Shown in pieces: positions 1 to 64,000 of a DNA stretch of 64,000 nt (position 1 is the stretch's first letter; each line of letters opens with the position of its first letter). The translations under genes and the position numbers were made by a program. The DNA comes from Chitinophagales bacterium (GTDB taxonomy: Bacteria; Bacteroidota; Bacteroidia; Chitinophagales; CAIODY01). The stretch spans positions 1,430 to 65,429 of the forward strand of contig CANFST010000014.1 in assembly GCA_947449695.1 (NCBI GenBank), written 5' to 3'. The notes beneath the pieces were generated by a model. That model was not told the origin of the DNA and did no database searches. It was given only the letters and a program-made list of their open reading frames with translations.

Positions 1-1
1 C

Positions 2-763
2 ATGAACAAAATCATTTTTATCACAGGAGCTACATCAGGTTTTGGAAAAGCCATTGCTGAAAAATTTGCAGCAGGCGGTTACAACATCATCGCTTGTGGC
101 AGAAGAGTAGAGCGTTTGCAGGATTTGCAAAAAAATTTAGAAACAAAATTTGGCATCAAAGTTTTGATTTCTGCTTTTGATATTCAAAACAGAAAAGCCG
201 TAGAAACTGCTTTGGAAGACATTCCTACAGCATGGAGAGCGATTGATATTTTAGTCAACAATGCAGGATTAGCTGCTGGCTTGAGCGAAATTCAAACTGG
301 CAACATTGATGATTGGGAACAAATGATTGATACCAATTTGAAAGGGTTGTTGTATGTAACTCGAACCATTTCGCCTTGGATGATTGAACGCAAACAAGGT
401 CATATTTTCAACATCGGTTCCATTGCAGCCAAATATGTTTACCCTCGGGGAAATGTGTATTGTGCTACCAAACATGCGGTGGGCGCATTAAATGAAGCGA
501 TGCGAATTGATATGTTGCCATTCAATATTAAAGTTACAGCCATTCATCCAGGTGCTGCCGAAACAGAATTTTCATTAGTACGTTTCAAAGGTGATGAAGA
601 AAAAGCGAAATCAATTTATGCAGGATTTACGCCACTTTATGCTGAAAATATTGCAAACATTGCTTGGTTTTGCAGTCAGCAACCGGCTGCGGTTTGCATC
701 AATGATTTGGTGGTAACACCTGTTACACAAGCCGATTCACATTATTCAAGAAAGAGTAGTTAA
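2..763 (+). CDS. SDR-family NAD(P)-dependent oxidoreductase (YdfG-like)
   Basis: 253-aa ORF starting at the ATG at 2. It has TGATSGFGKAIA (TGxxxGxG), an NNAG motif and catalytic YCATK (YxxxK). Confidence 0.9.
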   Translation: MNKIIFITGATSGFGKAIAEKFAAGGYNIIACGRRVERLQDLQKNLETKFGIKVLISAFDIQNRKAVETALEDIPTAWRAIDILVNNAGLAAGLSEIQTGNIDDWEQMIDTNLKGLLYVTRTISPWMIERKQGHIFNIGSIAAKYVYPRGNVYCATKHAVGALNEAMRIDMLPFNIKVTAIHPGAAETEFSLVRFKGDEEKAKSIYAGFTPLYAENIANIAWFCSQQPAAVCINDLVVTPVTQADSHYSRKSS

Positions 764-764
764 G

Positions 765-1280
765 ATGATAATCGACATTCTTTTTTGCTTGTTTATTTTG
801 TACTGTTTTTACCGAGGCTACTCAAAAGGCTTGGTGATGGCAGTTTTTGGGTTGATTGGTTACATCGCTGCCATTTTAGCTACGATGTATTTTACCAAAC
901 AATTTATTCAGTGGGTCAATTGGAAAAGTGTTTATGCACCCATTGTTTGCTACATTTTATTATTCATTGCTGTGATCGCATTGTTTCGATTAATTGGGAA
1001 ATTGATTGAAAGTTTGTTGGAGTTAGCACAAATAAATTTCATCAACAAGTTGATAGGTGGTGCAATAGGAATGTTAGTTGGCTTAATAATTTTCAGCAGC
1101 ATCACTTGGTTGCTGATGCAAGTGAACATCATCAAACCTCCTGCTATGGCTGAATCGCAGGTTTTAAAATTCATTCAACCAGTCGGACATTTTGTGGTTG
1201 AAAATTTTGGAAAAATAATTCCACCAATAAAAACTTGGTGGATGGAATTGAGAAATTATCTCCAAAATTTGAGTAAATGA
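765..1280 (+). CDS. cvpA: CvpA-family small membrane protein
   Basis: 171 aa with four hydrophobic segments. The N-terminus MIIDILFCLFILYCFYRGYSKGLV is typical of the CvpA family. The ATG lies 1 nt after the SDR stop. Confidence 0.7.
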   Translation: MIIDILFCLFILYCFYRGYSKGLVMAVFGLIGYIAAILATMYFTKQFIQWVNWKSVYAPIVCYILLFIAVIALFRLIGKLIESLLELAQINFINKLIGGAIGMLVGLIIFSSITWLLMQVNIIKPPAMAESQVLKFIQPVGHFVVENFGKIIPPIKTWWMELRNYLQNLSK

Positions 1281-2156
1281 TTATAACACATTCAACAATT
1301 GCTCTTTAATTTTCTCCGCATCTTCTTTCATTTGAACTACTAATTTTTGCATAACAGCATCATTGGCTTTGCTGCCTGTGGTATTTATTTCACGAACCAT
1401 TTCCTGCGCAATAAAACCTAATTTTTTCCCTTTTGAAATATCTGCATTGTGCAATATTTCCTCAAAATAACTGCAGTGATTTTGCAAGCGAACACACTCT
1501 TCATTGATGTCTAATTTTTCAATGTAGTAAAGCAATTCTTGCTCTAATCGGTTTTTGTCTAATTGTTCATTGATGCCTAAATCATTTAGCTTTTTAAGCA
1601 ATTCTTCTTTTTGTTTTTCGTTACGAATTGGTGCAATTTTTTTTATTTCAGCTAAATTGGTTTGAATATTTTTTACACTATTCAATAAATCTTTTTTCAA
1701 TGATTCACCTTCTTGTTCACGGAAATTAGTGAGCTGCAAAGCCGCTTCATCTAAGGCTTTTAACACACCCTTTTTTTCTGTTTCTTCTAAAATGCTGCTA
1801 TTATTTTGCATGGCATCAGGCAATCGAATTAAAGCTGAAAGCAAATAATTTTTGTCAACAGCTGATTGCGGCGCAATATCATTTAATTCATTTAAAATTC
1901 GTTCTAAAAATGGTTTGTTAATTTGCAATTGCGACACACGAGTATCTTGCCGAGTGATTAAAACATTCACTGAACCACGAACCAACAATTCTTGTACACG
2001 GCTTCGGATAAGCATTTCAAGCTCATTATAAATTTGCGGTGATTTTAAAAACAAATCTAAATTCTTTCCATTAACCGATTTGATTTCAACTTGCACATTC
2101 AATCCTTCCATTTGAAATGTACCTCTACCAAAACCTGTGAGTGATAAAATTTTCAT
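1281..2156 (-). CDS. yicC: YicC/YloC-family stress-induced protein
   Basis: N-terminus MKILSLTGFGRG and C-terminal EINTTGSKAND motif. I chose the ATG at 2156; the ATG at 2201 would add 15 atypical residues. Confidence 0.85.
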   Translation of the reverse strand: MKILSLTGFGRGTFQMEGLNVQVEIKSVNGKNLDLFLKSPQIYNELEMLIRSRVQELLVRGSVNVLITRQDTRVSQLQINKPFLERILNELNDIAPQSAVDKNYLLSALIRLPDAMQNNSSILEETEKKGVLKALDEAALQLTNFREQEGESLKKDLLNSVKNIQTNLAEIKKIAPIRNEKQKEELLKKLNDLGINEQLDKNRLEQELLYYIEKLDINEECVRLQNHCSYFEEILHNADISKGKKLGFIAQEMVREINTTGSKANDAVMQKLVVQMKEDAEKIKEQLLNVL

Positions 2157-2230
2157 GTTGTAAATGTATAAAAATGATTGAAGCAATTTTTTCAATTGCA
2201 TTTGTACTTAAAATTTATTTATCAAAACAA

Positions 2231-2238
2231 TATTTTTG
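2231..2238 (+). promoter_or_regulatory. Candidate Bacteroidota sigma-A -7 box (TATTTTTG)
   Basis: Exact match to TAnnTTTG, 81 nt upstream of the first in-frame ATG (2319) of the sensor kinase. The motif is short, so a chance match is possible in A+T-rich DNA. Confidence 0.35.
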
Positions 2239-2318
2239 GAAAATATTCTTTAGGAAATAAAATCCTTTACATTTATAGCAACATTAAAAGCACTTTGGAG
2301 AAATCAAATCCCATCAAC

Positions 2319-5300
2319 ATGTTAGCTTCCGAAATTCAATCGTTGCTTAATCTTTCACTTCATTGGGTATGCGTATGTATGCCTTCAAAAGAAAATTTTG
2401 AAATCATTTTTCTAAATACAAAACTGATAGAAGATTTAAAAATTGATGAGCATGCATTTCTAAATCAATCTTTTGATAATATTTTTCCTTCGCTTGCTAA
2501 ACTGAATAGGGATTTAAAATTTGTTTTCAAAACCGGAAAAACCAAATTGGTTGATACTAATGAAACCGAAATTTTAAGCTTTGGAAATCTGATTTTTGAA
2601 ATTGAAATCAAAAAATATGATGAATTTTTGATTTTAGAAATGAGGAACAAAGCAGAACAAAAGAAATCAGAATTGGAATGGAAAGAAAAGGAACAAATGT
2701 TAGATGAATCGAATAGAATGTTGGATATGGCAGTTTGGACTTTGGATATGCAAACTGGCAAAATAACTTCTACTATTGATTTACAAAGCTTTTTTGAATT
2801 ACCTGCTGATAAAACAGAAATTGATTTGAATGATTATTACAAATTTTTAGTGAGTGATGATATTGAAAAATCAAAGGCAACATTTCAAGAAGCAATAAAA
2901 AAAGGCGTAACATTTAGTCACGAACGAAAAATGGTAACTTGCAAAGGGAATGAAAAATTTATTGAAGTTTCCTGCAAGCCAATTTTTGAAAATAGCAATT
3001 GTATAAAAGTAGTGGGAACAGTTCGTGATATTACTAACCGTAAAAAACAGGAACAAAAACTAATCGAATCTGAATTTCAGCTAAAAGAAAATGCAGCCAT
3101 GATTAAAGTGGCTCACGACCTTTTATCAATGGGCACTTATGCGCTCCACTTGAAGGAAAACCGAATAATAATTTCCGAAAAAATTACCGAAATTTTAGAC
3201 TTACCAATTTCAACAAAGGAAATTTCAGTTGCAGAATATGCCGACACGATTCAGTTTGAAAATAATCAAGAATCATTTGATTTGGTGATAAAAAATGTAC
3301 TCAAAAAAAATATGCCTTATCATTTGGAGCGAAAGATTAAAACAAAAAAAGGGAACATAAAATATGTTGAAAATACTGGTCAACCAATTTTTGAAAATAC
3401 TGGAGAAGTGAAATTTGTAGGCACTTTAAGAGATATTACAAAAAGAAAAGAAGAAGAAAACTTATTGAAAGAAACGCAGCGAAAATTGAATGAAAATGCT
3501 TTGTTGTTGCAACAAACTCATGAACGTTTGAAAATGGGGACTTATGAAATGGATGTAAACTCTGGAAAAATTGAAACAACTTTTAATCTTTCAAAATTTT
3601 TGGAATTAGCTAATAAAAGAACAGAATTTACAATTGATGAATTCTATGGTTTTGTAGATGAAGAAGAACGACATTCATCTAAACTAAATGTTCGACATGC
3701 AATTGCCAAGGGTTATTCCTACGTGAAAGAAAGAAAAATTATTACCGAGCCTGGCTCTATAAAGTATTTAGAAATTACAGGACAGCCTGTTTTTGAGAAT
3801 GGAAAGTGTGTTAAGTTGTTTGGCACTTTTAGGGATATATCTGAACGAAGAAAAGCTGAAATCAAATTGCAATTGTCTGATTTGAAAGTCAAAGAAAATG
3901 TTGAACGATTGATGACAGCGCATCGTTTGTTACGAACCGGAACCTGGAGTTTGAATTTAGAAAACAATCATCTTTCATTATCGGATGAAGTGTTAGAAAT
4001 AACTCAGCATAGAATTCCTAAAGAGTTACCATTGCTCGATTTCTTTAATTTTGTTCCTCAGCAATTTCAGGCAGGATACATGGAAACATTAATGCTATCG
4101 CTCAACACTTTTGTACCAGTAACAGAAGTAATGAAATTGCAATTTGATGATGGTACTCACATTTATGTAGATGTAATTGGACAATTTTCAGACAATAAAA
4201 AAACGCTCAACGGCACCTTCAGAGATATAACCGAAGAGCATGAAAAGGATTTGGCAATTGTGAAAAGCGAAGAGCGAATGAGAGAACTATTTGATGGTAC
4301 GCCTTCGATGTACTTTATAATGAATAGCGATGGCTTAATTGAGGATGTAAATCAATTTGGAAGCGATTATTTAGGCTTCCGAAAAGAAGAATTGATTGGT
4401 CACCATCATGATATTTTGTTTCATGCAGAAGATAAAGCAACTGTTTTAAAAAATTTAGAATTGTTAAAAAACTCTGCTGATAATTTTTTGCAATGGGAAG
4501 TTAGAAAAAGAAAAAAAACAGGTGAAATAATTTGGGTAAAAGAAACAGCCCGTTTATCAACTAATAAATCTGGCGAAAAAATATTTCTGATTGTATGTGA
4601 GGATATTACTAATGAAATTATCAACCGAACATTGGTAAGAAAAAAACAAGAAGAATTGATTTATGCAAAAGAGAAAGCCGAAGATGCAGCACGGGCTAAA
4701 CAACAATTTGCAAGTATAATGAGTCATGAAATAAGAACACCACTCAATGCAGTAATAGGCATGACCAATTTATTGTTAATGGAAAATCCTCGTGAAAATC
4801 AAATCAATGAATTAAATACGTTGAAGTTTTCCGCCGAAAATTTATTGTTGTTGGTAAATGATATTTTAGATTTTAGTAAAATTGAAGCAGGCAAAGTGGT
4901 GTTAGAAAAAATTGAATTTGAGCCACGTAAAATGATTCATAATTTAAAAAACAGTTATCAGTTTAAAGCAGATGAAAAAGGAATTTTTATCAACACTTTT
5001 ATTGATGAAGATATTCCAATGTATTTGTTTGCTGACACAACGAGACTTTCTCAAATATTGAACAATTTGGTCTCAAATGCCATAAAATTTACTGAAAAGG
5101 GAATTGTCGAAATTTCACTTCGGCAATTACCTCATTTAAATCATCAAGAATCAAAAATTCGTTTTGAAATTTCAGATACTGGGATTGGTATTCCAAAGGA
5201 AAAAATAAATACAATATTTGAAAGTTTTTCGCAAGCCAACACCGATACAACACGTAAATATGGAGGCTCTGGTTTAGGATTAACAATTACTCAAAAATTG

Positions 5301-5813
5301 ATTGAGCTACACAGAAGCAATATTTTTGTAGAGAGCGAAGTTGGCAAAGGCACTACATTTTATTTCGATTTGATACTCCCAATCGGACATATAAACAAAA
5401 ATGTAGATGAAGAACAATCAGTGTATGAAGAAAAGAAATTTGACTCTAAAAAAATCTTGCTAGTAGAAGATAATCCACTTAATCAAATTATTGCTTGTCG
5501 ATTTTTAGAAAAATGGGGAGTTGAAGTAGATATCGCTGACAATGGAATAAAGGCTTTAGAAATATTGAACAATAGGAATTATGATTTAATTTTAATGGAT
5601 ATACACATGCCCGAAATGAATGGTATTGAAGCTACAAAAATTATTAGAACACATGAAAATAAATTGTTGCATAACATTCCAATTATTGCCATCACAGCCG
5701 CTGCTATGGAAAACGACAAAGAAAAATTATTAAGCTATGGATTAAATGATTATGTAAGCAAGCCTTTTAATCCAGAAGATTTACAGAAAAAATTAGCCGA
5801 TTATTTGTCATGA
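2319..5813 (+). CDS. Hybrid sensor histidine kinase with five PAS modules, HisKA, HATPase and a C-terminal receiver
   Basis: H-box SHEIRTPLNAV, HATPase GGSGLGLTITQKL and receiver LLVEDNPLN...DLILMDIHMPEMNG. Four repeated units end in xGTxRDIT. The track start at 2178 is a TTG that overlaps yicC, so I start at ATG 2319. Confidence 0.9.
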   Translation: MLASEIQSLLNLSLHWVCVCMPSKENFEIIFLNTKLIEDLKIDEHAFLNQSFDNIFPSLAKLNRDLKFVFKTGKTKLVDTNETEILSFGNLIFEIEIKKYDEFLILEMRNKAEQKKSELEWKEKEQMLDESNRMLDMAVWTLDMQTGKITSTIDLQSFFELPADKTEIDLNDYYKFLVSDDIEKSKATFQEAIKKGVTFSHERKMVTCKGNEKFIEVSCKPIFENSNCIKVVGTVRDITNRKKQEQKLIESEFQLKENAAMIKVAHDLLSMGTYALHLKENRIIISEKITEILDLPISTKEISVAEYADTIQFENNQESFDLVIKNVLKKNMPYHLERKIKTKKGNIKYVENTGQPIFENTGEVKFVGTLRDITKRKEEENLLKETQRKLNENALLLQQTHERLKMGTYEMDVNSGKIETTFNLSKFLELANKRTEFTIDEFYGFVDEEERHSSKLNVRHAIAKGYSYVKERKIITEPGSIKYLEITGQPVFENGKCVKLFGTFRDISERRKAEIKLQLSDLKVKENVERLMTAHRLLRTGTWSLNLENNHLSLSDEVLEITQHRIPKELPLLDFFNFVPQQFQAGYMETLMLSLNTFVPVTEVMKLQFDDGTHIYVDVIGQFSDNKKTLNGTFRDITEEHEKDLAIVKSEERMRELFDGTPSMYFIMNSDGLIEDVNQFGSDYLGFRKEELIGHHHDILFHAEDKATVLKNLELLKNSADNFLQWEVRKRKKTGEIIWVKETARLSTNKSGEKIFLIVCEDITNEIINRTLVRKKQEELIYAKEKAEDAARAKQQFASIMSHEIRTPLNAVIGMTNLLLMENPRENQINELNTLKFSAENLLLLVNDILDFSKIEAGKVVLEKIEFEPRKMIHNLKNSYQFKADEKGIFINTFIDEDIPMYLFADTTRLSQILNNLVSNAIKFTEKGIVEISLRQLPHLNHQESKIRFEISDTGIGIPKEKINTIFESFSQANTDTTRKYGGSGLGLTITQKLIELHRSNIFVESEVGKGTTFYFDLILPIGHINKNVDEEQSVYEEKKFDSKKILLVEDNPLNQIIACRFLEKWGVEVDIADNGIKALEILNNRNYDLILMDIHMPEMNGIEATKIIRTHENKLLHNIPIIAITAAAMENDKEKLLSYGLNDYVSKPFNPEDLQKKLADYLS

Positions 5814-5886
5814 TTGCCAGTTGAAGTGTCACAAATGTTAAAATACGTCTGATCAAAATCATACCTAATTAATCATTACAAAAAAC

Positions 5887-5894
5887 TACTTTTG
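5887..5894 (+). promoter_or_regulatory. Candidate -7 box (TACTTTTG) for pdxH
   Basis: Exact TAnnTTTG ending 14 nt upstream of the pdxH ATG. Confidence 0.45.
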
Positions 5895-5908
5895 ATAAAA
5901 TTATTTCC

Positions 5909-6544
5909 ATGAATTTACACAACTTGCGAATTGAATATAAAAACCACTCTTTAAATAAAGATGAAGTTAATAAAAATCCTATTCATCAATTTCAAAAGTG
6001 GATGCAACAAGCTTTGGAAGCCAATATTGCAGATGCCAACGCATTTGCATTAGCCACTGTTGACGAAAACACTCGTCCGGCTGTAAGAATAGTTTTATTG
6101 AAAGAAGTGAATGATTATGGTTTTGTTTTTTTTACAAATTACCAAAGTAACAAAGGCAAACAAATAACCGAAAATCCTTTTGTATCAATTAATTTTCATT
6201 GGAAGGAGTTGGAACGACAAGTAAGGATTGAGGGCAAAGCCGAAAAAATATTAGATGAAGAAAGCGATGATTATTTTCAAAGCCGCCCACGTGAAAGCCA
6301 AATAGGAGCTTGGGCTTCACCACAATCAAGTATTATTCATAATCGCCCAGTATTGGATTCAAGAGTAGAATTTTTTACCGAAAAATTTAAAAACAAAACT
6401 ATCCCCCGACCACCACAATGGGGAGGTTATATTGTTAAGCCCGATACCATTGAATTTTGGCAAGGCAGAGCTTCCAGATTGCACGATAGATTACTATACC
6501 AATGGCATGATGGTCATTGGATTGTAGAACGATTAGCGCCTTAA
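5909..6544 (+). CDS. pdxH: Pyridoxamine/pyridoxine 5'-phosphate oxidase
   Basis: 211 aa with RIVLLKEV..GFVFFTNYQSNKG and C-terminal EFWQGRASRLHDR, both typical of PdxH. Confidence 0.95.
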   Translation: MNLHNLRIEYKNHSLNKDEVNKNPIHQFQKWMQQALEANIADANAFALATVDENTRPAVRIVLLKEVNDYGFVFFTNYQSNKGKQITENPFVSINFHWKELERQVRIEGKAEKILDEESDDYFQSRPRESQIGAWASPQSSIIHNRPVLDSRVEFFTEKFKNKTIPRPPQWGGYIVKPDTIEFWQGRASRLHDRLLYQWHDGHWIVERLAP

Positions 6545-6821
6545 TTCCTCTGTTTATTTAATAGGCTTAAAGCTATTGCTTTTAGCTTATCCTTTTTTCT
6601 CACTTTAGGTGTTTTTACTAATTAAAATGCGGCAATGAGCTGATATTTTGTTAAATCAATGCAACATTTCTTTGTGCCATGCAACATTTAGCTGGTTTAT
6701 GTCATCTATGTATAAGAAGCATTCATACAAAATCCTTTTAATTGTTGTGTAACTAAACTAAACAAAAAAAACACATCAAAATGCTGAAACAAATTTTATC
6801 ATCAAACCAAATTGTAAAACT

Positions 6822-7685
6822 ATGAGACAAATTAAAATTACCACACAAATTACCAATCGCGACAGTCAGTCGATTGAAAAGTATTTACATGAAATTTCAA
6901 AACTTGAAATGGTAACACCTGAACAGGAAGCCATTCTATCTCGAAAGATTAAAGAAGGTGATACAGAAGCCTTAGACAAATTAGTGAATGCTAATTTACG
7001 ATTCGTTGTGTCTGTTGCAAAACAATACCAACATCAGGGCTTACCACTGAGCGATTTAATTAATGAGGGAAATTTAGGATTAATTAAAGCTGCCCAACGT
7101 TTTGATGAAACAAAGGGCTTCAAATTTATTTCTTATGCAGTATGGTGGATTCGTCAATCCATTTTACAATCGTTGTTAGAACAAAGCAGACTGGTAAGGT
7201 TACCATTAAATAAAATTGGAAACTATTCAAAAATCAACAGAGCTATGTTGCAATTTGAACAAGAAAACGAACGTGAACCGCAGGTAGCCGAAATAGCAAA
7301 CATGTTAGAGATAAGCGAAAATGATGTAAACTCATTATTAAACGAAGGCAGTCGTAAACATATGAGTACTGATGCACCTCTAGCAGATGGTGAAGATTTA
7401 ACTTATGGTGATATGATGGCTGATAATGGCTTGCCTTCGCCAGATAAATCATTATTGCAAGAATCATTACAAAGCGAAATAAAAAGTGTATTATCTACCT
7501 TACCAACTCGTGAAGCTGGCATTGTAGCTTATTTTTTTGGATTAAATGGTCAAGCTCTTTCATTAGATGAAATTGCCGAAAAAGAGCATCTGACTCGTGA
7601 AAGAGTGCGCCAGATAAAAGAAAAGGCAATTAAAAAATTACGTCGCGATTCATTTAGCAGAACATTAAAAACGTACTTGGATTAA
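6822..7685 (+). CDS. rpoD: Primary RNA polymerase sigma-70 factor (Bacteroidota short RpoD type)
   Basis: 287 aa with region 2 LINEGNLGLIKAAQRFD and YAVWWIRQSI, and a region 4 helix-turn-helix LSLDEIAEKEHLTRERVRQI. Confidence 0.95.
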   Translation: MRQIKITTQITNRDSQSIEKYLHEISKLEMVTPEQEAILSRKIKEGDTEALDKLVNANLRFVVSVAKQYQHQGLPLSDLINEGNLGLIKAAQRFDETKGFKFISYAVWWIRQSILQSLLEQSRLVRLPLNKIGNYSKINRAMLQFEQENEREPQVAEIANMLEISENDVNSLLNEGSRKHMSTDAPLADGEDLTYGDMMADNGLPSPDKSLLQESLQSEIKSVLSTLPTREAGIVAYFFGLNGQALSLDEIAEKEHLTRERVRQIKEKAIKKLRRDSFSRTLKTYLD

Positions 7686-7712
7686 TTTTTATCATGGTTT
7701 ATTTTTAATTTT

Positions 7713-7770
7713 AAAAGCGGAAAACAAATTCTATTGCAGAAAATTGTTTTCCGCTTTTTTATTTTTTTTG
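7713..7770 (+). terminator. Rho-independent terminator after rpoD
   Basis: An 11-bp stem (GCGGAAAACAA / TTGTTTTCCGC) followed by a long T-run. Confidence 0.8.
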
Positions 7771-7771
7771 T

Positions 7772-7779
7772 TACATTTG
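7772..7779 (+). promoter_or_regulatory. Candidate -7 box (TACATTTG)
   Basis: Exact TAnnTTTG ending 22 nt upstream of the ATG at 7802. Confidence 0.45.
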
Positions 7780-7801
7780 GAACAACAAAATTTTATATAA
7801 A

Positions 7802-8476
7802 ATGAAAAAAATATCTACACTTTTTTTAATCGTATTTTCTTTTATCATGGTTGCAAAAGCGCAACTTTTTACTGTTACTAGTATTTCTCCAACATCGGCT
7901 GCTCCTGGAGCAAATGTAACAATGACTATAACCGGAGGAGCTGGCGTAACTTTTAATACTACAGCAGCAGGATGTAATTGTTCAAGTAAATGTGTTGCTG
8001 TTAATACCGGAACATTTTACGGCGTAGCTATGGCATCTGGAACTAATGTAATCAGTACTACTTATAATTTAAGTGTGGTAAGTGGTGGGAATACATGCAC
8101 AGTAAATTTTACCGTTCCTCCAACTCAAGCAGCAGGAGTTTATAATTTTTCCTTTACAGGATTAAACACATGTGCTGCGATTTTGACAAATGCATTTACA
8201 GTAACAGGTGGTACAACTGGTATTTCATCTATTGAAAATTCCAATTTTAATATTTTCCCAAATCCATCAAAAGGAATTTTTGATGTACAATTGAATAATT
8301 TTACTGCTACAAATTATGCTGATGTATTTGATTTGTTGGGCAGAAAAGTAGAATCATTTACTTTGACTTCTGAGAAAACACAAATTGACGCAAGCCGCTT
8401 CGGCAAAGGTGTTTACTTTATCTGTGTAAGAAACGAAAACGGGATTATCGGACGTCAGAAGTTAGTAATTGAATAA
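7802..8476 (+). CDS. Secreted protein with IPT/Ig-like repeat and T9SS C-terminal sorting domain
   Basis: Signal peptide MKKISTLFLIVFSFIMVAKAQ. The C-terminal ~80 aa (FNIFPNPSKGIFDVQL ... GVYFICVRNENGIIGRQKLVIE) match the T9SS type A sorting-domain pattern. Confidence 0.7.
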   Translation: MKKISTLFLIVFSFIMVAKAQLFTVTSISPTSAAPGANVTMTITGGAGVTFNTTAAGCNCSSKCVAVNTGTFYGVAMASGTNVISTTYNLSVVSGGNTCTVNFTVPPTQAAGVYNFSFTGLNTCAAILTNAFTVTGGTTGISSIENSNFNIFPNPSKGIFDVQLNNFTATNYADVFDLLGRKVESFTLTSEKTQIDASRFGKGVYFICVRNENGIIGRQKLVIE

Positions 8477-8496
8477 ATGATTTCTTTATATAAATT

Positions 8497-8536
8497 AAAA
8501 AAGCCTGTACAGCTGATTAGCTGTACAGGCTTTTTT
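8497..8536. terminator. Bidirectional rho-independent terminator between convergent genes
   Basis: A 12-bp perfect stem (AGCCTGTACAGC / GCTGTACAGGCT) flanked by an A-run on the left and a T-run on the right. Confidence 0.85.
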
Positions 8537-8559
8537 AATTTTGATCATTTTTTATTGAA

Positions 8560-9051
8560 TTATTTTTGTTGTAACAATTCTTTCAATTTGTCTTTCAAAA
8601 TAAATTCATCACCTTCTACATATCCTTGATGCGTATAAACTATTTTTCCATTTTGGTCAAACACAATGGTATAGGGAACGCTGGGGAAATTTAATTTTTG
8701 TTTCAAATCTTGATTAGGGTCAATCAAAGTTGGAAAATCCCATTTCATGGTGTTAACATATGATTTCACTTTTGCAATATTTCGTGTGTCATCAATTGAA
8801 ACAGTTACAAAATCAAAATCCATATTTTTTTTCCACTCGGGCATCACTTCGCTGATGTTGTTGATTTCCTTTTTGCAAGGAACACACCATGTAGCCCAAA
8901 AACTTACCACAGTAATTCTTCCTTTTTTGATAACATCGGAAAAATTTACACTTTCACCTTTTACATTTTTCACCAAAACATTTGGTACATCTTGCGCTTT
9001 TGTTGCAAAAGCAGCAACTAATAACATTACAACTACGATTATTTTTTTCAT
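8560..9051 (-). CDS. TlpA-like thiol:disulfide oxidoreductase (thioredoxin fold), secreted
   Basis: Signal peptide plus the active site FWATWCVPCKKE (WCxxC). Confidence 0.85.
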   Translation of the reverse strand: MKKIIVVVMLLVAAFATKAQDVPNVLVKNVKGESVNFSDVIKKGRITVVSFWATWCVPCKKEINNISEVMPEWKKNMDFDFVTVSIDDTRNIAKVKSYVNTMKWDFPTLIDPNQDLKQKLNFPSVPYTIVFDQNGKIVYTHQGYVEGDEFILKDKLKELLQQK

Positions 9052-9129
9052 TTTAAAATTTTATTTTCAATTTGTTTATCCAAATTCGATACCAAACTAC
9101 ATTCTTTTAGGAAAACAAAAAAAATATTT

Positions 9130-11223
9130 TTACAAATCCAACACCAATGCGCCTTGCAAGGCGGTGTTCCAAATCGGAATTTTTAGTTTACTAGCTTCAT
9201 CCGTCCATTTTTTTGCTTTGTAGATTGAATTGGAAGAATCAAAAACCAACATTTTCGGATGTAAATTTTCAACTAATGAATCCACGTTTCCAATAGCATT
9301 GTGTGCAACAATAACAATTGTGTTTGTTGAATTTTTTTCTAGCGTAATCTCACTATTTACTTTGCCGAGATAAATAATTTTGTTGTTGTTAAAAGTAAAT
9401 TCATTTGATTGTGTTGAATGATTACTAATTGATTTCTCATTGGCTAAACCAAATAAAATTCTTGCAGGTTTTAAGTGAAAATTTTGAGTGATGTGATTGG
9501 ATTGCACCAACGAATCTTTAAACGAACTATAATTTTTCCCTTCTACAAAATCAATAGCAGAACCATGCGGAATGGCGTACACAATTATTTTTTTCTGTCG
9601 AATTATTTCTATCTCATCAAATATTTTCCAACTCAAAAACAACAAAACTAATCCCAATGCTATTTTTAGGTGATTGGATTTTTTATAAAGAAACCATACT
9701 ATAAAATAAATGATAACTACGTACAATAAAACAATTTGAAAAATGTTGAATTGCAATCCGTTCCAAACTGCACCTGGTAAATTATCAACCCACTCAATCC
9801 CTTTATTCATCAACATTATCAGCCAATAATTAATTATGCCAGCCATTTTTGCTAAATAATTCAATTGCAATACCGATAAAAAAATCATGCCCAATTCAGC
9901 ATATAAAATAATGGTGGAAAGTGGAATGGCAATCAAATTGGCTAATAAAAAATAATTGGGTAATTGATGAAAATAAAATAAACAAATTGGGAAAGCCACT
10001 ATTTCTGCAGCAATGGAGATAGCAATTAAATTATCCCAAACTTTTTTGAAATAAAAAAAATCAACCGTTACCCAGTTTTTTATAAATTTTTGCAAAGAAA
10101 CAATTCCGATAACAGCAATATAAGAAAGCTGAAAACCGACATCAGCGGCGATATACGGGTCAATCACCAAAATGAATAAAGCGGAAGCTGCTAGCGAATT
10201 GTAAATAGAAGTTTTATGTTTTAACAAAGTAGATAATTGCAGAAAACTAAACATCACAGCTGCTCGAATTACCGAACCCGATGAGCCTGTGAGCAAAGAA
10301 AACAGCCAGATAATAGCTAACACAATGATGGATTTTAGAATTTTTGTTTTTCTTTTTTTATCTAAAAACGAAAAGAAAAAATTGAGCATACCAAATATCA
10401 AAGCCAAGTGCATTCCGCTGATAGCAAGTATGTGTACAATTCCTGTATCGGAATAAGCTTGTTGTAAATCTTTATCTAAATTATCGCGATAACCAATTAA
10501 CAAAGCTTGTGCAACGCCTACTTCTCTTTCATGCACAATACTTTTTTCGAGTATGGAAAGTGTTGAATCTCTTACTTGCCAAAGCTTTTTCCAGAAAGGG
10601 TTTGAGCGATTACCAAATTTCTCACATTCAGTTTCATGCAAAAATATTTGGTAGGTGATGCCTTGTGTGAGACACGAAAATTTATAATTAAAACAGCCAG
10701 GATTGCCAGAGTTTTTTATTTCAGTAAAATGGTTTGGAATTAACAATTCATCTCCATATTCAAATTGACTATTGTAGCTTTTTTTATCAAAATATACAAT
10801 CGTTTTTCCTAAACTTTTTTCATTGCCAATGTTATTCACTTCGGCTAAAGCTTTGTAACTGCCAACCTTTTCAATTGGATTTTCTAATAACCGAATCGTA
10901 GCGACAGTGGAATGATTGATTAAATTTTTGTAGTAGTTCTTTTGTTGTGTTTCATCATTGAATTGTGTGATGATTAAACCTAACAAAAATAAAGTGCACT
11001 GTACAAAAAAACCGTTTATCCAATAAAATTGAACTATTTTTTTAAATGAAAATTGTTGAAACAAAAAATAAGCAATTGCTGTAAAACCCAATAATATAAG
11101 CGAATACAAAAAATTGTTAAACTCGAAATGCAGTTGAAAAAAAATTCCACTCAATATTGGAATTAAAACCCTAACGAGTGGTGCTTCATGAAAAAATAAT
11201 TGAGTTTTTGAAAGCAATCGCAT
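9130..11223 (-). CDS. comEC: ComEC/Rec2-family competence membrane protein
   Basis: 697-aa polytopic membrane protein with the ILAISGMHLALIFGM competence-domain motif. Confidence 0.8.
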   Translation of the reverse strand: MRLLSKTQLFFHEAPLVRVLIPILSGIFFQLHFEFNNFLYSLILLGFTAIAYFLFQQFSFKKIVQFYWINGFFVQCTLFLLGLIITQFNDETQQKNYYKNLINHSTVATIRLLENPIEKVGSYKALAEVNNIGNEKSLGKTIVYFDKKSYNSQFEYGDELLIPNHFTEIKNSGNPGCFNYKFSCLTQGITYQIFLHETECEKFGNRSNPFWKKLWQVRDSTLSILEKSIVHEREVGVAQALLIGYRDNLDKDLQQAYSDTGIVHILAISGMHLALIFGMLNFFFSFLDKKRKTKILKSIIVLAIIWLFSLLTGSSGSVIRAAVMFSFLQLSTLLKHKTSIYNSLAASALFILVIDPYIAADVGFQLSYIAVIGIVSLQKFIKNWVTVDFFYFKKVWDNLIAISIAAEIVAFPICLFYFHQLPNYFLLANLIAIPLSTIILYAELGMIFLSVLQLNYLAKMAGIINYWLIMLMNKGIEWVDNLPGAVWNGLQFNIFQIVLLYVVIIYFIVWFLYKKSNHLKIALGLVLLFLSWKIFDEIEIIRQKKIIVYAIPHGSAIDFVEGKNYSSFKDSLVQSNHITQNFHLKPARILFGLANEKSISNHSTQSNEFTFNNNKIIYLGKVNSEITLEKNSTNTIVIVAHNAIGNVDSLVENLHPKMLVFDSSNSIYKAKKWTDEASKLKIPIWNTALQGALVLDL

Positions 11224-11243
11224 AACTACTTTCTAAAAAAGAT

Positions 11244-11930
11244 TTAGAATAAGCCGTTCAGTTCAGCATTCACTTTGTTGATTACTTTGCTTAGATCTTC
11301 TTTCTTTTCCGCAAAATTCAAAGTGTCAACTTCAATCACAAGCAACTTACCCATTTTGTAATTCTTTGCCCAATTGTCGTAATGTTCATTTAGTCGTTTC
11401 AAATAATCGAGGCGAATATTGTCTTCATATTCTCTGCCGCGTTTTTCAATTTGATTCACCAACGTGCCAATACTTGCTTTTAAATAAATCATCAAATCGG
11501 GTTGTGGTACCATTGAATGCAAAGTGGTAAACAAAGATTGATAATTTTGAAAATCACGAGCTGACATCAAACCCATTTCATGTAAGTTGGGAGCAAAAAT
11601 AAATGCGTCTTCATAAATAGAGCGGTCTTGAATAACTGTTTCCGAACCCTTGTGAATATTGATGATTTGGCTGAAACGACTATTTAAAAAATAGATTTGC
11701 AAATTAAAACTCCAGCGCACCATATCTTCATAAAAATCATTTAGATAAGGGTTGTTTTCAACGTCTTCGTAATGTGGTGTCCATCCGAAGTTTTTTGCTA
11801 AAAGCTTAGTTAATGTAGTTTTGCCTGCGCCGATGTTGCCTGCAATGGCAATGTGTTTTACTGGTTTTCTGGTAGAGGATTTCTTAGCCACGGGTGATTG
11901 AATTTTTAAAAACGAGTTCCGAAAATACAA
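11244..11930 (-). CDS. Deoxynucleoside kinase (dCK/dGK family)
   Basis: P-loop IAIAGNIGAGKTT and a DRSIYED motif. There is no in-frame ATG near the 5' end, so the start is either TTG at 11930 or GTG at 11891. Confidence 0.8.
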   Translation of the reverse strand: MYFRNSFLKIQSPVAKKSSTRKPVKHIAIAGNIGAGKTTLTKLLAKNFGWTPHYEDVENNPYLNDFYEDMVRWSFNLQIYFLNSRFSQIINIHKGSETVIQDRSIYEDAFIFAPNLHEMGLMSARDFQNYQSLFTTLHSMVPQPDLMIYLKASIGTLVNQIEKRGREYEDNIRLDYLKRLNEHYDNWAKNYKMGKLLVIEVDTLNFAEKKEDLSKVINKVNAELNGLF

Positions 11931-11999
11931 CTAAAATGAATAATTCAAACAAAAGAATTTTTTATTCGGAAAAAATAAAAACAGGAAAGAATGATAGAA

Positions 12000-12251
12000 T
12001 TAATTTAAACGAACCAATTCAGGGTTTGGATTTTCATGCACCCATACACATGAGGCTTCTTCTTTTCTTAAGCTCAATTCATAGCCTGAAACTATTATTG
12101 CCATTGGGTCGCCGAGTGGTGCAATTTTTACAACACGAATCAATTCGCCAGGCAAACACCCCATTTCCATCAATTTGGTAGAAACAGTTTCATCTGTAAA
12201 TCGGCTTACAACGCCGATTTCGCCTACTTTTAAATTTGATAATTGTTTCAT
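12000..12251 (-). CDS. feoA: FeoA-domain protein (stand-alone)
   Basis: 83 aa. LKVGEIGVVSRF...MEMGCLPGELIRVVKIAPLGDPMAI fits the SH3-like FeoA pattern. Confidence 0.8.
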   Translation of the reverse strand: MKQLSNLKVGEIGVVSRFTDETVSTKLMEMGCLPGELIRVVKIAPLGDPMAIIVSGYELSLRKEEASCVWVHENPNPELVRLN

Positions 12252-12259
12252 TTTTTTTC

Positions 12260-12286
12260 GTGTTACTTACTTTGTAAAGGTAACAC
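12260..12286. promoter_or_regulatory. 27-nt inverted repeat next to the feoA start
   Basis: GTGTTAC-N13-GTAACAC (7-bp arms) ends 8 nt from the feoA ATG. No T-run follows it on the coding strand, so it is not a canonical terminator. Confidence 0.3.
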
Positions 12287-12310
12287 TGCTTTCAACGAAA
12301 TAAAATACGT

Positions 12311-12454
12311 TTAACGACGTATGTAACGTTTGTCAGTTCTGAATTTTGTTGGTGTAGCTGCATCTTTATGCCCCCAAACACTTGATGAATGACATGATGC
12401 AAAGAATAAACCTACTATAGCAACAATTAAAATAGATGAAAGTTTGTTTTTCAT
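12311..12454 (-). CDS. 47-aa putative lipoprotein (small ORF A)
   Basis: My own translation is MKNKLSSILIVAIVGLFFASCHSSSVWGHKDAATPTKFRTDKRYIRR. It has a signal peptide with an A-S-C lipobox-like site. The ORF is below the 60-aa cutoff of the track. Confidence 0.5.
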   Translation of the reverse strand: MKNKLSSILIVAIVGLFFASCHSSSVWGHKDAATPTKFRTDKRYIRR

Positions 12455-12594
12455 GATGCAAAATTATTTGTTGTTGATTTTACTTGAGAAAACTTTGGAC
12501 AGGTTTGACAACGGTGTGAACCTTTACCACCACTGCATGATGCAATTGTAATGCTAATCGTTACTACCAATATTATTAGTTTTAAAATTTTCAT
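12451..12594 (-). CDS. 47-aa putative lipoprotein (small ORF B)
   Basis: My own translation is MKILKLIILVVTISITIASCSGGKGSHRCQTCPKFSQVKSTTNNFAS. It has a signal peptide and an A-S-C site. Its TGA overlaps the ATG of ORF A (ATGA). Confidence 0.5.
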   Translation of the reverse strand: MKILKLIILVVTISITIASCSGGKGSHRCQTCPKFSQVKSTTNNFAS

Positions 12595-12610
12595 ATGATT
12601 TTTATTTTGG

Positions 12611-12646
12611 TAAAAATACGTAAAAAATGAAAATTTGTTTTACGTA
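12611..12646 (-). terminator. Probable rho-independent terminator after guaA
   Basis: A 9-bp A+T-rich stem (TACGTAAAA / TTTTACGTA) followed on the minus strand by TTTTT. Confidence 0.45.
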
Positions 12647-12684
12647 AATTGATTTTGAGTTGAAAAGGAAATGGTAAAACCTTA

Positions 12685-14220
12685 TTATTCCCACTCAATT
12701 GTAGCAGGCGGTTTGCTGCTGATATCATATACCACACGATTTATACCTTTCACCCGATTAATAATTGCATTGCTGATTTGCGCTAAAATTTCATAAGGTA
12801 AATGTACCCAATCAGCAGTCATGCCATCCACACTTGTAACTGCACGAAGTGCTAATACAAATTCATAAGTACGTTCATCGCCCATTACACCTACTGTTTG
12901 AACACTGGTAAGAATTGCACCAGCCTGCCAGATTTTATTATACCAACCTGTTTGTCTCAAAATATCAATGTAAATAGCATCGGCTTCCTGCAACAATTTT
13001 ATTTTTTCCTCGGTAATTGCTCCTATGATTCTGATAGCCAAACCTGGCCCTGGAAAAGGATGACGACCTAAAATATTTTCATCAATCTGCAATGAACGAC
13101 CAACTCTTCTTACTTCATCTTTAAACAACATTCTCAATGGCTCCACAATTTTCAGATTCAACTTTTCAGGCAAACCTCCAACATTATGATGTGATTTAAT
13201 TGTCTGTGACGGACCACCATGAACACTTACACTTTCAATTACATCAGGATAAATTGTGCCCTGAGCCAACCATTTAGCATTGGTTAATCGTTTTGCTTCA
13301 CGTTCAAACACATCGATAAAAGTTCCGCCGATTGCTTTACGCTTTCTTTCTGGGTCACTTTCATTATTCAATTTAGCATAAAAATCTTTTGAAGCATCCA
13401 CACCAACAATGTTCAATCCCATTGTTTCATAAGTTTTCAAAACCTGTTCGTATTCTCCCTTCCGCAATAATCCATTATCTACAAATACGCAATGCAGATT
13501 TTTCCCAATCGCTTTATGCAATAAAACAGCAGCTACAGTTGAATCAACCCCACCGCTTAAAGCCAATATCACTTCATCATTTCCAATTTGTTCTTTTAAG
13601 GAATCAACTGTTGAATCAATGTAAGCATCGGGTGTCCAATCGCCTTTGCAACCACAAACATCAAATAAAAACTGCCCAATAAATTCCTTGCCTTTTTCAC
13701 TATGTGTTACCTCAGGATGAAACTGCACACCCCAAACTGGTTGGGCATATGCATCTTTTTTACTCTGATAAAATGCAACTGGGATGTGGTCGGTAGTCCC
13801 TTTTATTTCAAATGTTTCAGGCAATTTCAAAATGGAATCGCCATGACTCATCCAAATCTGGCTATTGTTTAATTCATGCAAATGAATGTGCTCATCAGCT
13901 ATTCTTAAACGTGCTCTGCCATATTCACGTGATGCAGATTTTGCAACTTCACCACCTAATATTTTTGCCATTAATTGTGCACCGTAACAAATGCCAAGCA
14001 CTGGTATTTTACCTAATATTTTTTGTAAATCAATTTGAGGAGCATCAGCATCATTAACGCTGCAAGGACTACCACCTAAAATAATTCCTTTAAGATTTGA
14101 GGTTAATTCAAACTTGGAATTATAAGGTAAAATTTCGCAGTAAACATTGTGTTCACGAATTCTACGAGCAATTAACTGAGTGTATTGCGAACCAAAATCG
14201 AGGATGATTATTTTTTCCAT
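12685..14220 (-). CDS. guaA: GMP synthase (glutamine-hydrolysing)
   Basis: 511 aa with an N-terminal GATase domain (GICYGAQLM), the ATP-PPase motif SGGVDSTV and the conserved C-terminus KPPATIEWE. Confidence 0.97.
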
Positions 14221-14273
14221 TTGTGGTGCAAAAGTAAAAAAACTAATGATGCGATTTTTGTTGAAAAAAATTA

Positions 14274-15434
14274 TTACAAATTATGAGCTGCAATGAGCCT
14301 TTGATAGGTTCTTAAAATTTCTTGATGAATAAATTCAACATTATAAAACTTTTTGATTTCTATATTCAAATTGTCTGACATGCCTTTCATTTTTTTAAGA
14401 TTGGCGATTGCAAATTCAATCTTTTCCATCAAATCATTTTCGTTTTTTTGTTCAAAAAGAAGACCGGTTTTTTCGTGTTCAATTATATCAATATTGCCCG
14501 GAATATTAGAGCAAATAATCGGGCAATTCATTGCCCCTGCTTGCAATAAAACGTTTGGAAATCCTTCGCGATGGCTTGCATGAATCATTAAGTTGGCTAA
14601 CGCAAAATAATATTCCACTTCATTAGTCCAATTAATTTTTATGATGGCTTTATGGTTTTCAATTTCATTTTTTGTGTCGATAGGTAACGGATCTAATTCG
14701 TCTTCAAAATCGCCCAACAGCAATAGCTTCAAGTTGCTATTTGTTTTTTGTAACACATTAAATGCATTGATTAATTCTACAATTCCTTTGTCCTTTACAA
14801 TTCGCCCAACAGCGATTAAGTAAAAATTATTTTCGTTAAAATCAATTGCTGTTTTAATTTCCGTCAATCGTTTTTCAGACAAATTATTTTTTGAAAAACG
14901 CTGTAAATTTATTCCATTGGATGAGCCTTTGCCTAAAATTTTTATTTTAGAAAGTTCACAAAAATTATTTTCGACAATAAATTTTTTTAGCGATTCGGCG
15001 TTTGGATAAATTTCATTTGCACATTTATAAGTAACAATTTCACACCATTCTAAAATTTTTCTTTTAATACCAATGGTACTCAATAAAGGCATGCCAGCAA
15101 CCGTGTGCAGACGAATAGGCACACCAGTAAATTTTGCAGCCATCATGCCAAGCAAACCTGCCTTGGGTGTATGTGTGTGAACAATTTGTGGTTTTTCTTT
15201 TTTGAAAAACTGATACAATTTCCACAAACAAATTAAATCTTGGAGCGGTGTAATTTGTCGAGTAAATGGGATAATAACATGTGGCACATCTTCTTGTTGT
15301 ATTGCTTCATTTCGTTCTTTTCCATCGGCACTTATCATCGTTACTTCAAAACCATTTTGCTTCATAAATCGTATTTGATTTTGCAACAAAAGTTTTAATG
15401 AGATTGGTACTGTTGTGATGCGAATTAATTTCAT
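14274..15434 (-). CDS. GT4-family glycosyltransferase
   Basis: C-terminal [24 protein letters not shown] (E-x7-E region). Its ATG overlaps the upstream stop (ATGA). Confidence 0.85.
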
Positions 15435-16543
15435 GAATCGGGTGATAGTGCTTGCAATAGTGAGTTTACAAAGTTTTTAGGATTCAATTTTTGTAAAAAA
15501 AATTTCTTATTTTCGAGTTCATTTTTTTCAAAATTATTTCCATCCAGCATTGCTTCAATGGCTTTGCTTAATTCAACAGCTACATGATTATTTACAATTT
15601 TTAAGGTAGGAATTTCTTGCAACACATCGCAATTATTAGTTGAAATACAGTTGTTGTTTAATACCAACATTTGTAATAAAGAATTTGGAAACCCTTCATG
15701 CCGTGAGGTTAAAACACATATATCTGCTTGCTTCATCAATGGGTAAGGGTTAGTAGCATAACCAAACAAAAATACTTTTTGACTCAGTCCTAAATCATCA
15801 ATTTGTTTTTGTAAATTATTTCTTTCTGTGCCATCTCCTACAATTAGCAGATTTGTTTTTTTATTGAGTAATAATTGATAAGCATCAATCAACATCGAAA
15901 TTTGTTTTTCTGAAATCAAGCGACCAACACTTAAGATGAAAGGCTTAAATCTTTCAATACCTTCAATTGTTTCAGATGCTCCAAGTTCAATTTTTTTTAT
16001 GTTCAAAGGATTATAAATCACTACACATTTTTTGGTTAGCGATGAGATATTTGTGGTTAAACTTTTTTTCATGCCTTCAGTCTGGCAAATAACTTTATCG
16101 ACAAATGGATAACCCAACCAATAACGCATTTTGTAATTTAGTTTTTTCCAAAAACCAAAACGCTCAAAGATAACTGTGGACTCACGAGCTATTAAAAAAT
16201 CAGTTTTTAAAAACCCCAAAAATTTTGCAATACCAAGAGATGCATTGATATGAATATTGGATGACAGGCTGAAATAAAATTGTTGTCGGAAGAATTTTTT
16301 TCTTAAAAATAATAGTAAACTAAAAATACCACCATTGTATGTTTTGGCATTCAAACAATGAGTAAAAACATTACCTGGTAAGTTTTTCCAGCCTTTACCA
16401 TTCAATTGCTTCAAATAAATTACTTCAACTCTTTCAAATCGTTTGCTACATTCTATTGCAATTTCTTCCAAAACATAATCAGAGCCATCACCTAAATTGT
16501 TAGGTGATACAATTAGTACACTATGTTGTTGATGTCCTTTCAA
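15431..16543 (-). CDS. GT4-family glycosyltransferase
   Basis: HEGFPNSLLQMLVLNNNCIS motif. The only available start is TTG at 16543, 3 nt after the upstream stop. Confidence 0.8.
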   Translation of the reverse strand: MKGHQQHSVLIVSPNNLGDGSDYVLEEIAIECSKRFERVEVIYLKQLNGKGWKNLPGNVFTHCLNAKTYNGGIFSLLLFLRKKFFRQQFYFSLSSNIHINASLGIAKFLGFLKTDFLIARESTVIFERFGFWKKLNYKMRYWLGYPFVDKVICQTEGMKKSLTTNISSLTKKCVVIYNPLNIKKIELGASETIEGIERFKPFILSVGRLISEKQISMLIDAYQLLLNKKTNLLIVGDGTERNNLQKQIDDLGLSQKVFLFGYATNPYPLMKQADICVLTSRHEGFPNSLLQMLVLNNNCISTNNCDVLQEIPTLKIVNNHVAVELSKAIEAMLDGNNFEKNELENKKFFLQKLNPKNFVNSLLQALSPDS

Positions 16544-16546
16544 GAA

Positions 16547-17896
16547 TTAGTAGGTGCAATTGTTATAAAGCGAAACTGAGTTTTCATTTCTGATAATAAC
16601 TTTTGAGTTGAAATCAGTTTCACTGCAAATAAAATTATTTGGATTTAGTTTAACAACATTATTGGTTATTTCGCCTTCATTCGATCTCAAAAATTTTACA
16701 TAAACAATACCTTTAGCATAATTGATAAAAGTATTTCGGGATATGTTTAATTTTGAAACACCTGTAAAAAAAATTGCAGGATAGCTATTGGCATTAACAT
16801 TGCTACTATTCGTAACTTCGTTATTTGTTATAGAAATTTCATCAATACTTCCATTTGTTTTATCAACTTGATAAATGAATCCGTAATTTTCATAGGCAAA
16901 AAGATTGGCTTTGTTGTTGATAATTTCAATATGTTTCATCTTATATTCATTGTTAGTCCAAATCAAAAATCCCTTATTGCAATTTCGGATTTCGTTCTCA
17001 TAATATTTTACGTTTTCTTGGTCAAAGGCCAACGCTACAACATTGAATGCAATATTGTAATTATTGATGGAATTATGAAAAACATTACTATTTGAAAGAT
17101 GACATTCAATGGCTGTAGAAAAAGTACTTGGCGCACCGCCACATAATAAGTTGTTATTAAAAATCTCTACAGAATCAGCCATTACATAAATTGAACTATG
17201 GTCGTTTTGTTTTACTTCATGTTGGAAGCAATCACCAATATTTTCAATTACACAATTTGAAATTACAACATTTTTTACCAAACGAATATTGTCCTTTGCA
17301 ACATTCCCAATGCTAATGCATTGCCTGCCTATACTATTTCTGATTGTAATACTATCAATTTTTATTTTTCTTCCTCTGGTTAAACAAAAGGCTGCATTTT
17401 TAGTTTTTTGCAAACATTTTTCATCCGTAAGCATATTTTCTGAACCGTTTAAATCAAATGTAAGCCTGTGAATAAAAAAATTATTGATTGATTGCACTGC
17501 GTAAATAATGTTGAATGATTGACATGGTAAATCGCGATTCAATTTTTCGCCAGCTATTAAAATTGAATGACGATTCCCTACCAATTCTAAATTTGAATAA
17601 ATATTCAATAAAGAATTGTAAGGGTTATTAATTTTATTTTTTAAAACAGGATGAGTAAACTCAGTAGGAATATCTTTCAAGCAATATTTTCCATTGGGAA
17701 AATAAACTACTGTTCTTTCATTATTGTGTGACATGCTGTAAACCACTGCATTATCAATAGCGGTTTGAATTGCAACCCTATCATTGGTTTTTCCGTTTCC
17801 AATTGCGCCATATTCTTTTACATTAAAATCTTTACAAAAGGCTTTATTACTTAAAATTGTAATTAAAATTAGAAGAGCCAATTTTAACTTTTGCAT
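16547..17896 (-). CDS. Secreted right-handed beta-helix (pectate-lyase-fold, WcaM-like) protein
   Basis: Signal peptide followed by FNVKEYGAIGNGKTNDRVAIQTAID, the N-terminal signature of pectate_lyase_3/tailspike-like beta-helix proteins. The rest is Asn-rich and repetitive. Confidence 0.6.
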   Translation of the reverse strand: MQKLKLALLILITILSNKAFCKDFNVKEYGAIGNGKTNDRVAIQTAIDNAVVYSMSHNNERTVVYFPNGKYCLKDIPTEFTHPVLKNKINNPYNSLLNIYSNLELVGNRHSILIAGEKLNRDLPCQSFNIIYAVQSINNFFIHRLTFDLNGSENMLTDEKCLQKTKNAAFCLTRGRKIKIDSITIRNSIGRQCISIGNVAKDNIRLVKNVVISNCVIENIGDCFQHEVKQNDHSSIYVMADSVEIFNNNLLCGGAPSTFSTAIECHLSNSNVFHNSINNYNIAFNVVALAFDQENVKYYENEIRNCNKGFLIWTNNEYKMKHIEIINNKANLFAYENYGFIYQVDKTNGSIDEISITNNEVTNSSNVNANSYPAIFFTGVSKLNISRNTFINYAKGIVYVKFLRSNEGEITNNVVKLNPNNFICSETDFNSKVIIRNENSVSLYNNCTY

Positions 17897-17932
17897 TGAT
17901 GATTAATTTTAGGAAAGTTATGTTTAAACGCC

Positions 17933-17940
17933 TAATTTTG
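17933..17940 (+). promoter_or_regulatory. Candidate -7 box (TAATTTTG) for the plus-strand acetyltransferase
   Basis: Exact TAnnTTTG. The TTG track start (17946) would sit at the predicted transcription start, which favours ATG 17994. Confidence 0.4.
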
Positions 17941-17993
17941 CTTTTTTGAGAATCATTTTTAACATTTTATTCAACTTTCCATTTAAGTTTTTC

Positions 17994-18542
17994 ATGAAGC
18001 GGATTTTCAATCTATTTTATCGTCTCCTTTTAATTAGCACTTTAGGTTGCGAAGGATATGCAAAAAAAATCGGTGTAAAAATTGGTAAAAATTGCAGAAT
18101 CTATATTTCTCAATTTGGCACCGAACCTTTTTTAATTGAAATTGGAAATAATGTAACCATCACGAGTGGTGTAAAAATTATTACGCATGATGGTTCAACT
18201 TGGTTGATTAATGATGAAAAGGGTCGAAGATTTTTATACAAAAAAGTGATTATTCGCAATAATGTTTTTATTGGTGTAAACTCAATTATTTTGCCAGGTG
18301 TTATTATTGAGGACAATGTGATTATAGCAGCAGGAAGCGTTGTCACAAAGTCGATTCCTAGTGGTGTTATAGTTGGTGGCAACCCAGCAAAAATAATAGG
18401 AAGTTATTCTGAGTTTAAAAAACAAGCTATCGAAAATAATTTCTCGAAAAAGGATTGGGATAGCTCTAAAGATTATAGAACTAATATTTTGCAAATGCTT
18501 GACAAAACTCCTAAACCTTACTTGGAAAATAAATTTTTGTAA
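17994..18542 (+). CDS. Hexapeptide-repeat (LbH) O-acetyltransferase
   Basis: Repeated [LIV]-G-x4 hexads (IGNNVTITSG, IRNNVFIGVNSIILPGVIIEDNVIIAAGSVV) and C-terminal GGNPAKIIG. Confidence 0.85.
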   Translation: MKRIFNLFYRLLLISTLGCEGYAKKIGVKIGKNCRIYISQFGTEPFLIEIGNNVTITSGVKIITHDGSTWLINDEKGRRFLYKKVIIRNNVFIGVNSIILPGVIIEDNVIIAAGSVVTKSIPSGVIVGGNPAKIIGSYSEFKKQAIENNFSKKDWDSSKDYRTNILQMLDKTPKPYLENKFL

Positions 18543-19585
18543 AGCTCAAAAATCTTTTCAATTTCAAATTTCTCAATGCATTCGTGTTTTATCTGAAGCT
18601 TATTCCAGTTTTTTGTAGTTAATTTTCTGATAGTATTTAAAAGCGAAGTTTCATCGCCTTGTTCAATCACAAATCCATTATTATCATTTATCATTTCATC
18701 AACTCCACTAACTTGGTATGCAATTACAGGTGTACCTACAGATAGCGACTCTAACACAACATTTGGAAACCCTTCTGTAAAGGATGTTAGTATTAGGGCA
18801 TCATAATCAATCAAAGTTTCTTTAGCATTTTTACTTTGCCCACAAATTTTTACTCTTTGCTCTAAATTTAATTCTTTAATTTTTTCGAGAAGTACGTTTT
18901 CTAAATGACCAGAACCATAGATGTCTAAAGAAAAGTTATTAGAAAGTTTTGCCATTGCTTCAATTAATCTGATATGACCTTTTTCAGGTGAAAATCTTCC
19001 AATTGTAACTAGTTTAATTGTTTCATTTGGTTGCCTAGTATTTATTAAAGAGGTATATTGAATTGGGTTAGAAATAATTGTAAGTTTATTTTCAAGTAAA
19101 CCATAATGATTCATCATCGAGTTTTTCATTCCGATGGATTGACAAATGATTTTATCAAATTTAGGGTAGATAAATTTAATTAAACTCAATACAACTTTTG
19201 CTCTGAAATAATGCTTTGTTAAGTGCATCTTCATTTGATTTGTAATGCTTGATTCACGAGCAAATAGCTGAGTTGGTTTAATAAAGAATGATAATAAACC
19301 TATCCAAATATTTAAATGAGTTCCAGTTACAAAAATTGCATCTGGTTGAATTTGCCTAATCGTTGTTAACAATTTAAACAACCCTTTGGAGGCTCTTGGT
19401 GCGTTTAGATGTATTATTTTTAATTCCTCCTCAAAATCGTTAAAAAATGCATTATCAGAATTAATGACGACCAAAGTAGTTTCAAAATGTTTAGCAAAAT
19501 AGTTGCTGATTAACCAAAAAACTCTTTCAGAACCACCAGCTTTTAAACTATTTAAAACAAATACTATTTTTTTAGGATTACCCAT
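18518..19585 (-). CDS. GT4-family glycosyltransferase
   Basis: TEGFPNVVLESLSVGTPVIAYQVSG motif. The N-terminus KIVFVLNSLKAGGSERV is typical of GT4. Confidence 0.85.
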   Translation of the reverse strand: MGNPKKIVFVLNSLKAGGSERVFWLISNYFAKHFETTLVVINSDNAFFNDFEEELKIIHLNAPRASKGLFKLLTTIRQIQPDAIFVTGTHLNIWIGLLSFFIKPTQLFARESSITNQMKMHLTKHYFRAKVVLSLIKFIYPKFDKIICQSIGMKNSMMNHYGLLENKLTIISNPIQYTSLINTRQPNETIKLVTIGRFSPEKGHIRLIEAMAKLSNNFSLDIYGSGHLENVLLEKIKELNLEQRVKICGQSKNAKETLIDYDALILTSFTEGFPNVVLESLSVGTPVIAYQVSGVDEMINDNNGFVIEQGDETSLLNTIRKLTTKNWNKLQIKHECIEKFEIEKIFELYKNLFSK

Positions 19586-19586
19586 T

Positions 19587-21392
19587 TTAAGATTTGTTTT
19601 TTATCCAATTTATCATCACTAATAAATTCCAGATTACGGCAGAGTGATTATATTTTCCACTTTGATGTTCTTTTAGTTTTTGCTTCACCACATCAGAATT
19701 AATACCCTCAATTAAATTTAGATTTTCTTTGGTTAGGGTGTCATTTAAATACTCTTTAAGTTCTTTTCTAAACCAATTATCTAAAGGGACACCAAAACCT
19801 TTTTTAGGCCTGTCGAAAAGTTCTCTCGGAGCGTATTTATACAATAAATCCTTTAGTATTCTTTTCTTATTTCCTTTTTGATATCTGTATTCAATTGGCA
19901 AAGTACGTGCAAATTCAATTACTCTGTAATCTAAAAATGGACTACGAACCTCTAATGAAGCACTCATTGAAGCTCTGTCAACCTTTACATTGCTATCGTT
20001 AGCTAACCAAAAGTTTATGTTATAATCGGAGGCTTTTTGTAAGTAATGGTTATTATTAATCAAAATGTCTTTTTCAAATATTGGTACATTGTTTTTTGGT
20101 GTATAAAATTCAGATTTTAACCGATAAATGTTAGTTATAAAATCATCCAGGCTTTTTTGTTTTAGTTGATTTGCAATTTTCTGTAACCTATCATTTGGTA
20201 AAGAATTGAGCATAATGGCAAGTGGTTGCCTTAAGCCATAAGGAATATTAAAAACTGAGTGAGCTTTATAAATCCAATCGTAAAAATTATATCCAAGAAA
20301 ACCTTCGTCACCGCCATCACCGCTTAAAGCAACAGTTACTTTTGTTTTAGTAGCCATTGCCAAAAGAACAGATGGTATGGCGGAAGAATCTGCAAATGGC
20401 TCATCATAATATTTATTCAAGGATTCTATTACTGCTATGCCGTCAGTTATTTTACAGGGTATATTAGTATGATTAGTTTTTAAATAGCCTGCAGTATTTG
20501 TTGCATAAGGGCTTTCGTCATAATCTTCTAAATCGAACTTCACAGAGAATGTTTTTAGTTGTTCTGCTGAGTTTCTGGATGCTAATGCTGCAATTGTACT
20601 TGAATCAATGCCTCCAGATAGAAAACAACCCAAGGGTACATCAGCTAACATTCTCAATTTTATAGCATCGGTTAACAAATCTTCCAATTCCTCTAAAGCT
20701 TCACTATAAGATCCTTTGTATGTTTCAGAATTGTTGGGCAAATGATAGTATTTCTCTATAATAAATTCTCTATTATTTAAATTAAAAGAAAAACAACACC
20801 CAGCCCCAAGTTTACTGATTTCGTCATAAATACATAAAGGTTCTGGAATGTATCTGTAAGTAAAAAATGCTTCAACGGCTTGTTCTGAAATTTTAAATTG
20901 ATTTCCGATTGCAATTTGCGATGGTTGTGATGCACACTCTAATTCATTATTAACTAATGAGAAGTACAGAGGTTTTTTACCAAACCTATCACGTGCCCCA
21001 AAAATTGTCTTTGATGCCGAATCATAAATTACAAAGGCAAACATTCCATTTAGTTTGGATAAACATGCTTTGCCGTATTTGTGATAAAGAGCACATAAAA
21101 CTTCAGTATCAGAATTTGTTGTAAAGGAATATCCAAGCTTCGATAATTCTGATTTTAAGGTTTTGTAATTATAAATTTCACCATTAAATACAATATGTAA
21201 ATTAAGATAAGAAAATGGTTGGTTTGAACGTTCATCTAAATCAATAATTGCAAGCCTATTGTGCCCTAATATAACTTGATTATCAATTCGAATAAATTTA
21301 GAAAAATCCGGACCTCTGAAATTTATTTTTTCTAATTTAACTTTAACAAGATCTGCTGAATATAACTTTGTACTGAAATAAATTCCACACAT
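19587..21392 (-). CDS. Asparagine synthase (glutamine-hydrolysing)-like amidotransferase
   Basis: N-terminal MCGI (Ntn Cys2) and the PP-loop motif SGGIDSS. The gene lies inside the glycan locus. Confidence 0.88.
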   Translation of the reverse strand: MCGIYFSTKLYSADLVKVKLEKINFRGPDFSKFIRIDNQVILGHNRLAIIDLDERSNQPFSYLNLHIVFNGEIYNYKTLKSELSKLGYSFTTNSDTEVLCALYHKYGKACLSKLNGMFAFVIYDSASKTIFGARDRFGKKPLYFSLVNNELECASQPSQIAIGNQFKISEQAVEAFFTYRYIPEPLCIYDEISKLGAGCCFSFNLNNREFIIEKYYHLPNNSETYKGSYSEALEELEDLLTDAIKLRMLADVPLGCFLSGGIDSSTIAALASRNSAEQLKTFSVKFDLEDYDESPYATNTAGYLKTNHTNIPCKITDGIAVIESLNKYYDEPFADSSAIPSVLLAMATKTKVTVALSGDGGDEGFLGYNFYDWIYKAHSVFNIPYGLRQPLAIMLNSLPNDRLQKIANQLKQKSLDDFITNIYRLKSEFYTPKNNVPIFEKDILINNNHYLQKASDYNINFWLANDSNVKVDRASMSASLEVRSPFLDYRVIEFARTLPIEYRYQKGNKKRILKDLLYKYAPRELFDRPKKGFGVPLDNWFRKELKEYLNDTLTKENLNLIEGINSDVVKQKLKEHQSGKYNHSAVIWNLLVMINWIKNKS

Positions 21393-21409
21393 ATTTTTTT
21401 GTTTGTTAT

Positions 21410-21417
21410 CAAAAGTA
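21410..21417 (-). promoter_or_regulatory. Candidate -7 box (TACTTTTG on the minus strand) for the asnB-like gene
   Basis: Exact TAnnTTTG ending 17 nt upstream of the ATG at 21392. Confidence 0.4.
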
Positions 21418-21489
21418 TTGTTTTCCTATTTTCTGTGTATTATCTAACAAAATCATTTTAAAAAAATACAGCAAAATTTTGCACTAAAA

Positions 21490-22755
21490 TCAATTCATTT
21501 GTTTGGCCTCATTTTTAGTAAAAGTATTATACAATAAGGCTGTAATTAGTGCTGTGGAAAAAAGCAAAGCTACTCTTTTTTGAATTTCAATTTGAGTAAG
21601 TAAATCATTCCGGTGTGAATAAAAACAGAAATAAACAAAGGATACTATTAAAAATGATTTTAAAATTTTACCAGAATTATAGAGTAATAAATTTCCAATA
21701 AGTACAATTCCAAAAAAAATAAACACAAAAATAATTAAACCTGCCCAACCTTCTGATGCAAATACAAATGCCCAAATATTATTTCCTGCACCATAAGTGA
21801 GTTTGGGATAAACCAAGTTTTGATTAAAATAAACTAATTTTTGGTCTTGAAAATCAACTTTATTGAACAAAAACCCAAAACTCTTTACAATAGAACGTAA
21901 AGCAATAGGGTCGGTTTTTACTTTTTGGCGAATCACCTCATTTAAATTTGTTTGAATTATAAATGGTTCTGCTTGAGTGATAGCAGTTGTATAAACATTT
22001 ATGTTTGTTGCACTTTTAATAATAAAATCCATTCTAAAATTTCTGATTTGATTGGCAAATTGTTTGTAAAGGAAGAAGAAATAAATAGTTGCCAAAATCC
22101 CAAAATTGATAGCGATGTATTTTAATCGAAAAAAATAAATCAACAACTTTTGTTTTCCCATGCTATACATATAATATATAATAACTGTAATAGCCGAAAA
22201 AGCAGCAGCAGATCTGTGACCTACAAACAAATGAAGTAATAGCAATAAAATGCCGAAAGTAAAATGAATTTTTTTCTTATTGATATAAGATAAGATGATT
22301 ACAAAAATGCTTGACAATCCCCAAATCAACTCCCAATATGTTCCATTTTGTTTTTCTAATAATTCAGTTTTTGAAATACCAGCAAAAACATCTCGACCGA
22401 AAAGATAAAAAAAGGCAACACTACCTATTATACCAATAACAACAAACACTTTTTCTAAATTAGGAATTATAACTTCCTTGGAAGTATATTTTATAACGAT
22501 TTTTGAAAAAACAAAGTCAAAAATTAAAGTATAAAAAAGTATAGTAAAAAAAATAATGGCATAAATCAAGTAAGCTTCTGGCTGAATATCGTATAGGGGT
22601 GCGTAGGTTGTAGGTAAAGTATAATACCCAAAAAAAGCTGGTAAAAAGTAAACAACTGAACTAATAAAACTTAGAAGAAAAAAATCAACTTTTCTGTTTT
22701 TTATTAAAAAATAAAAAAGATTGACAAAAAAAGAAAATAAAAATAAATCTCTCAT
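21490..22755 (-). CDS. Polytopic membrane protein, probable Wzy-type O-antigen/EPS polymerase
   Basis: 421 aa, almost entirely hydrophobic segments with one larger loop. It sits directly downstream of the flippase. I cannot name a motif, so the call rests on context and topology. Confidence 0.5.
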   Translation of the reverse strand: MRDLFLFSFFVNLFYFLIKNRKVDFFLLSFISSVVYFLPAFFGYYTLPTTYAPLYDIQPEAYLIYAIIFFTILFYTLIFDFVFSKIVIKYTSKEVIIPNLEKVFVVIGIIGSVAFFYLFGRDVFAGISKTELLEKQNGTYWELIWGLSSIFVIILSYINKKKIHFTFGILLLLLHLFVGHRSAAAFSAITVIIYYMYSMGKQKLLIYFFRLKYIAINFGILATIYFFFLYKQFANQIRNFRMDFIIKSATNINVYTTAITQAEPFIIQTNLNEVIRQKVKTDPIALRSIVKSFGFLFNKVDFQDQKLVYFNQNLVYPKLTYGAGNNIWAFVFASEGWAGLIIFVFIFFGIVLIGNLLLYNSGKILKSFLIVSFVYFCFYSHRNDLLTQIEIQKRVALLFSTALITALLYNTFTKNEAKQMN

Positions 22756-24236
22756 TACTCTGCCTTTTTTATTCTGCTTCGAAGCACCTCAAGTGCCATG
22801 CTTGAAGTTTCTTTGATAGTTTTGATGCCAAACCAATTCCAATTGAAAAATAAAAATAAATAACTTGCACTAACGAATATAGAAAGTATGATTTGTTCAA
22901 TGTCTTGATGATCGCCTATATTAGTTAATAGATAAGAAAAAATAAAAAAAGTAATTTCGCTTAAGAAGAAAAACATAATTGGTGTATAAAAAATAGTCGC
23001 TATTTTTTTCCAAGATACTTTTAATTGATTTACGGCAATGATTAGCATTGCTATTAAATGGATAAAGCTAGAAAGCATTATAGCCATTGAAGCATAGTTG
23101 ATGCCTTTGTGAGCCGCTAACCAGGTGAATACTACTATTGAAATAAGATACACAGCTTTTGCATAAATATTATTTGTTAAACTGCCTGTTGACCTTGAAA
23201 GGGTATCAATGAATCGTGGAATTACATTAAATAAAAAAGTTATAGACAAAACAACGAATAATAATGCATAACCATTCCATTTATTGCCTAACAGAATATG
23301 CATTATAAAAGTAGAATTATTTATCAATAAAAAAATACCAACCGTTAAAAAAAATAACATTACCTCTAAAAAATGTAAAAATATTTTTTGAGTAGCAACT
23401 GTATCTTTTTGTGTTTTTGCCAAAGATGAAAACAATACACTATCGAAAGCGCTGCCTAACATTTTTAAAACATTATCAAACAGATATTGTATTCTTTCAA
23501 ATATTCCAACAGAATAAAGTCCGCAGATTTTACCTATAATTATCTTATCAATTTTTACTGAAATAATACTTAATGTATTTACCAAAGTTAATCTGCCACC
23601 GTAGTGAAAAATCTCTTTCAGATATTTTTTTTCAGTTAAAATTCCATAGTGAAATTTTGCCGAATAACTCATCATCAAAAATGCAACAATACCACAAATT
23701 AATTGGGTAATAATTAATGCTAATAAACCATATCCTAGATAAACCAAACCTATAGAAAAAAATAAATTAATGAATACAATGATATTATCAATAATTGCTA
23801 TTTTTTTAAATCCAAATTGTCTTATTAATAACGAACGAGGAATCATTGAGTAAGTGCGAAAAACAAAAATTAACATTAGGTAGATTTTGAATTTTTCAAA
23901 ATCTATATCAATAAATCCATTGATTTGCTGATGTAATAAAAGAATAAGCAAAACAATTATCAGGCAAACGATTGAGCTGATTAATGTAGTGGCATTTATT
24001 TTTTTCTGATTGATTTCGATGGAGTGAATTAAAGAAGAACCAAAGCCGAATTCAGCAAGAGAACATAAAAAACCAACCATTACCATAGCAATAGCATATT
24101 GCCCTAATATGTAAGGAGAAACATGACGAGATAAAAAGTAAAACAAAATAAATCCCGAAAAAACGCTAATGAAAATGGAAAATATTTGCCAAAAAATACC
24201 GGTAAAAAAGTGATGTTTTATTGTTGCTTTTTCCAT
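22755..24236 (-). CDS. wzx: Wzx-type polysaccharide flippase (MOP superfamily)
   Basis: 493 aa with 12 or more hydrophobic segments and the usual organisation of polysaccharide-biosynthesis/MOP proteins. Its stop shares one nucleotide with the next ATG (TAATG). Confidence 0.7.
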   Translation of the reverse strand: MEKATIKHHFFTGIFWQIFSIFISVFSGFILFYFLSRHVSPYILGQYAIAMVMVGFLCSLAEFGFGSSLIHSIEINQKKINATTLISSIVCLIIVLLILLLHQQINGFIDIDFEKFKIYLMLIFVFRTYSMIPRSLLIRQFGFKKIAIIDNIIVFINLFFSIGLVYLGYGLLALIITQLICGIVAFLMMSYSAKFHYGILTEKKYLKEIFHYGGRLTLVNTLSIISVKIDKIIIGKICGLYSVGIFERIQYLFDNVLKMLGSAFDSVLFSSLAKTQKDTVATQKIFLHFLEVMLFFLTVGIFLLINNSTFIMHILLGNKWNGYALLFVVLSITFLFNVIPRFIDTLSRSTGSLTNNIYAKAVYLISIVVFTWLAAHKGINYASMAIMLSSFIHLIAMLIIAVNQLKVSWKKIATIFYTPIMFFFLSEITFFIFSYLLTNIGDHQDIEQIILSIFVSASYLFLFFNWNWFGIKTIKETSSMALEVLRSRIKKAE

Positions 24237-24269
24237 TTATAAACAAATAAATTTAGCTTTAAATTACTA

Positions 24270-25367
24270 TCAAGATGATAAATGTAATTCAGTATTTATT
24301 TTTACTATAATTAAATAACCAACAAATAGTAAAAATGAGAAAAACAATGTTAAGAAAATCATCAACACAGGTTTTAACTGCATAGGTTCTAATGGTAAAT
24401 GTGGTTTATCAATTAATTGAAAAATTGGAGTTTCGCTTTCAATTTCAAATTTTACTTTATCTAAATTTTGTGCAGTTTCATTATACATTATTCCTAATAT
24501 AGATAGCTCACGTTTTAAAACATTTTGGTCAAAGGTGCCGGCTTGTCTGATATTAAGTTTTGTAGCGTCAATATTTTTATTAAAAAGTATTTCTTTATCG
24601 AAAAGAACCTGACGTAATGAATCGAATCTGTTTTGAACTAGTTGGTATAAAACTTTATTCTTCTCAATTTTTTTGTTGATATAAAAATTGCTAGCATGAC
24701 TAACTAATTGTTCGCACAAAATCTTGCTCGATAGTTGGTTGGTTGTGGTTATTGCACATTCAATTATTTCGGATTTATTTATTTTTATGTTCAAAAATTT
24801 TTCTCTTATAGTTGAACAAAGCCAGTTTATTACTCTTATTTCTTTGGCGTCCATATTGTCTAGATTGTCATTTTTGAAACGAAAATCGACATCGGTTTTT
24901 AAATATTTTTTAATTCGTTTTTGTAAATGAAGGCTATCAATAAGTTCATTAGCGATTAACTGATTGTTTGATGTTTTTGATAGTAAAGAAGCAGAAATAA
25001 TAGATTGAGATTGTATTAAATCCTGAACTTTATCGCCCGTAATTTCCGACTCGGGCATTCCGATTCCAATTTGCGAAGCAAAATTTAATATGGAATTTAA
25101 TCCTTGTCCCCCTGTTTCATTTATCATGAAAGTAATTGTAGCATCATATTTGGGTTGGTTAAAGAAAAAGCAATAACCTAAGCCAATTCCGCTACAAACA
25201 ATTAGAATAAAAAAAAATACCTTTATTCTTTTTTTTGCATCCCAATAAATTGCTTTAAAAGATTTTAGCAATTGTTTTAGTGTGTATTCTTGTTCTTCCA
25301 ATGGTAGTGGTGTATTTAATTTTAAGCAGAAAATGAAATTGCAAATCAAATTTTCTAAAGATTGCAA
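24270..25367 (-). CDS. Wzz-like chain-length determinant protein (5' end uncertain)
   Basis: One N-terminal TM (FFFILIVCSGIGLGYCFF), a long soluble middle and a C-terminal TM (VLMIFLTLFFSFLLFVGYLIIV). There is no in-frame ATG near the 5' end. The TTG at 25367 lies inside a -7 box, so TTG at 25301 is an alternative start. Confidence 0.55.
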   Translation of the reverse strand: MQSLENLICNFIFCLKLNTPLPLEEQEYTLKQLLKSFKAIYWDAKKRIKVFFFILIVCSGIGLGYCFFFNQPKYDATITFMINETGGQGLNSILNFASQIGIGMPESEITGDKVQDLIQSQSIISASLLSKTSNNQLIANELIDSLHLQKRIKKYLKTDVDFRFKNDNLDNMDAKEIRVINWLCSTIREKFLNIKINKSEIIECAITTTNQLSSKILCEQLVSHASNFYINKKIEKNKVLYQLVQNRFDSLRQVLFDKEILFNKNIDATKLNIRQAGTFDQNVLKRELSILGIMYNETAQNLDKVKFEIESETPIFQLIDKPHLPLEPMQLKPVLMIFLTLFFSFLLFVGYLIIVKINTELHLSS

Positions 25368-25372
25368 ATATA
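25365..25372 (-). promoter_or_regulatory. Candidate -7 box (TATATTTG on the minus strand) for the glycan locus
   Basis: Exact TAnnTTTG whose TTG is the track's predicted start codon for the Wzz-like ORF. Confidence 0.4.
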
Positions 25373-25557
25373 ATTAATATATGTCAATTTTTTTTGACCG
25401 AAAAGGCTTTATGGCAGAACAAAGTCAAGTTATTTGCTGTTGTAAAGGCTCTATTATCATAATGATATTAAAAAGTTTTTCAAATCGTTTGAATAATTCG
25501 AATCTAATTACTACTTTCACCTTATCGTTGAAAAAGTGAAGAAAAGAACAAATTAAT

Positions 25558-27897
25558 ATGCCAACATCTGTAAAAAAAGCTGCCCCAAAAAAAGCAGCAA
25601 AGGAAAAACAACCGCCTAAAAAATCTTTACCTAAAAAAGAAGCTTACGAAAAACAAGGTTCTGTTTATAAAAGCATTGGAAAATCAGCAGCTTTAAATCC
25701 AAAAATGGGCGAAGCTTTGCACAAATATTTTGGTTTTGATTCTTTTAAAGGAAATCAGGAAGCTATTATTGAAGCTGTTTTAAACGGGAAAGATAGTTTG
25801 GTGATTATGCCTACAGGCGGTGGAAAATCAATGTGCTACCAATTGCCTGCGTTGATGAGCGAAGGCACTGCAATAATTGTATCGCCATTAATTGCATTAA
25901 TGAAAAACCAAGTAGATGCAATTCGCAGTTATGGCGAAAACGATTCTGTAGCGCATTTTTTAAATTCATCCCTCAATAAAACGCAATCGAAAAAAGTTAA
26001 AGAAGATATTAAAAAGGGGCACACAAAATTATTGTACATAGCCCCTGAAACTTTAACGAAGGAAGATAATGTTGAGTTTTTTAAAGGAATTAAAGTATCC
26101 TTTGTTGCTGTTGATGAAGCGCATTGTATCAGTGAGTGGGGACATGATTTCCGACCAGAATATCGCCGCATAAAAGAAATGATAAAAGCCTTCGACCAAA
26201 AAATTCCTTTAATGGCTTTAACCGCAACTGCAACTCCAAAAGTGCAAAGTGATATTTTGAAAAATTTGGGAATGCACAAACCTGAAATTTTTATTTCTTC
26301 GTTCAATCGTCCAAATTTATTTTATGAAGTATTACCGAAAAGAAAAAAGGAAGACACTATAAAAGAAATCATTCGTTTCATCCGCAAACACCAAGGAAAA
26401 TCAGGCATTATATATACTTTGAGTAGAAAAATGGCTGAAGAAATTGCACAAATTTTATCCGTTAACGGGGTAAAAGCTGTTGCTTATCATGCTGGTTTAG
26501 AAGCTGCTGTTCGTAGCCAAAGGCAAGATTGGTTTTTGATGCAAGAAACTGATGTAATAGTAGCTACCATTGCATTTGGAATGGGTATTGATAAACCTGA
26601 TGTAAGGTTTGTTATTCACTATAACTTCCCGAAAAGTTTAGAAAATTATTATCAAGAAACAGGTAGAAGTGGACGTGATGGCTTGGAAGGAATCTGTAGA
26701 AGTTATTATTCATATAATGATTTATTGAAACTGGAAAAATTCATGAGAGATAAGCCCATGGCCGAACGTGAGTTGGGTGGGCAATTGCTGATGGAAATGG
26801 AAGCATTTGCTGAAACATCGGTTTGCCGTAGAAAATTTATCTTGCATTATTTCGGCGAAAGGTATGAAGACAAAAATTGTGGCATGTGCGACAATTGTGT
26901 GAACCCAAAAGAAGCCATTGAAGGAAAAGATTACATAAATACTGTATTGAAAATTGTAAAAGCGGTTGGCGAAAATTATGGCATTGATTACATCGTAAAA
27001 ATTGTGACTGGCAAAAAAGACCAGCAATTAGTGATGTTTGGACACGATAAGTTGAAAGAATTTGGTACTGGAATAAAACAAGGCGACCATTTTTGGAATT
27101 CAGTTGTTCGCCAAGCACTCATCAATAATTTTGTAAAAAAAGATATTGAGCAATATGGTTTGTTGAAATTAACCGATGAAGGAAAAGAATTTTTGAAAAA
27201 GCCAGTTTCCCTCAAAATCACCATGAATCACAATTACGAGGTGGTGGAAGATACTGATGATGATGATGTGATTACCAACACTTCAAGTTCAAGTTCTGGG
27301 GCTTTGGATAATACACTAATGAAAATGCTGAAAGATTTGGTGAAAAAAGTAGCACAAGAAAAGAAGCTACCACCATTTGTAATTTTCCAAGACCCGTCAT
27401 TGAATGATATGGCAACTATTTATCCAACCACTTTAGAAGAGTTGGAAAATTGCCAAGGGGTTAGTAAAGGAAAAGCTGTACGGTACGGAAAACCTTTCGT
27501 AGAGCTGATTGCAAAGTATGTGGAAGACAATAACATCGAGCGTCCGTTGGATATGTTGATTAAAACAATCGCTAACAAATCAGCTAACAAAGTGCAAATT
27601 ATTCAAAACGTTGACAAGAAAATTCCGTTAGATGAAATTGCTCGTCAACGAAATTTGAGTATGGTTGATTTGATGACTGAATTGGAAACTATTGTTGCCA
27701 GTGGAACAAAATTAAATTTGAGTTATTACATCGACCAACACATTGATGAATATACACAGCAAGATATTTTTGATTACTTCAAACATGCCGCTACCGATGA
27801 TATTGCGACGGCTGTGAATGAATTAGGAAAAGAAGATTTTGATTACGAACAGGTGCAATTAATGCGTATAAAATTCATGAGTGAATTAGGAAATTAA
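25558..27897 (+). CDS. recQ: ATP-dependent DNA helicase RecQ
   Basis: PTGGGKS, DEAHCISEWGHDFRPEY, a zinc-binding Cys cluster (CRRKFILHYFGE...CGMCDNC) and a C-terminal HRDC-like region. An alternative ATG at 25705 would remove a Lys-rich 49-aa tail. Confidence 0.93.
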   Translation: MPTSVKKAAPKKAAKEKQPPKKSLPKKEAYEKQGSVYKSIGKSAALNPKMGEALHKYFGFDSFKGNQEAIIEAVLNGKDSLVIMPTGGGKSMCYQLPALMSEGTAIIVSPLIALMKNQVDAIRSYGENDSVAHFLNSSLNKTQSKKVKEDIKKGHTKLLYIAPETLTKEDNVEFFKGIKVSFVAVDEAHCISEWGHDFRPEYRRIKEMIKAFDQKIPLMALTATATPKVQSDILKNLGMHKPEIFISSFNRPNLFYEVLPKRKKEDTIKEIIRFIRKHQGKSGIIYTLSRKMAEEIAQILSVNGVKAVAYHAGLEAAVRSQRQDWFLMQETDVIVATIAFGMGIDKPDVRFVIHYNFPKSLENYYQETGRSGRDGLEGICRSYYSYNDLLKLEKFMRDKPMAERELGGQLLMEMEAFAETSVCRRKFILHYFGERYEDKNCGMCDNCVNPKEAIEGKDYINTVLKIVKAVGENYGIDYIVKIVTGKKDQQLVMFGHDKLKEFGTGIKQGDHFWNSVVRQALINNFVKKDIEQYGLLKLTDEGKEFLKKPVSLKITMNHNYEVVEDTDDDDVITNTSSSSSGALDNTLMKMLKDLVKKVAQEKKLPPFVIFQDPSLNDMATIYPTTLEELENCQGVSKGKAVRYGKPFVELIAKYVEDNNIERPLDMLIKTIANKSANKVQIIQNVDKKIPLDEIARQRNLSMVDLMTELETIVASGTKLNLSYYIDQHIDEYTQQDIFDYFKHAATDDIATAVNELGKEDFDYEQVQLMRIKFMSELGN

Positions 27898-27923
27898 AAT
27901 CGTTCAATAAAATTAAACTTTAC

Positions 27924-27955
27924 AAAAAACGCCATTCAACTGAATGGCGTTTTTT
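27924..27955. terminator. Bidirectional rho-independent terminator (recQ / rnhB)
   Basis: Stem AACGCCATTCA / TGAATGGCGTT flanked by an A-run and a T-run, between convergent stops. Confidence 0.85.
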
Positions 27956-27957
27956 CG

Positions 27958-28551
27958 TTAAAACAACATTGGCTGTTTTTGCCAGTTAAATGTTTTTCGA
28001 TGAAATTTCGTTACGCCATATTTTGTCATCATCGCTCTGTGGTGAGCCGTGGGATAGCCTTTGTTCAAATGCCAATCATACTGTGGATGTTCTTTTGCAA
28101 TTTTCTCCATGTATTCATCTCGATAAGTTTTTGCTAAAATAGATGCCGCCGCTATGCTCATAAATATTGAGTCTCCTTTCACTACACATTTATGCGGAAT
28201 GTTTGGATAAGCATTAAAACGATTGCCATCGATCAACAAAAGCTGTGGTGTGTTTTTTAATTTCAAAACTGCTTTGTGCATGGCTTTGAACGATGCGTTG
28301 AGAATATTGATTTTATCAATTTCATGATTATCAATGGAAGCAACTGCAAAATCAATGGCTTCGTTTTCAATGATTTTTCGCAAATCATTTCTTACTGATT
28401 CCGACAATTTTTTGCTGTCGTTCAGCATTTCGTTTTTATAATTTTTAGGCAAAATTACAGCGGCTGCAAACACAGGTCCGGCAAGGCATCCACGACCAGC
28501 TTCATCGCAACCAGCTTCAATAAGTTTCGTTTGAAAATGTGATTTAAGCAC
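27958..28551 (-). CDS. rnhB: Ribonuclease HII
   Basis: GCDEAGRGCLAGPV active-site motif. The start is GTG at 28551, sharing one nucleotide with the upstream TAG. Confidence 0.92.
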   Translation of the reverse strand: MLKSHFQTKLIEAGCDEAGRGCLAGPVFAAAVILPKNYKNEMLNDSKKLSESVRNDLRKIIENEAIDFAVASIDNHEIDKINILNASFKAMHKAVLKLKNTPQLLLIDGNRFNAYPNIPHKCVVKGDSIFMSIAAASILAKTYRDEYMEKIAKEHPQYDWHLNKGYPTAHHRAMMTKYGVTKFHRKTFNWQKQPMLF

Positions 28552-30743
28552 TACTTCACTAAATTTTGAATCTTCTCAATCAAAATATTTATGGCAAATG
28601 GTTTTGAGATATAATCATTCATACCAACCTCAAAACACTTGTCCATTTCGCTTTTCATTACATTGGCTGTTTGTGCTAAAATCGGAATTTGATTAATTGG
28701 TTCAGGCATTTGCTTGCGAATAAAAGTGGCAGTTTCATAACCGTTCATCACAGGCATTTGAATATCCATCAATACAATGTTGTAAATATTTTTATTCAAA
28801 AACTCAATTGCCATCATGCCATTTTCAGCCACATCCACCGTGGCTTTTGGTAATGCAATAGCAATTGATTTAGATGCTAATTTTTGATTAAACAAATTAT
28901 CTTCTACCAACAAAATTCTTATTTCACGATTCAATAATCGTTCATCAATTGTTTTTTCTCTTTTTGGTTTTTCAATTTGATTAGCTCTTTTTAATGGCAG
29001 GCTCAAATAAAAAGTTGTTCCTTTTTTCAATTCGCTCGTAACCGAAATTGTGCCGTGCATCATTTCAGTTAATTTTTTACAAATATTCAAACCCAATCCA
29101 GTTCCACCATACAGCTTGTTAGTAACAAAACTTGCAGGATTAAATGTTTCAAAAATTTGTGGTAAATGTTCGGGCGAAATTCCAATGCCGTGGTCAATTA
29201 TTTTAAATTGCAAATCATACACTGGCGCTCGATAACCTTTAGAAATCACTTCAATTTCAACAGGCGAATTCATCGAAAATTTCACAGCGTTGTTACACAA
29301 GTTTACTAAAATTTGTTTCAAATGACTTACATCACCACGAATGCTAGAAGGCACATCATCAGCTATTTTATAAACAAAAGTCAAATTATTTTGCTGACAT
29401 TTTAACGACAACATTTGTTTGATTTCTTCTAACAAATCAGCCAAGTTAAAATCGCGTTCTTCTAATTGTTCGTTGCCAGTAGAAATTTTTGTAAGCTGCA
29501 AAACATCTTCAATAATATCCAAAATAGTGATGGTTGATTTGCCAATAACCGATACATATTCGTTTTGCTCTTCGTCTAATTTTGTTCGTTGTAATAATTG
29601 TAAAAATCCATGAATGGAATTCATCGGTGTACGAATTTCATGACTCAAATTGAGCATGATGTGCTCCTTCATTTCCACCGCTTCTTCCGCTGCCGATTTG
29701 GCTTTTACGGCTTCTTCAAATTTATATTGCAACTCTAAAGCTTGAACATTGTACAAACTTTCTTCGCCAACATTTTTTGTTTTTAGTTCGTAATATTTTT
29801 TCCAAAATGATAAGCTGTTTTGAAAATCATTTCTCGATTCGTAAATACTTGCCAACTCATGTAGCGATTCAATTTGCAACACCATCACTTTTTCCTTTTC
29901 GCTCAATTGCAATACTTCTAAAAAAGTTTGAATCGCCAAATTAAAATCCTTAGAAAGCTTGTAATAGCTGCCTTTCAGCATCAGCAAATTTATTTTTGAA
30001 AAAGCGTCTTCTTTGTCAATTAAAAATCGGTCGGCTTTATCTAAATAAATTTTTGCTTTATCTAATTGATGTTGCTCTAAATGCAAATAAGCCATTCCTC
30101 TTATGGGCATCAAATAATCTGAAATCGAAAAATCATTTTTCAATTCGCTGTATGCCGAAATGAAATGGTCAGCAGCCCTATCAAACAAACGCATTCTGGT
30201 ATAGGCGTTGCCCAAAAAACAATTGGTTCTCATTTGCAACAAATCATCTTTAATGGCATTTATTTTTATCAATGATTTTGATTCTAAAAAATGTTTGATG
30301 CTATTATCGTAATTAAACATTCTCCCATGCAACAAACCTAAATTGTTGTGTGCCCGTATTTGCCAATGAATATTGTTTAAATGTTCGGCTATTTGTAAAG
30401 CCTTCATCAAATGATTCAGCGCCATGGCGTATTTACCAAGGTTTGCCATAATGCGACCTAAATGAATATTACATAAATATCCTCGTTCGGTATCGCCAAC
30501 TTGATTATAAAAAGCATTACATTCTTTTAAATGCCTTAATTCGCGATGCTGATTTTTTTGTTGCCTAAATATTTCTGCTAATTGATAATGTACGTTAGCT
30601 TTTTCTGCATTAGAAATTTCTTTTTTATGTTTACTTAAAATATCTTCTAATTGCAATGCAGCTTCAGTAGGCTGACTAACAGACAATTGCAAAGCACTGT
30701 TGATTAATTCGAGAATATGATTAAGGGTGGCATTTTCTTCCAT
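28551..30743 (-). CDS. Hybrid sensor histidine kinase with N-terminal TPR-like repeats and a C-terminal receiver
   Basis: H-box SHEIRTPMNSI, HATPase GGTGLGLNICKKL and receiver LLVEDNLFN...VLMDIQMPVMNG. I start at ATG 30743; the track's TTG is 6 nt upstream. Confidence 0.88.
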   Translation of the reverse strand: MEENATLNHILELINSALQLSVSQPTEAALQLEDILSKHKKEISNAEKANVHYQLAEIFRQQKNQHRELRHLKECNAFYNQVGDTERGYLCNIHLGRIMANLGKYAMALNHLMKALQIAEHLNNIHWQIRAHNNLGLLHGRMFNYDNSIKHFLESKSLIKINAIKDDLLQMRTNCFLGNAYTRMRLFDRAADHFISAYSELKNDFSISDYLMPIRGMAYLHLEQHQLDKAKIYLDKADRFLIDKEDAFSKINLLMLKGSYYKLSKDFNLAIQTFLEVLQLSEKEKVMVLQIESLHELASIYESRNDFQNSLSFWKKYYELKTKNVGEESLYNVQALELQYKFEEAVKAKSAAEEAVEMKEHIMLNLSHEIRTPMNSIHGFLQLLQRTKLDEEQNEYVSVIGKSTITILDIIEDVLQLTKISTGNEQLEERDFNLADLLEEIKQMLSLKCQQNNLTFVYKIADDVPSSIRGDVSHLKQILVNLCNNAVKFSMNSPVEIEVISKGYRAPVYDLQFKIIDHGIGISPEHLPQIFETFNPASFVTNKLYGGTGLGLNICKKLTEMMHGTISVTSELKKGTTFYLSLPLKRANQIEKPKREKTIDERLLNREIRILLVEDNLFNQKLASKSIAIALPKATVDVAENGMMAIEFLNKNIYNIVLMDIQMPVMNGYETATFIRKQMPEPINQIPILAQTANVMKSEMDKCFEVGMNDYISKPFAINILIEKIQNLVK

Positions 30744-30851
30744 TTGCAAATAAATCTGATTTACAAATTAAAGAAAAAATCAATTACCAAAGTTATTTAG
30801 ATGAGAGGTATTAAAAAATAATTGCTTTTATTTTTCACAAATGGACTACTA

Positions 30852-31976
30852 TTATAAAGCGCTATGCATAGCTTCAGCATAGCTTGGCACATCATGATAG
30901 TGCCATTTTTTTATTACTGTTCCGTTTTTTAAAAGCATAATACCTGGGTTGCAACGAATCATAGTTTTTACAAATTTATCATCACCAGCTGTGTAAAAAG
31001 GAAATGCAGCTTGTACCTCGTGCCTGAATGATTCGGCGGCTTTATATTCACTGTGGGTAATACCCAAAACAGGAATATGTTGCGCATCACAATTTTTAAC
31101 TAAGTCATTAATTTTTGTCCAACATTTTTTATCAGCATTTTCAACATCATACACTATTATCCAAAATGAATAAGTGGGCACATTCAATAAGCTATCTTGA
31201 ACAGCATTGTTATTTTCATCTAAAATTACGAAGTCGTGAATAGCAGGTTTATCACCTTCTACAATCACCTTTTCTTTTCTATCCATATAGTCATAATCCT
31301 GAAATTTCTTTGCATAATCATTGCTTGACAGTTCTTCAACAGCACCACTTTTTTTGTTTTTGCAAATCAATACGATTGAGATACTATCACGTTTAGAGCC
31401 TTCAGACAATTTCATCCGCTCTTTAATATTATTTCCAGGCTTGTAAGCTAACATATCAATGAATGGCAAGTGGGCATAAGCCCAAAATGGAACAAAGAAT
31501 GAACCTGCAACAAGTAAAAACAAAATAAAATTATTCAGTTTGCCTGAAAACAATGGTTTGATAGCATCTCTGCCTAATAACAAAATTAAAGTAAGCACCA
31601 ATAGTGCAATGTCTTTATAAAAAGAAGTCAAAGGTTTTAAATGAATAAATTCACCAAAGCAGCCACAATCAGTTACTTTACCGGTTATAGCGGAATAGCC
31701 TGTTAACCAAGTGAAGAAAATTATTAAACCCGTCAAAAACAAAGTGGTAATACGACTAAAAGCACCAATCAACAATGCAAAACCCAATGCTACTTCTAAC
31801 CCACAAAATATAATTGATAGATAATCAGTGAAGCCATTAAGCCACGACATATGAAATACTGTGAAATATTCTTGCAACTTGTAACTAGTGCCCATAGGGT
31901 CATTAGCTTTTATTAAACCCGAAAAAACAAATAAACCACCAACTAAAATTCTACATACACCTATAATATATTTCAT
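30852..31976 (-). CDS. DoxX/MauE-like membrane domain fused to a thioredoxin-like soluble domain
   Basis: N-terminal half has 4-5 TM segments including TDCGCFGEF. The C-terminal ~200 aa are soluble. I start at ATG 31976 (MKYIIGV...). Confidence 0.55.
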   Translation of the reverse strand: MKYIIGVCRILVGGLFVFSGLIKANDPMGTSYKLQEYFTVFHMSWLNGFTDYLSIIFCGLEVALGFALLIGAFSRITTLFLTGLIIFFTWLTGYSAITGKVTDCGCFGEFIHLKPLTSFYKDIALLVLTLILLLGRDAIKPLFSGKLNNFILFLLVAGSFFVPFWAYAHLPFIDMLAYKPGNNIKERMKLSEGSKRDSISIVLICKNKKSGAVEELSSNDYAKKFQDYDYMDRKEKVIVEGDKPAIHDFVILDENNNAVQDSLLNVPTYSFWIIVYDVENADKKCWTKINDLVKNCDAQHIPVLGITHSEYKAAESFRHEVQAAFPFYTAGDDKFVKTMIRCNPGIMLLKNGTVIKKWHYHDVPSYAEAMHSAL

Positions 31977-32073
31977 AACTAAATTTATTTTGGATAGTGC
32001 AAGATACTGAAGACACAAGAATGAAATAGCAAAATTAGATAGCTAATTTTTTAACGTTTGGTTAAATCAAATC

Positions 32074-32748
32074 TCATTTCAACAAATCTGGTCTTCTTTC
32101 CTCCGTCCTTTTTAAAGATTGTTCTTCTTTCCATTGATTGATAATTTTCGGGTCGCCCGAAAGCAGCACTGGAGGAACTTTCCAGCCATTGTATTCAGCA
32201 GGACGAGTATAAATGGGGTACGATAATAAATCATCTTGAAATGAATCAAACAACGCTGAGCTTTCATCATTCAATACACCCGGAATCAATCTGCCAATTG
32301 CATCAACAACCATCGCAGCAGCCAATTCGCCACCACTCAAAACATAATCACCAATCGAAATTTCCATTGTTATAAAATGTTCACGAAGCCTTTCATCAAT
32401 GCCTTTATAATGTCCGCAAAGAATAATTAAATTTTCTTTCAAAGATAAATGATTCGCCATTTTTTGGTTGAAGGTTTTCCCATCAGGCGTCATGTAAATT
32501 ACTTCATCATATTTTTTCTTCGTCTTCAAATCGTTGATGCAATTGGCAATTGGCTCAATCATCATCACCATTCCTGCTTCGCCGCCAAACGCTTTATCAT
32601 CAACTTGTTTTGATTTTCCTAAGCCATAATTTCGCAAATTAATTACATTTACGTTCAGCAAACCTTTATCAGCAGCACGTTTCATAATAGAATGCTGAAA
32701 TGGAGATTGCAATAAATCAGGCACTACGGTGATGATATCAATTTGCAT
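32074..32748 (-). CDS. trmD: tRNA (guanine37-N1)-methyltransferase
   Basis: [14 protein letters not shown]-terminus, GEAGMVMM and [13 protein letters not shown] motifs. Confidence 0.93.
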
Positions 32749-33688
32749 GAATAAGATTTTTTGTTTTAAAAAAATCTAAAGAATAAATCCTGTCTGAATT
32801 CAATTGTACTTTCAATTCTTCCAATCCGTTGAATTTTTTTTCTTCACGAATGCGTTCATGAAAAAATATTTTTGCCGTTTCGTCATAAATATTTTTATCA
32901 AAATCAAACAAGTTAACTTCAATCGTTCTGTTCGTTCCACCCACTGTTGGGCGATTGCCAATATTCATCATCCCCTTGTGTAATCCAGTACCAATCAATA
33001 CTTCAACTACGTAAACACCATCAGTAGGAATTAATTTGTGTTCATTCAATACTTCAATATTTGCAGTTGGAAAACCAATTGTTCGACCCAACTTTTTTCC
33101 TTCAACCACTTTTCCCATCATCAAATATTCACGACCTAATAATTTATTGGCTTCTGAAATATTTCCTTCTAACAAAAAATTTCTAATCGCGGTTGAACTG
33201 ATTGTGATTTCATCTTCCATCTGTTTTTCCATTTCAATCACCTCGAAATCGTCCTTCAGTCCTGCATTTCGGAGCATTGTTAAATTTCCTACACGATTAT
33301 TTCCAAAATGATGATTAAAGCCAACAACAATTTTTTTTGGATGAAAATTGTTAACCAAAAATTGTTCGATATAATCTGTTGCTGAAATTTTAGCAAAATC
33401 AAAAGTGAATGGAACAATCACCAAATGCTGAATACCACAGTCTTTTAGCAATTCAATTTTTTCTTCCACAGTGCTTAATAATTGTAAATCACTTTGCGAA
33501 GACTGCAACACATGTTTCGGATGCGGATGAAAAGTAACCAACACACTTTCGCCATTTATTTCATTGGCTAATATGGCTAATTGTTGTAAAATTTTTTTGT
33601 GTGCGGCATGAACGCCATCAAAAGTGCCAACCGTAATTACACTTTTTGAAAAATTTGGAAGCTGCTGAAATCCTTGATGTATCTGCAT
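32738..33688 (-). CDS. ribF: Bifunctional riboflavin kinase / FMN adenylyltransferase
   Basis: [15 protein letters not shown] nucleotidyltransferase motif and the riboflavin-kinase motif GFPTANI. I start at ATG 33688. The 3' end overlaps trmD by 11 nt. Confidence 0.92.
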
Positions 33689-33746
33689 TGCGAAGGCGAA
33701 TATAGTACGCAATATTTTTGTGGCGAAAAATATTTTTCAAAAAAAC

Positions 33747-33778
33747 TTGCAAATCAAATTTTGTTACGCATATCTTTG
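33747..33778 (+). promoter_or_regulatory. Candidate promoter (-33 TTG, -7 TATCTTTG) for the riboswitch-led operon
   Basis: TTG at 33747-33749 and an exact TAnnTTTG at 33771-33778, about 20 nt before the aptamer. Confidence 0.5.
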
Positions 33779-33798
33779 CATCACGTTCTGAAATTATT

Positions 33799-33912
33799 TT
33801 CTTATCCAGAAAGACAGAGGGAATTGACCCGATGAAGTCTTGACAACCTACTTTGATTTATCAAAGAAAGGTGCCAAATTCAACTCAGCAGCAATGTTGA
33901 GGTAGATAAGTT
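33799..33912 (+). promoter_or_regulatory. SAM-I (S-box) riboswitch aptamer
   Basis: TTCTTATCCAGAAAGACAGAGGGAATTGACCCGATGAAGTC..GACAACC..GGTGCCAAATTC..GAGGTAGATAAG. P1 is CTTATC/GATAAG. The GAGGGA, CCCGATGA (kink-turn), CAACC and GGTGCCAAATTC blocks match the S-box consensus. Confidence 0.88.
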
Positions 33913-33944
33913 AGAAACAAAGCAATTAATATACTGCAGATATT

Positions 33945-33978
33945 AAAAGCTCTTCTGACTTGTCGGAAGAGCTTTTTT
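33945..33978 (+). terminator. Riboswitch expression-platform terminator
   Basis: AAAAGCTCTTC...GAAGAGCTTTTTT, a 7-bp G+C-containing stem extended by A-U pairs, followed by a T-run 85 nt before the ATG. Confidence 0.85.
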
Positions 33979-34062
33979 CATTTAAGCACTTCCGCAAGAT
34001 GTTCTGAATAAGAAAAATTTTCCTGAACAAAATTTTTCTTAACAATCAAAATTCAAAACATC

Positions 34063-35253
34063 ATGCAAGAGCAAACAAAAATTATTCATTCCATTCCAGT
34101 TGACGAATTAACAGGAGCCATCGCAGTTCCGATTTATCAAACCTCCACATTTGTACAAGAAAGTCCGGGCGTTAACAAAGGGTTCGATTATGCCCGAAGT
34201 AACAATCCTACCAGAAAAGCATTGGAAGATATTGTTGCAAAATTAGAAAACGGAAGCGGCGGATATGCCTTCGCCAGTGGTTTAGCGGCGATTGATGCTG
34301 TTGTGAAATTATTAGAAAGCGGCGACGAAATTTTAGCAGTAGATGATATTTACGGTGGTGCATTTCGCTTGTTCACACACATTTATCAAAAGTTTGGCAT
34401 CAGCATAAAATACGTTGATACGACTGATGCAGCGAATGTTGCCGAAGCAATTTCACCAAAAACAAAGTTGATTTGGTTAGAAAGTCCGACCAATCCAACG
34501 TTGAAAATTTCTGACATTGAAGCGATTGCAAAAATTGCAAAAGCCAACAACTGCTTGCTCTGCATTGACAACACTTTCGCTTCGCCAGCTTCGCAGAAAC
34601 CAATTGACTTGGGAGCTGATTTAGTCATTCATTCTGCAACAAAATATTTGGGCGGACACAGTGATTTAATTGCTGGTGTGGTGATTACAAAAACTGTTGA
34701 ATTAGGTGAAAAAATAAAATTCATTCAAAACGCAACAGGAAGTATCCTAGCACCATTTGATAGTTTTTTGGTGATTCGTGGTATTGAAACTCTAGCACTT
34801 CGAGTGAAACAACATTCAGAAAATGCACAACGAGTTGCAGAGTTTTTGCAAAGCTGTGATTTCATCAACAACGTTTATTATCCAGGTTTATCAACGCATC
34901 ACAATCATCACATTGCGAAGCAACAACAAAAGTATTTTGGTGGCGTAATTGCTTTCGATTTGAAAATTGATGAAAAAGAAATTGCAAAACAAATTGTGAG
35001 TAATACAAAATTATTCAAGCTGGCTGAAAGTTTGGGCGGTGTAAAAAGTTTGATTTGTTTGCCTTGCGAAATGACACACAAATCAATTCCTGCAGAAAAA
35101 CGCCACCAGAGTGGTGTTACTGATAGTTTAATCAGATTGTCAGTTGGATTAGAAGATGCAGATGATTTGATTGAAGATTTAAAACAGACTTTTGAATTAG
35201 CATTTAGTAATCATGAACAAAAATATTTTATTGACCTTTTAAAAAATTTATAA
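34063..35253 (+). CDS. PLP-dependent Cys/Met-metabolism enzyme (cystathionine gamma-synthase/beta-lyase family)
   Basis: 396 aa. HSATKYLGGHSD contains the PLP-binding Lys. The N-terminus IHSIPVDELTGAIAVPIYQTSTF is typical of the family. Confidence 0.85.
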   Translation: MQEQTKIIHSIPVDELTGAIAVPIYQTSTFVQESPGVNKGFDYARSNNPTRKALEDIVAKLENGSGGYAFASGLAAIDAVVKLLESGDEILAVDDIYGGAFRLFTHIYQKFGISIKYVDTTDAANVAEAISPKTKLIWLESPTNPTLKISDIEAIAKIAKANNCLLCIDNTFASPASQKPIDLGADLVIHSATKYLGGHSDLIAGVVITKTVELGEKIKFIQNATGSILAPFDSFLVIRGIETLALRVKQHSENAQRVAEFLQSCDFINNVYYPGLSTHHNHHIAKQQQKYFGGVIAFDLKIDEKEIAKQIVSNTKLFKLAESLGGVKSLICLPCEMTHKSIPAEKRHQSGVTDSLIRLSVGLEDADDLIEDLKQTFELAFSNHEQKYFIDLLKNL

Positions 35254-35255
35254 GC

Positions 35256-36434
35256 ATGACAAAGAAAAATTTAACAATCGGTCTATTCGGCTTTGGGTGT
35301 GTTGGCTATGGCTTGCACGAAGTGTTGCAACGAACACCAACTTTAAAAACATCCATCAAAAAAATTTGTGTGAAAGACAAAAATAAAGCACGACAAATTT
35401 CAGCAGAGCATTTCACTTTCGACAAAAATGAAATTCTGAATGATGAAGAAATAAATGTAGTTGTAGAGTTAATTGATGATGCTAATGCAGCATTTGAGAT
35501 AGTTTCAGCCGCTTTGAAAAAAGGAAAAGCAGTTGTAACTGCCAATAAAAAAATGATTGCCGAACATTTTAATGAGTTATTGGAATTGCAAAAGATTTAT
35601 CAAGTGCCTTTATTGTACGAAGCTGCATGTTGCGCCAGCATTCCGATTATCAGAAATCTGGAAGAATATTATGACAATGATTTATTGGAATCTATCGAAG
35701 GAATTGTGAACGGTTCAACGAATTATATTCTTACAAAAACTTCCACTGATAAAATTTCTTACGCCGATGCATTGCTCGATGCACAACAAAAAGGTTATGC
35801 CGAAAGCAATCCAACGCTTGATACTGGCGGATTTGACGCTAAATATAAATTGCTGATTCTGATTGCACATGCTTTTGGTTTAGTTTTGCAGCCTGATGAA
35901 ATTTATAATCAAGGCATTGATAAATTGGGCGAATTAGAATTGAATTATGCTCGTGAAAAAGGTTTTAAAATAAAGCTGATTGCGCATGCGCATAAAACCA
36001 ACGATGGAAAAATTGAATCGTATGTGTTGCCAAAATTTATTTCAACTGATGATAAATTATTTTCGGTGGATGATGTTTTTAATGGCGTAAAAACCAAATC
36101 GTGTTTCAGTGATTCGCAATTTTTTGCAGGTAAGGGCGCAGGCGCACATCCAACGGCATCAGCGGTTTTGAGCGATATTTCTGCATTGAGTTATGATTAC
36201 AAATACGAGTACAAAAAATTAAATCAATCGGCTGTCGAATTGAAAAATGATTTTTCTGTGAAAGTTTTTTTGCGACACAAAAAAGAAGAACAACAATTTT
36301 TGCAAAGCAAATTTAGCAGCATTGATGAATCATTTTTAAATCATAATTCGGGTTATATCATTGGCAATATTACTTTGGAAAATTTAAAACAACTTTCTGA
36401 AACACCTGATTTATCAATTGTTCTGGCGAATTAA
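35256..36434 (+). CDS. hom: Homoserine dehydrogenase
   Basis: N-terminal Rossmann motif IGLFGFGCVG, then NGSTNYIL and AESNPTLDTGGFDAKYKLLILIAHAFG. Starts 2 nt after the upstream stop. Confidence 0.85.
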   Translation: MTKKNLTIGLFGFGCVGYGLHEVLQRTPTLKTSIKKICVKDKNKARQISAEHFTFDKNEILNDEEINVVVELIDDANAAFEIVSAALKKGKAVVTANKKMIAEHFNELLELQKIYQVPLLYEAACCASIPIIRNLEEYYDNDLLESIEGIVNGSTNYILTKTSTDKISYADALLDAQQKGYAESNPTLDTGGFDAKYKLLILIAHAFGLVLQPDEIYNQGIDKLGELELNYAREKGFKIKLIAHAHKTNDGKIESYVLPKFISTDDKLFSVDDVFNGVKTKSCFSDSQFFAGKGAGAHPTASAVLSDISALSYDYKYEYKKLNQSAVELKNDFSVKVFLRHKKEEQQFLQSKFSSIDESFLNHNSGYIIGNITLENLKQLSETPDLSIVLAN

Positions 36435-36477
36435 AAATTATTTAACCAATCAAAATGAAAATAAAAACATCGGCATA

Positions 36478-36485
36478 TATCTTTG
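36478..36485 (+). promoter_or_regulatory. Candidate -7 box (TATCTTTG) in the hom/lysC-operon spacer
   Basis: Exact TAnnTTTG, the same 8-mer as the riboswitch promoter, ending 8 nt before a small-ORF ATG. Confidence 0.4.
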
Positions 36486-36493
36486 CAACCGAA

Positions 36494-36565
36494 ATGAAAA
36501 AACAACTTTCTATTTTATCAAAGCACACTTGCAACTGTAAACGTTGTAAGCATGCTATTGTGTAA
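36494..36565 (+). CDS. Candidate 23-aa leader peptide (MKKQLSILSKHTCNCKRCKHAIV)
   Basis: My own translation. The ORF lies between the candidate promoter and a strong hairpin with a T-run. An in-frame upstream ATG at 36455 would give 36 aa. There is no independent support. Confidence 0.3.
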   Translation: MKKQLSILSKHTCNCKRCKHAIV

Positions 36566-36598
36566 AACAGGAAAGTGTAAAAAATATTTTTCAATACG

Positions 36599-36633
36599 AA
36601 AAGGCTTTCCGACTATGTTGGAGAGCCTTTTTT
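36599..36633 (+). terminator. Intrinsic terminator / candidate attenuator upstream of the thioesterase-lysC operon
   Basis: AAGGCTTTCC-N9-GGAGAGCCTT stem (8 bp plus A-U extension) followed by TTTTTT. It ends 17 nt before ATG 36651. Confidence 0.75.
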
Positions 36634-36650
36634 ATTTTAAACAAAACAAC

Positions 36651-37064
36651 ATGAAATTAATTAGTAAGAAAATTTGTATGACTCGTGATATTGGAATCCA
36701 CGGCAATTTATTTGGTGGAATTTTAATGGCTTGGATTGATGAAGCTGCCGCTGCATTTGCAACTGAATATTGCTACACACCCAATATGGTAACAGTAAAA
36801 GTGGGTGAACTGCTTTTCAAAAAGCCTGTAAAATCTGGCAATCACATTCGTATTTACGGTGAAGTGGCGCATTTGGGAAATACTTCTATCACATTGAATA
36901 TTGAAGTAAAAAAATACAGTTTGTATAGCGCAGAAGAAACATCGGTTTGCAGTACAAATATTACATTTGTGCGTATTGATGATGATGGAAGCCCAACACC
37001 AATTGGTGAAACTGTTCGAAAAAATCATACAAATAATTTACAGCAACCTTTGGCAATTCTATAA
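36651..37064 (+). CDS. Hotdog-fold acyl-CoA thioesterase (YciA-like)
   Basis: HGNLFGGILMAWIDEAAA motif. I start at ATG 36651 because the track start (36552) would run through the terminator hairpin. Confidence 0.75.
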   Translation: MKLISKKICMTRDIGIHGNLFGGILMAWIDEAAAAFATEYCYTPNMVTVKVGELLFKKPVKSGNHIRIYGEVAHLGNTSITLNIEVKKYSLYSAEETSVCSTNITFVRIDDDGSPTPIGETVRKNHTNNLQQPLAIL

Positions 37065-37082
37065 ACAACAACATCCAAAAAA

Positions 37083-38399
37083 ATGAAATTGAAAGTTTTA
37101 AAATTTGGTGGAACATCGGTGGGGAGTGCATTACGGATGCACAAGTTGGTTGAACTCATTAATAATGATGAGCCAAAAATTGTGGTGCTTTCTGCGATGT
37201 CAGGCACAACGAATGCTTTGGTTGAAATTTCCAACGCTTATCACAAAAAAGATTTTTCAAGAGCGAATGATTTGATTACAACTTTTGAAAACAATTATAA
37301 AAATGTCATCAAAGAATTATTTGGAACAGAAATTTCATTGAGCAAAGCAGAAAAGTTTTTACAAGAAAAATTTGACCTATTAAATTCATTTTCAAAAAAA
37401 GAATTTTCAACTGGTGATGAATGCTGCATTTTGGCACAAGGCGAATTAATTTCCACTGCGCTGTTTCATTATTATTTAGAAGAAACAAAAATTGAATCAG
37501 TGTTGTTACCTGCTTTAGAATTCATGCGAATTGATGCGAATGAAGAACCCGACATGAAGCAAATTGAAAAATTGATTGCGGAAGAATTGAAAAAATATCC
37601 TTCGCAAAAATTATTTATCACACAAGGTTATATCTGCAAAAATGCAAAAGATGAAATTGATAATTTAAAACGGGGCGGAAGCGATTACACAGCCACAATT
37701 ATAGGCGCAGCAATTGATTCAAGCGAAATTCAAATTTGGACTGACATTGATGGAATGCATAACAATGACCCACGAGTGGTGAAAAACACTCATCCCATTG
37801 CTCAACTTTCATTTAATGAAGCGGCTGAGTTGGCTTATTTCGGTGCAAAAATTTTACACCCAACTTGCATTTTGCCTGCGAAGGATAAAAAAATTCCAGT
37901 TCGATTATTGAACACGATGCAACCCGAAGCGGCCGGAACATTGATTACAGAAGCATCTCAAGGTGATAACATAAAAGCTGTTGCGGCAAAAGATGGAATC
38001 ACCGCAATCAAAATCAAATCAGGGAGAATGTTGTTGGCGTATGGTTTTTTGAGTACGGTATTTGAAATTTTCGAACGCAACAAAACTTCGATTGACATGA
38101 TTACAACATCAGAAGTTGCGGTTTCTTTAACGATTGACAACACAAAAAATTTAGAAAAAATTTTAGTGGAATTAAAAGAATTCGGAACAGTTGAAGTGGA
38201 TGAAAATCAAACCATCATCTGCATTGTAGGCGACTTTGAAGCCGATAAACAAGGCTATGCGGTGAAGGTTTTTGATTCGTTGAAAAACATTCCAATCCGT
38301 ATGATTTCGTATGGCGGAAGTGAAAATAATATTTCTATTTTAGTAAATTCTGAATTCAAAAATCAAGCATTGGTTGCTTTAAATGAAGGATTATTTTGA
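37083..38399 (+). CDS. lysC: Aspartate kinase
   Basis: VLKFGGTSVG N-terminus, SAMSGTTNALV, and a C-terminal ACT-like repeat region (IICIVGDF...). Confidence 0.93.
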   Translation: MKLKVLKFGGTSVGSALRMHKLVELINNDEPKIVVLSAMSGTTNALVEISNAYHKKDFSRANDLITTFENNYKNVIKELFGTEISLSKAEKFLQEKFDLLNSFSKKEFSTGDECCILAQGELISTALFHYYLEETKIESVLLPALEFMRIDANEEPDMKQIEKLIAEELKKYPSQKLFITQGYICKNAKDEIDNLKRGGSDYTATIIGAAIDSSEIQIWTDIDGMHNNDPRVVKNTHPIAQLSFNEAAELAYFGAKILHPTCILPAKDKKIPVRLLNTMQPEAAGTLITEASQGDNIKAVAAKDGITAIKIKSGRMLLAYGFLSTVFEIFERNKTSIDMITTSEVAVSLTIDNTKNLEKILVELKEFGTVEVDENQTIICIVGDFEADKQGYAVKVFDSLKNIPIRMISYGGSENNISILVNSEFKNQALVALNEGLF

Positions 38400-39577
38400 G
38401 TAAAATATATTCACATATTACAAAAGTTTTTGAAAAATTGAACATCGAATGTTCGACTGAAAAAAGCGACGAACAAAATATTGCAGTTCAACTTTTTTCA
38501 TACAATAATCCTGATGGAACAATTCGTTGGATTTTTCCTGCAAGTTCCAAAAGCCCATTAATGTTGAAGTTTTATGGAGTGATTGGTTGGAAATCAAAAT
38601 TATTTTCAACGGCAATAAAAATTTTGTTTGCCGTTCGATTTAAAAAATTAATTGCAAAAAGCTGCGAAGAAATTTTTTTTTCGGAAACAGAATTTGAAAA
38701 ATACATAACTCAATTAGGTACTGAATGGGCTTTATTTACTGGCACTCCAGGTAAATTGCGAAAGGCGTTGATTTATGTTTCGAAATCAACAGAAAAATAT
38801 TTTTTGAAAATTCCTTTGACGGAAGCGGCAAAAGAAATTGTAAATCACGAAGCAAAATTCTTAAAACAACTCAACCAATTTAATTTTCACTACACAAAAA
38901 TTCCGAAAGAAAAATTCACAGAAAATTATTTGCAGCAATCTGATTTGAGCGTTGAATGTAACAACAGAAGCGATGTTTGGATTTCAACTCATCAACAATC
39001 ATTGGAAGAAATATTTTCGTTTACGAAAAAGAAAAAGAAAATTTCGGAAACAGATTTTTGGAAAAAAGTGGAACGGAATTTTTCGGAATTAAAAAATCAC
39101 AAATCACATTCCTCAATTTCTGATTGGAATTTGATTCTTGAAAAATTGCTTTTGCTCAAAAATAAAATTGATGCAGAGCAACAAATTTCTTCATCCATAG
39201 CCCACACAGATTTAACACCGTGGAATTGTTTTTGCGATAATAAAAAATTATACATTTACGATTGGGAGCTGGCAGTGCTTGATGCACCTGCATTGTACGA
39301 CTTCTTTCATTTTCATTTACAAGGAAACTGTTTGTTGGGCAATCAACCTTATGAAATGATAAATCAAAAATTGCAAACCACAATTCAGCAAAAATCAATT
39401 CAACATTTCGTTGCTGATAATTCGATTAACATGGCTTTGCATTTGAAATTATATTTGTTGTATCATGTGAGTACATCCTTGTGTTGGTATGCGGTGCAAC
39501 CCAATTTGCATTTGCAAGTGCATTGGTTGATGAAACTCTGGAATGATTATTTAGACGAAATTTTACATAGCAATTGA
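38396..39577 (+). CDS. ePK-like/APH-type phosphotransferase of unknown substrate
   Basis: YFLKIP (beta3 Lys), HTDLTPWN (HxDxxxxN catalytic loop) and IYDWE (metal-binding Asp). The TTG start overlaps the lysC TGA (TTGA). About 100 aa at the N-terminus are unassigned. Confidence 0.65.
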   Translation: MSKIYSHITKVFEKLNIECSTEKSDEQNIAVQLFSYNNPDGTIRWIFPASSKSPLMLKFYGVIGWKSKLFSTAIKILFAVRFKKLIAKSCEEIFFSETEFEKYITQLGTEWALFTGTPGKLRKALIYVSKSTEKYFLKIPLTEAAKEIVNHEAKFLKQLNQFNFHYTKIPKEKFTENYLQQSDLSVECNNRSDVWISTHQQSLEEIFSFTKKKKKISETDFWKKVERNFSELKNHKSHSSISDWNLILEKLLLLKNKIDAEQQISSSIAHTDLTPWNCFCDNKKLYIYDWELAVLDAPALYDFFHFHLQGNCLLGNQPYEMINQKLQTTIQQKSIQHFVADNSINMALHLKLYLLYHVSTSLCWYAVQPNLHLQVHWLMKLWNDYLDEILHSN

Positions 39578-40872
39578 GAAAAGAATTTTTAAATACCGTT
39601 CAAAATGTTTTAGCCAACTACACTTATGCTGTGGTAAAGCCATCGGCTGCAAACCTTGATGAATGGAGCGAATTCAGCGATATTGACATAGTAATTGATG
39701 AACCTTCGGCGATAAAAATTTGGGAGCAATTAGAGAAAAATGAATCGGTAAAAAAAGTGAGAGCGGCTGATAAATCATTCATGTTTCAGCTCTATTTCAT
39801 TTTGAAAGATGATTCGATTGTTGCTATTGATTTTATTTTTCAGCACAAACATTTGCGTAAGCATTTAATGACTTTAGAAGAAATGCTACATCATAGAAAG
39901 CAGACTGAAAGAGGTTTGTGGGTGATGGATGAAATGGTAGAGTTTGAATTTATCTGGTTATTTTATATGCTAAACAAAAGCGAATTGCCAGAAAAGTATA
40001 TTCAACAATTTAATGCCTTCAATGATGATTTGAAATACAATATCATTCAACAATTGAAAGCTAAATATGAAACTGTTGTAGTGAAATTTGAAGAGTTATT
40101 TGCATTGCAAAATTTCAGAAAAATTGTTCTGAAAAACATTTTTAAAAAGCCTAAAAACAGAGGATTGAAAAGACTTTCAAACCGAATTGATTATTATTTG
40201 GATTTAGGAAATGAATTCTTTTTAGCCGATGGTTTGATGATTACTTTTTCGGGCGTTGATGGCGCTGGAAAGTCAACAGTGATTGAAAATTTAAAACACA
40301 AAATCGACAAACAATTAAGAAGAAGAGTGGTAGTGATTCGTCATCGTCCATCTGTGCTGCCGATTATTAATGCCTGGTTTGTAGGTAAAAAAAAGGCGGA
40401 AGAGTTAACTGTTCAAAAATTACCTCGACAAGGGGAAAACAAAAACACCATTTCTTCTTTCATTCGTTTCGTTTACTATTTTATAGATTATTTCTTTGGA
40501 CAGTTTTGGGTTGAATTGATTTATGTCAGCCGGGGTTACATTGTGTTGTACGACCGTTATTATTTTGATTTTATCAACGACAGCAAACGCAGTAATATTC
40601 AGCTATCCAAAGGTTTTACAAAATGGTTTTACAAATTTTTGATTAAACCCGATTTGAATTATTTCTTAACAGCTCCTGCAGATGAAATTTTAAAACGCAA
40701 GCAAGAATTATCTGCTGAAACGATTAATGAATTGACAAGCGAATACAAAATTTTGTTTGGTGAATTGCAATCAAAAACATCTAAAGTAAAATATGAAATC
40801 GTGAATAACATTGTGTTAGAAGAAACAATTGAAAATATTTTCCAAGAAGTAAAACATAAAACGTTGGATTAG
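39574..40872 (+). CDS. Fusion protein: nucleotidyltransferase-like N-domain plus thymidylate-kinase-like P-loop C-domain
   Basis: N-terminal SDIDIVI ... VAIDFIF resembles the acidic triad of Pol-beta-type NTases. The C-terminal part has FSGVDGAGKST (Walker A) and YDRYYFD (a TMPK-like DR motif). The TTG start overlaps the upstream TGA (TTGA). Confidence 0.55.
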   Translation: MRKEFLNTVQNVLANYTYAVVKPSAANLDEWSEFSDIDIVIDEPSAIKIWEQLEKNESVKKVRAADKSFMFQLYFILKDDSIVAIDFIFQHKHLRKHLMTLEEMLHHRKQTERGLWVMDEMVEFEFIWLFYMLNKSELPEKYIQQFNAFNDDLKYNIIQQLKAKYETVVVKFEELFALQNFRKIVLKNIFKKPKNRGLKRLSNRIDYYLDLGNEFFLADGLMITFSGVDGAGKSTVIENLKHKIDKQLRRRVVVIRHRPSVLPIINAWFVGKKKAEELTVQKLPRQGENKNTISSFIRFVYYFIDYFFGQFWVELIYVSRGYIVLYDRYYFDFINDSKRSNIQLSKGFTKWFYKFLIKPDLNYFLTAPADEILKRKQELSAETINELTSEYKILFGELQSKTSKVKYEIVNNIVLEETIENIFQEVKHKTLD

Positions 40873-40878
40873 CCACGA

Positions 40879-41568
40879 ATGAAATCAATCATCGAAAAAA
40901 TATTACGGCTCCGAAATCCAAACTTTTCCTTTCATGAAAAAGTAGATGGAAGAATGTTGACGAATTTGCTATATTCCTTATTTATTGGGCATTTGCGGAG
41001 CTATAAATTTTTATTGAAAGGTTCAATGCCATCGCAATCAGCAATTGGAAAAAGATGCAAAACACAATATCAACACAAAATAAAATGGGGAAAAAAATTA
41101 AAACTGGGCAATGATGTATTGTTGAGTGCATTAGGAACTGAAGGAATTATTTTAGGCGATAACATTGGCATTGGTTCTTATAGTTGTATAGTTGTTTCAA
41201 CCACTTTCAACAATTTGGGTTCGTTTATAAAAATTGGGAACAACGTGGGAATGGGCGAATTTACTTACTTGGGCGGAGCAGGTGGTTTGGAAATCGGCGA
41301 TGATTGCATCATTGGTGAATATTTAAGTTGTCATCCTGAAAATCATAATTATGCGGATTTAGAAACGCCAATTCGATTGCAAGGTGTGAACAGAAAAGGA
41401 ATCAAAATTGGAAAAAACTGTTGGATTGGAAGTAAAGTAACAATTTTGGATGGTGTCGAAATCGGCAATGGGTGCATATTAGCGGCTGGTACTGTGGTTA
41501 CAAAAAGTTTCCCACCGAATTCTATCATTGGTGGTGTGCCAGCAAAATTGATAAAAGAAAGAAAATAA
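40879..41568 (+). CDS. Hexapeptide-repeat (LbH) acyltransferase
   Basis: IGDNIGIGSYS, IGNNVGMGEF, IGDDCIIGEY, IGKNCWIGSKVTILDGVEIGNGCILAAGTVV and C-terminal GGVPAKLI. Confidence 0.85.
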   Translation: MKSIIEKILRLRNPNFSFHEKVDGRMLTNLLYSLFIGHLRSYKFLLKGSMPSQSAIGKRCKTQYQHKIKWGKKLKLGNDVLLSALGTEGIILGDNIGIGSYSCIVVSTTFNNLGSFIKIGNNVGMGEFTYLGGAGGLEIGDDCIIGEYLSCHPENHNYADLETPIRLQGVNRKGIKIGKNCWIGSKVTILDGVEIGNGCILAAGTVVTKSFPPNSIIGGVPAKLIKERK

Positions 41569-41574
41569 ATTCCT

Positions 41575-42804
41575 TTGAAAACCATCCTCATCGCTGCTTA
41601 TGCCATCAATCCTTATCAAGGCTCGGAAGACGCCATGGGATGGAATTTTGTGATGCAAGCCGCACGTTTTCAAAATGTGATTGCTGTTACTCGAAAAAAT
41701 AATCGAGCCGATATTGAAAAATTTATCGCTGAAAATCCTTCACTTAAAAGCCAAACTGACCGCATTCGATTTTTGTATTACGATTGGAATAAAGCTTTGC
41801 TGTATTGGAAGAAAGGACCGATTTTAAGTTTGATTTATTTTTATTTCTGGTCATTTTGTGTTGCCCTTTTTTTGAAAAGGGAAAAATTAAATTTTGATAT
41901 TGCCCATCACTTAAATTTTCATAACGACTGGACACCAACTTTTTTGTGGCTGCTCGGAAAGCCTTTTGTATGGGGACCTGTAGGGCATCATCCCAAAATC
42001 AAAAATATTTTTTTAAGTGAGTATGATTTTTCAGCAAAAGCACTAGATAGATTTTTATGGATACTGAAAAATATTTTTTGGAAGTTAGACCCGTTCTTAA
42101 AAATTGCTCGAAACAAAGCTGCTTGCATTTGGTATATGCATCATGGTTCGGTTGAAAAATTAAAACCGAAAAATAATTTTTTTATCTCACCATCTATCGC
42201 TGCGGAAGAAGTTGATTTCAAATGCAAACAATCAGATGACTTTGTAATCCTCTCCATTGGAAGGTTTGTGGCTTTGAAAGGATTTGATGTTACTATAAAA
42301 TCATTTGCAAAATTCTATCACAATCTTTCATCTGAAGAAAAATTAAAAACAAAATTGGTGATTGTGGGCACTGGAAAATACAAATTAAAAGTGCGGCAAT
42401 GGATTGCAGAAAATAATATTGAAAATGCCGTAGAAGTGCATGAATGGATGCCTCGAGAGCAGTTGAAAAATATTTACAAGCAAGCGGCTTTGTTCTTTTT
42501 TCCTTCACACGAAGGTGCAGGCATGGTGGTAGCAGAAGCGATGAGTGCTGATATGCCTGTGTTGTGTTGGAATAATTTCGGGCCTGGCGAAATCACACAT
42601 CCTGATTCAAAATTGAAAGTTGATTATCCAGAAAATTATCAAACAGGAATTGATGCTTTCGCAGAAAAATTGCATCAAATTTTTTCTGACAAAAATTTTT
42701 ATCAAGCCGAACAAATACTTGCACATCAACGCTTTCAAAGTTTATTGAAATGGAATGTGAGAGGTGAGCAGTTGAAGGAGATGTATGAGAGTGTTAATAA
42801 ATGA
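41575..42804 (+). CDS. GT4-family glycosyltransferase
   Basis: FPSHEGAGMVVAEAMSADMPVL (E-x7-E). The TTG start lies 6 nt after the upstream stop. The nearest in-frame ATG would remove the conserved N-terminus. Confidence 0.8.
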   Translation: MKTILIAAYAINPYQGSEDAMGWNFVMQAARFQNVIAVTRKNNRADIEKFIAENPSLKSQTDRIRFLYYDWNKALLYWKKGPILSLIYFYFWSFCVALFLKREKLNFDIAHHLNFHNDWTPTFLWLLGKPFVWGPVGHHPKIKNIFLSEYDFSAKALDRFLWILKNIFWKLDPFLKIARNKAACIWYMHHGSVEKLKPKNNFFISPSIAAEEVDFKCKQSDDFVILSIGRFVALKGFDVTIKSFAKFYHNLSSEEKLKTKLVIVGTGKYKLKVRQWIAENNIENAVEVHEWMPREQLKNIYKQAALFFFPSHEGAGMVVAEAMSADMPVLCWNNFGPGEITHPDSKLKVDYPENYQTGIDAFAEKLHQIFSDKNFYQAEQILAHQRFQSLLKWNVRGEQLKEMYESVNK

Positions 42805-42954
42805 TTTCAATTTTTAGTGCCAAAATTCCACTTCATGTAACGTACTGTATTTCTGCATTAACACATTGTTTGCATTTGTCAGCCAATTTAAAATAAACCT
42901 TTGGCGTTAAAACTGCGTCTATGTTATAATTAGTTTAAAAACCAAAAATCATTT

Positions 42955-43176
42955 ATGAAAAAGAAATTTTTATTACTCGTTATTTTAATTGGGTTTGTGG
43001 CTATAGGTTCAGTTAATGCTCAAAATCAAAAGCCAGCACAAGCACCGCAAAGTCAAGTAGACAAAAGAGATCAAAAGGATATGGATAAAACATTTAAAGA
43101 TCGCAAAAAAGGAGGTCATCATAAACACCATAAAAGTCATCACGGACATCAGGGTGGGAATCAAGCACCTCACTAA
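42955..43176 (+). CDS. Small secreted histidine-rich protein
   Basis: 73 aa with signal peptide MKKKFLLLVILIGFVAIGSVNAQ. The C-terminal segment GGHHKHHKSHHGHQGG has 8 His in 16 residues. Confidence 0.5.
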   Translation: MKKKFLLLVILIGFVAIGSVNAQNQKPAQAPQSQVDKRDQKDMDKTFKDRKKGGHHKHHKSHHGHQGGNQAPH

Positions 43177-43241
43177 GAAATATATTGCTGTTTAGTTACA
43201 GCTTAAATTAAGAGGATTGGGTTTTTAGGTTTTATTTTAAG

Positions 43242-43286
43242 GCAAGCTCCAGTTTTTTAGGTTTTAACTGGGGCTTTGCTTTTTTT
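43242..43286 (+). terminator. Rho-independent terminator after the His-rich protein gene
   Basis: GCAAGCTCCAGTT / AACTGGGGCTTTGC stem (one bulge, one G-U pair) followed by TTTTTTT. Confidence 0.65.
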
Positions 43287-43396
43287 AGGAATGAGAGATT
43301 CAAAATACCAACAACATCATTTTTCCCAAATAAAAAACGCAGACAAATAATCATTATAATTTTTTCATCTGCATCATTCATGTTTATCTTTTTAAA

Positions 43397-44239
43397 TCAA
43401 TAATCACCCAAAGTTTCTGGTAATTGCGCTAATGCTTTTGCTAATTGTTCGTCATTAGGTGCAACACCATGCCAATTATGGTCATTCGTCATGAAGTCAA
43501 CACCAAAGCCCATAGCGGTTTTCATTAAAATCATTTGCGGCTTACCATCACCAATATTTTGTTTGCAACGCTCCAGAATGTTAACCACATCATTCATGTC
43601 ATTACCATTCATATGAATTACGGTCCAACCAAATGCTTTAAACTTAGCTTCTAAATCGCCGTTTGCCATCACTTTTTCAGTTGGTCCATCAATTTGTTGC
43701 AAATTCCAATCAACAATTGAAATCAAATTATCCAACTTATGATGTGCAGCAAATTGCGCAGCTTCCCAAATTTGTCCTTCTTGCAATTCGCCATCGCCGT
43801 GCAAACTAAAAACCAAATTTTTATCACCATTCATGCGTTTGCTAAAAGCAGCTCCGCAAGCCACACTCAATCCTTGCCCCAATGAGCCAGAGGCAATACG
43901 AATACCAGGTAAATGTTCATGTGTTGTTGGATGCCCTTGTAATCTTGTGTTTAATTTTCTGAAAGTGTTTAATTCTTTTACCGGAAAATAGCCTGCTCGA
44001 GCCAATACACTATACATGACTGGTGATATATGTCCATTACTTAAAAAGAAAATGTCCTCGTTTTTTCCATCCATATTAAAGGATGGATTATGCTCCATTA
44101 TTTTGAAATACAGAGCAGTTAATACGTCGGCGCAACCTAAAGACCCACCTGGATGACCACTTTTTGCACCGTGCACCTGACGTAAAATATCTCGACGAAC
44201 CTGCGTTGCAGTTTTTTCTAGTTGATTAATAGTTATCAT
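43397..44239 (-). CDS. Transketolase, N-terminal (TPP-binding) subunit of a split enzyme
   Basis: 280 aa with SGHPGGSLG and GDGELQEGQIWEA motifs. It stops where the Pyr/C-terminal domains would begin. Confidence 0.88.
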   Translation of the reverse strand: MITINQLEKTATQVRRDILRQVHGAKSGHPGGSLGCADVLTALYFKIMEHNPSFNMDGKNEDIFFLSNGHISPVMYSVLARAGYFPVKELNTFRKLNTRLQGHPTTHEHLPGIRIASGSLGQGLSVACGAAFSKRMNGDKNLVFSLHGDGELQEGQIWEAAQFAAHHKLDNLISIVDWNLQQIDGPTEKVMANGDLEAKFKAFGWTVIHMNGNDMNDVVNILERCKQNIGDGKPQMILMKTAMGFGVDFMTNDHNWHGVAPNDEQLAKALAQLPETLGDY

Positions 44240-44323
44240 TATTTAATGAAAAATTGAAATACAAAAAAACGAATCTATTTGTTAGCAATACATTTTTGTT
44301 TTCAACTTGTTGTGTATTGTTTT

Positions 44324-45067
44324 TTATTTTTTTCTGAAAACAAATGCAGTGGTGTAGTAATCTGCAAATTGTGGTTTACGTTCAATCAGTAAACTCTCTA
44401 TAAAAATCAGAAATGGTAAAGAATTATTGGGCAACCAACTATTCTTTTTCCAAAAATTCATGGTGTAAGCAGGCATACGAATAACATGTTCAACATGTTC
44501 TATTTCAAATCCAAATTGTTCAAATATTTTTTTGTATGAATCAATCGAACGTTTGATATGGCTATCACCTTCTAATAAATCTTGCTGAACTGTTTGTTCG
44601 AGCATAATAAATTTTCCATTCGGTTTTAAAAAAATTTGTAATGTTTTCAAATTTTCTATTAGCAGTTTATCGCTGATTGATGCTAGCACCCAGCAACTAA
44701 TTATTTTATCAAATTTTTGATGCCAATCTTCTCGTTTAACAAACTCAGAAAAAAGTACATATTGAATATTGAAAACTCTTTTTTCTTTAGCAATTTCAAG
44801 CATTTTAGTGGATACATCTACACCAACAATTTTATTCACTTTAGGCGAAAAAAAATTACTCAACCTACCTACGCCAGTCCCAAAATCTAAAATAAAATCA
44901 TTCGCATGGGGCTTTAAAAATTTTGCCATATATTTTTTTAAAGCAAAATCAAACCAAAGATTTCCACGTTTTGAAAATTCATTATCTGATGCATCTAATA
45001 CAGCATGAAAGCTTCCATGCTTTAGTGCTTTATTTTCATAAATCTCTAAAATTTTTTTATCGTCCAT
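44324..45067 (-). CDS. Class I SAM-dependent methyltransferase
   Basis: Motif I ILDFGTGVGRLS. I start at ATG 45067; the track's TTG is 18 nt upstream. Confidence 0.7.
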   Translation of the reverse strand: MDDKKILEIYENKALKHGSFHAVLDASDNEFSKRGNLWFDFALKKYMAKFLKPHANDFILDFGTGVGRLSNFFSPKVNKIVGVDVSTKMLEIAKEKRVFNIQYVLFSEFVKREDWHQKFDKIISCWVLASISDKLLIENLKTLQIFLKPNGKFIMLEQTVQQDLLEGDSHIKRSIDSYKKIFEQFGFEIEHVEHVIRMPAYTMNFWKKNSWLPNNSLPFLIFIESLLIERKPQFADYYTTAFVFRKK

Positions 45068-45135
45068 TTTAATCTTTGATTTCAAAAGTTGAATCTGAAA
45101 CTTTTTTACAAATGTAATTAATGAGATAACAAATA

Positions 45136-46608
45136 TTAAAAATTTGCCCTCATGTGCAAAAACAACCCTGTTTCACCAGTTTTTTTTCTGCTGATTTCGC
45201 AGCGCAATAATAAGTCGTAAGCTGTTACAAAATCAACGCCAGCGCCATAACTAACTAACCAGCTATTGTTGAGCGGATTGTTGATGTAATAAAATTTATC
45301 AACCACATAACCTGCATCAATAAAGGCTTTCAAATAAATTTGGAAAGGAAGGTTCTCGAGATACTTATAATGAACTGGAAATTTTTTGTTGAAAATTTTT
45401 CGTTTGATTTCATTTCGGTTCAACACAAAATGTTGCCCATCAATTACATCGTATTCATAACCTCTTACAAATTCATAACCATAACCCAAACCACTTTGCA
45501 AATAATAAGGTTGATGGGTTGGAAACGAAAGCTGACCTTTTATTGAATGATACAAATACCATTGATGCGGCAAAGCAAAATATTTACTCAACAGCAAATT
45601 AAATTCATTCATTTTCACGTTATCACTTTGTAATAAGCCATATTGAGTGGCATTGAACATGATTAAAAAACCTTTTAACGGGTAAGCTTTCACATCACGA
45701 TGGTCGTATTCAAATTGATATTTCAAGAAGAAAAAATGTTGTTCGGTTTTTCCATTCAAAAAATAATTGGGATTGAATTTTGCCAAAGAATCTTCAATCG
45801 AACTTTTAGTGAAATTCAACTCAAAGGTGTGGCGTATAAATATTTTTGGGCGATACCGAAACATTCCACCAGCAATACGTTTTCGGCGAATGAACTGATT
45901 GTCATCTCTGATAAAAATTTGTTTGTTTTCAAATGTGATGGCTGCAGCTTCCTTGTTGCCATAAACATTGGCATATAACACCAATCCTTTAGTGAGTTTT
46001 TTATCAATGAATGGAAACTCATATTGGATGCCTAATTGACGGGTATAACCTACTTGCGCTGTGATAGTCATGGTTTCATTTCGCCCACGAATATTACGTT
46101 GTAGCAAATTTCCGCCAATATTTAATCGTTGTAAATCATGATGTTTTTCAACCCACCATACGTTAAAATTTCTATCAGCAATTTCCATCGAAGGAATAAT
46201 AAAAGTGTAGAAACGCTCTTGCAGCAATACTTTTAATGACAATGAATTTGTAGTGCTATCAAAAACTTCAAATTTTATTTCGTTGAATAAAAAAGAGTTG
46301 TACAAATTTTTTCTACTCTGCTCTAATCTGTTTTTTAGTTCGGTATAATTCATCGTGTCTCCTGGTTGCACATACATTTCACGAAGAATAATATGCTGCT
46401 TAGTTTTTTTATTACCCAAAATTTCAATTTTATTGATTTGAAAAACTTGTGCATTTACTAATTGCGAAAGCAATAGCAAAAGTATTATGGTTCCACATTT
46501 TAATAAAGTGGTGAATTGATGAAAAGGTTTTGAAGTTTTATTTTTCAATGAGATGCAAAGAAAGAGAAATTTGAAATAGCTTTTGTTTTCATTACTAACT
46601 TTGCCCAT
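45136..46608 (-). CDS. Omp85/BamA-family outer-membrane protein with a POTRA-like domain (start uncertain)
   Basis: Hydrophobic leader ...GTIILLLLLSQLVNAQ, POTRA-like KIEILGNKKTKQHIILREM and a beta-barrel ending HMRANF. The only in-frame ATG is at 46608, and the track start at 46686 is GTG. Confidence 0.6.
   Translation of the reverse strand: MGKVSNENKSYFKFLFLCISLKNKTSKPFHQFTTLLKCGTIILLLLLSQLVNAQVFQINKIEILGNKKTKQHIILREMYVQPGDTMNYTELKNRLEQSRKNLYNSFLFNEIKFEVFDSTTNSLSLKVLLQERFYTFIIPSMEIADRNFNVWWVEKHHDLQRLNIGGNLLQRNIRGRNETMTITAQVGYTRQLGIQYEFPFIDKKLTKGLVLYANVYGNKEAAAITFENKQIFIRDDNQFIRRKRIAGGMFRYRPKIFIRHTFELNFTKSSIEDSLAKFNPNYFLNGKTEQHFFFLKYQFEYDHRDVKAYPLKGFLIMFNATQYGLLQSDNVKMNEFNLLLSKYFALPHQWYLYHSIKGQLSFPTHQPYYLQSGLGYGYEFVRGYEYDVIDGQHFVLNRNEIKRKIFNKKFPVHYKYLENLPFQIYLKAFIDAGYVVDKFYYINNPLNNSWLVSYGAGVDFVTAYDLLLRCEISRKKTGETGLFLHMRANF
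46596..46603 (+). promoter_or_regulatory. Candidate -7 box (TAACTTTG) for the enoyl-CoA hydratase gene
   Basis: Exact TAnnTTTG ending 18 nt before ATG 46622. It lies inside the first codons of the divergent OMP gene. Confidence 0.45.
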
Positions 46609-46621
46609 AAATTTTTCAAAA

Positions 46622-47419
46622 ATGGCGGAAGCAAAATCTTTCACGTGTTTGATATACACGGTTGAAAACAATGTAGCATATATCACTTTGAATCGCCCTG
46701 ATGTGTTTAATGCTTTTAATGATGAAATGAGTTATGAATTGCAAGATGCCCTGAAAATGGCTACCAATGATGCTTTAGTGCGTTGTGTTGTATTGACTGG
46801 AAGCGGAAAAGCATTTTGCAGCGGACAAGATTTGAAAGCAATAAAAGAAGTGGCAGGCAAACGTGATTTGAGTGAATCGTTGCATAAGCGTTATAATCCA
46901 ATCATCAGAGCGATGCGCAATATGCCTAAGCCAATTATTGGCAGAATAAACGGTGTGGCGGCTGGAGCAGGTTGTAGCTTAGCCTTAGCTTGCGATATTG
47001 TAGTGGCTGCCGAAAATGCCAGTTTTATTGAAGTGTTTGTGAATGTAGGATTGGTTTTGGATAGCGGTTCATCGTTCTTTTTACCACGAGCTGTGGGCAG
47101 CATGAAGGCATTTGAAATGAGTACAATGGGCAGCAAAGTGACAGCCGAAGAAGCCTTACAGATAGGCATTGCGAACAAAGTTGTGACGTTGGAACAAATT
47201 GATGAAGCGATAAAAACTTACACCGATTATTATGCACAAGCACCAACCAAAGCAATCGGCATGATGAAAAAAATGTTGAACAAATCGTTCAATTCAAACT
47301 TAGATGAAATGCTGGAGTACGAAGCCTATTGCCAGCAAATTGCAGGTAATACTTACGACAATGCCGAAGGTGTGAAAGCATTTAATGAAAAAAGAAAACC
47401 TGTATTTAAGGGGGAATAA
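46622..47419 (+). CDS. Enoyl-CoA hydratase/isomerase family protein (PaaG-like)
   Basis: ITLNRPDVFNAF, FCSGQDLK and GAGCSLALACDI motifs. I start at ATG 46622. Confidence 0.88.
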   Translation: MAEAKSFTCLIYTVENNVAYITLNRPDVFNAFNDEMSYELQDALKMATNDALVRCVVLTGSGKAFCSGQDLKAIKEVAGKRDLSESLHKRYNPIIRAMRNMPKPIIGRINGVAAGAGCSLALACDIVVAAENASFIEVFVNVGLVLDSGSSFFLPRAVGSMKAFEMSTMGSKVTAEEALQIGIANKVVTLEQIDEAIKTYTDYYAQAPTKAIGMMKKMLNKSFNSNLDEMLEYEAYCQQIAGNTYDNAEGVKAFNEKRKPVFKGE

Positions 47420-47491
47420 TTATTTTTTATTCACAAAATCAAATCCTGAATTCAGCCTAAATGCTGCATTTTTGCAACCCAAAATTTTCTG

Positions 47492-48337
47492 ATGGCAATT
47501 TTTAGTAAGAATAAAAGCGACCACAATAATATGAGTTTCTTTGAGCATATTGATGCTTTAAGAGGTCATTTGTTTCGCAGCGCCATTGCAATTGTAACTA
47601 TTGCAGTTATTATTTTTCTAAATAAAAAATTTGTTTTCGATACGCTACTATTCGGACCTAAAAAACAAGATTTTGTAACCTACAGATGGATGTGCATGCT
47701 TAGTGAAAAATTACATATGCCTGATTTATGTGTACATGTTCCTGATTTTAAAGTAATCAGCACAACTTTGGCTGGGCAGTTTATGGCGCATATCACCATT
47801 TCATTTATGGTTGGTTTGTTGCTGGCTATTCCATATTTGTTTTGGGAAATCTGGCGATTTGTTGCACCTGCATTGCATGAGAAAGAACGTAAAGCTGCCC
47901 GTGGTGTAGTGGGCTATGCATCACTATTGTTCTTAATAGGTGCTGCGTTTGGTTATTATTTTATAACGCCGTTTTCTATTGCATTTTTAGCTGATTATAA
48001 TGTATCAACTGAAGTAACTGTAATGCCGACATTAGATGAATATGTAGATTTTGTAACTTCGATGGTATTGATGACAGGCTTAGCTTTTGAATTGCCTATG
48101 GTGATGTTTTTTTTAGGACGGATTGGTATTGTAAGCAGCACTATGCTTCGCAAACAACGCCGCTATGCTATTGTTGCAGTTTTATTTTTATCGGCTATTA
48201 TCACACCATCAGTTGATATGTTTACTCAAACATTGGTAGCTGTGCCACTTTATGGTTTATATGAATTGAGTATTATTGTAGTAGCTCGTGTTGAGAAGCG
48301 TAAAAAAATTGAAGAGGAGGAATTCTATAATTCTTAA
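47492..48337 (+). CDS. tatC: Twin-arginine translocase subunit TatC
   Basis: MSFFEHIDALRGHL (typical TatC N-terminus) and six TM segments. An alternative ATG is at 47531. Confidence 0.9.
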   Translation: MAIFSKNKSDHNNMSFFEHIDALRGHLFRSAIAIVTIAVIIFLNKKFVFDTLLFGPKKQDFVTYRWMCMLSEKLHMPDLCVHVPDFKVISTTLAGQFMAHITISFMVGLLLAIPYLFWEIWRFVAPALHEKERKAARGVVGYASLLFLIGAAFGYYFITPFSIAFLADYNVSTEVTVMPTLDEYVDFVTSMVLMTGLAFELPMVMFFLGRIGIVSSTMLRKQRRYAIVAVLFLSAIITPSVDMFTQTLVAVPLYGLYELSIIVVARVEKRKKIEEEEFYNS

Positions 48338-49332
48338 TTTTTCATCTCAGTATATTTTTTCAAATACCAATCTAAAGTTTTTTTTAAGCCTTCTTTTAAA
48401 TTTATTTTTGCTTCAAAACCAGTTAGCTCTTTTAGCTTGGTAGTATCTGGGCATCTACGATTAACGCTGCCTTCGGGCGCAGGTTGAATATCAAAATCGC
48501 ATTTGTAATCAGCCACAGTAAATAATTTTTCAGCTAATTCTTTAATTGTAATTTCTTCCTTGCTATTGCCGACATGAATTACTTCGGTATTGCATTTTTC
48601 GCTACGCATCACAGCCACTGTAGCTTCTACGGCATCGTCCACATAGCAAAAAGCACGAGTTTCGGTACCGCCGAAAATTTTAAATGGATTTTCTTTATTG
48701 GCAATACGTTTGCAAAATTCGGGCAACACATGTTCAAAGCCCATTCTGCCTGCATAAATATTGTGATAGCGAATGATAGAGAACGGAACTTTTTTGGTGC
48801 GTAAATAATTTACAGTTAATAATTCGCCAATCAATTTGCTCCCACCATAAGAAAATCTAGCATTAAAAACATCATCAATAGTTAAAGGAATATCTTCTTT
48901 GGAAGGCATGAAATTCTTGTATTCACCAAAGCATTTTACAGTGCCTGCATATGCTTCAGATGAGCTGGTGAATACTAATTTTCCTGTGTTTTCAGGGGTG
49001 CTCCATTCTAACAAATTCATCAAGGATAAAATATTTACACGTAAAACTTCTTGCGGTTTTTCGTAAAAATATTTAGTACCGTTGATAGCTGCTAAATGAT
49101 AAATTTCATCATAATGATTATCTAATTGAGAATAAAAAATAGTGTTGGTCATGTCAGCTTCAATAAAGCGGACATTAGGCTTGGTCAAGAATTCGCTGAA
49201 TTCAGCATCGTGTCTGCCACGAGATAAATTATCAATCACCGTTACTTTATCTGTAGTGTTATCTGCTAAAAATTTGGCTAAATAAAATGCAACAAAACCT
49301 GCACCACCTGTAACTAAAATATTTTTATTCAT
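48334..49332 (-). CDS. NAD-dependent epimerase/dehydratase (extended SDR)
   Basis: ILVTGGAGFVAFYL (GxxGxxG) and YGGSK (YxxxK). I start at ATG 49332, because the ATG at 49356 abuts the tRNA terminator T-tract. Confidence 0.85.
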   Translation of the reverse strand: MNKNILVTGGAGFVAFYLAKFLADNTTDKVTVIDNLSRGRHDAEFSEFLTKPNVRFIEADMTNTIFYSQLDNHYDEIYHLAAINGTKYFYEKPQEVLRVNILSLMNLLEWSTPENTGKLVFTSSSEAYAGTVKCFGEYKNFMPSKEDIPLTIDDVFNARFSYGGSKLIGELLTVNYLRTKKVPFSIIRYHNIYAGRMGFEHVLPEFCKRIANKENPFKIFGGTETRAFCYVDDAVEATVAVMRSEKCNTEVIHVGNSKEEITIKELAEKLFTVADYKCDFDIQPAPEGSVNRRCPDTTKLKELTGFEAKINLKEGLKKTLDWYLKKYTEMKN

Positions 49333-49357
49333 AGTTTTTGAACTTATTATTATCATT

Positions 49358-49397
49358 AAAAAACAAAAACCTTGTAAAGTTTAATTTTACAAGGTTT
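49358..49397 (-). terminator. Rho-independent terminator after tRNA-Ser
   Basis: A 12-bp stem (AAACCTTGTAAA / TTTACAAGGTTT) with a 7-nt loop, followed on the minus strand by TTGTTTTTT. Confidence 0.75.
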
Positions 49398-49408
49398 CTT
49401 AAACGCCG

Positions 49409-49499
49409 CGGAGAGAGAGAGATTCGAACTCTCGGTACAAGTTTAAGCTCGTACAACGGTTTAGCAAACCGGCCCTTTCGGCCACTCAGGCATCTCTCC
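49409..49499 (-). tRNA. tRNA-Ser (anticodon GCU)
   Basis: Hand-folded 91 nt sequence GGAGAGA..TCTCTCC with a 7-bp acceptor stem. The anticodon loop is TTGCTAA, the variable arm has a 7-bp stem (type II tRNA), the T-arm is GAGAG-TTCGAAT-CTCTC and the discriminator is G. CCA is not encoded. Confidence 0.9.
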
Positions 49500-49558
49500 T
49501 TTTTCGGACGTCAAATATACAAATCTTACTTCATTTCACAAATCAGAAATCAAAAATT

Positions 49559-50749
49559 TTATCTCAAAATATTTTGTTCGTCGCTAAATTGACGATATGA
49601 AAAAATCACTGCTAACGAACCATAAACAAGCAGTGAAGCGAATGTAAGCCACCAATAAATACCTACATTATCTCCAGCCACCATATTTTTTGTACATAAT
49701 GCAACATTTGTAATCGGAATTAAGGAGGTAATTAAATTCAGTTTTACTCCAGGCATCATTGCTATCATGGCAGGAAAAATTACCAAGAAATTAAATGGTG
49801 CAATAATGCTAGTTGCTTCACGATAATTTTTAGCGTAAGTAGCCACAGGCACTAAAATACCTGAAAAGAAAACAGTTAATGGCAACAACATGATAATGAC
49901 TTTTGCAATAAAAATGGGTGTAAAAATTTGTCCAATTACTTTTATCATTTCTACCGGAATATCACTACTTCCAAATAATTTTACAAATAATAATATGCCC
50001 GAAATGGACAAAATAGCAGTTAAAGTGGCACCAGTTACTGCCACACCAATTTTACCAAACATAATCTGCAAGCGGTTTACAGGGCTGGTTAATAATGTTT
50101 CAATCGTGCCTCGTTCTTTTTCACCAGTAAATAAATCTACGGTCAACATCATGCAACCCATGAAAGAATACAAGATAAAAATGTAGGGTAAAAAGCCACC
50201 AAAATATTTTCCAAACATTTCTTGAGTGGATGCAATATCATGCTCTTCAATTTTAAATGGTGTAATTTTTTCTTCGCTCAAATTCAATCGCACCAAACGT
50301 TGCTGAACCAAAGGCATTTTTATAATTTCCAATTTTGAAATCAATCTGTTTTTAAAAACATCATCTTTCGAGTTGTAAAAAATAGAAACTTTAGATGTTA
50401 AATTGCTATCCATTCTAGAACTAAAATCAGCACTTGTAAATAAGCCTGCATCAGCTTTTTCAGCTTTTATGCTGTCTTTTATTTGTTGAATGTTATTGCA
50501 ATATTTTATCTTAATCATCGAATCGTTTTGCAAACTTTTTTCCAACACATTGCCTTTATTATCGTTGAGCCAGAACAGCCTCATCACTTTTTGGTCGTTA
50601 TGTTCGCCCACTAACACCTGCACTTTTATTATCACAAAAAGTATAAATGGCATCAACAAAGTTGGAATCAAAATAGTGGTTCGCAAAGTGCGTTTATCCC
50701 GAAGCACATCCAACAATTCTTTCCTGTAAACGATAAATATTTTTTTCAT
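49559..50749 (-). CDS. ABC-2 type transporter permease (NatB-like)
   Basis: 396 aa with an N-terminal TM, a large extracytoplasmic loop and five C-terminal TM segments. It is adjacent to its ATPase. Confidence 0.7.
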   Translation of the reverse strand: MKKIFIVYRKELLDVLRDKRTLRTTILIPTLLMPFILFVIIKVQVLVGEHNDQKVMRLFWLNDNKGNVLEKSLQNDSMIKIKYCNNIQQIKDSIKAEKADAGLFTSADFSSRMDSNLTSKVSIFYNSKDDVFKNRLISKLEIIKMPLVQQRLVRLNLSEEKITPFKIEEHDIASTQEMFGKYFGGFLPYIFILYSFMGCMMLTVDLFTGEKERGTIETLLTSPVNRLQIMFGKIGVAVTGATLTAILSISGILLFVKLFGSSDIPVEMIKVIGQIFTPIFIAKVIIMLLPLTVFFSGILVPVATYAKNYREATSIIAPFNFLVIFPAMIAMMPGVKLNLITSLIPITNVALCTKNMVAGDNVGIYWWLTFASLLVYGSLAVIFSYRQFSDEQNILR

Positions 50750-50772
50750 TTTCTGATTTTGTAAATGTTGTT

Positions 50773-51546
50773 TTAATTTTTTTGTACCGTTTCAATAAAT
50801 GCTTCAGTAAGGCTGTGAGAGCCATGTTCGGCTCTGAATTTTTCCATTGTATCGTTAAACAAAATTTTTCCATTGTGCATAATTGCTAAATCATCACATA
50901 GTAAATTCACCTCTTCCATGATATGTGATGAAAAAATTACAGTTTTATTTTGTGCTTTACAATGCCTTATTAATTCGATAATGTTTGCTGCCGTAATCAC
51001 ATCCAATCCTGATGTAGGCTCATCAAACACCACTACTTCTGGGTTGTGAATCATGGTACGCACAATCGAAACTTTTTGTTTCATGCCCGTGCTTAACGTG
51101 CCAATGCGCTTGTTGGCAAATTCATGAACACCCAATAAGGTGAATAATTCATTTTTCCTATTTTTAAATGTAGCATCATCTAATCCATTTAGGTCAGCAA
51201 AATATTTCACCATTTCATTGGCTGTTAATCGAGCATACAAACCTGTAGAACCAGTTAAGAAGCCAATTTTGCTGCGTACTTGGGTCGGAAATTCTTCTAC
51301 ATCTAAATTGGCAACAATGATTTTTCCGCTGCTAGGTTTTAGTAAAGTTGAAATCATTCGCAGAGCGGTTGTTTTGCCTGCTCCATTAGGCCCGAGTAAA
51401 GAAAAAATCCTGCCTGGCTTACATTCAAAACTAATATTGTCAACCGAATTAGCTCTACTAAGCATTTCCGCTGTTTCTGATTTTTTTTTGAAAAAGAAAT
51501 TATTTTTTGCAGGAAAAATTTTCGTAAGACTTTGAACTGAAATCAT
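50773..51546 (-). CDS. ABC transporter ATP-binding protein (NatA-like)
   Basis: Walker A GPNGAGKTT, signature LSTGMKQK and Walker B VVVFDEPTSGLD. Confidence 0.9.
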   Translation of the reverse strand: MISVQSLTKIFPAKNNFFFKKKSETAEMLSRANSVDNISFECKPGRIFSLLGPNGAGKTTALRMISTLLKPSSGKIIVANLDVEEFPTQVRSKIGFLTGSTGLYARLTANEMVKYFADLNGLDDATFKNRKNELFTLLGVHEFANKRIGTLSTGMKQKVSIVRTMIHNPEVVVFDEPTSGLDVITAANIIELIRHCKAQNKTVIFSSHIMEEVNLLCDDLAIMHNGKILFNDTMEKFRAEHGSHSLTEAFIETVQKN

Positions 51547-51637
51547 TTTTCTTAAAATTTAGATACGGAAAAATAGAAAAAAAATGTGAGCTATGCTATA
51601 ATATTTGAAAATAGCTGTCATTGTTAGCTCAATGAAA

Positions 51638-52516
51638 CTACTTGGTATAATAGCCTTTGAGAGACAAACCTAAACCTGTGATAGTTAAAATTTTATTGGC
51701 TATTGTTTTAATGAATTTTAATAGACTATTGCTATTTAATGTTTCGCGAAGCTTTTCGTCGCTGGTGTTTTTTGCAACCACTTCGGTTTTTTTTCCTTTT
51801 GATTGTTGAAATCGGGTTATGCTAATGCCTGTAGTTAATGTTTTTATTTTTTTAAACCCATTTCTTTTCATTACATCGTTCAGTGTTGTTGGTGAGTAAT
51901 AGGATAAATGTTCGGGATAATGTATAACACTAAATTTATCTTTTACCTGATAGCGCAAATAACAATTGAAATTAGGTGTAGTTAAATAAAATAATCCGCC
52001 TTTGCGAAGCAGTGAATAAATATTTTTTAATTCTTGATGAGGTGTGTTAATGTGTTCGATTACTTCGATGGAAACAATTACATCCATTTCAAGCCCTTTG
52101 AAATCAGAAGGATTTAAAACTCCCTGAAACATATTTATACCACGTGCTTTGCAGTTGTTTACAGCCGTTTCGGAGTATTCAGTGCCATATACATTCCAAC
52201 CTCTTTTTTTTGCAGCATCTAAAAACCATCCCTGTCCGCAACCTACATCTAGCAAGTTATTAGTGTGTCGGTATTTTTCCATTTCATCTAACCAGGAATT
52301 GTATGAAGCTATAGTTAGCGGAGACAAATATTGTTCTTTGCCGTATGAATAAACAGAGTAATAATCTGCTAATTCTTGTTGAGTAGGAATTCGTAACATA
52401 AATACAAAACCACAATCGTTACATTTGCCCAACTGATGAACATCGTAGCCTTTCATGGCTCCGATGTTTGAACTATTGCAAACTAAACAATTGTTGTGGT
52501 ATTTATTGTTTTCCAA
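51638..52516 (-). CDS. Class I SAM-dependent methyltransferase with an N-terminal Cys4 zinc-ribbon
   Basis: CLVCNSS...CNDCGF followed by motif I LLDVGCGQGWF. The only start that keeps the zinc-ribbon is TTG at 52516. Confidence 0.75.
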   Translation of the reverse strand: MENNKYHNNCLVCNSSNIGAMKGYDVHQLGKCNDCGFVFMLRIPTQQELADYYSVYSYGKEQYLSPLTIASYNSWLDEMEKYRHTNNLLDVGCGQGWFLDAAKKRGWNVYGTEYSETAVNNCKARGINMFQGVLNPSDFKGLEMDVIVSIEVIEHINTPHQELKNIYSLLRKGGLFYLTTPNFNCYLRYQVKDKFSVIHYPEHLSYYSPTTLNDVMKRNGFKKIKTLTTGISITRFQQSKGKKTEVVAKNTSDEKLRETLNSNSLLKFIKTIANKILTITGLGLSLKGYYTK

Positions 52517-52528
52517 AAGGTTGCTTAA

Positions 52529-53632
52529 TTATAATTTTGCATTCAATTTTGCAATTTCAGCAATTCTTTTTTCAGCCAACATCAATGCTGCTTTGTGAGA
52601 GGTAATATTTTCTGATTCTGATGTACTGAAAATATCCATAGTCAAGCCATAAACTTTATCAGCTTTGCCCATTGCTCGTTCGCGATTATAGCCTAACATT
52701 TCAGTATAAACATTTATCAATCCACCCGAATTGATTAAAAAATCAGGCGCATACAACATGCCCATTTGTTTTACAGTGTTGCCATGCAATACCTCATCTT
52801 CTAATTGATTGTTTGCACAACCTGCTATGATGGCGCATTTCAAGCGTTTTAAAGTGCCGTCATTCACTGTTGCGCCCATTGCACAAGGTGCATATACATC
52901 CATTTTTACATCATAAATTGCATCAGGTTCAACGACTTGAATACCCGAAAATTTATTTTGTAAAGCTTTCACTTTATCAGTTGCAATATCTGTTACATAA
53001 ACCGTTGCGCCATCTTTCACCAACATTTCAATTAAATAACCAGCCACATGTCCGGCGCCTTGTACAGCAATAGTTTTACCGCTTAATGAATCGTTGCCAT
53101 AAGCTTTTTTGGCTGCTGCTTTCATTCCTAAAAAAGTTGTATAAGCTGTAACAGGCGATGGGTCGCCACTTCCACCCATGTATTCAGGAATGCCTGTAAC
53201 ATGTTTGGTTTCCATAGCAATATATTCCATGTCAGCTGTGTTGGTTCCAACATCTTCAGCAGTGATATATTTTCCATTTAAGCTATTTACAAATTTGCCG
53301 TATCTGCGCCACAATGCTTCACTTTTATCAGTTGCCGAATTGCCTATGATAACAGCTTTCCCACCACCTAAATTCAAACCGCTGATAGCAGCTTTGTAAG
53401 TCATACCTCTTGACAAACGTAATACATCTTTTATGGCGTCAGCGTCATTGGCATAATTCCAAAAACGTGTGCCACCTAATGCAGGCCCTAAAGTTGTGTT
53501 ATGAATAGCGATGATTGATTTTAAGCCAGAAGCTTTATCGTTGCAAAACACCACTTGTTCGTGGTCATTAGCAGAAATTTGTTCAAATAATTGCATAGTA
53601 TTTTGTGCTGGTGAAATAATTGTTGTATCCAT
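52529..53632 (-). CDS. Leucine/valine/phenylalanine dehydrogenase (Glu/Leu/Phe/Val DH family)
   Basis: GPALGGTRFW, KAAISGLNLGGGKAVI (catalytic Lys region) and the Rossmann motif VQGAGHVAG. Confidence 0.88.
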   Translation of the reverse strand: MDTTIISPAQNTMQLFEQISANDHEQVVFCNDKASGLKSIIAIHNTTLGPALGGTRFWNYANDADAIKDVLRLSRGMTYKAAISGLNLGGGKAVIIGNSATDKSEALWRRYGKFVNSLNGKYITAEDVGTNTADMEYIAMETKHVTGIPEYMGGSGDPSPVTAYTTFLGMKAAAKKAYGNDSLSGKTIAVQGAGHVAGYLIEMLVKDGATVYVTDIATDKVKALQNKFSGIQVVEPDAIYDVKMDVYAPCAMGATVNDGTLKRLKCAIIAGCANNQLEDEVLHGNTVKQMGMLYAPDFLINSGGLINVYTEMLGYNRERAMGKADKVYGLTMDIFSTSESENITSHKAALMLAEKRIAEIAKLNAKL

Positions 53633-53695
53633 TTGTTTGTTAGTCTTTATCTCAAAATTCGGCGCAAAGGTATTTATTTTTTGCTATTTTCAAGG

Positions 53696-54622
53696 TTACG
53701 ATAGTTTTTCGTAATCATTCAGTTTATCTAATTCCATATATGGTTTATCCGCATCGGAATAATTAAGTGCTTGAACAAACTTTGCATTCCATACCACTTC
53801 ATAATATTTAAACGAAAAACGACTATGAACTGTTTGAGAGAATATTTCATCGTAGGCTCTTAGCATTACCAAAAACTCCATATCCAATTTTTCAAAATCA
53901 TCTTCAGTTAAGCCATACAAAGGACTTTCAGCATCAATTGGGTGTACTATTGTCCATAATGAAGGCAACATCGTAATCTTTGTTCGTTCTAAATTTAATG
54001 TCGAAAATTTTCTTACCTGTGGATTTTCTTTATCTAAATATGCCAAAGTGATTTGTGCTTCGGTATCAATTAAAGTATGTTTCAATCGGTTTGCCATACG
54101 AAACATAAAAGCTTGCCCAGTTGGCGCATACGGAGCAATTAGAGCATTTTTACTATAAATAATATTCGATTTTGGTTTGGCAAATCGACCATATAATAAA
54201 CCTGTTGCTACCGCAAAAGCTAACAACCCCACAAACGATTCGATAGATGCTAAAACATTAGCACCAAAGCCTTGTGGACTTATTCGGCCATAACCAACTG
54301 TGGTAAAAGTTTGTGTGCTGAAAAAAAAAGCTTCGATAAAATCTTCTACAAATGTTTTTGGGGCAGCACCAGCTAAGTGTTCTACACCGATAAACACATA
54401 ACCTAAAGCAAATGCCAAGTTCATTAAAAAATAACCCAACAGCATGACCAGCAAAAATTTCCAAAGATTCACTTCTATCAAAAAGTGATACATGCTGAAT
54501 GAATCAAATCGATTCAATCCACGACGTTCAACCGTGAATGAACCATCCTGATTCATCAATCTAGTTTTTTGAGAACCAGTTTTAGTTCCAAACCCTAAGT
54601 CATTAAATTTTTCTTTCAACAT
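53696..54622 (-). CDS. Inward-rectifier-type potassium channel (KirBac-like)
   Basis: Two TM segments flank a pore helix with the selectivity filter TTVGYG. The C-terminal ~170 aa are a soluble beta-rich domain, as in Kir channels. Confidence 0.85.
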   Translation of the reverse strand: MLKEKFNDLGFGTKTGSQKTRLMNQDGSFTVERRGLNRFDSFSMYHFLIEVNLWKFLLVMLLGYFLMNLAFALGYVFIGVEHLAGAAPKTFVEDFIEAFFFSTQTFTTVGYGRISPQGFGANVLASIESFVGLLAFAVATGLLYGRFAKPKSNIIYSKNALIAPYAPTGQAFMFRMANRLKHTLIDTEAQITLAYLDKENPQVRKFSTLNLERTKITMLPSLWTIVHPIDAESPLYGLTEDDFEKLDMEFLVMLRAYDEIFSQTVHSRFSFKYYEVVWNAKFVQALNYSDADKPYMELDKLNDYEKLS

Positions 54623-54635
54623 GATTTGAAAAATA

Positions 54636-55292
54636 TTATTTCAACATAGTTTCGTTGTTTATAAAATGAATTCCTGATAATGTTGAATTGGCTTGTTTAA
54701 TCATGCTTTCAGCTACTTTATAGGATTCAGTTCCGGCGTATTTTTTCAAACGCCCAACAAATAAAAATGAAAGAAAGCGAAATATTTTCTGCGAAACACT
54801 TTCTAAAAATCTCTTTTCATTTCTATCACCTAATAAAATCGAAGGCTGAAAAATAAAAATGCTGGCAAATGGTAATAGTTGAACTGCTTGTTCCAACTCA
54901 CCTTTTACTTTTGAATAAAAAAATAAAGATTTTACGGAAGCACCCAATGCAGAAATCAACAATAATTTTTTCATTTTGTTTTGCGATGCAATGGTTGCAA
55001 TTCGAAGTGGCAAATCAAAATCAATAGCCCTGAAAGCTTCCTTAGAGCCTGCTTTTTTCATAGTGCTTCCTGTGCAGATGAATAAATCATCACCCTGCAA
55101 ACAATTTTGCAATTCATTTTCATTTTCATTCTCAAAATCAATCTCAATTACTTTTAATTTTGGATGATGGATAAGCAATGGTTTTCGAACTAATGCAATA
55201 ACATTTTTATAATTATCATTTGCCAGCATTTTACCTAACAAACTGTTGCCAATTAAACCTGTAGAACCAATTATTACTGCTGTTTTTAGCAT
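54636..55292 (-). CDS. NAD(P)H-binding atypical SDR protein
   Basis: The N-terminus AVIIGSTGLIGNSLL (GxxGxxG) is the only diagnostic motif. Confidence 0.6.
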   Translation of the reverse strand: MLKTAVIIGSTGLIGNSLLGKMLANDNYKNVIALVRKPLLIHHPKLKVIEIDFENENENELQNCLQGDDLFICTGSTMKKAGSKEAFRAIDFDLPLRIATIASQNKMKKLLLISALGASVKSLFFYSKVKGELEQAVQLLPFASIFIFQPSILLGDRNEKRFLESVSQKIFRFLSFLFVGRLKKYAGTESYKVAESMIKQANSTLSGIHFINNETMLK

Positions 55293-55301
55293 AGTTGATG
55301 A

Positions 55302-55625
55302 TTAAGCCATTGCAGCTGGTCCGCCAAAATTCATGGGCAACGGCGTTGGCATTTCAGTGTCTTTTATCACACCATGTTGTGCTTCAAATTTTTTGATATT
55401 ATCAGTTAAAGCCAACATTAATCGTTTTGCATGTTGCGGTGTAAGAATAATTCTTGATTTCACTTTTGCTTTTGGCATGCCTGGGACAATTTTTACAAAA
55501 TCAACCACAAATTCGCTGTGGCTATGGGTTATAATGGCCAAATTGCTGTAAATTCCTTCAGCAATTTCTTCGCTTAATTCAATATTCAATTCGCCATTTT
55601 GTTCAGGACCTGGTTGGTTATTCAT
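55302..55625 (-). CDS. DUF3467-family small protein
   Basis: 107 aa. YSNLAIITHSHSEFVVDFV...ILTPQHAKRL matches my recollection of DUF3467. I could not verify this here. Confidence 0.55.
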   Translation of the reverse strand: MNNQPGPEQNGELNIELSEEIAEGIYSNLAIITHSHSEFVVDFVKIVPGMPKAKVKSRIILTPQHAKRLMLALTDNIKKFEAQHGVIKDTEMPTPLPMNFGGPAAMA

Positions 55626-55637
55626 TTTTATGATAGA

Positions 55638-56105
55638 TTATTTGTTTAAAATTAATGTTGCTTTTTCGGGTAAAAATAATTTTGCATCACCACCACTTTT
55701 AATAATTTCTCTTACGATGGTTGATGAAACAGAAGCATGTTCGGCGGTGCAATTCAAGAAAATTGTTTCAATAGTGGGCGCCATTTTTTTGTTCATTTCT
55801 GCAATCGCTTTTTCATATTCATAATCCATTTGATTGCGTAAACCACGAACAATGAATTGGCAATTTTCTTGCTTAGCAAAATCAACGGTTAAGCCTTCAT
55901 AGGTTTTTATTTGTATTTTTTTTTCGGAAGAAAATGTTTGTTGAATCAGTTGCATTCTTTTTTCTAATGAAAATAAATATTGCTTATTTGTGTTAAAGCC
56001 AATGGCAATAATAATTTCATCAAACAACGGCAAAGCCCTGCGAATAATTTCTTCGTGCCCGATTGTAAATGGGTCGAAGCTGCCAGGAAAAATTGCTTTT
56101 TTCAT
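55638..56105 (-). CDS. coaD: Phosphopantetheine adenylyltransferase
   Basis: FPGSFDPFTIGHEEII (T/HxGH nucleotidyltransferase motif), 155 aa. Confidence 0.95.
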   Translation of the reverse strand: MKKAIFPGSFDPFTIGHEEIIRRALPLFDEIIIAIGFNTNKQYLFSLEKRMQLIQQTFSSEKKIQIKTYEGLTVDFAKQENCQFIVRGLRNQMDYEYEKAIAEMNKKMAPTIETIFLNCTAEHASVSSTIVREIIKSGGDAKLFLPEKATLILNK

Positions 56106-56114
56106 AGTGTGAAA

Positions 56115-56843
56115 TTAATTTTTCTTTTGAGATTTTTTTCTCATTCGCATATTCAACAATTCAACTACAAATGAAAATGCCATTGCAAAATAAACGTAGG
56201 CTTTTTCAACATGCACATGAAAAGCTTCAGCAACTAATAAAACGCCAATCATCATCAAAAACGAAAGCGCTAACATTTTTATTGAAGGATGTTTATTTAC
56301 AAAGTTGGCAATTGCACCACTAAAAATCATCATCAAAATCATGCTGGCAATTACTGAACCTATCATGATAATGTTTCTTGCATTAATGTCGTGAATATCA
56401 TTAACCAAGCCTACTGCCGTTAAAATAGAATCGAATGAAAAAACCATATTCAGCAAAGTGATTTGAATAATTCCATTCAACAAGCTCACACTTTTTTCTT
56501 TTCCGTTTTCACCATCCTCTTCGCCCTCCATTTTGTTGTGAATTTCTACGGTAGTTTTATACATCAGGAAAATTCCCCCAGCCAACAATATTAAATCTCT
56601 GCCTGATAATCCAAAACCAAACAGTGTAATGATTGGTTTTTCTAAACTCACAATCCAGTTGATGGCAAACAACAAAGCAATGCGTAATAACATGGCTAAC
56701 GCCAGACCAACATTTCTACCAAATGCTTGCTTGTTCTTAGGTAATCGAGAGCTTGCGATGGAAATGAAAATGATGTTGTCAATTCCTAAAACCAGCTCTA
56801 AAACAGTTAATACTAAAAATCCTGTGATATAAGTGGAAAGCAT
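56115..56843 (-). CDS. TerC-family integral membrane protein
   Basis: ELVLGIDNIIFISI and a second FSFDSILTAVG repeat, with seven hydrophobic segments. Confidence 0.8.
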   Translation of the reverse strand: MLSTYITGFLVLTVLELVLGIDNIIFISIASSRLPKNKQAFGRNVGLALAMLLRIALLFAINWIVSLEKPIITLFGFGLSGRDLILLAGGIFLMYKTTVEIHNKMEGEEDGENGKEKSVSLLNGIIQITLLNMVFSFDSILTAVGLVNDIHDINARNIIMIGSVIASMILMMIFSGAIANFVNKHPSIKMLALSFLMMIGVLLVAEAFHVHVEKAYVYFAMAFSFVVELLNMRMRKKSQKKN

Positions 56844-56846
56844 GTT

Positions 56847-57980
56847 TTAGCTATTTTTCTTCAATAAAACTTCTTCTAATTTCTTGCTCAATTCTTCGCC
56901 ACGTAAATCACGGGCAACAATAATTCCATCAGGATTAATCAAAAAATTGGTTGGAATTTGATTGATGTAATAATCCTTGCAAACCTTGCTATCCCAGCCC
57001 TTCAACTCACTTACATGGTTAGGCCATTCCAAGTGGTCAGCTTTTGCAGCATCAAACCATTTACCTTCGTTATCATCTAAGGACACACTGAAAACTGTAA
57101 AATTTTTTGATTTATATTTTTTATAAGCAGCCACTACATTTGGATTTTCACGGCGACACGGACCACACCAACTTGCCCAAAAATCTAATAACACCCATTT
57201 GTTTTTTATTGAAGAAAGTTTAAGATATTTTTTCTCGAAGCCTGGCAATTCAATTTCTTTGAAATGCTTACCTACCAAGTCTTCCACAATGTTTCCATAA
57301 TGTTTGATATAAGCTTTTGTGTATTTTGAATCAGGTGATTTTTTTTGTAATCGCTCACTCAATTTGTTCACAATTTCTACATCTTTTTCAGGGTTTAATA
57401 AACTTACTGCAAAAATGGCTGCGATGTTGTAATGTGTAGTGTCGATAAAATTTTTGATTTGATTCATAAATCCATCCACTTTGGCATCTGCGTTTTTCTT
57501 GAAGGCTGTTATGGCCGAATCGCCTGCATTTTGTTTTTGCAGATTAATATATTCAGTTTGCAACTTGGTTAATTTCAAATTGTTTGATTGAATGCTGTCA
57601 ATTAATTTTTTCAAAACTTCTGATTCTGCCGAACCACTGATTTTGTAGCTTAAAGGCATTTGAGCATCAGCCATAAATTTTATTTGCTCATTTTTGTCTA
57701 GCACAAAAAAGTAAGTCATGTTATTAGTCAAACGAATTCGATACATCGATTTTTCACGAACATTACCTTTGAAAGAAAATTCTCCATCGCCATCAGTTAA
57801 AGTAGTATCAACAGTTACAGCCGCTTCACCTAAATTTACTTCTTCTAAAAAAAGTTTTTGTTTGGCGTAATTTTTTATATCGCCTTTAATAGAAAATCCA
57901 GTTGAATTTTTATTGCTGTTGCAATTTGAAAAAAAGAAAATACCTAAGATAGAAAGTACTAAAAATATTTTTTTGTGCAT
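56847..57980 (-). CDS. TlpA-like thiol:disulfide oxidoreductase with N-terminal DUF4369-like domain
   Basis: Lipoprotein-like signal (FFFSNC) and the C-terminal thioredoxin fold FWASWCGPCRRENP. Confidence 0.8.
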   Translation of the reverse strand: MHKKIFLVLSILGIFFFSNCNSNKNSTGFSIKGDIKNYAKQKLFLEEVNLGEAAVTVDTTLTDGDGEFSFKGNVREKSMYRIRLTNNMTYFFVLDKNEQIKFMADAQMPLSYKISGSAESEVLKKLIDSIQSNNLKLTKLQTEYINLQKQNAGDSAITAFKKNADAKVDGFMNQIKNFIDTTHYNIAAIFAVSLLNPEKDVEIVNKLSERLQKKSPDSKYTKAYIKHYGNIVEDLVGKHFKEIELPGFEKKYLKLSSIKNKWVLLDFWASWCGPCRRENPNVVAAYKKYKSKNFTVFSVSLDDNEGKWFDAAKADHLEWPNHVSELKGWDSKVCKDYYINQIPTNFLINPDGIIVARDLRGEELSKKLEEVLLKKNS

Positions 57981-57998
57981 GAATTTGAAACGAAGTGG

Positions 57999-59237
57999 TT
58001 AAAAAACTTCGCCCAAATTTACAAAAAATCCTTGAGAACCATTTTGCCCCCAACCATAATCAATGCATAAATTAGTGTCGGATAGTTTGTTGATTAGAAT
58101 TCTTAATCCAGCGCCATAACCCAATTCAAAAACATGATGATTAGTTATAACAACATCTCTTGTGAAGGTTTGTGCATTAGCAAACACAACACCTCCCAAC
58201 AAGCCATTGTTCAATATTCTAAAGCGATATTCAGCTTCAGCATACGACATGTTTCTACCTCTAAATCTGCCCTGAATATATCCTCTGCCTGTATTAAAAA
58301 AATCATCCCAACCTGTGCTGGGCAATAATAGATAAGGTGTTTTTTCAGCCCCCATGCCTGTTGTGAACCAATTGTAATTCCATAAAGCCAATACGTTTTT
58401 TGAATTTTGAGGAAATGTAAAATACTTTTTCAATTCAATCACCTCTGATTGCCAATGTGTGCTGCTACCCATCCAACGCAGGTTTTTGCGATAATTTGCA
58501 CTTAAATAAAATCCTTTTTTAGGGTTGACTTGATTATCGCGACTATCATACAATAGTTGAAAATTGAAACCCGAAGCAGTTTCATTAGAGTGAATACCAT
58601 AGCGCTGAAAACTTGTAACAGTTTTAGCTGGTGGGTCAACCTCCTTTTCGTTCCATAAATAATCATAAAAATATCCTGCGCCGCCATACAAGTTGGTTGC
58701 TATTTTTCTTAAAATTGATTCATGAAATTTTATGTACGAAAAATCAATGTAATAGCCAGTTTGCTCGGCATTGTATCGCCGTGGATTACCACTTAATCCA
58801 AAGGTTTCGGATGGATATTTCATAAACCGATTATCGGAAACGAAATTATATTTATCATGTCTTGTCCAAATATCAGCATGTACTGGAAAAATAACCTGAT
58901 TGTATTGTGTATAAGCTATGTTGCCAAGCATTGTTGACACTTTAGAATCTTTAAAAGCAAACACCATATTGGCGCTCATCAACGCTGCAAAGCCAGTTTG
59001 CAAGGTATATCCAGCAGCAGGGGCAAAAGCAAATTGCGGTTTTTCGGTGGCTGCTCGAGCTAATGTGAAGTTAGATTTGGAATGTGTAATTCTTTTGTAA
59101 AAATCAGTAATGTCCCATTGTCTAGAGGTTTGTATAGAATCTGTTTTTTGCTGAATTGCAGATACTTTTTGAGCAAACGAAATTTCTATTTTTAACAATA
59201 GTATTAATAGAAAGATTAAAAAAAATTTGGATTGCAA
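57999..59237 (-). CDS. Outer-membrane beta-barrel protein (Omp85-like barrel without POTRA)
   Basis: Signal peptide ...EISFAQ, alternating beta-strand pattern and C-terminal ...FFVNLGEVF ending in Phe. The start is TTG with no in-frame ATG nearby. Confidence 0.5.
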   Translation of the reverse strand: MQSKFFLIFLLILLLKIEISFAQKVSAIQQKTDSIQTSRQWDITDFYKRITHSKSNFTLARAATEKPQFAFAPAAGYTLQTGFAALMSANMVFAFKDSKVSTMLGNIAYTQYNQVIFPVHADIWTRHDKYNFVSDNRFMKYPSETFGLSGNPRRYNAEQTGYYIDFSYIKFHESILRKIATNLYGGAGYFYDYLWNEKEVDPPAKTVTSFQRYGIHSNETASGFNFQLLYDSRDNQVNPKKGFYLSANYRKNLRWMGSSTHWQSEVIELKKYFTFPQNSKNVLALWNYNWFTTGMGAEKTPYLLLPSTGWDDFFNTGRGYIQGRFRGRNMSYAEAEYRFRILNNGLLGGVVFANAQTFTRDVVITNHHVFELGYGAGLRILINKLSDTNLCIDYGWGQNGSQGFFVNLGEVF

Positions 59238-59298
59238 AAAGAAAATTGATTTTATGAAAAAAAATATTGCGGAATAGACACTTTGAAATTTTAAAGGT

Positions 59299-60753
59299 TT
59301 ATTCGCTCAAATATTTATTTACCAACTGATTCACAATTTTTGGTTCGGCTTTGCCTTTGCTCAATTTCATTACTTCGCCTACAAATAAGCCTTGCAGACT
59401 GGTTTTGCCGTTTTTGTACTCAGTCACTTTTTCAGGATATTTGGCAATGGCTTGTTTCACTAATTCTTCAATTGCTGATGCATCGCTTTCTTGCAACACA
59501 TTCAATTCTTTTGCTAAATCAAGAATATTTGCCTCTGGTTTTTGAACTAAAGCTGGGAATATTTTTTGCGACGCAACAGTGTTTGAAATTTTTCCACCAT
59601 CAATAGCATCAATCAATTCACTGATTTTTTTTGCTTCAACCGGGAACTCAGTTATTGAAATTGCTTTTTCGTTCAAGTAACCTTTAATGCTTACCATCAG
59701 CCAGTTAGCAGCTGATTTGTAATTCTTCTGAAAGGAAATTAATTCCAAATAATATTGAGCAATTTCTTTTTCATCAGCTAATACATTCGCATCATATTCA
59801 CTCAAACCAAATTCAGTTTTGAATCGATGAATTAATTCTTCAGGCAATGCAGGCATTTCGGCTTTTGCATCGCTTATAAATTTTTCATCTAAAATTACTG
59901 GTGGCAAATCGGGTTCAGGAAAATATCTGTAATCGTTGGCTGCTTCTTTGCTTCGCATATCGAAAGTGCTGCCATCGGCTGCATTGAAGCTACGAGTCTG
60001 CATTTCAATCCATTCGCCTTTTTCCACCATTTCAATCTGACGATACATTTCGTATTCAATCGCACGTTTTACATTACGGATGGAGTTCATGTTTTTCACT
60101 TCTACTTTCGTTCCGAGTTTTTCTGCACCTTTCAATCTTACTGAAATGTTACAATCGCAACGCAATGAACCTTCTTCCATGTTGCCATCGCAAATATCCA
60201 GATAGCGAACCAGTTTTCTTATGTAAGTCAAATATTCGTAAGCATCGTCAGCGCTGCGTAAATCAGGTTCTGAAACAATTTCAATCAATGGCACACCAGC
60301 ACGATTCAAGTCAATTAATGAATTGAACGGGTCTATATCATGAATACTTTTTCCAGCATCTTCTTCTAAATGTATTCGTGTAATTCCGATATATTTTTCC
60401 TCACCATTCACTTTGATTTTTATTTTTCCATCAGTGCAAATAGGCGTTGTATGTTGTGTGATTTGATAACCTTTTGGCAAATCAGCATAAAAATAATTTT
60501 TACGAGCAAATGCATTGTATTTGTTGATTGTACAATTGGTTGCCAATCCCATTTTGATTGCCAGTGTTAAGGAGCGTTCGTTCATCACAGGTAAAGTACC
60601 TGGATGGCCTAATGAAATAGGACTCACCTGCACATTCGGCGATAAGCCAAATTCTGTCCCATCACTGCAATAAGCTTTGCTATTGGTTTGTAATTGTGCA
60701 TGCACTTCCAAACCAATAACCATTTCGTATTTATCTAAAACTGATTTATCCAT
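59299..60753 (-). CDS. gatB: Asp/Glu-tRNA(Asn/Gln) amidotransferase subunit B
   Basis: YEMVIGLEVHAQL N-terminus, HLEEDAGK motif and a C-terminal YqeY-like tail. Confidence 0.96.
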   Translation of the reverse strand: MDKSVLDKYEMVIGLEVHAQLQTNSKAYCSDGTEFGLSPNVQVSPISLGHPGTLPVMNERSLTLAIKMGLATNCTINKYNAFARKNYFYADLPKGYQITQHTTPICTDGKIKIKVNGEEKYIGITRIHLEEDAGKSIHDIDPFNSLIDLNRAGVPLIEIVSEPDLRSADDAYEYLTYIRKLVRYLDICDGNMEEGSLRCDCNISVRLKGAEKLGTKVEVKNMNSIRNVKRAIEYEMYRQIEMVEKGEWIEMQTRSFNAADGSTFDMRSKEAANDYRYFPEPDLPPVILDEKFISDAKAEMPALPEELIHRFKTEFGLSEYDANVLADEKEIAQYYLELISFQKNYKSAANWLMVSIKGYLNEKAISITEFPVEAKKISELIDAIDGGKISNTVASQKIFPALVQKPEANILDLAKELNVLQESDASAIEELVKQAIAKYPEKVTEYKNGKTSLQGLFVGEVMKLSKGKAEPKIVNQLVNKYLSE

Positions 60754-60914
60754 TTTTAAAAATTCGAATTGCGAAGATATTGAATGATAAGCGATTTTTT
60801 TGATTTGCGATGAAACACAATATTTTTCAGTTCTTATCAGTTATTGCTTTCTGCAACGAAATCAAAACTGATTTCCTATCTTGCAAACCATTTTAAATCT
60901 AATAAAATTAGTTG

Positions 60915-61811
60915 ATGAACAACCAAAACCTGAACCTATTTGATGTTTTTAAAATTTTGTGGAAATGGCGTAAAACTGTTTCGATAATTTGTGGTATTGC
61001 CATAGTAGCCGCTACTGTTGTGGCATTCATCATGCCTAATTATTATAAATCAACAGCCATTTTTTATGCTGCCAATCCTGCCATGAACGACCGACAAAAT
61101 TTATTTCGTGAGCAAGCAGGCAATTTGCCTTTGGAATATTTTGGAACGGAAAGTGATGTGGATAGAGTTTTACAAATTTGTAAATCAGCTGAAGTAACGG
61201 CTTATATGATTAACAAATATCACTTGGGTAGTCATTACAAAATTGATTCAACAGCGAAATTTTATAACACCAAAGTAAGAGAAGAATTTAAAGACAACAG
61301 CAATATTCAGCGCAACGAATTGGGTGCTGTTGAAATTACCATTTGGGACACCGATGCCAAGCTGGCTGCGGAAATTGCCAATGATATTGTGCAAACTGCT
61401 GATGACCACAACAAACAATTTTTCATCAACAACAACGAAAAAAGTATTGCGTTAATGAAAAAAAATAAAGAGGAAAAACAATTAGAAGTAAATCAATTGA
61501 CCGACACTTTAGCTAAGTTGCATGCACATAATGCTAACGCTGATTTGATAAATACTTTAGACATGAAAAAACAATCGGCGGTGAAAGATTTAGCATCTTT
61601 AACTAAATTGTTTGAGCAGTTTGAAGCCGCAGCCAGCAACGATTTCAGCACAGTAAATATTATTGAGAAAGCGTATTTTTCTGAAAAGAAAGACAAGCCT
61701 TTGCGTTCCCTAATTGTTATTGCAACCTTGTTGGTTACACTTTTGGTAACAACTATTGCATTGCTAATTATGGAACGTTGGAAAGTGATTAAACCCGAAT
61801 TGGAGAAATAA
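60915..61811 (+). CDS. Wzz-like chain-length determinant protein
   Basis: N-terminal TM (VSIICGIAIVAATVVAFIM), PNYYKSTAIFYAAN, a coiled-coil middle and a C-terminal TM (LIVIATLLVTLLVTTIALLIM). Confidence 0.55.
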   Translation: MNNQNLNLFDVFKILWKWRKTVSIICGIAIVAATVVAFIMPNYYKSTAIFYAANPAMNDRQNLFREQAGNLPLEYFGTESDVDRVLQICKSAEVTAYMINKYHLGSHYKIDSTAKFYNTKVREEFKDNSNIQRNELGAVEITIWDTDAKLAAEIANDIVQTADDHNKQFFINNNEKSIALMKKNKEEKQLEVNQLTDTLAKLHAHNANADLINTLDMKKQSAVKDLASLTKLFEQFEAAASNDFSTVNIIEKAYFSEKKDKPLRSLIVIATLLVTLLVTTIALLIMERWKVIKPELEK

Positions 61812-61813
61812 TT

Positions 61814-63262
61814 TTGAAAGAAAAACTTTCACATAGTTTAATTGCCAATCCTGTGCAATGGCTTTATTCATGCGCCTTTGCAAGTATTGCTTGTGTATTG
61901 GCTGGTTTTTATTTTCAAATTTATGCATTGTGTTTGTTGCCGGTTTTAGCTGCCGGATTTGTCATCACTTCAATTAACTGGAACTTCATTTATTTTTTGA
62001 TGTTGGCTTCTTTACCGGTTTGTATGCCGATTTTCATTGGCAGTTTAAGTACTGATTTACCAACCGAACCTTTGATGGCAATTTTGATGTTGTGCTATTT
62101 TATTTTTCTACTTACACAAAAAAATAATTCGCAGAAAAAATATATGAATCATCCGTTTGTGCAAATTGTTTTGTTGCAATTTGTTTGGTACATCGTGGTG
62201 GCAATTTTCAGTACAGTACCCATCATTTCAATGAAATATGTGCTGGCTAAAACATGGTATATCACAGCATTTCTGCTGGTTACACCATTGGTGATGAAAG
62301 AAGTAAAGCATTTTAAAATTGCTTTTTGGTTGATTTTTTCAACGTTGTTTCCAGTGATGATTTACACTATTATCAATTCTTATTTTCATGGATTTCAGTT
62401 TGATAATTCCAATTTAATGTCTGCGCCATTTTTCAAAAATCACGTTGATTATGCCTGTGCATTGAGTATTGTTTTTCCAATGTTATTCGTGGCTACAAGT
62501 TGGTATAAACGTGGTGATTTGAAAAAAATATTACTGCAAATCAGCATTGTGATTTTTCTGTTTGCCATTTTCATTTCTTACACACGAACCGCATGGTTAG
62601 CAGCTTTGCTGTGTTTGCCTGTTTATTTTGTTTTCAAATGGAAAATGATAAAACCTGCCATTATAGCCACAGCATTAGGTTTGGCGTTGTTCGTTGGTTT
62701 TATTACCTATCAAAATCGGTTTATGGAATATGCGCCCGATTTTAAGAAAACCATCATGCACCACAATTTAGCTGACCATTTAAAAAGCACTGAAACGCTT
62801 AATGATGTGAGCAGTGCAGAGCGATTGTATCGTTGGGTGGCAGCTTGGGAAATGTTTCAGCATCGCCCAATTACAGGCTTTGGGCAAGGCGGCTTTGTGG
62901 CGAATTATAAAAATTATGCAGTGAGTTTATTCACCACTTATGTAAGCGGAAATGAAGAACGTTCAACGGTTCATAATTATTTGTTGTTCATATTGAGCGA
63001 ACAAGGTGTAATTGGATTTTTACTGTTTATTATTGTTGTTATGATGGTTTTAATCAGAGGTCAAAAAATTTATCACGAAACAATGGATGCCACCGAACGA
63101 GCCATAGTAATGGGTTTACTGATTTCTTTTGTGGTGGTATTATTCGATAATATGCTCAGCGATTTGATGGAAGCAGTGAAAGTTGGTCCTTTCTTTTATT
63201 GGATAATTGCCTTGTTGGTGATTCAAGATTTGAAAAATAAAAAAAGCCAATTCATTTTTTGA
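61814..63262 (+). CDS. O-antigen ligase/polymerase-like (Wzy_C domain) membrane protein
   Basis: About 10-12 TM segments plus a loop with ISYTRTAWLAALL and ITGFGQGGF, typical of the O-antigen ligase family. The TTG start is 2 nt after the upstream stop. Confidence 0.65.
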   Translation: MKEKLSHSLIANPVQWLYSCAFASIACVLAGFYFQIYALCLLPVLAAGFVITSINWNFIYFLMLASLPVCMPIFIGSLSTDLPTEPLMAILMLCYFIFLLTQKNNSQKKYMNHPFVQIVLLQFVWYIVVAIFSTVPIISMKYVLAKTWYITAFLLVTPLVMKEVKHFKIAFWLIFSTLFPVMIYTIINSYFHGFQFDNSNLMSAPFFKNHVDYACALSIVFPMLFVATSWYKRGDLKKILLQISIVIFLFAIFISYTRTAWLAALLCLPVYFVFKWKMIKPAIIATALGLALFVGFITYQNRFMEYAPDFKKTIMHHNLADHLKSTETLNDVSSAERLYRWVAAWEMFQHRPITGFGQGGFVANYKNYAVSLFTTYVSGNEERSTVHNYLLFILSEQGVIGFLLFIIVVMMVLIRGQKIYHETMDATERAIVMGLLISFVVVLFDNMLSDLMEAVKVGPFFYWIIALLVIQDLKNKKSQFIF

Positions 63263-63275
63263 ATTGGCTTTTTAG
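63241..63275. terminator. Bidirectional rho-independent terminator (ligase-like gene / atpC)
   Basis: A 9-bp stem (GCCAATTCA / TGAATTGGC) flanked by AAAAA and TTTTT. It overlaps the TGA of the plus-strand gene. Confidence 0.8.
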
Positions 63276-63293
63276 GAAAAATTATTTTATCAA

Positions 63294-63536
63294 TTATTTA
63301 GCACCTTCTACCATCACATTGATTTTGTTGTTCAATACTTCAACAAAACCACTTTTTATTTTTACCAAAGTATCCTTTCCATTTTGACGAATACGAATTT
63401 CGCCTTCTTTCAATGATGAAATCAATGGCGCATGGTCTTTCAATATTTCAAATTTTCCATCAGCGCCTGGCATTAATATACTTTCTGCTTCACCACTGAA
63501 GAATTTTTTTTCTGGAGTTAAAATTTCAACTGTCAT
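63294..63536 (-). CDS. atpC: F0F1 ATP synthase epsilon subunit (short form)
   Basis: 80 aa. MTVEILTPEKKFFSGEAESILMPGADGKFEILKDHAPL is the beta-sandwich domain. It lies directly downstream of atpD. Confidence 0.88.
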   Translation of the reverse strand: MTVEILTPEKKFFSGEAESILMPGADGKFEILKDHAPLISSLKEGEIRIRQNGKDTLVKIKSGFVEVLNNKINVMVEGAK

Positions 63537-63542
63537 TGCTTA

Positions 63543-64000
<458 letters not shown>

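Follow-up and report, generated by a model that had tools for sequence, protein, structure and literature searches.

HldE, Bacteroides FKP and AmgK-MurU combine a kinase with a fused or adjacent nucleotidyltransferase and so supply surface-glycan synthesis with a nucleotide-activated sugar; AmgK is an anomeric kinase of the APH family. In the LicA-LicC-LicD pathway of phosphocholine decoration, a kinase step is followed by nucleotide activation and by transfer to a surface glycan, and LicC is a cytidylyltransferase of the GT-A type. Among the ePK-like kinases from glycan loci, which include WaaP, WbdD is paired with a methyltransferase and acts in ABC-transporter pathways, and is not known from Wzy pathways.

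The genes described here lie in a 64,000-nucleotide stretch of DNA from a Chitinophagales bacterium (hereafter the window), where lysC is followed by a cassette of four genes (genes 3 to 6). The logic of the Lic pathway fits the association, in genes 3 and 4, of a kinase with a nucleotidyltransferase-fold (NTase-like) domain. However, the NTase-like domain of gene 4 is not of the GT-A type seen in LicC (PF00483 and PF12804 were unmatched), no match to LicD was found, and nothing in the Lic pathway corresponds to the thymidylate-kinase-like (TMPK-like) domain of gene 4. Genes 3 and 4 are also like HldE, FKP and AmgK-MurU in having kinase and nucleotidyltransferase fused or adjacent, but the nucleotidyltransferase folds of these systems are unlike that of gene 4, no sequence similarity to them was detected and, to our knowledge, none of them has a third, NMP-kinase-like domain.

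At the level of the whole locus, the Myxococcus xanthus eps genes and the Bacteroidota locus presented below both include an outer-membrane exporter, a PCP protein, a flippase, a Wzy polymerase, several GT4s and a hexapeptide-type acetyltransferase, with a sigma-54 (NtrC-type) activator and a histidine kinase nearby (PMC7484181). The first transferase differs, being a WecA-like PNPT in Bacteroidota and a PHPT in M. xanthus, and an APH-like/TMPK-like gene was not found for eps in the part of that source on which this comparison draws (PMC7484181). The best NCBIfam match of gene 6 was EpsH (55 bits against an equivalog cut-off of 800), and gene 5 matched EpsC (43 bits against an equivalog cut-off of 150).

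Organization of the six-gene set

Six plus-strand genes follow each other with spacings of +18, -4, -4, +6 and +6 nt. Gene 1 (36651..37064, +) encodes a YciA-like hotdog-fold acyl-CoA thioesterase (Pfam 4HBT, 59 bits) of 137 aa, counted from the ATG that gene callers use in relatives. Gene 2 (37083..38399, +) is lysC and encodes a monofunctional aspartate kinase with ACT domains (AA_kinase and ACT; TIGR00657, 297 bits against a cut-off of 209). Then come gene 3 (38396..39577, +), coding for an ePK-like kinase of the APH/choline-kinase fold, and gene 4 (39574..40872, +), coding for the NTase-like and TMPK-like domains. Gene 5 (40879..41568, +) specifies a left-handed beta-helix (hexapeptide) sugar O-acetyltransferase of the WbbJ/WcaF type (Hexapep, 51 bits; NF007240 WbbJ, 90 bits, under the 243-bit cut-off), and gene 6 (41575..42804, +) a GT4-family glycosyltransferase (Glycos_transf_1, 95 bits). 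Genes 3, 4 and 6 start with TTG, and both 4-nt overlaps (lysC/gene 3 and gene 3/gene 4) read TTGA. Downstream of gene 6, a 150-nt gap precedes a 73-aa ORF.

The preliminary description was accurate as to this layout: the six genes, their junctions, the TTGA overlaps, the hairpin in front and every motif quoted were found in the sequence or its translations, and HMM searches upheld the family calls. That genes on one strand are closely packed and overlap by 4 nt is usual for operons and no statistical anomaly; the GC content of the window showed no anomaly.

Occurrence of genes 3 to 6 in Bacteroidota

In a census of 80 species-level Bacteroidota genomes, in which gene counts are lower bounds, genes 3 to 6 kept a fixed order within a Wzx/Wzy polysaccharide locus. 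Its 5' part consists of a receiver-type response regulator, Wza, Wzc, Wzx, a GT4 and Wzy_C; after Wzy_C come the APH-like and NTase-like/TMPK-like parts, the acetyltransferase, two GT4s, a DUF1972-GT and a WecA-like protein. The counterpart of gene 6 (GT4) was found downstream in at least 76 of the 80 loci, the APH-like part in at least 69, the acetyltransferase in at least 68 (directly 3' of the kinase gene), GT4c in at least 63 and DUF1972-GT in at least 61. The export and polymerization genes were counted at least 53 (Wzy_C), 47 (Wzx), 45 (Wzc) and 43 (Wza) times. The neighbourhoods of individual relatives were consistent with this order. The APH part was absent from some loci (L003, L045 and L047), and the NTase-like part was absent from L007.

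De novo clustering of ORFs added a WecA-like PNPT (49 loci), a receiver (39), a hybrid histidine kinase (27) and a sigma-54 response regulator (24), and no further conserved enzyme. Sigma-54 and two-component regulators are usual companions of the polysaccharide locus. Elsewhere, the four genes are thus found in ordinary EPS loci and apart from lysC, and the cassette itself is ordinary in kind.

The junction between lysC and gene 3

lysC adjoined the cassette at none of the 80 cassette loci, and in other Bacteroidota none of 66 lysC loci carried any cassette gene. The rearrangement junction (38393..38402, +), where the TGA stop of lysC overlaps the TTG start of gene 3, was restricted to contigs with 97.6-100% identity to the window, that is, to one species-level population. 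As a comparison of junction sequences showed, gene 3 starts with ATG in homologues and has Wzy_C upstream; homology to a Wzy_C-linked copy (L009) runs from about codon 3 onward. In the sister species (L001; 92.6% nucleotide identity over trmD-lysC), the C-terminus of lysC is identical and the gene is followed by a convergent pseudouridine synthase gene, rluX; there, Wzy_C is joined to the APH gene, and TMPK-AT is located elsewhere. An 83%-identical relative has the intact order Wza..Wzy_C-APH-TMPK-AT-GT4. Finally, contigs of the same metagenome series (L094-L099), assigned to the species of the window by elimination and by nucleotide divergence levels of 88-93%, not by a physical link, carry Wza..Wzy_C and then rluX facing it, as would be expected of the reciprocal junction if a single inversion had taken place.

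Genes 3 to 6 are therefore probably a piece of the conserved polysaccharide locus which was displaced behind lysC by a rearrangement, with no metabolic link to it. They would be the middle and downstream section of the Wzx/Wzy locus. A chromosomal rearrangement, most simply one inversion, would have had its breakpoint in this locus precisely where Wzy_C meets the kinase gene and would have attached the downstream part to lysC at its 3' end, with the lysC stop overlapping a new TTG start; the upstream part probably came to lie against the pseudouridine synthase gene that formerly faced lysC. Since further rearrangements are seen in the sister species, a single inversion does not have the power to explain everything.

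The preliminary description had instead coupled lysC functionally to the module, possibly through an aspartate-derived substituent. Selection would then maintain a coupled operon in which aspartyl-phosphate or another aspartate-pathway intermediate is used, or in which control responds to lysine or threonine. The 4-nt TTGA overlap, the lack of a consensus promoter between lysC and gene 3 and the purifying selection on the cassette in this arrangement speak for such a coupling, as does the presence of the arrangement in every one of the 23 contigs with the exact gene 3 protein; placement under lysC control may also be of adaptive benefit. The distribution given above largely refutes this explanation, which we regard as very unlikely: the junction is absent from the sister species and from the 83%-identical relative, the canonical upstream partner of gene 3 elsewhere is Wzy_C, and the ATG was degraded to a TTG start at the breakpoint. 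In this one species the cassette came to lie behind lysC, and only an accidental gene order ties it to amino-acid synthesis. lysC is a housekeeping gene (dN/dS = 0.07), and the thioesterase is its conserved partner in the sister species, with the +18 junction unchanged.

The split could also have stranded a decaying remnant that no longer takes part in making any polysaccharide. All partner genes of the polysaccharide locus are absent from the window, GT4c and DUF1972-GT are missing 3' of GT4 in both the window and the 83%-identical relative, and the sister-species locus is more fragmented, with a frameshift in its gene 3 copy. However, the four reading frames are all intact, the catalytic residues are kept, dN/dS in the cassette genes is 0.03-0.27 (purifying selection), and 47 of the 59 differences between two population variants over the first 525 nt of gene 4 are synonymous. 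Furthermore, the Wza..Wzy_C half-locus still exists in the same metagenome series. Decay is accordingly improbable, and the displaced cassette is predicted from its sequence to be still functional.

The gene 3/4 enzyme

In 58 of the 80 species, genes 3 and 4 form a single protein of 770-920 aa; RefSeq proteins of 769-818 aa, labelled hypothetical, are identical to the fused sequences. Judged by these homologues, gene 3 would be the first part, now separate, of an enzyme that is usually fused. Its start coincides with the annotated start of the homologues, and it has a conserved N-terminal extension of about 105 aa. The APH match is marginal (24.1 bits against a cut-off of 23.2). K138, E152, H270-D272-N277, D289-W290-E291 and a G-rich loop are invariant. 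With the predicted model (pLDDT 92.6), the best Foldseek matches were LicA, APH(2''), ChoK/EtnK and MTR kinase, and macrolide phosphotransferases were also matched; the nearest solved fold is that of the choline kinase LicA (4r7b, E-value 3.6e-7).

A second proposal of the preliminary description was a stacked set of phosphotransferase, nucleotidyltransferase, acetyltransferase and glycosyltransferase that inactivates antibiotics or other xenobiotics. The APH fold of gene 3, its matches to APH(2'') and macrolide phosphotransferases and the weak Vat and CatB model matches of gene 5 point in this direction. However, scores for resistance families were all far under their cut-offs (57 against 300 bits for Vat), no NCBIfam model, resistance models included, matches gene 3, its top structural match is a choline kinase and no resistance enzyme, and PADLOC gave just short P-loop matches for gene 4. 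Considering also the constant context of polysaccharide export (Wza/Wzc/Wzx/Wzy_C), this proposal was dropped as extremely improbable.

The N-terminal part of gene 4 (39574..40209, +) consists of a domain of probable NTase fold (NTP_transf_5-like) and a helical linker. D36-x-D38, D79, D86, K22 and Y18 are invariant in homologues, and PF14907 was matched by 4 of 19 homologues (best E-value 1.8e-5); a sequence search of the PDB gave no match for this domain. The NTase fold is probable but weakly supported. The domain is nearly confined to this architecture.

The C-terminal part (40210..40872, +) is a P-loop kinase of the thymidylate-kinase fold, alignable to 2plr and 3hjn, with target-normalised TM-scores of 0.7-0.76 against TMPKs in Foldseek. 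The P-loop GVDGAGKST, DRYYFD and the LID residues R375/K376 are invariant. Thymidylate_kin was matched at 34 bits in the P-loop region only, and TIGR00041 at 28 bits, far under the 83-bit cut-off. The fold, the Tmk-type P-loop Asp, the DRY motif and the LID arginine are like those of Tmk (PF02223/TIGR00041). Where Tmk has its dTMP-binding segment, a conserved insertion of some 60 residues (RHRPS...LPRQG) stands instead. The domain also differs from Tmk in being consistently fused to the NTase-like domain, a part lacking in L007, and in lying within polysaccharide loci.

The fused protein thus joins a LicA/APH-fold kinase to a domain of probable NTase fold and one of thymidylate-kinase fold, with every catalytic motif intact. 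A literature search on this enzyme found no paper. To call it not a described system was therefore fair: it is a widespread enzyme that seemingly nobody has characterised, and a moderately interesting orphan.

Possible function of genes 3 and 4

Tentatively, we infer that a small compound with a hydroxyl group, either a sugar or an amino-alcohol, is activated jointly by genes 3 and 4. Its phosphomonoester would be produced by the LicA/APH-like domain and joined to a nucleotide by the NTase-fold domain; the TMPK-like domain, which bears the hallmarks of kinases acting on a phosphate and not on a hydroxyl, would recycle the released NMP or extend the phosphate. A neighbouring GT4 or another transferase would then transfer this product to the lipid-linked repeat unit, to be O-acetylated by the hexapeptide enzyme. 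The generic surface-glycan module with kinase-plus-nucleotidyltransferase logic, put forward in the preliminary description, is consistent with the Wzx/Wzy loci of the 80 species, the LicA-like fold and the usual fusion of genes 3 and 4; the aspartate-derived substituent proposed with it did not hold. Because de novo ORF clustering found no conserved GT-A nucleotidylyltransferase or LicD-like transferase accompanying the locus, the route of donor synthesis is incomplete.

The main alternative, which we consider somewhat less probable, is direct phosphorylation of the lipid-linked glycan: in the manner of WaaP, WaaY or WbdD, genes 3 and 4 would phosphorylate, pyrophosphorylate or nucleotidylate an undecaprenyl-linked repeat-unit sugar, with no soluble donor. 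The genes are placed amid glycosyltransferase and polymerase genes, a conserved phospho-substituent transferase is absent from the locus, and residues 292-316 of the TMPK-like domain form an aromatic, hydrophobic helix. In addition, a methyltransferase gene is inserted 3' of the kinase gene in 7 of the 80 loci, recalling the kinase-plus-methyltransferase pairing of WbdD. However, the closest folds of gene 3 are all small-molecule kinases, with no WaaP or WbdD chain among its top 50 structural matches, PF06293 is unmatched, and the TMPK-like domain retains the P-loop Asp, DRY motif and LID Arg typical of nucleotide-monophosphate kinases.

Leader and transcription

The spacer between hom and the thioesterase gene folds strongly (-52.2 kcal/mol, z = -5.8). 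It contains a structured leader (36495..36640, +) in which a long imperfect hairpin is followed by a strong 16-bp terminator-like hairpin with a U-run (36598-36632), 18 nt ahead of the thioesterase ATG. The leader is about 98% identical to that of the sister species, against 92.6% in the flanks; it matched no Rfam family, and no antiterminator was found by folding.

From the start of lysC to the start of gene 3 no TAnnTTTG box is present. A sigma-70 scan was at chance level (40 sites against 43.8 expected). No consensus promoter belongs to the cassette itself, so that transcription probably reaches it from the thioesterase-lysC unit by read-through; this would be a by-product of the rearrangement, without a metabolic tie to aspartate. 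The strong terminator-like hairpin ahead of the first gene, for which folding gave no antiterminator, counts against a simple account of how the unit is transcribed. The preliminary description had placed a terminator-like hairpin only in front of the set; the strong one is indeed there, but a weak 5-bp terminator-like site also lies 3' of the set (42903-42919).

At the level of motifs, a candidate Bacteroidota-type -7 promoter box, TATCTTTG (36478..36485, +), is the sole TAnnTTTG in the hom-thioesterase spacer. It is kept in the sister species, and the same octamer is found ahead of a SAM riboswitch at 33771.

Organization and Family Assignment of the Six Genes

The six plus-strand genes of the preliminary description were all recovered by ORF analysis: a 4HBT thioesterase (gene 1, 36651-37064), the aspartate kinase gene lysC (gene 2, 37083-38399), an APH-like kinase (gene 3, 38396-39577), gene 4 (39574-40872), a hexapeptide acetyltransferase (gene 5, 40879-41568) and a GT4 glycosyltransferase (gene 6, 41575-42804). 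The junctions measured +18, -4, -4, +6 and +6 nt, with TTGA at both overlaps. A 16-bp hairpin with a U-run was found at 36598-36632, and the last gene, GT4, is followed by a 150-nt gap. Straight after the GT4 gene, a 73-aa ORF (42955-43176, plus strand) encodes a signal-peptide-like N-terminus and a His/Lys-rich tail; this ORF was also called by gene callers in identical contigs.

The family calls made earlier for the six genes were upheld by HMM searches, marginally so for gene 3, whose match to Pfam APH (PF01636) reached 24.1 bits against a gathering threshold of 23.2. LysC contains an amino-acid-kinase domain and two ACT domains (ACT_9, two matched stretches) and scored 297 bits with TIGR00657 (cut-off 209). 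In gene 4, the Pfam Thymidylate_kin match was confined to the P-loop region and spanned only 30 residues. Gene 5 gave 51 bits with Hexapep; its best equivalog was WbbJ (90 bits, cut-off 243), and by its sequence it appears to be a member of the hexapeptide sugar O-acetyltransferases (WbbJ/WcaF/MAT). Gene 6 (Glycos_transf_1, 95 bits) carries an EX7E-type motif, EGAGMVVAE. The models of WaaP-type kinases (PF06293) and NTP_transf_2 (PF01909), both suggested earlier for this set, gave no match.

Genes 3-6 Form a Unit within a Wzx/Wzy Polysaccharide Locus

Full-length homologues of gene 4 number in the hundreds in Bacteroidota, and their neighbourhoods are polysaccharide loci. For a census, one genome was retained per species, which yielded 80 loci from Chitinophagales, Flavobacterium, Chryseobacterium, Spirosoma, Hymenobacter, Saprospiraceae, Lewinella, Crocinitomix, Balneolaceae and others. 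When these loci were examined by tblastn, one fixed order emerged: Wza, Wzc, Wzx, GT4, Wzy_C, APH-like, TMPK-like, hexapeptide acetyltransferase, GT4, GT4 and DUF1972-GT. The same order was seen in three individual neighbourhoods of relatives (L003, L004 and L008) and in the P0122 contig. As many contigs are cut, the tblastn counts are lower bounds: GT4 was present in at least 76 of the 80 loci, the APH-like gene in 69, the acetyltransferase in 68, Wzy_C in 53 and Wza in 43. De novo clustering of all ORFs of the census loci extended this list by a WecA-like GlcNAc-1-P transferase family protein in 49 loci, a hybrid histidine kinase in 27, a sigma-54 response regulator in 24 and a stand-alone receiver, and yielded no further conserved enzyme.

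In the relatives, the cassette formed by genes 3-6 is thus embedded among flippase, polymerase, exporter and glycosyltransferase genes, which places it in a Wzx/Wzy locus and shows that genes 3-6 are a co-inherited unit of this pathway. A 12-gene polysaccharide locus of nearly fixed order is now defined, which spans Chitinophagales, Flavobacteriales, Cytophagales, Saprospiraceae and others and is of an ordinary kind, a Wzx/Wzy exopolysaccharide pathway. Identity of Wzy_C was 56-73% among the listed relatives, from different genera, that fall outside the cluster of the query. This unusually high conservation of the polymerase suggests that the polymer is a common one and does not vary with serotype.

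Several variations on this order were recorded. In nine species that have no acetyltransferase (L071, at 11299-13671, and eight other loci), the two downstream GT4 genes are fused, and the product, of roughly 790 aa, has two Glycos_transf_1 domains. In one clade (L008, L031-L033 and L076), the kinase gene and the acetyltransferase are separated by an inserted Methyltransf_24 gene, at about +1.3 kb counted from the start of the TMPK-like gene; such a gene is also found farther downstream in three other loci. A typical Bacteroidota locus was present on a 406-kb contig (JBLIMR010000001.1) of a MAG labelled Gammaproteobacteria, as a result of either mis-binning or horizontal transfer.

All four cassette reading frames are intact in the window. 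Against a population variant of the window (contig L010), gene 3 had a dN/dS of 0.27 and gene 4 one of 0.03; against the sister species, the values were 0.16 in gene 4 and 0.10 in gene 5. Comparison of the population variant with window positions 36918-40098 revealed an identical lysC and 13 differences in gene 3, followed by 59 differences in the first 525 nt of gene 4, of which 47 were synonymous; half of the synonymous sites there differ. An identical lysC next to a divergent start of gene 4 indicates allelic recombination of divergent cassette alleles inside the cassette. Allelic recombination is common in surface-glycan genes.

The lysC Adjacency Arose by Rearrangement

The preliminary description had proposed that lysC shares a tightly coupled transcript with a modification module, and had named as refuting evidence the occurrence of the cassette elsewhere without lysC and inside polysaccharide loci. 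This is how it was found: neither lysC nor the thioesterase gene adjoined the cassette in any of the 80 loci of the tblastn census. Conversely, 80 lysC loci from other Bacteroidota (58-72% identity) were surveyed, and none of the 66 with at least 1.2 kb of downstream sequence had a cassette gene downstream of lysC. Functional coupling is therefore not borne out from either side, and the adjacency is a species-level rearrangement. The conjunction of an amino-acid kinase with a modification module is an accident of genome rearrangement and is not to be taken for a new pathway; nor does anything in the evidence favour aspartate-derived chemistry.

The window has its match in a 322-kb scaffold from an environmental metagenome series, lysC lies upstream in all neighbourhoods shown of the 23 contigs that encode the exact gene-3 protein, and the same holds for a 97.6%-identical variant. 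A relative with 83% gene-3 identity has the intact order from Wza to Wzy_C, followed by APH, TMPK, acetyltransferase and GT4. The sister species shares 92.6% nucleotide identity with the window over trmD-ribF-metB-hom-thioesterase-lysC; its lysC and the pseudouridine synthase gene that follows, rluX, are convergent and overlap at their stop codons, and its APH-like gene adjoins Wzy_C. The TMPK and acetyltransferase genes are found on the opposite side of its trmD-lysC block.

The tblastn search found no Wza, Wzc, Wzx or Wzy_C in the 64-kb window. Six contigs of the same metagenome series carry the receiver, Wza, Wzc, Wzx, GT4 and Wzy_C genes, directly followed by a convergent rluX, which is 88% identical to the copy of the sister species. 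The four junctions of the two arrangements form a reciprocal pair, lysC/APH with Wzy_C/rluX on one side and lysC/rluX with Wzy_C/APH on the other, which is the outcome that a single inversion with breakpoints at gene ends would produce. The Wza-to-Wzy_C half-locus, which lies on separate contigs, probably belongs to the genome of the window. At the breakpoints, nucleotide homology to the Wzy_C-linked copy begins near codon 3 of gene 3, whose ancestral ATG is now a TTG that overlaps the lysC stop codon; Wzy_C and rluX each end in different codons in the two arrangements. Such exact gene-boundary breakpoints offer a clean natural example of the way in which an operon fusion and a translational overlap can be acquired in one step.

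The sister species shows a further cut in the locus, exactly at the boundary of the APH-like and TMPK-like genes (L009, 3561-4691; L001, 10001-12043). Its APH-like copy, frameshifted near the 3' end, is followed by a terminator, and its TMPK and acetyltransferase genes adjoin trmD.

A foreign origin of the cassette was considered and rejected, no GC anomaly having been detected in it. A second, unrelated glycan locus (14274-25367, minus strand except for one plus-strand gene) was considered as the missing partner and rejected, as it showed no homology to the canonical partner genes. It comprises a Wzz-like gene, a Wzx flippase, three GT4 genes and a hexapeptide transferase, and also encodes a 421-aa protein that has no Pfam match, an asparagine-synthase-like gene and a pectate-lyase-like protein. 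At 49409-49499, the minus strand has a tRNA gene (53 bits) whose variable arm is long.

Expression of the Cassette and the Thioesterase-lysC Leader

The Bacteroidota -7 consensus TAnnTTTG occurs on the plus strand before a SAM riboswitch and at 36478, in the hom-thioesterase spacer, and is absent between the lysC start and gene 3. This distribution fits transcription of the cassette by read-through from the thioesterase-lysC unit, as far as promoter motifs can suggest. The 16-bp hairpin is located downstream of the 36478 box and 18 nt before the thioesterase ATG; given this position, it is part of a 5' leader or else lies at the end of the metB-hom operon.

The hom-thioesterase spacer (36435-36650, plus strand) is unusually structured (z = -5.8) and about 98% identical to that of the sister species, against 92.6% for its flanks. 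Neither a lysine riboswitch nor any other Rfam family matched the spacer, constrained folding of the leader gave no antiterminator, and an exact-pattern scan of metagenome contigs for the leader pattern gave no match. The spacer could be an undescribed thioesterase-lysC leader. A possible short ORF, MKKQLSILSKHTCNCKRCKHAIV, lies inside it. In a possible leader peptide of 23-36 aa, the enrichment in Lys or Thr codons was insufficient to support attenuation.

The SAM-I riboswitch (RF00162, 74.5 bits) is located at 33799-33912 on the plus strand and is followed by a terminator-like stem. A -7 box, TATCTTTG, is at 33771, and the riboswitch lies upstream of a cystathionine-gamma-synthase-family gene (34063-35253) and of the homoserine dehydrogenase gene (35256-36434).

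Genes 3 and 4 Encode a Three-Domain Protein in Most Species

A single reading frame of 770-920 aa covers genes 3 and 4 in 58 of the 80 species, and the two-gene form of the window, with its TTGA overlap, is a minority, split version. Eight fused ORFs were looked up and corresponded exactly to database proteins of 769-818 aa, named hypothetical protein, nucleoside/nucleotide kinase family protein, thymidylate kinase or phosphotransferase in their sources. This showed that two predicted ATP-dependent phosphotransferase domains and an acidic-triad domain act as one protein in most species; the acetyltransferase and GT4 come after it. In the open-access literature, we found neither a characterised counterpart of this three-domain enzyme nor a description of the locus. 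An orphan enzyme thus stands at the centre of the locus, and its presence in cultured Chryseobacterium, Flavobacterium, Spirosoma and Hymenobacter strains makes it directly testable. Tractable carriers include Chryseobacterium gambrini DSM 18014 and a Flavobacterium (proteins WP_076390505.1 and WP_014084736.1).

The gene 3 product has the beta-3 Lys, the alpha-C Glu, the catalytic HxDxxxxN loop, the metal-binding Asp of D-[FW]-E and the bilobal fold of its class. K138, E152, H270-x-D272-x4-N277 and D289-W-E are invariant across its homologues, 15 of 19 of which match APH. Its structural model (pLDDT 92.6) matched LicA, APH(2'') and ChoK with a Foldseek probability of 1.00. The nearest solved folds were those of the pneumococcal choline kinase LicA, APH(2''), choline/ethanolamine kinases, macrolide phosphotransferases and methylthioribose kinase, all of which are small-molecule kinases. 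Neither WaaP nor WbdD was among the best 50 structural matches, PF06293 gave no match at E <= 1 in the 19 homologues, and a sequence search of the PDB with gene 3 returned nothing. Antibiotic inactivation, also put forward in the preliminary description, is favoured by nothing in the evidence; against NCBIfam, with its curated resistance models included, gene 3 matched no family.

The C-terminal half of gene 4 adopts a thymidylate kinase fold (target-normalised TM-score 0.7-0.76), in which the P-loop GVDGAGKST, the DRY motif and the LID arginine are all invariant. Sequence search of the PDB retrieved TMPKs only, the BFVD structure search gave only TMPK and dNK matches and no NTase match, TMPK matches dominated the Foldseek lists, and PADLOC reported short P-loop matches only. 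Although this domain shares its P-loop, DR(Y/H/F) motif, LID arginine and fold with thymidylate kinase (EC 2.7.4.9), it does not reach the full-length equivalog score: it obtained 28 bits with TIGR00041 (cut-off 83). Furthermore, a family-specific insertion, with low pLDDT at residues 260-290, replaces the dTMP-binding segment of Tmk. Apart from gene 4, the Tmk/dNK fold class is represented in the window solely by a deoxynucleoside kinase gene (11244-11930, minus strand; dNK, 195 bits), which is unrelated to gene 4.

The 212 N-terminal residues of gene 4 contain an invariant D36-x-D38 and D86, at or in the predicted strands 37-41 and 82-88, that is, a DxD motif and a third acidic residue as expected of an NTase fold. 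No conserved G[GS] of an hG[GS] motif precedes the DxD; Y18 and K22 are invariant instead. PF14907 and PF01909 did not match this domain of the window protein; 4 of 19 homologues matched PF14907 weakly (best E-value 1.8e-5), and one matched Polbeta at 0.11. The domain profile found only a spurious match (0.038) in the PDB, and hhalign against a single PF14907 protein aligned the DxD motifs with a non-significant probability of 4.8%. Membership of the NTase fold is plausible without being established. Only 276 representative relatives of the domain occur among 1.84 billion proteins, almost all with the same architecture.

Possible Roles of the Three-Domain Protein

The reading that we favour, tentatively and with less than even confidence, is that genes 3 and 4 convert a small hydroxyl compound into an activated, nucleotide-linked donor. 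The LicA-like domain would generate a phosphomonoester, the putative NTase-fold domain would add a nucleotide, and the Tmk-like domain, which bears the motifs of kinases acting on phosphate groups, would recycle the NMP or extend the phosphate. The product might then enter the repeat unit before O-acetylation. In the LicA-LicC and AmgK-MurU pairs, however, the kinase has a GT-A-fold NTP_transferase as partner, whereas no PF00483 or PF12804 match was obtained in gene 4 and no gene of this fold is conserved in the census loci. A LicD-like transferase is not conserved in the locus either, and donor synthesis is weakened by both absences. Some loci that have no APH part, and others that have no NTase-like part, also count against it.

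The main alternative, direct phosphorylation of the lipid-linked repeat unit, is, in our estimation, rather unlikely. As a joint claim, it is possible but doubtful that the three-domain protein is a new type of three-step enzyme, serving a polysaccharide shared by much of the phylum through an unknown nucleotide- or pyrophosphate-linked donor or a phospho-decoration, and that in the species of the window an inversion moved this decoration from sigma-54/two-component control to that of an aspartate-kinase leader. In overall make-up, and at the family level only, the nearest characterised system is the Myxococcus xanthus eps locus (PMC7484181).
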